32,000 nt of DNA from Trichodesmium erythraeum IMS101. Lineage in GTDB: Bacteria > Cyanobacteriota > Cyanobacteriia > Cyanobacteriales > Microcoleaceae. Both the position numbers and the translations under genes were made by a program. Positions 1 to 32,000 of this stretch are shown in pieces. The DNA is taken from positions 3,810,001-3,842,000 of the forward strand of contig NC_008312.1 in assembly GCF_000014265.1 (NCBI RefSeq). Reading direction: 5' to 3'. Below the pieces are notes generated by a model. The model saw only the letters and a program-made list of their open reading frames with translations, did no database searches and was not told the origin of the DNA. Each line of letters starts with the position of its first letter. Position 1 is the stretch's first letter.

Positions 1-340
1 AACTTAAAACAGTATAAGCCATTCTCCGACCTGCCCAACTTACCTTTCCTGGTAAAGGCGGCTCAATTTGTAAATGTTTCTCAACACTAGCATGGTTCAT
101 AGGCCGATTAAAATTTAGTATAAAAGCCGTATCTTCAAAACCTATCTTTTGATCTTGCCAACTAAAATCTCTAACTTTTGGAGCTATATTTCCTCCTACT
201 ACAAGTACCAGGCAAATTAACAAGGTTATACAAATAATTAAACTAATAGCAACTCGGTCAAGAGGTTCTCGTAATTCCTCTAAAATAATAGTTTGAGCTT
301 CGCGAAATAGGTAGTTGATTTTTTTTCTTAAATTCACCAT
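1..340 (-). CDS. Hypothetical membrane-anchored protein, N-terminal 113 codons (ORF continues past the left edge of the window)
   Basis: My own reverse-complement translation from the ATG at 340-338 is open to position 1: MVNLRKKINYLFREAQTIILEELREPLDRVAISLIICITLLICLVLVVGGNIAPKVRDFSWQDQKIGFEDTAFILNFNRPMNHASVEKHLQIEPPLPGKVSWAGRRMAYTVLS. It has one hydrophobic helix followed by a segment resembling bacterial Ig-like (SbsA/Big_5-type) domains. It is missing from the ORF track because it is truncated by the window edge. Confidence 0.45.
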   Translation of the reverse strand, partial: MVNLRKKINYLFREAQTIILEELREPLDRVAISLIICITLLICLVLVVGGNIAPKVRDFSWQDQKIGFEDTAFILNFNRPMNHASVEKHLQIEPPLPGKVSWAGRRMAYTVLS

Positions 341-877
341 TAGTTTTACCCTTGTATTTCACAAAAAAATATCCTATTTTTATTGGGAAAATCCTATTTA
401 TTATGTTGAACAAAAAAATACATTAAAAAAAATAAAAACAACCATGATCATAGAATATCATAATTGTTTTGTCAATTTTAGGAAATAACCTTTCTCGGGA
501 ATTTTTTTGACCAGTAGGTGTAGGCATAAATAAATCAGAACTTACCCAAATATGTGAAATTATACACCATTTGTAGAAGTAGCTTTACTATATAATAGTA
601 AATAAGTAAGTCCTGTAAACATTAAAACAAAAAATATCAAAAAGAAGCCAAAAGTTACCTTTCAAACACTTGGTTTTTATAATTTTTTTAGGCTTCGATA
701 GTATTTAGAGTAAACTTTTGCACTTCCCTTTTCAGGAAAATGCAAAATAGTTTAGATAAAGTTCAATAGCTTTGTGATTCTTTCCATCCCTCCTTATAAG
801 CTCCTTAGCTTTTATAAAATAGTGACTCAATAAAAATCAAACCCCGAAAAATTAGGATTAATTTCTATTGCTTGACT

Positions 878-919
878 TAACAATAAAATGTAGGGAAATT
901 TATAAAATATTCCTACATT
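878..919 (-). terminator. Candidate intrinsic terminator after ugd
   Basis: 8-bp inverted repeat aatgtagg (887-894) / cctacatt (912-919), about 38 nt downstream of the ugd stop. On the minus strand it is followed by ttttattg. The stem is AT-rich, so the call is weak. Confidence 0.3.
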
Positions 920-956
920 ATAGCATGACAAAAATTCTCAAGTTTCAACCACAAAA

Positions 957-2324
957 TTAATGCCCAATTCCCACATACTGAAAACCAGCAGCTTCCAACT
1001 GTTTACGATCGCAGAAATTCCGACCATCAACAAACAAATTATGCTCCATCGACTTCACCATCTTCCCATAGTCTAACTTTTGAAACTGTGCCCAGTCCGT
1101 CACCAAAACCAAAGCATCACAAGTATCAGCAAGCCTTTCTGAGTCAGTCTCCACAAGTACACCTGTTAAACCATCACGTATACCAGACTGAGAAATAATT
1201 GGATCATAAGCCTTCACCTTTGCCCCCAACCTATTCAACTCTTGAATCAAATCTAGAGAAGGTGCATCCCGCATATCATCAGTATCAGGTTTAAAAGTCA
1301 AACCCAATAACCCAATAGTCTTACCCTTGAGAATTTTCAAATACTGCTGTAACTTATCCACCACTATCATCCGTTGACGCCTGTTCACCTCAACTGCTGC
1401 TTTCAACAAATGTGCTTCACAACCATAGTCATCAGCAGTATGAACCAAAGCAGAGATATCTTTCGGGAAACAGGAACCACCCCAACCAAGACCAGCCTGT
1501 AAAAACTTATTACCAATACGAGAATCTAATCCGATACCCTTAGCAACCTGAGTCACATCTGCACCTACGCGATCGCATATATTAGCAATCTCATTCACAA
1601 AACTAATCTTAGTTGCCAAAAAAGAATTAGCAGCATACTTAATCATTTCTGCAGAGCTCAAATCTGTAATTACCACTGGCACTGGTGGCAGAGACTGTTC
1701 ATCACCATACTTGCGTGTTACTAAAGGCCTATAAAGTTCCTGCATCATATCTAATGCCTTTTGACTATTACTTCCCAACACAATTCTATCTGGGTTAAAA
1801 GTATCAAAGATAGCCGAACCTTCACGCAAAAACTCTGGGTTACTAACTACATCAAACTCTACTTCAATCTCTGTACGAGTTCCCCCTTCTTCTTTTTTAT
1901 GTTCCTCAACACCATCCAAAACAATTCTCCGTACCCAGTCACCAGATCCAATAGGTACAGTTGATTTATTAACAATTACTTTGTAACCTTTAATCATATG
2001 AGCACCTATACCCTTTGCTACTGCCTCCACATAACGAGTATCACTTTCTCCTGTCGGCAGTGGAGGAGTACCAACAGCGATAAATAAAATATCACCATGC
2101 TCGACCCCCACTTTCAAGTCAGATGTAAACTCTAGCAAACCAGTTTTAGTACTACTTTGCATCAACTCAGACAGTCCTGGTTCGTATATTGGAGACTGTC
2201 CTGATTTTAACAACTTAACTTTTTCTTCATTGTTGTCTATGCAAATTACATGGTGTCCTATATAAGACAAACAAACTCCCGTCACTAAACCAACGTAACC
2301 AGTACCAATAACACAAACACGCAT
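957..2324 (-). CDS. ugd: UDP-glucose 6-dehydrogenase
   Basis: N-terminal Rossmann motif MRVCVIGTGYVGLVTG, the catalytic-Cys motif GWGGSCFPKD, and full-length similarity to the UDP-glucose/GDP-mannose dehydrogenase family. Start moved to the internal ATG at 2324 (Met17 of the track ORF). That start gives the canonical N-terminus and is preceded by GAGGA about 8 nt upstream. Confidence 0.93.
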   Translation of the reverse strand: MRVCVIGTGYVGLVTGVCLSYIGHHVICIDNNEEKVKLLKSGQSPIYEPGLSELMQSSTKTGLLEFTSDLKVGVEHGDILFIAVGTPPLPTGESDTRYVEAVAKGIGAHMIKGYKVIVNKSTVPIGSGDWVRRIVLDGVEEHKKEEGGTRTEIEVEFDVVSNPEFLREGSAIFDTFNPDRIVLGSNSQKALDMMQELYRPLVTRKYGDEQSLPPVPVVITDLSSAEMIKYAANSFLATKISFVNEIANICDRVGADVTQVAKGIGLDSRIGNKFLQAGLGWGGSCFPKDISALVHTADDYGCEAHLLKAAVEVNRRQRMIVVDKLQQYLKILKGKTIGLLGLTFKPDTDDMRDAPSLDLIQELNRLGAKVKAYDPIISQSGIRDGLTGVLVETDSERLADTCDALVLVTDWAQFQKLDYGKMVKSMEHNLFVDGRNFCDRKQLEAAGFQYVGIGH

Positions 2325-2517
2325 ATTTATATCCTCTAAAATTTTAACAACAGAAAGAAAAAATATTTTCATAAAGATTAAACTGTAATATTCTTTCTTG
2401 TTTATTGAGATCTAACTTAATTTTGCCAACTAGTAGCACAAAAAAGATAACTGAAAATTACTACAGGTAACACTAGATTTAAGCTAACAGTTACAAACTC
2501 CTCACACTCTTATCCTT

Positions 2518-5500
2518 TTAGTTTTTTGGCAATTCATTTTTGAGTCGCTCTCGAAAATCTTCTATAGTCAATTTTAACCCTTCTTCAAGAAAAACAGTTG
2601 GCTCCCAACCCAAATATTTTTTCCCACGAGTAATATCTGGTTGTCGTTGTTTTGGATCATCTTGTGGTAGAGGTTTATATATTATCTCTGTACCTGGGTT
2701 AACCATTGTTTGAATTTTCTGAGCTAATTCTAATATTGTATATTCTCTTGGGTTTCCCAAGTTAACTGGCCCGATAAAATCCTGATTCATTAACCGAATA
2801 AACCCTTCTATCAAATCTGAAACATAACAAAAACTTCTGGTTTGGGAGCCATCACCATAGACTGTTAGAGGTATCCCTTTTAAGGCTTGTACAATAAAAT
2901 TGCTAACAACTCGACCATCATTTTCTAACATTCTAGGTCCATAAGTATTGTGAGCAAAAACATTGTAGCTTCCCCCTATAAAGTTCTCATAATTTGGCAC
3001 GGAGAAATCATACACATAATCATCTATTTCAAACTCCTCAATACTTTCTATTTTTCCCCAAGCAATATCACCTGTAGTTAGAGCTGATATTTTCTGCTCA
3101 ACCTTAGACAAATTATGAATATTTTTATCTTCTAATCCCTCTATTATTATTCGATAAATTTTGGCAATATCTTCCTCATTTACCTCTATTTCTGACACAT
3201 CTGCTACCAACCCAAATTTAGATAAAATCAATACTAATTTTTCAGCAACTAACTGACTATCAGTTTTAAATTCGAGATAGAAATTTAGTTGATTTTCTAG
3301 GTTATTCCCAGCAACGAATCCCTTCAAAAATCTAATTAATTGTTGTTCAGGTAGTTGTAAAATCCAATTAGGAATATCTTTTTCTTGATTCCCAAAATTT
3401 AATCCATATCCGATTAAATCAACCAGAATTTTAGACTTAATACTTATATATCCTGAATCATTAATTTCCGACTTATATTCAAAGATTCTTTCTATTAATT
3501 CTATAACTTTTTCTAGTTGACTAGGTTCCCCTTTCAACACAACTTCATTTTTGATCAAACTTCCCCGAGCTACATAAAAGCCTAAGAACCATAATAATTC
3601 TTCTACATTGTCTATCCAATTTTTAATTGCCTTTTTAGATAAATAGCAAACTTTATCTTTTTCCGATAGAGGAAGTTCTAAATATTTCCATAGATGCCAA
3701 GGAATTTGATTTTTTGCTTCATAAGTTTTCAATATCGAATAAAATTGACTAGGGCTTAAACTTTTTGCCAATAAATACTCCCTCATCTTATCTCCATACT
3801 TTTCAATATAAGAGATTGTATCTTCACTTTCTACATATATTTCTTCTTGAATTAATATTTTATCTGTAATGTGGAATGGCTCTAAAGGCTGTTCCAAAAA
3901 ACTGATATAACTAGGAATTCCTATTTCATCTCCTACCTTTATCTCATTTCCGAAAACTGCTTGAGGTTTATTATTTTCATTTCTCGTAAATAGACTATGA
4001 TCTTCTGTGATTTTTATTTGTTTACCCCAAGTAATTTTTATCTTAAAACCCTTCTTCTTGACATGATGTTTCCAAATTGCAGAAATTGGTTTAATTACCG
4101 TTTGATAATTTTCATCAAAACAAGGCACTGATACACTTGATATATCCCCATTAATTCTATCATAGCATTCTGCAAAAGTTTCATAATACAGTTTTTTAGC
4201 AATATAATAAAGTACCTTTTGATCTCCAGTCAAACTATTAAAAATTCTAGCCACTCTAATATCAACATTATTTTGGCGATGGTAATCAAAAGCTAAAGTT
4301 TCTGCTACTCGCTTCCCCTCATCGTAACATTGACCGCACCAAGCAGCACGCCCATTTCGTCTTACAAAAACCACATGGTTTGTGACATTAACACAATAAA
4401 CTTTTCCTACATAATGGAACCTTTCTGGCACAACTAAATTTGCATCCTCAGCAGGTCGAATATTAACTTGATAAAGGTCACGCCCCACTGCATGAGAAAC
4501 TACTGTAGCCGCATAACCACAACGAAGTGCTAACTCTTGTATATCATCAGCTAATCGCTTAGATTTACTATAATAAGTGTAATGATTTTTTTGTTCTGAA
4601 TTATCACCCATTATCAGTGCTTTAAATAGAATTAATAACTGTCGTTTTGATAGTTTCAATAATTCGCGAGGAATATATTTTTCACCAGACTTACCTAAAG
4701 GTAATAACATCTCAGCTAGCTGTTTACTACAAACCCGAAATTGATGTTTATCTGAATCAAATAAAATTTCACTAAAATTAAATCCTAAACGGCGTAAACA
4801 ACTAGCTATTTTCAAAGCTAATTCAGAGTTTTCTTGACCAATTAATATATTATAGTCTGCTACATAAGCATCATTTCCCCCTACTACTCGCAAGCTTTTT
4901 TTTACATCAACTCTACCTTCAGAAATGTAATAACCTAAAAATTCTAGCCAGTCATCCATAAAGATTTTTTCTACTTTTCTATGAGAATTTATAGGGCTTT
5001 TTCTTAATTCCAACCATTCTTCTTTTTCTCCCTCAAAATCTCCTCCAGTTAACACCTCTAAACTCTGCCAAAGTTTAGCTTCATCTGCCCTAATAAACTC
5101 TAAATTACCAGTTTTATTACGCACATACATCCAGTGATTAGGAGTCACACAAAAATCAAAGTTAGTATTAGCAAAACGGTACATTTCTCCAATATATGAT
5201 TGTACAATATACTCCTCAGGAATATGATATTCAACTTTACCTTCTGAGTTTAATGTTGCTACTTTAACTTCTGATTGTAGATTTGGAAAAGCTACCCAAC
5301 CTGCTTCAGTCAAAATTTCAGTTTTAGAATCAAAACAGGAGCGAATTCCAATACAATTAACATTACCTCTATACTCTTCTGTTTGAGGATGTACATCTGG
5401 GTCGCCATATACTTCAGATGTAGAAGCCAAAAAGAATTTTGCTTTTACTCTTTTGGCTAAACCTAACATATTTAATGTCCCCATTACATTTGTTTTAATT

Positions 5501-5769
5501 GTCTTGACGGGGTTGTACTGATAATGTATTGGACTAGCAGGACAAGCTAGATGATAAATTTGATCTACTTCTAACCTAATGGGTTCTGTAATATCGTGGC
5601 GAATTAACTCAAAGCTAGGATTATTTAACCAATTATAAATATTATGTTTATTGCCAGTGTAAAAATTATCAAGGCACAGGACTTCATGGCCTTGTTCTAT
5701 TAATCTATCAATAAGATGAGAGCCCAGAAAACCTGCGCCACCTGTTACTAATATTCTCATAATTTCCAC
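2518..5769 (-). CDS. UDP-glucuronate decarboxylase / NAD-dependent sugar-nucleotide epimerase-dehydratase (UXS-like) precursor carrying two inteins
   Basis: The extein segments aa 1-144, 481-511 and 942-1083 join to about 317 aa with SDR/UXS hallmarks: [24 protein letters not shown] (the YxxxK catalytic motif), RIFN|TYGPRM and GDGSQTRSF. The remaining 766 aa are two intein insertions. Met4 ([11 protein letters not shown]) is an alternative start. Confidence 0.92.
2947..4236 (-). mobile_element. Intein 2 (430 aa, precursor aa 512-941) with a degenerate LAGLIDADG domain
   Basis: Starts with Ser ([10 protein letters not shown]). Block B is [18 protein letters not shown]-like motifs are [14 protein letters not shown] and [14 protein letters not shown]. 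Block F/G is [24 protein letters not shown], followed by the +1 Thr of TYGPRM. Codons checked in DNA: Ser512 at 4234-4236, Asn941 at 2947-2949, Thr942 at 2944-2946. Confidence 0.9.
4330..5337 (-). mobile_element. Intein 1 (336 aa, precursor aa 145-480) with a LAGLIDADG homing-endonuclease domain
   Basis: Starts with Cys ([14 protein letters not shown], block A). Block B is [18 protein letters not shown]-like motifs are [14 protein letters not shown] and [14 protein letters not shown]. Block F/G is [24 protein letters not shown], followed by the +1 Cys of CYDEGKR. Codons checked in DNA: Cys145 at 5335-5337, Gln480 at 4330-4332, Cys481 at 4327-4329. Confidence 0.88.
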
Positions 5770-5956
5770 TATTAAAAAATGTAATTTGTTATGGTTTTTA
5801 ATGGGTGATTAAATAACCATACTAAATTTAATTATACACCAACAAGTACAGCTTCAAAATATAATTCAAAAGATAATTCAAAAGTATTAGATAAACTTAT
5901 CAAAAACCTTTTATATTTATTGCTTATAGTTTAGTCATAAATTGTATTATCTCTTT

Positions 5957-6002
5957 GAGGATTATCTACTTTTCTCATGGAGGATTATCTACTTTTCCCA
6001 TG
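5957..6002. repeat. 23-bp tandem duplication (2 units, 1 mismatch)
   Basis: gaggattatctacttttctcatg (5957-5979) is followed directly by gaggattatctacttttcccatg (5980-6002), in the ORF-free spacer upstream of the UXS-like gene. Confidence 0.9.
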
Positions 6003-6900
6003 ATAGTTTTTCAACCAATTCTAGTTTCACCTGAACACCAAAATCTAATTCTATTATCATGTTTACCCTAGCCGTTCAATTTTTCAATTACTTTTTCATC
6101 CTTTCTGGCATTTTTTAGACTCCTAAACCCCTCTTCAATTTTGCTTCCTACTTACCAGACACCATAATTTTAATTTACCTTTTAAATTGTAATAGACATA
6201 CCTATGCACCTTTGAATATCCTATATGCTTTAACCATATTTGTAATTCATTATAACTATTGAAGTCTTCTACTTATCTCGTTAGTCTCTGAGTTTTTTTT
6301 CCTCTGGAGAATATTTTTTTAGGTCAACTAACAATTTTTTTCTTGTTTAATAAACCTTCAACAGCAAGCTTTCACAACTTTAGCAAACCATAATGATATA
6401 GCTATAGGATGACATCCCAATAAAATTGATATATATTTAATAGTATCCCCTGCTCCTATTTTTAGCCTATTAACATACCTCTGCTTTTGGCTTCAGTTGG
6501 AATTGCTATCTGTTGAGATAACTTTTATCTCAGTTATTTACCTCATTCAAGAATATCTAGTTTAACAAGACAGACCATAACTATACTATCTACTGTTTTG
6601 ACATCAGTTTAAATATAACATTCTTTTTCCTAAATTCTATAAGGTTATTTATTAAAAAACTTACCATTAAATGGGTAAGCAAAATAAATTACACACTTTA
6701 AAAGCTCAAATCCAACCCTTGCATAAAAATTCTTTGTGCTAATATTTTTTTCTAACTACCTACCAGTTATCTGATAATTACCTCTATTATAGAAGAGTGG
6801 ATAATTTTTTTATCCACACATCATCTAGAAAAATTATCAGAGTCTCAAAAAAAAATACTTAGAGAAACGCCAGCAATATTTTGTAGAAGAACTAAAAACC

Positions 6901-7908
6901 ATGGCAAATATTACAGAACTCCAAGCAAATCTCTTAAAAATGCAGCAACTACTAAACGCTGCCGACAATGAAACTAAAAAGAAAACTTTTCAAGATATTG
7001 TTAATAATTTATCTCAACAATTAGAAAACGAAAAATCTAAATTAAACCCTCTTACAGCAGAGGAATTAAAAGTTAATCAGCCTCCCAAAAGAAAGATAAT
7101 TAAACAATCAACTCAGCAGGCACAAACTTCAACTCAAAAACCTCAAGAATTACATCCGAAATATAAATCTAAAATTGAACTTAAATCAGAAGTTAAACTA
7201 GAAGAAAAATCAGAAAACCAAGAATATGAAAGTTTATTACCAAAGCAGGATTATCTTTTTCAAGGTTTAGGAGTTCTATACGGTAAAATAATTCAAAGAT
7301 ATGAGAACAATGATAATTATTACAACGTAATTATCAACGATAAAACCTATGAATTAATTATTGTTTATCCTAGAGTTAGAGACTTTATTAAAAAACATTA
7401 TAGCCCTGAAAAAGACAGATACTTAACTGTTTATCCCAACCTGGTACATTATCCACAAACTAGAGAAAAAAATAAGCCTCCTAAAATAAGTTTTACTATT
7501 ATTGCTGCAAATGACTCACCATACTTAGAGTTGGAGCCCAATGAATTTAAATTATTTGGACTATGGCAATTTATAGCTGTGTCCAAATGTCCTGTAATGA
7601 GTATTCATAGAAATCGGGAAAAAGATGGAAACGATCGCGTATGGCCTCTCAAAACAAAATTCAAGGATAATAATAAGTTACACAAAAATCTAACTAGAGC
7701 TAATCATGTTCCTTTATTATGGAAAAATGCACCTGTTAAGCCTTTTAGGTTTAACCCTAGACTTGATAAGGATCAACAAGGCGATCGCTATTTCTGCCAA
7801 GTGAAAGCTAAATTTCTTGCTGATCGAAGTGTTTGGGGTTTCCACGAGTTACTTGCAGAACCTACTCTCGATATTCCCAAGTTCTATAAGCCTATAAAAG
7901 TAGTTTGA
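6901..7908 (+). CDS. Hypothetical protein: low-complexity or coiled-coil K/E/Q-rich N-terminal third plus a C-terminal globular domain
   Basis: Intact 335-aa ORF flanked by long ORF-free DNA. The C-terminal roughly 220 aa has ordinary globular composition (e.g. FKLFGLWQFIAVSKCPVMSIHRN, HVPLLWKNAPVKPFRFNPR). One HIP1 site and one near-HIP1 site (7633) lie inside it. I do not recognise a family. Confidence 0.6.
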   Translation: MANITELQANLLKMQQLLNAADNETKKKTFQDIVNNLSQQLENEKSKLNPLTAEELKVNQPPKRKIIKQSTQQAQTSTQKPQELHPKYKSKIELKSEVKLEEKSENQEYESLLPKQDYLFQGLGVLYGKIIQRYENNDNYYNVIINDKTYELIIVYPRVRDFIKKHYSPEKDRYLTVYPNLVHYPQTREKNKPPKISFTIIAANDSPYLELEPNEFKLFGLWQFIAVSKCPVMSIHRNREKDGNDRVWPLKTKFKDNNKLHKNLTRANHVPLLWKNAPVKPFRFNPRLDKDQQGDRYFCQVKAKFLADRSVWGFHELLAEPTLDIPKFYKPIKVV

Positions 7909-7981
7909 ACTACCCAAAGTTGACCTAAAAATTTGGTCAATAGCTCACCTTTTCAAGGCTCGATAAAAAAAAATAAACTTT

Positions 7982-8016
7982 AGTACTTCAAGGCTCTCAC
8001 TTGAGCCAGAAGTACT
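7982..8016 (+). terminator. Imperfect hairpin downstream of the 6901-7908 ORF
   Basis: agtacttc (7982-7989) pairs with gaagtact (8009-8016). An inner ggctc/gagcc pairing follows, with one bulge. There is no clear U-tract, so the call is weak. Confidence 0.25.
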
Positions 8017-8124
8017 TCTAACTAATATACCTATGCTCAACAAGCAGGTAGCCACAGAAGTTGCTTTTTAATTTCAATTTTGTCAAATAACCCCAAGCTT
8101 CTCTAGATAGTTTATTTCTTTTTC

Positions 8125-8164
8125 GCGATCGCTTATTTTCTACTACCATAAGCGATCGCTTTTG
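8125..8164 (+). terminator. Hairpin built from two inverted HIP1 copies, followed by a T-run
   Basis: gcgatcgcttat (8125-8136) and ataagcgatcgc (8148-8159) form a perfect 12-bp inverted repeat with an 11-nt loop, followed by tttt (8160-8163). Confidence 0.35.
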
Positions 8165-8166
8165 AA

Positions 8167-8301
8167 TTTCATTTTCTGAAGCTCAAAAAAAACTGCGGCA
8201 TTTTCCCTTGCATTCACACAAAAATTTTGATATCATATAATTAGAGTGGAGTAACTCGGGCATTTGCATGATTTTTTCTTCAACCCACTTTTCAGCAACT
8301 T
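8167..8301. repeat. 135-bp direct repeat, copy 1
   Basis: Matches 8475-8609 with one substitution seen (ctgcggca vs ctgcagca). The two copies are separated by 173 bp. Confidence 0.9.
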
Positions 8302-8474
8302 AAGAAAATCAAAACATTCAGGAATATGTTCCCGTGGATAATTCATAGTTCATAATTCATCCCCAGAAGTTTAGAGTCTGTTTACCAATAAATCATTGAT
8401 AACTTCTCATTAGAGATAGTTTTGATTAAACTTTTCCATCTATAAACTCCCTACTGCTGGAAAATCACCAACAT

Positions 8475-8609
8475 TTTCATTTTCTGAAGCTCAAAAAAAA
8501 CTGCAGCATTTTCCCTTGCATTCACACAAAAATTTTGATATCATATAATTAGAGTGGAGTAACTCGGGCATTTGCATGATTTTTTCTTCAACCCACTTTT
8601 CAGCAACTT
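8475..8609. repeat. 135-bp direct repeat, copy 2 (forms the artificial 3' end of the CHAT reading frame)
   Basis: Same sequence as 8167-8301. CHAT-like coding similarity stops exactly at the repeat boundary, 8609/8610. Confidence 0.9.
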
Positions 8610-11600
8610 CAGAGATATTAATAAAAAACTTACTAAAAAAATAGAATAGGTGCAAAAACCGATGAGGAATGAGGAGCAGACGGTTACATTTAATCTTTTG
8701 TTTTTTAAAGATGTTATTTATTTGGGTAAGGAGGCGATCTATATTTAGTATCTTAGCTAGACCCTTGAGGTTAGGAGCTAAGTTATTTATCCATTGCTCT
8801 TTTTCCTGAAAATATCCTTTTAAATAGTTATTAGTCCAATTGATTAGAGTTTCTAAATCTTCAGCAGATGACTTTTCGACTATAGGATACTGACTATTAG
8901 CAGTAATAATAAACGTGATAATTTTGTCTCTGCTGATATACCACTCTATCATAGCAGTATCTTGTTCCATCAGGTTTTGAATATCCCTGAACAGAATAGG
9001 TTCTACTCTCTCAGTTAAGGTGAAACTGGGATCTATATCTTTAATTTGATTTAGTACCTCATCTAATTCCTGCCGTGATTTTTGTAATTCTTGCTGTAGG
9101 GGTTTTTGTGAAGTTTCAACAGTTGTTGTTCCTGGACTTCTGATTTACTTACCTACCTGATTTTGCTGAACGCTGTTTTATAACTATCTGTAATTGTCTT
9201 TCCAGCGATGGAATGTTTCGTCGCAGTCGATCTAGCTCCAGGAGAATTTCTTGAGGAATGTTACCTTTAGGATAGAGTTCGCGTTTGACAAGGAGTTCAA
9301 CGAGGGTGAGGGCTTTGGTGCGTTCTGCTGTTTCTATGGCTTTATACTATTGCTCTAAATTGATGTATATTTGCACCAGATTTTGATAAACTGATATTAC
9401 TTCTGCTATAATCTCTTGGTAGCGATCGTCGGTGGTTGCCCAACTGCAGCTGAGTTCCACTACAGTTATGGCTTTTTCATAGTTGTCGGCGGCAAGTTGC
9501 CAGTTTTGGTTGTCGAAATATAGGTCGCCTAAGTTGCAGGTAGTGATAAGATGTTGGATAGGGTCTTCTTCTTGGGTGCACACCTGCAAAGTTTGTTCGC
9601 ATGCAGCAATGGCTGCTTCTATATTTTCAGTTTTGTCTCCCCTTATTCTGTATAAAGTAGGCAATGCCGAGATTATCTTGAGTTCTTGCCCAGTCGATAG
9701 GGAAGTCAGTTTGGGTATACACCAGCAAAGCTTGTTGGCATGCAGCAATGGCAGCTTCAATATTTTCGGCTTGGTCTCCCCTTATTCTGTTAATGTAGGC
9801 AGCACCGAGATTATTTTGAGTTTGTGCCCAGTCGATAGGGAAGTCAGTTTGGGTGCGCACCAGCAAAGCTTGTTGGAATGCAGCAATGGCAGCTTCAATA
9901 TTTTCGGCTTGGTCTCCCCTTATTCTGTTAATGTAGGCAGCACCGAGATTATTTTGAGTTTGTGCCCATTCCATGGGGAAGTCAGTTTGGGTAAACACCA
10001 GCAAAGTTTGTTGCCATGCAGCAATGGCAGCTTCAATATTTTCGGCTTTGTCTCCCCTCATTCTGTTAATGTAGGCAGCACCGAGATTATTTTGAGTTTG
10101 TGCCCAGTCGATAGGGAATTCAGTTTGGGTGTACACCAGCAAAGCTTGTTGCCATGCAGCAATGGTGGCTTCAACATTTTCGGCTTGGTCTCCCCTCATT
10201 CTGTTAATGTAGACATTCCCGAGATTATATTGAGTTTGTGCCCATTCCATGGGGAAGTCAGTTTGGGTAAACACCAGCAAAGTTTGTTGCCATGCAGCAA
10301 TGGCAGCTTCAATATTTTCAGCTTGGTCTCCCCTCATTCTGTTAATGTAGACATTCCCGAGATTATATTGAGTTTGTGCCCAGTCGATAGGGAATTCAGT
10401 TTGGGTGTACACCAGCAAAGCTTGTTGCAATGCAGCAATGGTGGCTTCAACATTTTCGGCTTGGTCTCCCCTCATTCTGTTAATGTAGGCAGCACCGAGA
10501 TTATCTTGAGTTCTGGCCCAGTCGATAGGGAATTCAGTTTGGGTGTACACCAGCAAAGCTTGTTGCAATGCAGCAATGGCAGCTTCAATATTTTCGGCTT
10601 TGTCTCCCCTTATTCTGTTAATGTAGGCAGCACCGAGATTATTTTGAGTTCTGGCCCAGTCGATAGGGAATTCAGTTTGGGTGCGCACCAGCAAAGCTTG
10701 TTGCAATGCAGCAATGGCAGCTTCAATATTTTCGGCTTTGTCTCCCCTTATTCTGTAAAAGTAGGCAGCCCCGAGATTATATTGAGTTTGTGCCCAGTCG
10801 ATGGGGAAGTCAGTTTGGGTATACACCAGCAAAGTTTGTTGCCATGCAGCAATGGCAGCTTCAATATTTTCGGCTTTGTCTCCCCTTATTCTGTCTCTGT
10901 AGGCAAGGCCGAGATTATTTTGAATAGTTGCCCATTCCATGGGGAAGTCAGTTTGGGTGTGCACCAGCAAAGCTTGTTGGCATGCAGCAATGGCAGCTTC
11001 AATATTTTCGGCTTTGTCTCCCCTTATTCTGTAAAAGTAGGCAGCCCCGAGATTATCTTGAGTTCTGGCCCAGTCGATGGGGAAGTCAGTTTGGGTATAC
11101 ACCAGCAAAGCTTGTTGGCATGCAGCAATGGCAGCTTCAATATTTTCGGCTTTGTCTCCCCTCATTCTGTTAATGTAGGCAAGGCCGAGATTATCTTGAG
11201 TTCTGGCCCAGTCGATGGGGAAGTCAGTTTGGGTATACACCAGCAAAGCTTGTTGGCATGCAGCAATGGCAGCTTCAATATTTTCGGCTTTGTCTCCCCT
11301 CATTCTGTTAATGTAGGCAACGCCGAGATTATTTTGAGTCATTGCCCAGTCGATGGGGAAGTCAGTTTGGGTGCGCACCAGCAAAGCTTGTTCGTATGCA
11401 GCAATGGCAGCTTCAATATTTTCGGCTTTGTCTCCCCTCATTCTGTTAATGTAGGCAACGCCGAGATTATTTTGAGTCATTGCCCAGTCGATGGGGAAGT
11501 CAGTTTGGGTGCGCACCAGCAAAGCTTGTTCGTATGCAGCAATGGCAGCTTCAATATTTTCGGCTTTGTCTCCCCTCATTCTGTTAATGTAGGCAAGGCC

Positions 11601-13592
11601 GAGATTATATTGAGTTTTTGCCCAGTCGATAGGGAAGTCAGCTTGGGTGCGCACCAGCAAAGCTTGTTGGCATGCAGCAATGGCAGCTTCAATATTTTCG
11701 GCTTTGTCTCCCCTCATTCTGTTAATGTAGGCAAGGCCGAGATTATCTTGAGTTCTGGCCCAGTCGATGGGGAAGTCAGTTTGGGTATACACCAGCAAAG
11801 CTTGTTGCAATGCAGCAATGGCAGCTTCAATATTTTCAGCTTTGTCTCCCCTTATTCTATAAATGTAGGCAAGGCCGAGATTATTTTTAGCTTTTGCCCA
11901 GTCGATAGGGAATTCAGTTTGGGTGTACACCAGCAAAGCTTGTTGGCATGCAGCAATGGCAGCTTCAATATTTTCAGCTTGGTCTCCCCTTATTCTATAA
12001 ATGTAGGCAATGCCGAGATTATTTTGAGTCATTGCCCAGTCGATAGGGAAGTCAGTTTGGGTGCGCACCAGCAAAGCTTGTTGGAATGCAGCAATGGCAG
12101 CTTCAATATTTTCGGCCTTGTCTCCCCTCATTATGTTAATGTAGGCAGCACCGAGACTATTTTGAGTCATTGCCCAGTCGATAGGGAAGTCAGTTTGGGT
12201 GCGCACCAGCAAAGCTTGTTGGAATGCAGCAATGGCAGCTTCAATATTTTCGGCCTTGTCTCCCCTTATTCTGTAAAAGTAGGCAGCCCCGAGATTATAT
12301 TGAGTTTGTGCCCAGTCGATGGGGAATTCAGTTTGGGTGTGCACCAGCAAAGCTTGTTGGAATGCAGCAATGGCAGCTTCAATATTTTCGGCCTTGTCTC
12401 CCCTCATTCTGTTAATGTAGGCAGCACCGAGATTATATTGAGTTTGTGCCCAGTCGATGGGGAAGTCAGTTTGGGTATACACCAGCAAAGCTTGTTGCCA
12501 TGCAGCAATGGCAGCCTCAACATTTTCGGCTTGGTCTCCCCTCATTCTGTTAATGTAGGCAGCACCGAGATTATTTTCAGTTGCTGCCCATTCCATGGGG
12601 AAGTCAGTTTGGGTATACACCAGCAAAGCTTGTTGCCATGCAGCAATGGCAGCCTCAATATTTTCGGCTTTGTCTCCCCTTATTCTCTCAGTGTAGGCAG
12701 CGCCGAGACTATTTTGAGCTTTTGCCCAGTCGATGGGGAAGTCAGTTTGGGTATACACCAGCAAAGCTTGTTGCCATGCAGCAATGGCAGCTTCAATATT
12801 TTCAGCTTGGTCTCCCCTTATTCTATAAATGTAGGCAATGCCGAGATTAATTTTAGCTCTTGCCCAGTTTATCGGGAAGTCAGTTTGGGTGAACACCAGC
12901 AAAGCTTGTTGTAATGCAGCAATGGCAGCTTCAATATTTTCGGCTTTGTCTCCCCTTATTCTGTTAATGTAGGCAGCGCCGAGATTATTTTGAGTTTGTG
13001 CCCAATTTTCCCGTTGACTATCAGAGGTAAAGACTTTTAGCATTACTTCATAACCTGCAATACTAATTTCCATTTTGTTTGTTTTGTTACCCAGAGGAAA
13101 TTGCTGAATGCGGTTACTGAAAATACCAATAGATATAGCTATATCTTCTGCTACATCCGCCTCCACTTCAGAAAATTTAGCAGTCGCCCAGTTTCGCAAT
13201 ATATCAGCAAAGCTATCATCAAGTTTATCTAAGTTTTGCTGTAGGAGTGGGTAGACAACTTTCGAGTCACCCTTGCTTTCTGCAGTTGCCTCCAATACCT
13301 CTTCTAAGAAATTCAAATATTCTGCCGATGAGTAATGAGTTGAGGGAGAAAATTCTGAAGTTTCTAGTAACTCTACAAGCTGACTCCTGAGATGGCGTAA
13401 AAAATTAGCAGCGTTTTGAGCATTTTCGTCATCATTTTCTGCCAGTTGTTGTGCACAAAGTTCCATTATTTCGAGTAACCCTTCATCTACCAACTCTTGG
13501 TTCGTTTGGAGGATTTTTTCTACCTCACTGCCAGGGGAATTTAGCAGTTGGTCGATGAGGTTGATGTATGCTTCTTTGCGTTTGTTGTCCAT
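8610..13592 (-). pseudogene. TPR-repeat / CHAT-domain protein gene, disrupted and 3'-truncated
   Basis: ORF 9627-13592 holds an N-terminal helical domain plus 24 units of a 46-aa TPR-like repeat. The coding continues in other frames. A 25th diverged repeat and linker run to the TAG at 9347-9349. The same frame then continues (YKAIETAERTKALTLVELLVKRELYPKG...LERQLQ) to a TAA at 9149-9151. A third frame is open from 9144 to 8491 (EVLNQIKDIDPSFTLTERVEPILFRDIQNLMEQDTAMIEWYISRDKIITFIIT...NRLLLIPHRFLHLF), which is typical of the entry into a CHAT domain. The catalytic part of CHAT is absent. Confidence 0.75.
9540..13010 (-). repeat. Tandem array of about 25 units of 138 bp (46 aa), coding, TPR-like
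   Basis: Unit consensus is INRMRGDKAENIEAAIAAxQQALLVYTQTDFPIDWAxTQxNLGxAY. The landmark gcagcaatggcagcttcaatattttc recurs every 138 bp. Units 11281-11418 and 11419-11556 are identical base for base. Confidence 0.95.
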
Positions 13593-13624
13593 TTTTAGTT
13601 ATTGGTTGGTTGATGTCTTTTGTT

Positions 13625-13680
13625 AGGTTTTAGGCCGCAGGTTTTAGGTAGCAGGTCTTAGGTGGTAGGTTTTAGGTGTT
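13625..13680. repeat. 14-bp tandem repeat x4 (aggttttaggNNNN)
   Basis: aggttttaggccgc / aggttttaggtagc / aggtcttaggtggt / aggttttaggtgtt, about 33 bp upstream of the TPR gene start codon (13592-13590). Confidence 0.85.
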
Positions 13681-13971
13681 AAGCTTTTGTGCACTTAAAT
13701 AACTAATTGTTCCATACCTCAGTTCAGAGAAAAAATCCTTCTAAATTCTCAGCTCTAAGTTCTAAGACTTGGCCACCAATATAAAAAACATAGAATTTTA
13801 TCTCCATATCCTTATGTCCCATTTTGAAGTGAGATAGCTTCCAGAATGTTGATAGCCTTCCTATTAGTTATCTTCAAGATATTTTTTTTTGCAATTATAT
13901 TATTTTACACAATTAAACAGAAAATATCAATAGTTACCTGCTGTCAAATACCTGTTTGTACATCCCTATAG

Positions 13972-14336
13972 CAAGAGCAAACTAATTCGTCGCTCTTACC
14001 TAAAATCAATATTACTGTTTTCAACCAAGCATTAGCTGACTTAGCTGAAAATTTTGGTGACAGAGAAAATAAGCACATGATATTAGTGCTAGACAGAGCA
14101 GGTTAGCACAGTAGTCAAAAACTGAAAAATCCAGAGAGTTTGCACTTGGAGTCAATACCTGCCAATACACCTGAAATACAACCAGCAGAAAGACTCCAGC
14201 TAATAATTAATGAACCTATAAGTAATCAAAACGAGTGAAAATTTATCTCAGATAGAAGATATAGTAAATGATCGATGTATCAACCTGATGAAACAGCGAT
14301 ATCGCTCCCAAACAGGTCTCACTTGTTTTCGTTGCT
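13972..14336 (+). pseudogene. IS630-family transposase relic (C-terminal part only)
   Basis: Translation reads SLLPKINITVFNQALADLAENFGDRENKHMILVLDRAG*HSSQKLKNPESLHLESIPANTPEIQPAERLQ. This matches the IS630/Tc1-mariner DDE region (LVLDxAGWH ... LPxYSPELxPxERLW), with the Trp codon mutated to TAG. After a frameshift it continues SENLSQIEDIVNDRCINLMKQRYRSQTGLTCF. The N-terminal half is absent. Confidence 0.7.
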
Positions 14337-14699
14337 AGCCTACTGATGATTTTTTAAGTGCTTCAAGACTAGCCTTGCCTAGCAATATCGCTCCGGGTAA
14401 TTATTTTTATTCCTTCCTACTCTATTATACACAAACGATATTACCCGACATGATATTATTTGTTCGGCTATGCCTAAGTTTCAACGTCTTAATGTAGAAG
14501 AAATTCCCCTTTTTTTATTAGTTGAGAGTAGAAATTTTAGATACCTTATTACCCCAACGAGTCTCTAAATATAATCTCAGAGTTTTCAGAAAACCTGTAT
14601 CTAAATTTCGTTCTAAAAAACCAAAACACTGAGGTAATTCTCAGTAGATGGAAACTCCCTCTTTTCCTATTATTAATCATGCTTTGGTAGTGCCTCAGT

Positions 14700-15366
14700 A
14701 AAGCGTGGGAAAAGTAATTAAGTCGTTCCCACTCCAAAAAGCGATCGCGTTCCTCAGCTCTTTGGGCAGCAGTATTTTCTTTGCCACCATGAACCCACAT
14801 CCAATTAAAGTAGCCATCGCCAACCTTACCGTTACCTCAGTTTGTTGCCAGAGCTTGCCAAATTTATTCTGTCAGCGACGCCACCGACCGAGCTACTGTC
14901 TGATAATTCCACTTGTGCGTTCCAATTGCTGTGTATGGTTTTTAGCAATAACGTGTTCTATTACAGAGCAATACTCATTCATACCCTCCCCCATCATCAG
15001 TTAGCCATTTTTGACAGCTAGTTTTTCCTTCTGTGTTCACGATCAATTCCTCAATAAACTAGTCAGTATATTTATCTACTCTAGCACTCAGAATTCATCC
15101 ACTGGATAAAGCTTAGGTCATGCCAACCCAAGAATATCCTTTTATCAATTCCTGATACTGGCACTGTTTTTATTTTTTTGGACGAATGACCAAAACTCAT
15201 CACTGCTCACTTGTGAAGTATTGATATTCTGGAAATGAGCATTATGGATCATTTGTCCTTTTTCAGAAGTAGCTCTCACCAAACTAACTACGGTATTATA
15301 GGCAAAATTCACTGTTCGACTAATCCCTCTTAAACCACAGCCCTCAACGTGAGCCCGTATTTCCAT
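14700..15366 (-). pseudogene. IS1-family transposase relic
   Basis: The N-terminal piece (ORF 15145-15366) is EGCGLRGISRTVNFAYNTVVSLV...SSDEFWSFVQKNKN; compare IS1 InsB DEQWGYVGAK. The C-terminal piece is EYCSVIEHVIAKNHTQQLERTSGIIRQ*LGRWRR*QNKFGKLW; compare IS1 [35 protein letters not shown]. It has in-frame stops and frameshifts. The lower boundary is approximate. Confidence 0.6.
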
Positions 15367-15458
15367 CCGCTGCTTTCAGCCTTAACTGAACCGTATTGAC
15401 TTATAACAATTAGTAAATTAGACATAAAAATATATATTACATCAACTATTAATAATAA

Positions 15459-15470
15459 TTATCAATAATT
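15459..15470 (-). promoter_or_regulatory. Candidate Fur-like iron box, copy 1 (inverted)
   Basis: ttatcaataatt is the reverse complement of aattattgataa and is identical to the 12-mer at 15821-15832. It resembles the ATAATGATAA core of the Fur box and lies upstream of the first isiA-like gene. Confidence 0.2.
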
Positions 15471-15820
15471 TAAATTATTCATACTTAATATTTGTCAAAA
15501 ACATTGTAGTGTTTATGTTATGCAAAATGTAGGTTTTAATGGTCAACGTGAAATAAATAAATCTGTGAGGTATAAAACAACTTATTTATTTAGGACTTAA
15601 AGCACCACAAGGTATTATCCTGATGACTACAGACACCAAGACAATCTAAATCCTAACCTCATGGGTAAGCCCTGTTAGTATTTATTGTCCATTATGCCCT
15701 GGAAACAGTTAACTATCAATTGCTTAACCACCAATTTTGATTACTATTTTCTATATTTTTAATAACCTTTTTTTATGCTAATGGACTTTTCCTATGTTTC
15801 TTAACAAAAATTAATATTCT

Positions 15821-15832
15821 AATTATTGATAA
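15821..15832 (+). promoter_or_regulatory. Candidate Fur-like iron box, copy 2
   Basis: aattattgataa within taattattgataaaaattctgattt, about 220 bp upstream of the ATG at 16052. Confidence 0.2.
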
Positions 15833-16051
15833 AAATTCTGATTTATGTTGAAATAAAATTATTGAAAATAAAAGTCAATATAGTAGTCTAGTTTTAGCTG
15901 TGTATAAAAGGTTCTAAAATCAAAAAAAGGTTCATATAAAAGGAATCTAAGATTAAAGCTTAATGCTCTTATTAAGATTCTTTATTAATTGTAGAGGACT
16001 ACTATTGATACTTTTTAAGTCAATATCCTTCAGATTGAGGATATAATTTAT

Positions 16052-17158
16052 ATGCAAACATTAGACAATGAAAACAGAAACACAGTTGAAAAGCCTGAAT
16101 CTACTAACAGCAGAGGAATCTTCTGGATACCATTATGGCGATCGCTAGGCTGGTCTTTTGAAGCAACAGAAGATGAAGGCGCTCCACTGCTAAGAGGGAA
16201 TATCAGGTTCAAAGACCTATCCGGGCAATTATTGGGAGCCCACGTAGCACATGCTGGCTTGATAGTGCTATGGGCAGGTGCAATGACCTTGTTTGAACTA
16301 TCCCACCTTGATCCTAGCTTACCAATGTATGAGCAGAATCTAATTTTACTGCCCCATCTAGCAACATTAGGTATTGGTATAAAAGCAGGTGGGGAAGTAA
16401 TTGACACCTATCCTTACTATGTTATCGGCATGCTGCATCTCATCAGCTCTGCTGTTTTGGGTGCAGGAGGTATTTATCATGCCGTTTTAGGTCCAAAAAA
16501 GCTTGATCCAAAAGGCTTTGGCTACAACTGGGAAGATGGCAATAAGATGACAACAATTCTAGGTATCCATCTAGTGTTGTTAGGACTTGGAGCAGCACTA
16601 TTAGTGATAAAAGCAACAGCTTTAGGCGGTATTTATGATCCACTAGTAGAAAAGGTACGACTAGTACAGCCAAACCTAAATCCTGTCAGAATTTTCGGCT
16701 ATCTATTTGGCTATAGCCCTAATGGCTGGACGATCACTGGTATGGCTAGCGTCGATAATCTCGAAGACGTTATCGGTGGTCATGTCTGGGTAAGCCTACT
16801 TTGTATTGTTGGCGGTCTATTTCACATTGTCTCCAAGCCTACAAGTTGGGCAAAAAAGATACTAATATGGTCGGGAGAAGCTTACTTATCTTATAGTTTG
16901 GGAGCACTAGCGATCGCAGGCTTCAGTGTAGCTGTATTCGTCTCCACAAACGAAATTGTTTATCCTAGCATATTTTATGGCCCTATTGGGGGTAACTATG
17001 CCCGGGTTAGTCTAGCCGGTGTTCATGCTACATTAGGTTTTCTAGCTTTACTAGGACATTTATGGCACGCCAACCGAGCTCGTGCTGCTAAACGTGGCGT
17101 ATCTTATGGAACCTTCTTTAACTATATAGCTCTAAGGGCTCAAGTATCTACAACTTAA
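16052..17158 (+). CDS. IsiA/Pcb-type chlorophyll-binding protein (CP43-like, lacks the large lumenal loop), copy 1 with extended termini
   Basis: Conserved CP43/IsiA blocks: [89 protein letters not shown] and [10 protein letters not shown]. At 368 aa it is about 100 aa shorter than PsbC. The N-terminal extension of about 45 aa is unusual. Confidence 0.9.
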
Positions 17159-17538
17159 TAGCTGAAAGTGCAGAAAGTGCAATAAGCGAAAAGGTTATAA
17201 AAAATGTGTAAGTATGCCAAAGCACACTTCTATATAGCTAATACCATTTTACTGAAGTCATAGGTTCATGCATTCATGCATGAATACTTTAAAATTTCAA
17301 AACTTTGACGCGCTCAATAATTTGAGAGAATTATTTGACACTTAAAATTAGAAACTATTTGTGACATCTTTAAAATGAAAGTGAATTAGTATAAGAAGCT
17401 CACACCTAAACCTATGCTGCACGAGCAAAAAGTAGAACTTCCCTCGTTAGTATAATCTAGTTTCAGCTATTCCATAAATACTAACCTTTGTAGTTAAACC
17501 AATAAATTCGATGATCTTAAACAAGGAGAAAAATCGCG

Positions 17539-18570
17539 ATGACTGTCGCCACTGATGATAACGTGCAAATTCCTTGGCGAGCAGGTAATGCTCGGCTTGT
17601 TAACCTATCAGGAAAACTATTGGGCGCTCATGTAGCCCATGCTGGGTTAATTGTACTTTGGGCTGGTTCTATTACCTTATCTGAAGTCGGGAACTTTGAT
17701 CCGTCTTTACCAATGTACGAACAAGGATTAATTGTAATACCAAATCTAGCTCGTTTAGGACTTGGAGTTAGTGAAGGGGGTGCGGTTGTAGATACCTATC
17801 CCTATTTTGTAATTGGGGTATTGCATTTAATTAGTTCGGCGTTTTTAGGAGCTGGTGGTATTTTCCACGCTCTCAAAGGCCCAGAAAAACTAGAAGAAAA
17901 ATTTTCCTTTTTTGGTTATAGGTGGGATGATCCAGGCAAAATGACAACTATCCTGGGTATCCATCTCGTATTGTTGGGATTTGGTGCTTTGTTGCTTGTA
18001 GCAAAAGCAATGGCATATGGTGGATTATACGATCCAGTCATTCAGAATGTGCGGGTAATTTACGATCCAACTTTGAACCCCACAACCATTTTCGGCTACT
18101 TATTTGGTACACAAGGGCGTTTCTGGCTAGCTGGTGTCAACTCTTTAGAAGATGTAGTAGGTGGTCATATATGGATTGGTGCTATATGCATTGTGGGTGG
18201 TATCTGGCATATGAGAACCGTACCATTTAATTGGGCAAAAGGGTTATTTGTATGGTCAGGAGAAGCCTATCTATCTTATAGCATTGGAGCAGTAAGTTTA
18301 ATGGCATTTATAGCCACACTATTTGTATCTGTTAACTCCCTAGTATTTCCTACAGAATTTTACGGACCCACCTTAACTCTAGTCTTTGATCGCTTTCCTG
18401 TATTTGTTAGTTCTGATGGAGCCTTAACTGCAAGGGTATGGTTAGCTAATGCCCACTTCTGGTTAGGCTTTTTCTTCCTACAAGGACACATATTCCATGC
18501 CTTACGAGCAGCAGGATATAGCTTTATCGAAGGCAGAGTCATTAATTCTACAAGAGGTCAAGTAAGTTAG
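17539..18570 (+). CDS. IsiA/Pcb-type chlorophyll-binding protein, copy 2
   Basis: 343 aa with the same conserved blocks ([32 protein letters not shown]..., [36 protein letters not shown]). GGAGAA lies 9-14 nt upstream of the ATG. Confidence 0.92.
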
Positions 18571-18572
18571 TT

Positions 18573-20141
18573 ATGAGTGTAACTCAATCAACAAATCCAT
18601 TAAGGTTTTTAGGATTTTCCACAGACAATAATGTTGATGTTACGAACTATGTTGGTAATTCCCAAGAACCCTATTCCTGGTGGGCAGGTAATTTTCGCTT
18701 TGTTGACCTATCTGGGAAATTATTAGGCGCTCACATTGCCCATGCCGGCTTAATTGTACTCTGGGCCGGTGCTATGACTCTATTTGAGTTATCCAGATTC
18801 GACCCTAGTTTACCTATGTACAACCAGGGGCTAATTTTGCTTCCCCACATGGCTACTCTGGGTTTAGGAGTTGGAGCAAATGGGGAAATTATCGATACCT
18901 ATCCTTATTTTGCTATTGGTGTTGTTCACCTAGTTAGTTCAGCAATTTTAGGAGCTGGTGGGATTTACCATGCCGTACTTGGACCTGAGAAACTCGACGA
19001 AAAAGGATTTGGCTATCAGTGGAATGATGGTAACAAAATGACTACTATTCTTGGCATTCATCTAGTACTACTAGGGATTGGAGCATTGATGCTGGTAGTC
19101 AAAGCCGTTTATGGTAGTGGTTTGTACGATCCGGCGATCGCCAATGTACGAGTGATTACTGAACCAACTCTGAATCCACAAACTATCTTCGGGTACCTGG
19201 TAGGTATCACTCCTGATGGCTGGACATTGAAGGGAATGGCTGCAGTCAATTCTTTAGAAGATGTAGTAGGCGGTCATATATGGATTGGCGTCATCTGCAT
19301 TTTAGGAGGTTTGTGGCATATTAATACTGCCCCTACTAAATGGGCTAAAGGGTTATTTGTTTGGTCCGGAGAAGCATATCTTGCCTACAGTCAGGCAGCT
19401 CTAGCTTACATGGGCTTTTTCGCAGCTTACTTTGTCTGGGTAAATGATACAGTTTATCCCTCAGTATTTTATGGTCCTGTGGGAGTGACTAACGTTGATG
19501 GAACTATTACTCCTCGTACCTGGTTAATGTTGTTCCAACTTATTTTTGCCTGTCTGCTACTGGCGGGTCACTTTTGGCATGGCCTCAGATCCAGAGCGAT
19601 CGCTAGTGGATTTGTCTTCAGTAGTCTGAAATTCAATCCCGGTGCTCTCTATGGAGACGCTCAATTCAATAACGAATCCCTAGTTACAGGTATTGTGCAG
19701 CCGTACCAAAACAACCCCCAGTTGGGTAACCTGGCAACCCCAATTAACTCCAGTCAGCTAACTCTAACTTGGGTCAGAAACTTGCCAATTTATCGCAATG
19801 GTTTATCTCCCATTGCACGAGGGTTAGAAATTGGCATGGCTCATGGATACCTGTTATTAGGACCGTTCTTGAAACTCGGACCATTGCGCAATACTGACCA
19901 AGCTCTTTTAGCTGGAGGTGGTAGTGCATCAGGATTAGTAGTAATTTTAAGTATCTGTCTGTTCGTTTATGGGATGGCAGTGTTTCAAGGTTCAAGTAAG
20001 CCAGTGGGTGTTTTACCAGAAAACCTACAAACTTATGGGCATTGGAGCATGTTTACATCTGGTTTCTTGATAGGCGGAATAGGTGGTGTAATTTTTGCCT
20101 GCTTTATTCTGTTAGAAATTGGCCGAGCAGGAATTGTTTGA
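18573..20141 (+). CDS. IsiA/Pcb-type chlorophyll-binding protein fused to a C-terminal PsaL-like domain
   Basis: aa 35-345 are CP43/IsiA-like. aa 374-522 align with PSI subunit PsaL ([57 protein letters not shown]...[22 protein letters not shown]). The ATG lies 2 nt after the stop of copy 2, which indicates an operon. Confidence 0.93.
19692..20138 (+). other. PsaL-like domain of the fusion protein
   Basis: The PsaL signature motifs listed above, with three predicted helices. A linker of about 30 aa ([25 protein letters not shown]) separates it from helix VI of the CP43-like part. Confidence 0.88.
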
Positions 20142-21433
20142 GCAAAGAAAACATCAGCTAGAAGACAGGAAGCAGTAAGGGTTTATCCTGACACCGGAGG
20201 TACAATATCCTGACGAGCAAACATAGCAGGGTTTGAAATGAAATTTCCCCAAGCTCACTCCACTTCAGTGGCTCCCGTTCAGGAGGGCTCACCTTCTGCG
20301 TTTTGTCTCTTATCTCCCGCCTTTTCAATATATTTCTAAGAGTTCCTATGAGGTATGATATTAAATCTGGGTAGAAAAGCAAGCTTGTCACATCGCCTAA
20401 TTCCTTATTTAGTAACAGTTGTAACTTTAAAAAATACCTTCTCACACTAGACGGGTTTGGTATGAATTGTATCTATACTACCGGAATTGATATTATTTCT
20501 GATATCAAATCCCTTGAGTTTAGAGTAGTATAATTTCTTTGCTACTCATACAATGTGTATAGACAAATTGCTATTTAACCCCCCTCTACGATAAAATATG
20601 GACTCTTTTCTTTAATAGAGTTGTTTGGTGTTGGAAAAATTAAAATCCTGAAAAGCTTACTATATAAGTTTTTCAGGATTTTTTTATCAAAAATACCCTT
20701 AAACTTGGACCTGTTTTGGGTTTTAGCCATGTTTTTAATTCCCAACAACTCTATTATATGCCGACCAATTGCTAAGACGGTACTTGGAGTTATATTTGGA
20801 ATTGGACTGACTCATCTCTAATTTTGTGTAGGCTACCTAGCTACTTTATGGTGTCATTAGCTACAAGTTTCATTCACCAGTTCCTGTTAACATTAGTTTG
20901 TTATCAAAATTATCCTTAGCAAATAAAGGACTAAATGTTGAAATGCGAAATGTGTGTTCATTCGTCGGAGATAAACAAACAACTCTGTGTTAAGAAAGGT
21001 CAAAAGAAAGCTAATTTTTCTGTTACAAGTCTTTTCGCAATACTTATAAAACTTTATATATACCCAATTAGTTTTGGTATAAGATAAGTATTAGGACTTC
21101 TTGCTTTAATATTTAATCACATTAAAATCCTTGCAAAAGTGAAGGGTTAACAGTTATTAAAGATCCTGGGGAGCGCTGAAATGGTGTCAACTAGTTTCAA
21201 AACGAGAATTACTGAAAAGAAAGTAAATTTTTATCTAAATGTCTGCAGAAGACCCGTGCTCTCCCGTACGGAAGTTTCCGGATAAATACCAATCAATCTT
21301 GCGGTTTGAAAAATATCTGTTATGGTGTAAACATTGAAAATTAGGCAGCAAATGAATGTTGCTCTAATTGTAGTCATATAATAATAAAATTACCTTTAAA
21401 TATTAGAAAGTGGAATTGCCTTGAATATCGTAA

Positions 21434-21661
21434 TTACCATGACAGGGATATAAACCCAAGTATAAACATTTTGGCTGCAGGACTCGCAGTGTCAGTCTGG
21501 GTCGCGGTCTTTATCCCCGAAGAGAAAAAATCTTTGAAGGCGGGTGCTATGAAGCAGAAAACCCCTAACAGCAATAAAACGGGAATCCCTCGCTGTCTAA
21601 AATATAGCAGCGTCGGGAGGATGTCAACTGATGGCAGTATAAATAATAAGCCACTAGCCAA
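21434..21661 (-). CDS. Possible small two-helix membrane protein (hypothetical)
   Basis: The 75-aa ORF has two hydrophobic stretches (LLFILPSVDILPTLLY and IPVLLLLGVFCFIAPAF). GC content is locally higher than in the flanking AT-rich spacer. An overlapping plus-strand ORF (21471-21677) makes the strand call uncertain. Confidence 0.25.
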   Translation of the reverse strand: MASGLLFILPSVDILPTLLYFRQRGIPVLLLLGVFCFIAPAFKDFFSSGIKTATQTDTASPAAKMFILGFISLSW

Positions 21662-21729
21662 AATTGAGCAGTTTTAGTTTTCATTTTTCGCTAACATTAA
21701 GTTATTTTCCAACAACTCTACTAACTAAA

Positions 21730-22440
21730 ATGACAATTCCTTTACTTTACTATCCACTCTCTAGTCAAAATCATCGGGTTCAAGGATTTGAGGTTCCAGG
21801 AGATGAACATCCCAGACAGCAAACTCTGGACAAGCTACCAACTGGTACAGAGATAGATGAAATCATCGGGGCAGCCTATCGGCAAATTTTCAACGAGCAG
21901 CAAACAATTACAGCTCATCAACAGCTTTATTTAGAGTCTCAACTTCGCAATGGTCAGATTACAATTAAGGATTTCATGCGAGGTTTACTGCTTTCAGACT
22001 CATTCCGGCGACTGATTTATGATACTAATAGTAACTATCGTTGTGTTGAACTATGTATTCAAAGAGTTTTAGGACGTCCCGTCTATAACAATAAAGAGAA
22101 ACTTAGTTGGTCTATTATATTGGCAACGAAAGGACTCCAAGGTTTTGTTAATGCCTTGTTAGACAGCGAAGAATATGAAAAACACTTTGGCTATAATTGT
22201 GTTCCTTACCAACGTCGGCGGATTTTGCCCCAGCGCATTAAAGGGGAGTTACCCTTTGCTCGGATGGCTCGTTATGATAGTAATTATCTCAAACAGTTAT
22301 ATCGAACAGGGCAACTACGGAAGTTTAGTGAAGTAGTTGATGAAAGTGTTTATGTTTATCGCAAAGCCCTCATCTTTTTGTCTATATTATCTTTAGCAGT
22401 CTTATCTATTACTCTGGTTTTAGTTTTTTCAGCTAAATAA
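21730..22440 (+). CDS. cpcL: Phycobilisome rod(-core) linker of the CpcG/CpcL type with a C-terminal hydrophobic anchor
   Basis: MTIPLLYYPLSSQNHRVQGFEV matches the CpcG N-terminus. PBS-linker domain motifs are AAYRQIF, ESQLRNGQITIKDFMRGLLLSDSFRR, NSNYRCVELCIQRVLGRP, ATKGLQGFVNALLDSEEY and GYNCVPYQRRR. The last roughly 24 aa (ALIFLSILSLAVLSITLVLVFSAK) form a transmembrane helix, as in CpcG2/CpcL. Start moved to the ATG at 21730 (Met23 of the track ORF). Confidence 0.85.
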   Translation: MTIPLLYYPLSSQNHRVQGFEVPGDEHPRQQTLDKLPTGTEIDEIIGAAYRQIFNEQQTITAHQQLYLESQLRNGQITIKDFMRGLLLSDSFRRLIYDTNSNYRCVELCIQRVLGRPVYNNKEKLSWSIILATKGLQGFVNALLDSEEYEKHFGYNCVPYQRRRILPQRIKGELPFARMARYDSNYLKQLYRTGQLRKFSEVVDESVYVYRKALIFLSILSLAVLSITLVLVFSAK

Positions 22441-22450
22441 TATCAACATG

Positions 22451-22532
22451 ACTTACCCATTGGCATATCCTGACCGTGAGGGCGAATGCCATAAAGCCCC
22501 TACGGTTGAAGCTAGGTCAAGCATGGGTAAGT
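22451..22532. repeat. Nested inverted repeat (structured element) between the cpcL stop and the TnpB relic
   Basis: The outer 10-bp arms are acttacccat (22451-22460) and atgggtaagt (22523-22532). The inner imperfect arms are ccgtgagggc and gcccctacgg. Confidence 0.6.
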
Positions 22533-22639
22533 TTTAATAAATTTCCCTATTATAGAAAAGGAATTAGAGCAATGAATGCAAGGATGTGTCAACCGTACGA
22601 AAAAAACTGTAGAAAATCGTAACAGCTTTTATCAAGATA

Positions 22640-23267
22640 ATTGGATTAACCTATACAGGCTCTACCGCACAGCTAACTATTCCCTCGGCAGTAAATGCCT
22701 CTGGGAATTTCTTGTCTTAAATTTGAAGACTGCCATTGATATCGGCATTAATGACTATACCAGTTGCACTCCTGAATAAACCACGTTTGATTTATTTACC
22801 CCCATAAGTTTCATGTTTAATTGGTAGCTCTTGCTCAAGTGCAGAAGTTTGACTGGTGTAACAATATCCGTTTCAATGACTTTGAGCCCAGCTAGTTGAC
22901 ATTTATAAGTTATCTGTTGAATTAGCTTATAGTGAGGTATTTGGGTAAAGTTTTGATGTTTTTTTTGACCGATGTTTGCACCTTGTTTCTAATTATCATT
23001 TTTGCCTATGACTACAGTACCAATATTATTTGTGGTTAAAGACTCAACGACTAAGGAATTGGTATTATGCAGATAATTCTCCACAAAACGATTTCGGTAA
23101 TAGGTTAACGCTTCAAGCTTACGGCTAGTTTTTTTTCTGGCCTTTGAGCTTTGGTACTTAGCTTTACGCTTTTTATATAAGAAGCGCCTTTTTTTCTCCC
23201 AGGGCTGCTTCTCAAATAGGTTGTAAGGGATAAACCCAGTAATGTGACTGGCTACGGTCGATATCAA
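22640..23267 (-). pseudogene. tnpB: TnpB (IS200/IS605 family, IS891/IS1341-type) relic, C-terminal two thirds
   Basis: Translation reads SRKLEALTYYRNRFVENYLHNTNSLVVESLTTNNIGTVVIGKNDN*KQGANIGQKKHQNFTQIPHYKLIQQITYKCQLAGLKVIET. After a frameshift it continues YTSQTSALEQELPIKHETYGGK*IKRGLFRSATGIVINADINGSLQI*DKKFPEAFTAEGI. There are several in-frame stops, and the N-terminal third is missing. Confidence 0.7.
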
Positions 23268-23436
23268 ACAAGATACCAGCTAAATCAAAAGCCGGGTAAC
23301 ACTTAAAGTAGAAAAGAATGTAGAACAATTTCTCTTGATTGTTGCGTAAACGAGCCAACAGGCCTCCTCTAACAGAGCGTTGACAAGGTTTTAAGTGCAA
23401 TGTTTGCTTATACATTTGATCAAAGGACTCCAACAA
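23212..23436 (-). pseudogene. IS5/Harbinger-like transposase N-terminal (HTH) fragment
   Basis: RGGLLARLRNNQEKLFYILFYFKCYPAFDLAGILFDIDRSQSHYWVY resembles the HTH_Tnp_4-type N-terminus (GRPxxL...LLFILxYLKxYPTFDxLAxxFGxxRSQAxxW). No DDE domain follows. It abuts the TnpB relic. Confidence 0.45.
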
Positions 23437-23996
23437 AAATTCAAATGCTTTACGGTTTAATCAGTGTTAATGCTCTGGGTAACCTATCTTGTTTTAAGGC
23501 TCGTTCAATATTTAGCATTTTTATGGCTAATTTATTCTTGAATGATTTTACCTGATTTCCCAACAACTCTAATATAAATGGGAGCCAAAAGTACCAGGTC
23601 GCCCCAATGAGAGACACTTAACATTAAGAATTACTTCCGATACTCTCTCTGGAGTAAAACAACTTACCAACTGGCAAGATCAGGCATGAGCCAAGTTAAA
23701 GGAATTGTTAGAAGAGAAAAGCGCGATCATCACTTCCACAGAAACATATCCATTAGGTGGCGGGGCAGTTACTGAAGCTAATTGTTAGAGGGGTACTCAT
23801 ACTATAAGTATTCTTTTTGTGTAGCAGCTGCTCCTAATGTTTCTACAGATCTATCCTTGGATCAGAAATATAGAAATTGATGGATCGATGGATCAGAATC
23901 TGTGGATCATGTACGATAAGGCTGAAAATCAGCTAGGGTTTCCCAACTATGGGTTTGTTTCTTAGAGAGCGATCGCTATTAAAAATCAAATCTATA

Positions 23997-24230
23997 TCAC
24001 GATGCCTGAATGCTTGAGTTATGCAATACTTCTTTACTAATGTTCACATTGCCGTTTGACTGCCCTCCCCAAACTTCCTTCAAAGAATTGGTTTTGAATG
24101 ATTCTCCGACAACCCTCACTGTTGGAGAATTTGTTCTACAAACAATCACGGCACACTTCTTAATGAGATTCTCAGCCCAAGTATTATAGCCAATAACCAA
24201 CAAATTACTGGCAATAAAATATTGATGCAA
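23997..24230 (-). pseudogene. Fragment of the 160-aa paralog family (copy C)
   Basis: HQYFIASNLLVIGYNTWAENLIKKCAVIVCRTNSPTVRVVGESFKT aligns with aa 11-56 of the 27039-27518 protein. The shared region is about 24080-24225, after which similarity is lost. Confidence 0.7.
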
Positions 24231-24376
24231 ATTAGAGAGCTACTGGATTTAAGTGCCAGTCCATTGCTGATAGATTGTTGGGAAGATGGCTCTTTCTCGG
24301 TAGATTTATAGGGTAGGTAAGCCTATGGAGGAAAATTCTCAATTCTTTCATTATATCTTGCCCACCCTACGCAGCC

Positions 24377-25534
24377 TCATCGTGAGTGATGAAAGCGTAG
24401 ATTATCTCTACTCAATTGATCCAGCTTGGTCACTCCCATCAATTTCATATCACGCTCAATTTCAGTGCGCATATTACCTAAAACACGCTCAACTCCTGCC
24501 CTCCCAGCAGCAGCCAATGCATAAAGATATAATCGCCCACCTGAACATGCTTTAGCTCCAACAGATAGAGCCTTGAGCACATGCGTACCGCGCTGAATAC
24601 CACCTTCGCAAATGACATCAATTTTATCCCCAACAGCATCACAAATTTCTGCGAGTTGATCGAAGGGGCTACGGGAACCATCAAGCTGACGGCCACCGTG
24701 GTTAGAAACTATAATACCCGTACAACCAATATCAATAGCACGCTTGGCATCTTCCACACTCATTATCCCTTTCAGTGCAAACTGCCCGTTCCACTGTGCG
24801 CAGAGTTTTTCAGCATCATTCCAATTCATGGATTGATCTAGCATCGTTGAAAAATAATCACCAACAGAGACTGCTAAATTCGTTCCCTGGGAGACATACC
24901 CAGACAAATGCGGCATATCGAACTTTTCTTTTGTCAAAAAGTTCCAAGCCCATGCAGGGTGAGTCGCAAAACTCATAAAGGAGCCTAGTGTTAATTTTGG
25001 TGGTGAGGTAAATCCTGTACGTAAATCACGTTCGCGATTACCACCAGTAATCGTATCGACGGTTAATGCCAACACATTAAAGTTCGCAGCTCGTGCACGT
25101 TCAAGCAACGCATCATTTAAGCCGCGGTCTTTATGGAAGTAGAACTGAAACATCTTTGGAGTGTTTGTAATCTCTGCGATCTCTTCAACAGTTACTGTCG
25201 CCAGTGAAGACACTCCAAACATTGTGCCATATTTTGCAGCAGCTCTCGCAACCGCACGCTCTCCTTCGTGATGAAAAAGGCGTTGCAATGCTGTCGGAGC
25301 ACAGTAGATAGGCATGTCTAGTTTTTGCCCCATCACTTCAACTGACATATCCACATTCTCCACACCGACAAGCACGTTCGGAATAAGATCGCATTCTCCA
25401 TAGGCTTCAGTGTTACGCCGATAGCTCTGTTCATCATCGGCAGCTCCATCAATGTAATCAAAAATTGGTCCTGGTAATCTGCGTTTTGCTAATTTTCGGA
25501 AATCCTGAAAATTGTGACAGTCATTCAATTTCAT
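24377..25534 (-). CDS. lldD: FMN-dependent alpha-hydroxy-acid dehydrogenase/oxidase (L-lactate dehydrogenase / glycolate oxidase family)
   Basis: 385 aa with family motifs: PIYCAPTA, the FMN-binding barrel, and the active-site stretch IIVSNHGGRQLDGSRSP. The substrate (lactate vs glycolate) cannot be decided from sequence alone. Confidence 0.9.
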   Translation of the reverse strand: MKLNDCHNFQDFRKLAKRRLPGPIFDYIDGAADDEQSYRRNTEAYGECDLIPNVLVGVENVDMSVEVMGQKLDMPIYCAPTALQRLFHHEGERAVARAAAKYGTMFGVSSLATVTVEEIAEITNTPKMFQFYFHKDRGLNDALLERARAANFNVLALTVDTITGGNRERDLRTGFTSPPKLTLGSFMSFATHPAWAWNFLTKEKFDMPHLSGYVSQGTNLAVSVGDYFSTMLDQSMNWNDAEKLCAQWNGQFALKGIMSVEDAKRAIDIGCTGIIVSNHGGRQLDGSRSPFDQLAEICDAVGDKIDVICEGGIQRGTHVLKALSVGAKACSGGRLYLYALAAAGRAGVERVLGNMRTEIERDMKLMGVTKLDQLSRDNLRFHHSR

Positions 25535-25658
25535 AAAATACCTCAGTGAGATTTATGTTTACTAAGCAGTTCATACTATTCCATTTTGAGAAATATTCAA
25601 CCTTCATCGCCAGTCTCTAGAGAATGAACTGTTCCAAAATCACCAGTTTATTCAGAAC

Positions 25659-26126
25659 TCAGTTCTGACAGGTTATTGGAAGTTGTTCGTCTTGCCAAGT
25701 ACTAACTCCTAGCTGGAATTCATCCCAGGTTTTATGTACTTGCTCGTAGCATTGAGATGGTGTAATGGGTAGGTTTTTCAAGTAAAAGAACATTGCTCCA
25801 TAGAAAGACTCCAGCAACAATAAAATCTCTGTTGTTGGATAATAATTATCGACAGCTTCCAAGATGTAAGCAATCATAATCATGGGGCAAAATTGCAGTG
25901 TCAGGAGCCGCTAACCAGGCATTCAGGAATGGCAAAGGCGAGAACGTCTGACAAAATGGATTTTAAATGATTCTCTGCCAACTCCCACTGTTGTATAATT
26001 TGTGCTACAAACTATTGCGCTCTGCTTTTGACTGAGATAACTAGCCCAAGCATTATAGCCAATGACTAGCAAATTACTGGCAATAAAATCTTGATGCAAA
26101 TTCGATCTATCGTTTATTTCACTCAT
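25659..26126 (-). pseudogene. Frameshifted copy of the 160-aa paralog family (copy B)
   Basis: ORFs 25923-26126 and 25659-25883 together cover the full length of copy A (MSEINDRSNLHQDFIASNLLVIGYNAWA... and ...AYILEAVDNYYPTTEILLLLESFYGAMFFYLKNLPITPSQCYEQVHKTWDEFQLGVS). They lie in different frames, with a stop after RRSRLCHS. Confidence 0.8.
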
Positions 26127-26240
26127 TAGAGACCTCTATAGCTGAAAAAAAAAGTAGCGATCGCCCTGTTAATAATGCACTATATGTTATATATAGTGCA
26201 TTTGCGTAATTCCTATAGGTGTTAAAGGATTGAAGTAAAT

Positions 26241-26726
26241 TTACAATTGTGTTGGGTTGGGAGCATTACCATACACTGTTTTCGGGTCAAAAGTTTTCTC
26301 CGTTTCGGTAAAAGTTAACTGAATTGGTTCTTGGGAATCAATAGCACTTTTTCCCGTAGGAATACAGCGATAAAAACAAGAACGATAACCCACGTGACAA
26401 CTAGCTCCCGAACCAGCTACTTCAACCTGCATCCACAGACAATCTTGGTCGTCATCAATAGCTAACTGCTGTACTTTTTGCACCAGTCCACTAGATTGAC
26501 CTTTATGCCATAGTTGCTGACGACTGCGACTGTAATAGTGACCTTCTCCCGTTTCAATGGTTTTAACTAAAGCCTCTTCGTTCATATAAGCGTGCATCAG
26601 CACTTCACCCGTGTTGGCATCGGTGGTAACGACTGGAATCAAACCATTGCAGTCAAATTTGGGAGCAAGGAGCAAACCTTCTTCTACTTGTTCTACTGAA
26701 TTTCTGGTACTAAATAGGGGATTCAT
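26241..26726 (-). CDS. hisI: Phosphoribosyl-AMP cyclohydrolase (stand-alone HisI domain)
   Basis: The core LIPVVTTD...[81 protein letters not shown] matches HisI. There is no HisE (pyrophosphohydrolase) domain, and the protein has a C-terminal tail of about 35 aa. Confidence 0.88.
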
Positions 26727-27038
26727 ATTAGCTCAACTTTTCAATTTTAATAATCATTATCCTGTGAAGTATCCCAACTAATTGTAAAGCAATATAGTTA
26801 GACGGTCATAGATCGCTCAAATCATTCTGAGAACACCTTAAAAGGTACGACCTTGGCTTCCTACCCTGAAAAACTACTGCTCCTGATACAGGATATTTCA
26901 GGATATTTCAATCATCTGCTTATGCGTAGATTTGGACACTTCCTACCCTACTATATCCGTCGGAAAATTGTAGCAGACTTTCACAAGCATTGATATCTCT
27001 GTCTTAATTTACTTGAGTTGGAACAAATAATAGTGACA

Positions 27039-27518
27039 CTAACTAATGTGCTTGAGATCGATCTTTGGAAGGTGTTCATCTTGCAAATTACTAACTCCTA
27101 GCTGGAATTCATCCCAGGTTTTACGGACTTGCTCGTAGCATTGAGGTGGTGTTATGGGTAGATTTTTCAAGTAAAAGAACATTGCTCCATCGAAAGACTC
27201 CAGCAACAATACAACCTCTTTTGTTGGATAATAATTATCGACAACTTCCAAGATGTGAGCAATCATAAAATCATGGGGCAAAATTGCCGTGTCAGGAGCT
27301 GCTAACCAAGCATTCAGGAAAGGCGTAAGGCGAGAACGTCCGACAAAATGGGTTTTGAATGATTCTCCGCCAACCCCTACTGTTGGAGAATTTGTGCTAC
27401 AAACTATCGCGCCGCGCTTATGACTAAGATGACCAGCCCAAGCATTATAGCCAATAACCAGCAAATTACTGGCAATAAAATCTTGGTGCCAATTCGATCT
27501 ATCATTTATTTCACTCAT
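27039..27518 (-). CDS. Conserved hypothetical protein (intact copy A of a locally triplicated family)
   Basis: Intact 159-aa ORF. Two degraded paralogs lie at 25659-26126 and 23997-24230, with roughly 85-90 percent DNA identity in the stretches I compared by eye. I do not recognise the family. Confidence 0.7.
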   Translation of the reverse strand: MSEINDRSNWHQDFIASNLLVIGYNAWAGHLSHKRGAIVCSTNSPTVGVGGESFKTHFVGRSRLTPFLNAWLAAPDTAILPHDFMIAHILEVVDNYYPTKEVVLLLESFDGAMFFYLKNLPITPPQCYEQVRKTWDEFQLGVSNLQDEHLPKIDLKHIS

Positions 27519-27593
27519 TAGAGACCTCTATTTTGAAAGCAAATCCAGTTGAAGCTTAGGCTACAATAGCTATGCTGATGCCTAGCAATTATC

Positions 27594-27630
27594 AAGAAAA
27601 ATTAGAGGCCGCCTAGATAGGGCGACCCCA
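27594..27630 (-). terminator. Candidate intrinsic terminator of metH
   Basis: On the minus strand, ggtcgcc-ctatcta-ggcggcc forms a 7-bp GC-rich stem with one G:U pair, followed by tctaattttt. It starts about 20 nt after the metH stop. Confidence 0.5.
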
Positions 27631-27646
27631 TTCCCAATTGATCTAA

Positions 27647-30600
27647 CTAAGCACTAAAATATCTAGCAACAGGATGATAGATAACAAAAGCAGTAGTTGT
27701 TTGCTCTGGATAAAGCTGTTCGCTCTCATCAATTGATACCCCAATGCGATCAGCTCCCAATAATTGCAACTGTGGCACTTGATCGATAACTACCGGACAA
27801 GCTGGATAGCCAAAACTATACCGAGAACCCTGATACCTTTGAGCTAATATATCGCGAATGTTATCTGGCTCTAAATCCCCATAACCTAACTCCCGCCGAA
27901 TCCTGGCGTGACTCCATTCTGCTAAGGCTTCCGCCAACTGCACCGCCATACCGTGGAAATAGAGATAATTGGTGTACTCGTTCCCTTGATAAAGTTCCTG
28001 TGCTTTCTGAGTAGCAATTTCTCCCATAGTTACTGCCTGCATAGGCAAAACATCAAATTGATCATGCTCAAGGGGGCGGATGAAATCAGCAATACACAGG
28101 CGACGCATGGATTTCTGACGGGGGAATGTCCAAGTGACAAACGGGGTTGCTGTTGTAGGTGTTAAGCCCTGCTCAATAACACTCGGATCGTAAACATGAA
28201 CGGAATTGCCGATGGCTGCACAAGGGAAATAACCATAAACTAGAGTCGGCTCCAACCATTGTTCAGTGCGAACTTTTTGCTTCCATTCTTCCAAGATCGG
28301 ATAAACCTTTGATGCCAGGAACCAATCATATTCCTCACGAGGTTGGCCTTTCGGTTTACGGAATTGCCATTGACCAGCGAACAGTGCCTGTAAATCCATG
28401 TACCAGAACAGTTCTTCTAGCTTTAGATCACCACTCTGAAGAATTTTCGTGCCCCAGAAAGGTGGTGCAGGACGTTCGATATCAATCGCTACGTCTGTCG
28501 AACGTTTAGTATCAATTACAGTGGGTTTATTGGGTTTCTTTCCATTACCATTGACTTCTCCATCGGATTTCTCCCCATCACCGTTGAGTTCTCGTTCTAA
28601 ATCTTTGATTGCTTTGCGTCCCCTTTGGTTAAACTGAGCAAACTCCCCTGTAAAGCCTTCGGTATCGACCCAGCAATCCTTATCTTTGGCGGGCATCAGC
28701 CGATCCATAAAGGTCAAATCTGCAAAAGCATCTTTACCGTAAATGACCTGCCCTTGGTAAGTATCTTGACAATCACCATAAACAAATTTTGGTGTGAGTG
28801 CAGCACCACCTAAAATCACTGGTACTGTAATACCTTTAGCATTAAATGCTGCAAGATTTTCTTTCATGAATGCTGTAGATTTCACCAGCAAGCCACTCAT
28901 AGCAATACAATCAGGTTTATGCTGCTCATAAGCTTCGACAATTGCCTCAATTGCTTGTTTAATGCCCAGATTGATGACCTTATAGCCATTATTGGTCAAT
29001 ATGATATCCACCAGATTTTTCCCGATATCATGGACATCGCCTTTAACCGTAGCAATCAGGAATTTACCTTTACCGCGATCTTCGTCCTCTCCTTCTATTT
29101 TTTCCATGTAGGGTTCAAGGAAAGCTACCGCAGATTTCATTGTTTCGGCTGACTGCAACACGAAGGGTAATTGCATTTGACCAGAGCCAAACAGTTCCCC
29201 TACAACCTTCATCCCATCCAGCAAGAAAGTATTGATAATCTCCAGGGCTTTATGACCGGCATCTAAAGCTACCTTTAACGCATCTTCCAATCCAATGCGC
29301 TCGCCATCAATAATATGTTGCTTCAAGCGTTGGTCGATGGGCAAATCTGCTAAGGAAGGGCCAGATCTAGCATCTTTTGCACTCACTCCCGCAAAAATTT
29401 CCGTTAGCTTCGTCAACGGATCGTAGGTGCAAATATCCCCTTCAAATTTGCGATTATCATAAATCAAATCGCAACAGATCTGTTGATGTTCTTCATCAAT
29501 CTTTGATAACGGTAAAATCTTGGCAGCCGAGACAATTGCCCCATCCATCCCTGCTTTCATCGCTTCATTGAGGAAGATCGAATTTAAGGTGATGCGAGTG
29601 GCTGGACTCAAGCCAAAAGAAATGTTAGAGACCCCTAACATAAAATGGACACCGGGCAGATTTTCCCGAATCAGTCGAATTGATTCGATCGTTGCTTTAG
29701 CATTTTCCCGATCCTCCTCAATTCCAGTTGAAATTGGTAGAGCTAAGGTATCATAGAAAATTTCATGGGGTGGAATTCCAAACTTGAGGGCATCCTTATA
29801 AGCCCGTTGGGCAATCTCAAATTTTTTCTTGGCAGTTCTAGCCATTCCCTCTTCATCGATACAGCCGATGACAACTCCTGCACCATATTCTTTGGCCAAT
29901 TCCAACACTTTAAAAAATCGCTCTTCTCCATCTTCATAGTTGGTGGAATTGAGCAAACATTTACCCCCAGCGACCTTAAGGCCTGCTTCCATTTTGGTCC
30001 ATTCGGTGGAGTCAAGCATCAGTGGGAGGGTCGTATTAGTCACCAGTCGCGATACCAGTTCTCGCATATCCCGTTCTCCATCACGCCCGACGTAATCCAC
30101 GTTTACATCTAGCATATGGGCGCCTTCTTTGACCTGGGATTTAGCGATCGCCAATAACCCATCCCAATCATCTTCATTCAAAAGCTTGCGGACTTTCTTA
30201 GAACCACTGGCATTTAATCGCTCGCCAACGATTAAAAAAGAATTATCCTGCTCATAGGTTTGGGCAGAATAAATGGAAGCTGCTGCTGGGGTATAGGAGA
30301 GAGGCGTTCTAACCTTACCCACAGCATTTTTTCGTACCGATCGCTCTTTTAGTGGGGTTTCTTCCACAGCATCGGCTAATGCTTGAATATGTGCTGGACG
30401 GGTACCGCAGCAGCCACCGACAATTTGAACTCCATACTGACCAATGAACTCAGACATGGACGTTTTAAATTCTAGCGGGGTCATTTTATAATGAGCCTGA
30501 CCGCCAATATTTTCTGGTAGCCCCGCATTGGGAATACAAGAAATGGGGAATGGTGAATTTTCTGATAGATATTTGATATGAGAGGTCATCAAATTTGGAC

Positions 30601-31321
30601 CTGTCGCACAATTTAGACCCAAAATATCAATGGGGAAAGGCTCCAGAATTGCTAACACCCCAGAGATATCTGTTCCCACCAACATAGTTCCCTGAATTTC
30701 CATGGTCACGGATACCATTAAGGGGAGTCTGGATCCTTTTTTGGCAAATACCGCCTCAAAGGCACTCAATGCTGCCTTAATTTGCAGAACATCTTGACAG
30801 GTTTCCACTATGAAAAGATCGGCTCCCCCGTCATAAAGACCTTCTGCTTGCACCATGAAGCTCGCTTTTAATTCATCATAGGTAATATGACCGAGGGTGG
30901 GTAGCTTGGTTCCTGGACCGATGGAACCTGCGACGAATCTAGGTTTTTCGGGACTCGTAAACTCATCCGCACAACTACGCGCCAATTCTGCTGCCTTTCT
31001 ACTTAGCTCGTAGGCGCGATCGGCTAGATTGTACTCGGCGAGGACTAAGGGGCTAGATCCAAAGCTATCAGTCTCGACAACATCTGCCCCTGCTGCCAGA
31101 AAATCACGATGGACTTTCGCCACTGCTTCTGGCTTCGTGACGACTAAATATTCATTACAACCTTCATATTCCGCTCCACCAAAATCCTCGGCGGTCAAGT
31201 TTTGAGATTGGATGTTAGTTCCCATCGCACCATCAAAGATCAGTACTGGGCGATCTGGACTCTGGAGCCGTTGGAGAAATGAAGTCTTTAACTGAGGTTT
31301 TGGAATTTCAACACTTAGCAT
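27647..31321 (-). CDS. metH: Cobalamin-dependent methionine synthase
   Basis: The 1224-aa protein has all modules in order: homocysteine S-methyltransferase domain ([11 protein letters not shown]), pterin-binding domain, B12-binding domain with GDVHDIGKN, and the C-terminal AdoMet activation domain. Confidence 0.96.
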
Positions 31322-31550
31322 AGGCGTAATGGTTATAGTTGGTCTCAGACTTCTCCTGCAACCTTTTTATTTTTTACCCCAAAGCAAGTCAAAGAATTGC
31401 AGATTGCATTCTCGCAGATTACAGATTTACCCCTACTTAAAAGACGGTGGCAAGGGAAGTGTAGATTGTAATTTTTTGGTTAATTGTTAATTTTTGAGGG
31501 TAGATTTTAGATTTACCAATGCTTGAACGCAAAGGAACCTTTATCTACTC

Positions 31551-31613
31551 AATCTCCAATCTCCAATCTCCAATCTCCAATCTCCAATCTCCAATCTCCA
31601 ATCTCCAATCTTC
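31551..31613. repeat. Heptanucleotide tandem repeat (AATCTCC x8 plus one imperfect unit)
   Basis: aatctcc is repeated 8 times perfectly from 31551 to 31606, followed by aatcttc. It lies about 230 bp upstream of the metH start codon. This is the STRR-like class of repeat known from filamentous cyanobacteria. Confidence 0.95.
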
Positions 31614-31932
31614 GGTCAGTTTGGAAGGCTGAGGAGAATATTTTTAAGAATAATAATCATTCTCAAACTTAATATAACATAAAAATACTTTATTATTCAT
31701 TTACAATTATTTCTAGTTAGGAGCACCACAACCAATATTCATTGAAAAAAAATTTATATGATCAGGTCTCCAATAGTGAAAAGGTCAGAGGTGAGAGTTT
31801 GTCCCTTAACTTTTGGCTTTCTTCCTGTAATTGTTTAACTTTCGAGTTGAGTTATTTTACCAGATTTAGTATACTTTTAATTCTTGAAATACTCCGGCCT
31901 CTGCAATGTTTGCTGAGTAAAATGTGGGTAAA

Positions 31933-32000
31933 ATGATTGCAGTAATTTGGCCGTTAATTTTTCTGATGATAGTTTTTGTGTCATGGTTTATCTTCTACAA
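31933..32000 (+). CDS. Possible start of a membrane protein (runs off the right edge)
   Basis: The ATG at 31933 is followed by MIAVIWPLIFLMIVFVSWFIFY, which is open to the window end. Only 22 codons are visible. Confidence 0.2.
   Translation, partial: MIAVIWPLIFLMIVFVSWFIFY

Follow-up and report, generated by a model that had tools for sequence, protein, structure and literature searches.

INTRODUCTION

The endonuclease-bearing class-1 inteins of known structure, namely PI-PkoII (2cw7), TliVMA/PhoVMA (7qsu, 7qss, 7qst), PI-SceI and PI-PfuI, have a LAGLIDADG domain with two motifs nested in a Hint fold and sit in replication or ATPase proteins. To our knowledge, cases in which inteins interrupt enzymes of metabolism and not proteins of replication are few. 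Two independent inteins lying close together in one conserved gene have been described for MCM-a/MCM-d of Haloferax mediterranei (PMC10643990) and DnaB i1/i2 of M. smegmatis (PMC6195587), and the RNR of Trichodesmium erythraeum is cited in PMC2874743 as carrying four inteins.

Here, we analyzed a stretch of 32,000 nucleotides from T. erythraeum IMS101 (the window; contig NC_008312.1, positions 3,810,001 to 3,842,000), in which a gene for a sugar-nucleotide enzyme is interrupted twice. The best explanation of this gene as a whole, to which we assign a probability of roughly 0.9, is that it encodes a UDP-glucuronate decarboxylase precursor with two unrelated endonuclease-bearing inteins that is spliced post-translationally. 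The protein is already on record: GenBank names ABG51687.1 'Protein splicing site', UniRef lists it as UDP-glucuronate decarboxylase and its cluster record combines COG1372 and COG0451. Since the GenBank name already marks the gene as a protein-splicing case, we treat it as a striking known case and not as a discovery, and the guess of the preliminary description of this DNA that the case had been described before holds in substance. The registry entries 'Ter Ndse-1' and 'Ter Ndse-2' are presumably those of Tery_2478. A literature search found no paper using the 'Ndse' names, describing the glutamine terminus or the distribution among relatives reported below, or showing splicing of either intein. 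What we add is a comparative set that covers the allele types, a lineage-wide exchange of the terminal asparagine for glutamine, and an endonuclease that is probably dead yet constrained.

RESULTS

A UDP-glucuronate decarboxylase gene with two insertions

The open reading frame (ORF) under study spans 2518..5769 on the minus strand and comprises 1083 codons counted from a GTG, the numbering used throughout for amino acids. While the frame and ORF of the 1083-aa precursor proposed earlier stand, its start probably does not: the true coding sequence most likely begins at ATG 5760, 9 nt downstream of the GTG, and ends at 2518, giving 1080 aa. All relatives share this ATG (aa 4). In place of the GTG, closer relatives have GTA, GCG, TTG or ATG, and distant loci have unrelated sequence, in some cases with an in-frame stop shortly before the ATG. 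On look-up, the 1083-aa GTG-start product gave no exact record, while the 1080-aa product is on record, identical over all 1080 aa to ABG51687.1/Tery_2478 (UniRef100_Q111Y7) of T. erythraeum IMS101. No fewer than 22 independent metagenome contigs encode the same 1080-aa product.

Removal of both inserts restores colinearity with intein-free homologues. The in-silico spliced product of 317 aa aligns over residues 4–312 without gaps to human UXS1 (hUXS1; E 1.1e-135), and it shares 84–88% identity with cyanobacterial UXS proteins that are free of inteins (308–323 aa), while every non-UXS structure among the matches listed scored 1e-41 or weaker. Residue mapping showed that all six active-site residues, T118, S119, E120, Y147, K151 and R277 in hUXS1 numbering, are kept; their roles in hUXS1 are described in PMC3438964. 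The hallmarks of the enzyme are thus present, i.e. the Rossmann GxxGxxG as GGAGFLG, the Thr/Tyr/Lys triad and the Ser119, Glu120 and Arg277 equivalents. Homology and the conserved adjacency of ugd together support an assignment of the host enzyme as UDP-glucuronate decarboxylase (UXS, UDP-xylose synthase, an extended SDR), which is predicted to convert UDP-GlcA to UDP-xylose.

The first insert interrupts RS/CYDEGK (slashes mark insertion points) one residue ahead of the catalytic Tyr, between hUXS1 residues 145 and 146, and the second interrupts RIFN/TYGP between hUXS1 residues 176 and 177. The nucleophiles, Cys1 and Cys+1 for intein 1 and Ser1 and Thr+1 for intein 2, are invariant in all related loci. 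Both sites, together with the 93 bp (4237–4329) placed between them in the preliminary description, are confirmed by the hUXS1 alignment, far more clearly than chance could account for; the boundaries given there (aa 145–480 and 512–941) are exact to the base, and the intein content put at about 70 percent amounts to 70.7% of the ORF (766/1083 residues). The alignment to intein-free homologues suggested there as a check gave the gapless spliced product and identifies the segments as something other than ordinary domains. This also follows from natural alleles without intein 1 or without intein 2, with otherwise contiguous coding sequence, in close relatives. Hence, the assignment of both inserts as inteins at these sites in a UXS gene is supported. 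Predicted masses put the precursor at 124.6 kDa, the ligated product at 36.0 kDa and the free inteins at 38.7 and 49.9 kDa. All features are listed in Table 1; the N-extein ends in ...IGIRS and, counted from the GTG, covers aa 1–144 (nt 5338–5769), and the middle extein is 90–100% conserved across all 26 related loci.

Table 1. Coordinates of features at the uxs–ugd locus (window positions; amino acids numbered from the GTG)
Feature	Position	Strand	Remarks
uxs precursor CDS (most likely)	2518..5760	-	1080 aa from conserved ATG; ORF list, ATG conservation, ABG51687.1/Tery_2478
N-extein	5338..5760	-	aa 4–144; Rossmann GGAGFLG and T-S-E (hUXS1 T118/S119/E120); gapless hUXS1 alignment, residue mapping
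Intein 1	4330..5337	-	336 aa, aa 145–480; CFDSK...AWCGQ, then Cys+1
Intein 1, N-terminal Hint part	~4978–5337	-	
Intein 1, block B TxxH	5134..5145	-	T-P-N-H; Thr in 77/82, His in 82/82 family members
Intein 1, LAGLIDADG endonuclease domain	~4450–4968	-	
Intein 1, LAGLIDADG motif 1	4915..4947	-	acidic Glu retained (SEG); E or D in 82/82 family members
Intein 1, LAGLIDADG motif 2	4597..4629	-	Asp retained (GDN); D in 81/82 family members
Intein 1, C-terminal Hint part	4330–4440	-	
Intein 1, C-terminal Gln codon	4330..4332	-	CAA, block G position 7; codon read directly; preceded by Gly, not His
Middle extein	4237..4329	-	31 aa, 93 bp, aa 481–511; catalytic Tyr and Lys (hUXS1 Y147/K151)
Intein 2	2947..4236	-	430 aa, aa 512–941; SLTGD...FAHN, then Thr+1
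Intein 2, N-terminal Hint part	3901–4236	-	
Intein 2, linker region	3595–3900	-	
Intein 2, degenerate LAGLIDADG domain	3082–3594	-	
Intein 2, LAGLIDADG motif 1	3562..3594	-	catalytic acid replaced by Arg (ARG); aligns to PI-PkoII LLGYYVSEG
Intein 2, LAGLIDADG motif 2	3298..3330	-	catalytic Asp replaced by Asn (GNN); aligns to PI-PkoII FLEGYFIGDGD
Intein 2, C-terminal Hint part	2947–3081	-	
C-extein	2518..2946	-	aa 942–1083 and stop codon; starts TYGPRM; UXS-specific Arg (hUXS1 R277)
ugd, UDP-glucose 6-dehydrogenase	957..2372	-	NCBIfam TuaD 1.4e-156; supplies UXS substrate

Intein 2 is canonical, with an endonuclease predicted to be dead

Intein 2 is matched by Pfam Intein_splicing PF14890 (1.1e-22), TIGR01445 (8.4e-08) and TIGR01443 (1.2e-03), and it aligns to PI-PkoII (4.9e-21) across the N-terminal Hint part, the endonuclease and the C-terminal Hint part. 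Its block B TxxH reads TEDH and is invariant in 26/26 aligned intein-2 sequences. Judged by its sequence, intein 2 is a canonical class-1 intein (S1...HN/T). Since both catalytic acids of its LAGLIDADG motifs are lost, the endonuclease is predicted to be dead, that is, intein 2 would not function as a LAGLIDADG homing endonuclease. The Halothece group retains FYLAEG in motif 1 and FWEGDG in motif 2, while throughout the Trichodesmium/Okeania/Dapis clade the acid position of motif 1 is occupied by Q, R or K.

Intein 1 as a member of a large, mostly phage-borne family

No Hint or intein-splicing model of Pfam, TIGRFAM or NCBIfam matches intein 1, LAGLIDADG_3 being the only model that does, and a single-sequence PDB search gave no significant match. 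A profile built from 82 sequences, however, matches PI-PkoII (5.5e-22), TliVMA (1.5e-19) and the AceL NrdHF intein (8e-11). The AF2 model (pLDDT 95.1) has homing-endonuclease-bearing VMA inteins as its top Foldseek match (E 4.5e-16, TM 0.66). According to the preliminary description, a failure of Hint models at aa 145–480 and 512–941 would count against inteins. Such models do match intein 2 and fail on intein 1, but this formal objection is overridden by the profile, fold and allele evidence, so that sequence profile and predicted fold support intein 1 as an intein despite the failure of the Hint HMMs.

Within the family, 80/82 members have Cys1, and 77/79 have C, S or T at the +1 position. 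With 571 or more relatives on viral contigs of IMG/VR, the family is large and mostly phage-borne, and its hallmark is a Gly-Asn end. The match to AceL NrdHF, a class 3 intein, and the cysteine at block F position 4 of intein 1 had prompted the idea that intein 1 might be a class 3 intein (WCT motif). We rejected this assignment: of B:12 Trp, F:4 Cys and G:5 Thr, only F:4 Cys matches, B:12 being Met and G:5 Cys, and Cys1 is conserved, whereas class 3 inteins mostly have no nucleophile at this position. A common origin of inteins 1 and 2 was likewise rejected, as only their endonuclease domains align (26% over 184 aa).

Both catalytic acids of the intein 1 endonuclease are kept, and the enzyme is possibly active. 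In motif 2, Asn replaces the near-invariant Gly after the Asp; this Gly occurs in 80/82 family members and Asn only in the window sequence, while Okeania alleles read GDG and other Trichodesmium alleles DDN or GDA. Decay of the second LAGLIDADG motif appears to have begun in T. erythraeum.

Intein 1 ends in Gly-Gln

Instead of the His-Asn usually sought in block G, intein 1 ends in Gly-Gln, which the preliminary description had left unremarked. At block G position 6, Gly is usual for the family (77/82). The terminal residue, in contrast, is Asn in 77/82 family members and in 78/80 viral members, while Gln occurs in approximately 1–2% of the members sampled. It is found across the Trichodesmium/Okeania clade, encoded by CAA in 11 alleles and by CAG in 2. 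Cyclization of Gln is chemically slower in some of the studied inteins with this terminus, and the conversion of an Asn into a Gln codon takes two nucleotide changes via His or Lys, neither of which is able to cyclize. This route through non-cyclizing residues and the Gly-Gln end itself are points against our best explanation. Approximately 5% of functional inteins lack the penultimate His, and the PolII inteins of Pyrococcus abyssi and Methanoculleus marisnigri and the RNR intein of Chilo iridescent virus (CIV) splice with a terminal Gln, the latter even better than with Asn (PMC4031507). Since both deviations are documented in functional inteins, the Gly-Gln end marks a variant and does not exclude the element from the inteins.

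Distribution, mobility and selection

In a genome scan, the closest match was 80–81% identical. The comparative set comprises 26 related loci; the order of uxs and ugd was scored in 30. None of the 26 contains a stop codon or frameshift. Among closely related genomes of Trichodesmium, Okeania and Dapis, there are alleles with both inteins, with intein 2 only and with intein 1 only; single-intein alleles being common in relatives is what is expected where a double-intein allele invades (PMC10643990). Sister taxa differ in whether they carry intein 1, and its empty sites are precise. Between two Okeania clades, its nucleotide identity (92–94%) equals that within one clade (93–95%), while the exteins fall from 96% within a clade to ~92% between clades and intein 2 from 94 to 86%. 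Versus a distant lineage, identities are 80–82% for intein 1, 77% for the exteins and 64% for intein 2. Intein 1 in Okeania hence shows signs of homing, as expected if it were still a mobile element, whereas the sequences describe intein 2 as nearly fixed, vertically inherited and still under purifying selection. The dN/dS ratio is 0.056 for the exteins, 0.23 and 0.31 for the Hint and endonuclease parts of intein 1 and 0.125 and 0.33 for those of intein 2.

The neighboring ugd gene

The downstream gene, taken for ugd in the preliminary description, is indeed a TuaD-type UDP-glucose 6-dehydrogenase (1.4e-156). Matches to TuaD begin at aa 17–18, and translation likely starts at the internal Met17 (~2324). 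The uxs–ugd order is kept in 27/30 related loci. A terminator-like hairpin lies after ugd (716–747); in the uxs–ugd interval no terminator-like site was found except one inside coding sequence. The promoter scan is uninformative, since the number of sites equals chance expectation (27 versus 27.9), and Rfam gave zero matches within or near the uxs gene.

DISCUSSION

The reading of the gene as a UXS precursor with two inteins draws on the anatomy, folds, motifs, allele polymorphism and selection observed here. The occurrence, order and rate of splicing we infer from these sequences. Each intein would fold its Hint domain after translation and splice itself out along the class-1 route. This would begin with an acyl shift at the first residue, N-S at Cys1 of intein 1 and N-O at Ser1 of intein 2, and continue with transesterification to Cys+1 or Thr+1, respectively, and cyclization of the last intein residue; a final acyl shift would end the pathway. 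For intein 1, the third step would proceed via glutamine cyclization, since the terminal Asn appears to have become Gln in Trichodesmium/Okeania. Both excisions would be required to join the Tyr-x-x-x-Lys catalytic center and the RIFN-TYGP substrate-binding strand in the 36-kDa enzyme, which would then act on UDP-glucuronate supplied through the co-oriented downstream ugd. Assuming that the genome holds no intein-free UXS paralogue, the supply of UDP-xylose would depend on both splicing events; the 120 UXS protein-search matches listed include no Trichodesmium protein name and are uninformative on a paralogue.

A different role for splicing, which we regard as unlikely, is that the two inteins are more than parasites and that one of them, with intein 1 the likeliest candidate, gates the maturation of UXS and thus the supply of UDP-xylose by splicing slowly or in a redox-sensitive manner. 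Intein 1 combines its Gly-Gln end with four junction cysteines (Cys1, F:4 Cys315, G:5 Cys334 and Cys+1), of which the F:4 and G:5 cysteines recur in 58/82 and 31/82 family members, respectively, and Gln is kept in 13 alleles with synonymous codon variation. A precedent is given by the M. smegmatis DnaB inteins, which differ greatly in rate and one of which is reversibly blocked by oxidation via a cysteine (PMC6195587). However, close relatives without intein 1 have no other change at the site, so that any gating by intein 1 would be dispensable, and the patchy distribution and homing signal suit a selfish element. Moreover, a terminal Gln need not mean slow splicing, as the CIV RNR intein prefers Gln over Asn (PMC4031507). 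If gating did occur, UDP-xylose supply in filamentous marine cyanobacteria would be tuned post-translationally through intein 1. The joint proposal, in which such slow or redox-gated UXS maturation tunes UDP-xylose post-translationally and the presumably dead endonuclease domain of intein 2 is in addition kept under purifying selection (dN/dS 0.33) by a requirement in splicing or by co-option for another role, is improbable as well.

We consider it very unlikely that intein 1 no longer splices owing to its Gly-Gln end and that the gene is dead or decaying or yields cleavage products only. The absence of the block G His and Asn, the failure of the Pfam/TIGRFAM splicing models to detect intein 1 and its second LAGLIDADG motif, uniquely altered in this genome, would fit such a loss. 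Yet the exteins are under strong constraint as judged from their dN/dS of 0.056, with all six catalytic residues retained, and the Gly in front of the terminal residue is usual for the family and no lesion. The Gln form has furthermore been kept across synonymously saturated or near-saturated lineages (dS >1 or not computable) and has spread horizontally, and splicing is documented for natural inteins that end in Gln (PMC4031507). Finally, that the inserts are regular domains in a subfamily of longer SDR proteins, for which the Hint HMM failure on segment 145–480 is the sole support, or an assembly artefact or chimera, is hardly conceivable given thousands of UXS homologues without both segments, relatives in which one, both or none of them are present within the same codon boundaries, intein folds and motifs in both segments, and the same protein in GenBank and on the independent contigs.

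With the gene read as a twice-interrupted UXS precursor, the locus offers a system to study the influence of neighboring inteins on one another's homing and splicing, the persistence of an intein whose cyclizing residue has been replaced, and the reasons for the retention of inactive endonuclease domains. Compared to hUXS1 (PDB 4gll, 2b69; PMC3438964), the spliced product shares the gapless alignment (E 1e-135) and the six active-site residues, while hUXS1 has no inteins and the cyanobacterial UXS is soluble and encoded next to ugd. Its inteins resemble PI-PkoII and the VMA-type inteins, intein 2 by sequence (PI-PkoII) and intein 1 by profile and fold. Identity to the solved endonuclease-bearing class-1 inteins is, however, only 10–18%, the host is a sugar-nucleotide enzyme, and, unlike the solved inteins, intein 1 ends in Gly-Gln and intein 2 is without both catalytic acids. 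With the P. abyssi and M. marisnigri PolII and CIV RNR inteins (PMC4031507), intein 1 shares the terminal Gln and presumably its cyclization, but it belongs to another intein family in another host protein, and its Gln arose inside a Gly-Asn family. Like the H. mediterranei MCM and M. smegmatis DnaB genes, Tery_2478 harbors two independent neighboring inteins; in contrast to other such genes, its host is metabolic, the spacing is only 31 residues, with the inteins flanking the catalytic Tyr-x-x-x-Lys segment, and intein 1 is polymorphic whereas intein 2, whose endonuclease is probably dead, is fixed.

Two inteins divide a UDP-xylose synthase gene

The window contains one 1083-codon ORF, uxs, the gene for the UDP-glucuronate decarboxylase (UDP-xylose synthase, UXS) precursor. 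Translating this ORF and locating its junctions gave two inteins and three exteins with boundaries identical to those of the preliminary description, whose observation and interpretation of two inteins in a UXS gene both hold. Computed over the 1083 codons, the intein share is 70.7%.

Features of uxs and of the remaining window (window coordinates)
Feature	Residues	Position (nt)	Strand	Remarks
uxs ORF	1-1083	2518-5769	-	1083 codons
N-extein	1-144	5338-5769	-	translation and junction strings
Intein 1	145-480	4330-5337	-	336 aa; translation and junction strings
Middle extein	481-511	4237-4329	-	93 bp; translation and junction strings
Intein 2	512-941	2947-4236	-	430 aa; translation and junction strings
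C-extein	942-1083	2521-2946	-	translation and junction strings
ugd		957-2372	-	UDP-glucose 6-dehydrogenase
Region 5' of uxs		5770-6900		~1.1 kb; no ORF of at least 80 aa, no Rfam match
Short repeat 5' of uxs		5950-6002		23-bp unit, 2.3 copies
Divergent ORF		6901-7908	+	335 aa; no Pfam or NCBIfam match
Antisense ORF		9483-12914	+	1143 codons, held open by the regular 138-bp repeat; probably not a gene
138-bp tandem repeat		9572-13004		24.9 copies, 91% identity; encodes 46-aa TPR_10-type repeats
TPR_10-type repeat protein		9627-13592	-	1321 aa
Three tandem isiA-like (CP43') genes		16052-20141	+	chlorophyll-binding
Third isiA-like gene		18573-20141	+	522 aa; fusion protein, N-terminally IsiA-like and C-terminally PsaL (photosystem I subunit XI)
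IsrR antisense RNA matches		16529-16703, 17923-18100, 19020-19197	-	full-length Rfam matches, one opposite each isiA-like copy; 118-126 bits
Phycobilisome linker polypeptide gene		21664-22440	+	
FMN-dependent L-lactate dehydrogenase or glycolate-oxidase-like protein		24377-25534	-	
Phosphoribosyl-AMP cyclohydrolase		26241-26726	-	
metH		27647-31321	-	
Heptamer repeat		31550-31611		perfect CAATCTC, 8.9 copies, just upstream of metH

The GTG at which the ORF was taken to start lies three codons ahead of an ATG that is conserved in all uxs relatives compared. Closer relatives have GTA, GCG, TTG or ATG at the GTG position; in distant loci it falls into unrelated sequence, and some of these loci carry an in-frame stop just 5' of the ATG. 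Judged from this comparison, the true coding sequence most likely spans 2518-5760. The 1080-aa ATG-start product exactly matches ABG51687.1 (Tery_2478) of Trichodesmium erythraeum IMS101, and an identical protein is encoded on at least 22 metagenome contigs. ABG51687.1 is named 'Protein splicing site' in GenBank and UDP-glucuronate decarboxylase in UniRef, and its cluster record carries COG1372 and COG0451. Public annotation already recognises uxs as an intein host and the two-intein case is known from the public record; the suspicion that it had probably been described is in substance borne out by the GenBank name. The literature searched yielded no paper on the two inteins of Tery_2478. 'Ter Ndse-1/-2' are, we presume, the registry names of inteins 1 and 2. 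New here are a conserved Gly-Gln terminus inside a phage-borne Gly-Asn intein family, two neighbouring inteins at contrasting stages of their life cycle, and a natural uxs allele series fit for experiments.

NCBI models of several related uxs genes (proteins P0121, P0124, P0125 and P0127-P0130) are truncated and named 'GDP-mannose 4,6-dehydratase', at 697 aa in T. erythraeum 21-75 and 559-730 aa in several genomes of Okeania and in a few MAGs of Trichodesmium and Microcoleaceae. The underlying loci encode full precursors of ~738-1110 aa, by intein content, and the automatic models seem to begin within intein 1 or directly behind it.

The spliced product and its neighbourhood

Fused in silico, the three exteins give a 317-aa product, which in a structure search aligned without gaps over residues 4-312 with human UDP-xylose synthase (4gll, E 1.1e-135), while all non-UXS structures listed in the same search scored 1e-41 or weaker. 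All six residues that define the active site of the human enzyme hUXS1, Thr118, Ser119, Glu120, Tyr147, Lys151 and Arg277 (PMC3438964), occupy equivalent positions in the spliced product. Intein 1 is inserted at site a, which corresponds to the junction of hUXS1 residues 145 and 146 and precedes the catalytic tyrosine by one residue; site b, that of intein 2, lies between residues 176 and 177 within RIFN/TYGP. A protein search returned intein-free cyanobacterial UXS proteins (308-323 aa) with 84-88% identity to the spliced product, and the inserts are therefore foreign to the enzyme family.

The same-strand gene 3' of uxs had been described as ugd, and its product indeed matches UDP-glucose 6-dehydrogenase (TuaD-type, 1.4e-156). 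Of 30 loci, 27 keep the order uxs-ugd. Behind ugd lies a terminator-like hairpin; promoter scans of the window stayed at chance level. From their assignments, the two enzymes are predicted to yield UDP-GlcA and then UDP-xylose. On the other side of uxs, the divergent 335-aa ORF also adjoins the gene on identical T. erythraeum metagenome contigs; tblastn found it at none of the Okeania, Dapis and Halothece loci.

Intein 2 has canonical features and intein 1 belongs to a largely phage-borne family

Intein 2 matches the Pfam Intein_splicing model (1.1e-22), TIGR01445 (N-terminal splicing region) and TIGR01443 (C-terminal splicing region), and aligns with the PI-PkoII intein (4.9e-21) across its N- and C-terminal Hint parts as well as the endonuclease. 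Its sequence is that of a textbook class-1 intein, from Ser1 and the block B motif TEDH to the terminal FAHN and Thr+1.

The preliminary description had let its reading depend on Hint models hitting residues 145-480 and 512-941. The latter stretch is hit; for intein 1, the Hint and intein-splicing HMMs of Pfam and NCBIfam gave no match and only LAGLIDADG_3 did, and a PDB search with the single sequence returned nothing significant. This failure is overridden by relatives, profile and fold. Database searches found relatives with 46-73% identity in UXS genes of other bacteria, and full-length relatives with 27-38% identity in ThyX, dCTP deaminase, GTP cyclohydrolase I, M23 peptidase and other hosts. 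A profile of 82 sequences matches PI-PkoII (5.5e-22), TliVMA (1.5e-19) and the AceL NrdHF intein (8e-11). An AF2 model (pLDDT 95.1, pTM 0.92) has endonuclease-bearing VMA inteins as best PDB matches (E 4.5e-16, TM 0.66), followed by PI-PkoII, PI-SceI and PI-PfuI. On this profile and predicted fold, residues 145-480 are an intein despite the failure of the Hint HMMs.

The family signature comprises Cys1 (80/82), the histidine of TxxH (82/82), Cys (58/82) or Asp (20/82) at block F position 4, and a Gly-Asn end (77/82 for either residue). Viral contigs are rich in this family, and at least 571 relatives were confirmed in IMG/VR. The conserved Cys1, together with Met at block B position 12 and Cys at block G position 5, argues against a class 3 assignment of intein 1, which was rejected.

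A conserved glutamine terminus

The last residues of intein 1 are W-C-G-Q (Gln codon CAA), followed by Cys+1; no other member of the 82-sequence family has a terminal glutamine. Of 80 viral members of the family, 78 have a Gly-Asn end and one, on viral contig L102, has Gly-Gln. The L102 sequence (IMGVR_UViG_3300009503_000396, match 2501-3550) ends in W-S-G-Q, followed by Thr+1, and apparently represents a second, independent Asn-to-Gln switch.

A terminal Gln (CAA 11, CAG 2) is shared by every one of the 13 complete intein 1 sequences of Trichodesmium, Okeania and two uncultured lineages and, at the protein level, by a Prochloron fragment; UXS inteins of Halothece, SW_9_44_58, Dactylococcopsis and several metagenomic ones end in Asn. 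By these sequences the Gln terminus is lineage-wide within UXS, and the synonymous CAA/CAG variation at the conserved residue shows that Gln is under selection. Natural inteins with a terminal Gln can splice, Pab and Mma PolII slowly; the CIV RNR intein splices better with Gln than with Asn, and the penultimate His is absent from ~5% of functional inteins (PMC4031507).

Endonuclease state and constraint

In Okeania, intein 1 retains both LAGLIDADG motifs intact (SEG, GDG). The second motif is GDN in T. erythraeum, the sole such case in 82 sequences, and DDN or GDA in other Trichodesmium MAGs, which suggests that the endonuclease decayed in Trichodesmium after fixation. In intein 2, the catalytic acids of PI-PkoII (SEG, GDG) are aligned to Arg and Asn (ARG, GNN); both acids are lost across the whole Trichodesmium/Okeania/Dapis clade, whereas the Halothece group retains them (FYLAEG, FWEGDG). 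Two in-frame insertions were seen: ~39 extra aa directly after the second, degenerate LAGLIDADG motif of intein 2 in L011 (Okeania sp. SIO3B5), and 20 aa within the endonuclease domain of intein 1 in the related locus L014.

Within the clade, Nei-Gojobori dN/dS was 0.056 for the exteins, 0.23 and 0.31 for the Hint and endonuclease parts of intein 1, and 0.125, 0.26 and 0.33 for the Hint, linker and dead endonuclease parts of intein 2. Strong constraint on exteins that would be functional only after two excisions indirectly suggests that both inteins splice; splicing, its order and its kinetics are what we infer. As to why the inactive endonuclease of intein 2 stays constrained, the simplest idea is that splicing may need it structurally, as in the Haloferax volcanii polB intein, for which such a requirement is cited in PMC10643990.

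Allele distribution and mobility

Scanning species-representative genomes gave 26 related uxs loci (L005-L030), dissected by tblastn. Both inteins are present in L005-L015, L024, L025 (partial) and L030, intein 2 alone in L016-L023 and L027-L029, and intein 1 alone in L026. Insertions occupy the same two codon boundaries in every locus, empty sites are precise, and none of the 26 loci contains stop codons or frameshifts. Three deep clades recur in the trees of the exteins, of intein 1 and of intein 2, and both inteins are therefore old residents.

In at least five instances, sister taxa differ in whether they carry intein 1. Nucleotide identity of intein 1 is 92-94% between the two Okeania clades (exteins ~92%, intein 2 86%), 93-95% within one Okeania clade (~96%, 94%) and 80-82% against a distant uncultured lineage (77%, 64%). 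Such figures would be expected of an intein 1 that continues to home into alleles already bearing intein 2. They agree with experiments in which single-intein alleles were mostly invaded by double-intein alleles (PMC10643990).

Follow-up and report, generated by a model that had tools for sequence, protein, structure and literature searches.

The stretch of DNA analysed here, 32,000 nucleotides long and hereafter called the window, carries the iron-starvation antenna cluster already known from publications on cyanobacteria of the Trichodesmium type, and the locus is not new. We regard it as highly probable that this cluster encodes an iron-starvation-inducible set of PSI antenna proteins, in which a CBP-PsaL fusion anchors the antenna to a PSI monomer, with the product of gene 2 alongside and those of gene 1 and the cpcL gene added. 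The features concerned are as follows.

15806-15895, plus strand: conserved block, candidate promoter/operator (upstream-region alignment of 10 Trichodesmium/Dapis/Okeania loci)
16000-16051, plus strand: 5' leader with a GAGGA ribosome-binding site before gene 1 (conserved in the upstream alignment)
16052-17158, plus strand: gene 1, IsiA-like chlorophyll-binding protein, 368 aa (PF00421, E 4e-67; TIGR03041, 353 bits)
17159-17538, plus strand: spacer between genes 1 and 2, 380 nt (alignment with relatives)
17539-18570, plus strand: gene 2, IsiA-like chlorophyll-binding protein, 343 aa (TIGR03041, 415 bits)
18573-19622, plus strand: gene 3, CBP domain, aa 1-350 (PF00421, E 6e-75)
19623-19688, plus strand: gene 3, linker, aa 351-372 (conserved across type A fusions, defined below)
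19689-20141, plus strand: gene 3, PsaL domain, aa 373-522, and stop codon (PF02605, E 1.3e-55)
20280-20298, plus strand: terminator-like hairpin with a T-rich tail, about 140 nt past the gene 3 stop (consensus match only)
21730-22440, plus strand: cpcL-type (cpcG2-like) PSI rod linker, 236 aa (PF00427, E 2e-44)

The three plus-strand ORFs at 16052-17158 (368 aa), 17539-18570 (343 aa) and 18573-20141 (522 aa) belong to the CP43/IsiA family. All of them matched PF00421 in the profile search with E-values from 4e-67 to 6e-75, and all scored above the TIGR03041 cutoff of 335 bits (353, 415 and 367 bits for genes 1, 2 and 3, respectively). The closest loci were those of Trichodesmium, Dapis and Okeania with 90-96% identity, Trichodesmium being the nearest (96%). 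In T. erythraeum IMS101, the cluster has been published as isiA2-isiA3-isiA4-cpcG2, Tery_2483-2486 (PMC12090762). By position, gene 1 is isiA2/Tery_2483, while gene 2 corresponds to isiA3/Tery_2484 and the downstream cpcL gene, co-oriented with genes 1-3, to Tery_2486. The window and the published cluster are alike in gene order, domain architecture and the PsaL on the third gene, both have cpcG2/cpcL downstream and no adjoining isiB, and nothing substantive differs between them; the window holds either this very cluster or its counterpart from a very close relative. Tery_2483-2485 gave the largest iron response of the transcriptome (log2FC of -7.9 to -8.3 on iron addition), with very high transcript levels of isiA2-isiA4 at low iron; the cpcG gene responded with a log2FC of -4.8 and its transcript was about 8-fold below that of isiA4 at low iron (PMC12090762). 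The canonical isiAB of T. erythraeum, Tery_1667/1666, occupies a separate locus in the genome (PMC12090762).

A comparative-genomics study of 2013 had already described the three genes as a set lacking isiB (PMC5945289), and iron-limitation RNA-seq of the T. erythraeum cluster appeared in 2025 (PMC12090762). The same cluster was described in Crocosphaera in 2013. Shen, Gan and Bryant reportedly characterised it at the transcript and protein levels in Leptolyngbya sp. JSC-1 in 2016; the JSC-1 cluster, isiA2-isiA3-isiA4-cpcG2-isiA5, is reported to share the order and architecture seen here and to differ in the extra downstream gene isiA5, which is absent in the window. A fifth downstream gene was present in some of the other loci examined as well (L010-12, L016, L017 and L021, all of type A). 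An earlier note on this DNA had described the three CBP genes, and all of their features were recovered at the positions it gave. Its three-gene set is, however, part of a unit of four genes, since the note overlooked cpcL at 21730-22440, and its call for characterising a three-gene set without isiB had been anticipated by the descriptions of 2013, 2016 and 2025. The transcript check that it proposed under iron limitation has likewise been done already, as the RNA-seq of 2025 is published. The additions made here, namely the cluster types, orthology, the linker, the upstream block and an IsrR artefact, are incremental.

None of the window's ORFs of 100 aa or more contained a flavodoxin domain, in agreement with the earlier note, which had reported no isiB. 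The cluster thus does not have the canonical isiAB arrangement, in which isiA is followed by isiB.

The order gene 1-gene 2-fusion-cpcL, termed type A here, was common to about 40 species-level genomes and was found in Trichodesmium, Okeania, marine Calothrix/Richelia and several Leptolyngbya-like genera. It is distinct from the arrangement in Anabaena, termed type B. In all4003-all4002-all4001-all4000 of Anabaena sp. PCC 7120, the adjoining pair of an All4003-type CBP and IsiA-PsaL corresponds to genes 2 and 3, and the Anabaena and T. erythraeum clusters are both iron-induced and both without an adjoining isiB. On the other hand, type B contains neither a gene 1-type paralogue nor an adjoining cpcL, and carries a canonical IsiA and a short IsiA downstream, whereas almost every type A locus had cpcL following the fusion. 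Gene content and domain architecture were observed directly in this study, as were orthology, synteny and the conservation of ligands.

Pairwise identity among the three CBP domains was 59.5-64.1%, and in the tree of CBP domains genes 1, 2 and 3 each fell into its own clade. Thus, the three genes are not recent duplicates, as the earlier note had held when it proposed such a phylogeny. Gene 2 grouped with Anabaena All4003 with a bootstrap support of 86, and its best PDB match was 9zjt_2 (508 bits). On these sequence comparisons, we regard gene 2 as the orthologue of All4003, the single-copy partner that adjoins the fusion in the Anabaena PSI-IsiA7 structure (PMC13464640). The gene 1 clade comprised 36 sequences, exclusively of type A loci, with a bootstrap support of 100, and was sister to the type A fusions (87). 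The tree places gene 1 beside the type A fusion, as a sister that lacks PsaL and for which Anabaena has no orthologue; this placement would imply a duplication followed by loss of PsaL. The N-terminus of gene 1 is unusual in having LLRGN in place of WWAGN. The gene 1 protein has no counterpart in the solved Anabaena complex. The CBP domain of gene 3 was placed inside a clade with All4002 and all fusions (bootstrap 94). Altogether, three conflicting naming schemes for these genes can be brought together: IsiA3 of Trichodesmium and JSC-1 equals Anabaena All4003, while their IsiA2 and IsiA4 are jointly co-orthologous to All4002. At the positions that we take, from general knowledge of PSII structures, to be the chlorophyll ligands of CP43, 12 of 12 were retained, gene 2 having H91N and gene 3 H430Q.

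Some Pcb proteins bind PSII, and the three proteins could be read as Pcb-like or CP43-like antennae serving PSII, a reading that we consider very unlikely. Its appeal lies in the scores of genes 1-3 against CP43 chains (360-416 bits), which exceeded those against canonical IsiA chains (269-365 bits), in the annotation of the genes as psbC homologues in the IMS101 genome, and in the assignment of IsiA and the chlorophyll a/b-binding Pcb proteins of prochlorophytes to a common family (PMC13464640). Nevertheless, the CBP domains are 343-368 aa long against about 460 aa (455-473 aa) for CP43, and the large lumenal E-loop is absent; CP43 residues from about 325 to 398 found no counterpart in the alignment with genes 1-3, and the lack of this loop has been noted for the cluster proteins before (PMC12090762). 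The psbC equivalog scores of genes 1-3 (364-391) fell below the cutoff of 603. Moreover, one of the three proteins is fused to a PSI subunit, and in 9zjt PSI carries the orthologues of genes 2 and 3.

PF02605 aligned with aa 375-514 of gene 3 over profile positions 2-146 of 150 (E 1.3e-55), a near full-length match that bears out the complete PsaL-like domain claimed earlier; a PsaL part failing to align with PsaL profiles, which the note had named as grounds for giving up its reading, was not what we found. The PsaL part scored 160.6 bits against that of All4002 and matched free PsaL chains with E-values of about 1e-43 to 1e-40. It stayed under every NCBIfam equivalog cutoff for free PsaL, as is expected of a diverged, fused copy. 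Across both domains, gene 3 matched the Anabaena IsiA-PsaL (All4002; 7y3f_1/9zjt) with 610 bits, and its CBP domain aligned with aa 9-328 of All4002. Such fusions, named IsiA4 in JSC-1 and Trichodesmium and IsiA2 in Anabaena, have been classed as CBPV (PsbC-PsaL hybrid proteins) with T. erythraeum IMS101 among the carriers (PMC3610870), so the note was right about a separate CBP family. It was equally right about a PSI-monomer/IsiA structure from Anabaena, in which All4002 was resolved by cryo-EM (PMC9938196, PMC13464640).

The fusion could in principle be an artefact, in which a CBP gene and a psaL gene were joined by a sequencing error, and one related metagenome-assembled genome (L033) indeed has two ORFs here, with an in-frame TAG and, directly after it, an ATG where the linker begins. 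In the window, however, translation ran across 19599-19706 with neither a stop nor a frameshift, so that the interruption at 19600-19700 by which the note would have recognised two separate genes is absent from this sequence. The fusion was a single ORF in 40 of the 41 type A loci and in the type B loci too, the amino-acid sequence of the linker is conserved throughout the clade, and the Anabaena protein has been observed as one chain. We regard the artefact as effectively refuted and treat gene 3 as a genuine fusion.

The linker measured about 22-24 aa (aa 351-372/374), shorter than the earlier estimate of about 30 aa. It is conserved in sequence and length among type A fusions and absent from the type B/Anabaena fusions: HxxR lies 45 aa from GNL in type A, against 23-25 aa in type B, an insertion of 20-22 aa. 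With this insertion, an N-terminal extension of about 20 aa, which gene 3 carries and which is conserved across, and specific to, type A, and a different C-terminus, the type A fusion exceeds that of Anabaena, to which it is about 56-67% identical, by about 45 aa. Given these three differences, the docking geometry could differ from that in Anabaena, whose PSI1-IsiA6/7 supercomplex has been solved (7y3f, 9zjt).

The stop codon of gene 2 ends at 18570 and the ATG of gene 3 begins at 18573, which leaves the gap of 2 nt that the earlier note reported. Among 39 type A loci, 30 had a fusion start between -4 and +3 nt relative to the stop of gene 2.

When the regions before gene 1, gene 2 and cpcL were compared, the only conserved non-coding block was that upstream of gene 1. 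This AT-rich block of about 90 nt at 15806-15895, about 160-245 nt upstream of gene 1, was nearly invariant in the 10 loci, and the sequence further upstream was unalignable. It reads TTATTGATAAAAATT.TGATTTATGTTGAAATAAA.TTATTGA.AATAAAA..CAA.ATAGTAGT and contains TGATAA-like repeats; its core, TTATTGATAAAAATT, has one exact copy in the window, with near matches scattered. We do not claim a Fur box in the block, as its agreement with the E. coli 19-mer consensus was 13 of 19, like that of many other AT-rich sites in the window. The cluster is not among the nine genes for which Fur boxes have been listed (PMC12090762). A promoter scan of the window was uninformative, finding fewer promoter-like sites than in shuffled controls, and footprinting detected no conserved element for an internal promoter in the gene 1-gene 2 spacer or upstream of cpcL. 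The former spacer varied from 124 to 652 nt in relatives, with only its last 45 nt or so conserved, including an AAGGAG ribosome-binding site; a hairpin lies inside it at 17210-17229. In the 1.6-kb spacer between gene 3 and cpcL, conservation with the other Trichodesmium/Okeania loci was limited to some 190 nt following gene 3 and to a short stretch. There is one short inverted repeat in this spacer, and a search for a hidden gene or mobile element in it gave no Rfam match at the gathering threshold. The hairpin at 20280-20298 may be a partial terminator, a weak candidate by consensus match that is consistent with the lower cpcG transcript in T. erythraeum.

IsrR (RF01419) gave three Rfam matches of 118-126 bits antisense to the three genes. 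We rejected these as evidence of antisense RNA. A full-length match at the same relative position was obtained in 12 of 12 CBP paralogues of three other loci, and, since every CBP paralogue gives it, the match follows coding conservation and is silent on antisense RNA expression; it is a coding-conservation artefact generic to CBP paralogues.

The product of 21730-22440 combines an N-terminal PF00427 domain with a C-terminal transmembrane helix at about aa 213-233 (nt 22366-22428) in place of the core-binding tail of CpcG, and can be assigned to CpcL on these sequence features. Its best single-domain PDB match was Synechocystis CpcL (8hfq_n, 250 bits), ahead of CpcG with 203 bits. Relatives share the start ATG at 21730, and a hydrophobic C-terminal helix was present in all 42 cluster-linked CpcL homologues. 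The same domain and helix characterise the known CpcLs (CpcG2 of Synechocystis 6803 and CpcG3 of Anabaena 7120; 8hfq). Unlike these, the cpcL here sits inside an iron-stress IsiA cluster and is low-iron-induced in T. erythraeum (PMC12090762), and its helix region is unalignable with the solved CpcLs, the alignments stopping at about aa 198-203. Anabaena CpcL docks between monomers of the PSI tetramer (PSI-CpcL-PBS, PMC13037873), an inter-monomer site that would be missing from a monomeric IsiA-PsaL PSI. The co-encoded CpcL therefore poses a well-defined structural question.

Canonical isiAB and the PSI3-IsiA18 ring (Synechocystis 6803 and Synechococcus 7942; 6nwa, 6kif, 6k33) belong to the same superfamily, and canonical IsiA has iron-stress induction and a PSI antenna role in common with the cluster. 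The cluster proteins differ in falling outside the canonical IsiA clade into other clades, in their scores of 269-365 bits against canonical IsiA and in the lack of isiB; a complex based on a PSI monomer is expected for them, against a ring around a trimer for canonical IsiA. PSI-free rings and aggregates with a proposed role in photoprotection are known for canonical IsiA (PMC13464640, PMC13637498), and the very high transcript levels at low iron would also suit a pool of the three proteins that is mainly independent of PSI, storing chlorophyll or quenching in IsiA-only aggregates. We consider this unlikely, as it is difficult to see why about 70 fusion genes should have conserved a covalently attached, near full-length PsaL if it did not dock to PSI, and the Anabaena homologue occupies the PsaL site with efficient transfer to PSI. 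The two roles are, moreover, not exclusive.

We thus return to the PSI antenna as the preferred reading. In the Anabaena structures, the fusion replaces PsaL in a PSI monomer with All4003 alongside (PMC9938196, PMC13464640), and energy transfer from IsiA-PsaL to PSI is efficient (PMC13637498). The proposal of the earlier note that the fused PsaL docks in the PsaL site and favours monomeric PSI gains support from this homologous complex, given the 610 bits between gene 3 and All4002. By analogy, we infer that the type A proteins dock as in Anabaena; the roles given below for gene 1 and CpcL are proposals. Under iron limitation, a promoter in the conserved block that precedes gene 1, as its sequence conservation suggests, would probably drive co-transcription of the three CBP genes, with genes 2 and 3 probably translationally coupled. 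The PsaL domain of gene 3 would take the PsaL position in a PSI monomer and its six-helix domain would fill the face where another PSI monomer would bind; with this face occupied, PSI would stay monomeric with the antenna covalently anchored. The gene 2 protein would bind beside gene 3 as All4003 does in Anabaena, while that of gene 1, which arose within the fusion lineage by duplication and lacks PsaL, would most likely enlarge the hetero-oligomer at the PsaL pole. CpcL, which is more weakly induced, probably attaches a phycobiliprotein rod to the remodelled PSI, and the canonical isiA-isiB pair has its own locus elsewhere in the genome.

Trichodesmium, one of the major nitrogen fixers of the ocean, lives under chronic iron shortage, and the cluster is its strongest transcriptional iron response. 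As this response is already in the literature, the cluster itself brings no new biology. What value is left concerns the reconciled naming schemes, the co-encoded CpcL and the existence of two conserved cluster types; Trichodesmium has type A, while the solved structures represent type B. It is conceivable, and we put it forward only tentatively, that the type A module builds a PSI-monomer supercomplex structurally unlike Anabaena PSI1-IsiA7, with gene 1 and CpcL newly placed. If so, the gene 1 paralogue would take the place held by another subunit in Anabaena, and the iron-induced CpcL would attach a phycobiliprotein rod to monomeric PSI or the IsiA belt through a new site, needed because a PSI monomer lacks the inter-monomer site of Anabaena. 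Such a complex would be a hybrid antenna, with both chlorophyll and phycobilin, that marine nitrogen fixers of global importance make specifically when starved of iron.

The three co-oriented genes that the earlier note had read as diverged, tandem IsiA/Pcb-like genes, the last fused to PsaL (termed here g1, g2, and g3), are real open reading frames (ORFs) encoding CP43/IsiA-family six-helix chlorophyll-binding proteins (CBPs). They are listed below together with a fourth co-oriented member, a gene for a CpcL-like linker, which the note overlooked in treating the unit as one of three genes.

16052-17158, + strand: g1, ORF of 368 aa, PF00421 match
17539-18570, + strand: g2, ORF of 343 aa, PF00421 match
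18573-20141, + strand: g3, ORF of 522 aa, PF00421 and PF02605 matches
Start at 21730, + strand: CpcL-type gene, 236 aa, PF00427

The Pfam profile search matched g1-g3 to PF00421 with E-values of 4e-67 to 6e-75, and all three proteins exceeded the cutoff of the NCBIfam model "chlorophyll a/b binding light-harvesting protein" but scored far under that for true CP43. Their CBP domains are 59.5-64.1% identical in pairwise comparisons, agreeing with the claimed divergence. The PsaL domain (PF02605) occupies aa 375-514 of g3 with an E-value of 1.3e-55 and spans 145 of the 150 profile positions. The stop of g2 is indeed only 2 nt away from the ATG of g3, and translation of the CBP-PsaL junction, where a stop or frameshift had been considered, showed a frame open throughout, that is, a single gene. 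The two domains are joined by a linker as described, albeit of approximately 22-24 aa instead of 30 aa. The reported absence of isiB nearby holds as well, as the ORF domain search detected no flavodoxin gene among the larger ORFs of the window. Altogether, the ORF, profile, identity, and junction results indicate that the features named in the note are genuine. Judged against the ligands of PSII structures, 12 of the 12 CP43-type chlorophyll ligand positions were found retained in g1-g3, the sole substitutions being H91N in g2 and H430Q in g3, which are frequent in the g2 and g3 clades (see below), respectively.

The CpcL-type ORF was listed from a TTG at 21664, and its true start is the conserved ATG at 21730 (MTIPLLYYPLSSQNHRVQ). 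The protein begins with the phycobilisome-linker domain (PF00427) and ends, at its far C-terminus, in a strongly hydrophobic helix, and its top single-domain structure match was the Synechocystis "photosystem I-associated linker protein CpcL" (8hfq_n; 250 bits vs 203 for CpcG).

A homologue scan with g3 as the query, limited to one genome per species, yielded 79 loci, in all of which ORFs were called and compared with the window proteins. The nearest sequences to g3 were of two Trichodesmium MAGs (96 and 93%), followed by those of Dapis and Okeania (90-94%). Two conserved arrangements, types A and B, were found across the 79 loci. Type A (L001-L041; ~40 species) comprises a g1-like gene, a g2-like gene, a fusion of 519-526 aa, and then a CpcL-like gene, and its carriers include Trichodesmium/Okeania/Dapis, Leptolyngbya PCC 6406, Nodosilinea, Halomicronema, marine Calothrix/Richelia, Brasilonema, and Egbenema; some of these loci possess a canonical-type IsiA and a short IsiA farther downstream. 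Type B, the arrangement of Anabaena 7120 that is shared by Nodularia, Anabaenopsis, Tolypothrix, Chroococcidiopsis, Limnothrix, and Xenococcaceae, comprises a g2-like gene and a fusion (478-507 aa), after which canonical IsiA and short IsiA usually come. In contrast to type A, type B has neither the g1-type gene nor an adjoining cpcL. In the alignment, the type A fusions have in common an N-terminal extension of ~20 aa, a linker insertion of 20-22 aa, and a distinct C-terminus, all of which are missing in type B. The insertion is conserved in sequence and thus probably adopts a defined structure instead of serving as a loose tether. In 30 of the 39 type A loci, g2 and g3 likewise adjoin closely (-4 to +3 nt), in keeping with translational coupling and with the 1:1 pairing observed in Anabaena.

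Two type A loci depart from the standard fusion. In L008 (Okeania hirsuta PAB10Feb10-1; 8001-10775), the fusion gene encodes 924 aa; after the second PsaL helix, the sequence goes back to helix I of the CBP and continues with another CBP-linker-PsaL copy, which reflects either a genuine partial tandem duplication or a misassembly. IsiA lengths of "283 to 924" residues have been quoted (PMC13637498), and the two outlier ORFs of L008 have exactly these lengths. In L033 (uncultured MAG SRP128890_co1_5; 9045-9050), an in-frame TAG immediately followed by ATG at the first type A linker residues (…FVFS* MKFSPDALYGD…) divides the fusion gene in two, one part encoding a CBP of 349 aa and the other the linker plus PsaL (171 aa); the split may stem from a sequencing error or a strain polymorphism or may represent a naturally unfused form.

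The top solved relative of g3 was the Anabaena IsiA-PsaL fusion All4002 (7y3f_1/9zjt; 610 bits over both domains), and that of g2 was chain 2 of 9zjt (508 bits), which is All4003 as judged by length and copy number. In the PSI1-IsiA7 structure of Anabaena at 2.2 Å (PMC13464640), All4003 is the single-copy subunit that adjoins the fusion. For g1, no clear counterpart was found among the structures, the top match being the CBP domain of All4002 (387 bits), barely above CP43 chains. g1 and its orthologues share a conserved N-terminal segment of ~40 aa absent from all other clades examined, and the WW(A/S)GN motif kept in the other CBP sequences compared is LL(R/G)GN in g1 and its orthologues (16052-16200 in the window). 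We analyzed 231 CBP domains (311 columns) by neighbour-joining with Kimura distances, 100 bootstraps, and T. vulcanus CP43 as the outgroup; being a simple distance tree with a single outgroup, its deep nodes are provisional. The fusion lineage formed a clade with a bootstrap value of 94, in which the type B fusions plus All4002 (97) were sister to the pair of g1 and type A fusions (87). The g1 clade (36 sequences, all of type A) and the type A fusion clade (41 sequences) each received a value of 100, as did the separate clades of canonical IsiA-like and short IsiA-like proteins, and All4003 fell within the g2 clade (86). Thus, the tree topology argues that g1 is a PsaL-less paralogue generated by duplication inside the fusion lineage after the split of types A and B, and g1 and g3 would both be co-orthologous to Anabaena All4002. 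Five proteins of 343-357 aa without PsaL, from Richelia/Calothrix and Scytonematopsis (L072, L073, L075, L076, and L077), were placed in the type B fusion clade as a subclade of their own (bootstrap 100), suggesting a secondary, independent loss of PsaL in the type B lineage that parallels the origin of g1 in type A.

The candidate control elements in and around the genes are as follows.

15806-15895: conserved non-coding block, ~160-245 nt upstream of g1
20280-20298: terminator-like hairpin after g3
16529-16703, 17923-18100, and 19020-19197, - strand: Rfam IsrR (RF01419) matches, full length and far over the gathering score

Footprinting of ten Trichodesmium/Dapis/Okeania loci revealed a conserved g1 leader with a GAGGA ribosome-binding site and, as the one strongly conserved block, 15806-15895, which holds TGATAA-like repeats. 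A Fur box was not established in this block, as its score against the Fur consensus, which is that of E. coli, was at the background level. Between g1 and g2, the spacer length differs among loci (124-652 nt), with conservation limited to the ribosome-binding site. A hairpin with an 8-bp stem is located at 17210-17229, ~50 nt past the g1 stop, and is retained in L038, the Trichodesmium locus nearest to that of the window; by acting on RNA processing or stability, it could set the ratio of g1 to g2 plus g3. The g3-cpcL spacer ranges from 97 nt to 1.5 kb across the loci compared; it is 1.6 kb in the window (20142-21729) and in other Trichodesmium/Okeania loci, vs ~100-340 nt for most of the remaining type A loci. 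In the window, this spacer matched no Rfam family, lacks a convincing ORF, and is poorly conserved; a short inverted repeat lies at 20642-20682, and the spacer alignment contained no conserved element just before cpcL. The most economical reading is that a single promoter upstream of g1 responds to iron and that read-through to cpcL is attenuated, which agrees with the published abundance of the cpcG transcript, ~8-fold under that of isiA4 at low iron in T. erythraeum (PMC12090762).

The IsrR matches within g1-g3 were rejected as evidence of an antisense RNA, as all CBP paralogues examined, the three in the window and 12 in L016, L037, and L044 (three homologous loci), matched the model alike, antisense and at full length. 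The matches in the other loci occupy the same relative position, genes far from canonical isiA are among those matched, and RF01419 thus appears to pick up a conserved coding region, not an RNA.

Elsewhere in the window, an array of 24.9 copies of a 138-bp unit with 91% identity (9572-13004) lies inside a 1321-aa TPR_10/TPR_12 protein (9627-13592, - strand), with GC up to 0.46 vs ~0.30-0.38 in the flanks; the array also leaves open a 1143-aa ORF on the + strand (9483-12914), almost certainly a shadow ORF. A 1083-aa NAD-dependent epimerase/dehydratase (2518-5769, - strand) is split by a LAGLIDADG intein (Pfam Intein_splicing and LAGLIDADG_3), and a perfect heptanucleotide repeat, CAATCTC x 8.9 (31550-31611), lies just upstream of a metH-like gene (27647-31321, - strand).

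The earlier note regarded the set as still to be characterised, but the cluster has been published. Bench et al. (2013) described three adjoining isiA variants, one with a C-terminal PsaL, in T. erythraeum and large-cell Crocosphaera; their Clade 4 variant had homologues in no other organism then, and the remaining two correspond to Anabaena all4002 and all4003 (PMC5945289). From the position and the missing Anabaena counterpart, we infer that Clade 4 is the g1 type. The note's placing of such fusions in a separate CBP class is borne out by CBPV of Voss et al. (2013), with T. erythraeum IMS101 among the carriers (PMC3610870). According to papers citing Shen, Gan and Bryant (2016), isiA2-isiA3-isiA4-cpcG2-isiA5 is induced ~500-fold in iron-starved Leptolyngbya JSC-1. 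In 2025, Tery_2483/2484/2485 (g1-g3) were named isiA2/isiA3/isiA4 and Tery_2486 (the CpcL-type gene) cpcG2, the canonical isiA1-isiB being Tery_1667/1666, and iron addition changed the four transcripts by log2 values of -7.9, -8.2, -8.3, and -4.8, respectively, the largest response in the transcriptome (PMC12090762). The cpcG gene is already named in a neighbourhood figure legend (PMC13637498). As these reports of 2013-2025 include the iron-limitation RNA-seq that the note proposed, the cluster itself is already known and is no novelty; the incremental additions here lie in distinguishing types A and B, mapping the nomenclature, tracing where g1 came from, and describing the linker insertion, the block upstream of g1, and the artefactual IsrR matches.

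The proposed docking in the PsaL site, favouring monomeric PSI, is supported by Anabaena structures in which the fusion takes the place of PsaL in a PSI monomer (PMC9938196, PMC13464640), and spectroscopy in Anabaena indicated efficient energy transfer (PMC13637498). In T. erythraeum, iron limitation induces the cluster, and the PsaL domain of g3 would enter the PsaL site, two steps shown for the Anabaena homologues and carried over here by homology. The six-helix domain of g3 would then fill the oligomerisation face and hold PSI monomeric, with g2 sitting beside g3, and canonical IsiA from a separate locus may complete the belt. As for the other two members, we infer that g1 would most likely extend the g2/g3 hetero-oligomer and CpcL would probably supply a rod. 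The helix of the housekeeping CpcL of Anabaena lies between two monomers of the PSI tetramer, where it touches PsaA of one neighbouring face and PsaB/PsaM of the opposite face (PMC13037873), whereas the monomeric IsiA-PsaL PSI lacks this inter-monomer interface. Thus, by comparison with Anabaena, it is plausible that the CpcL of the type found in the window docks in another mode.
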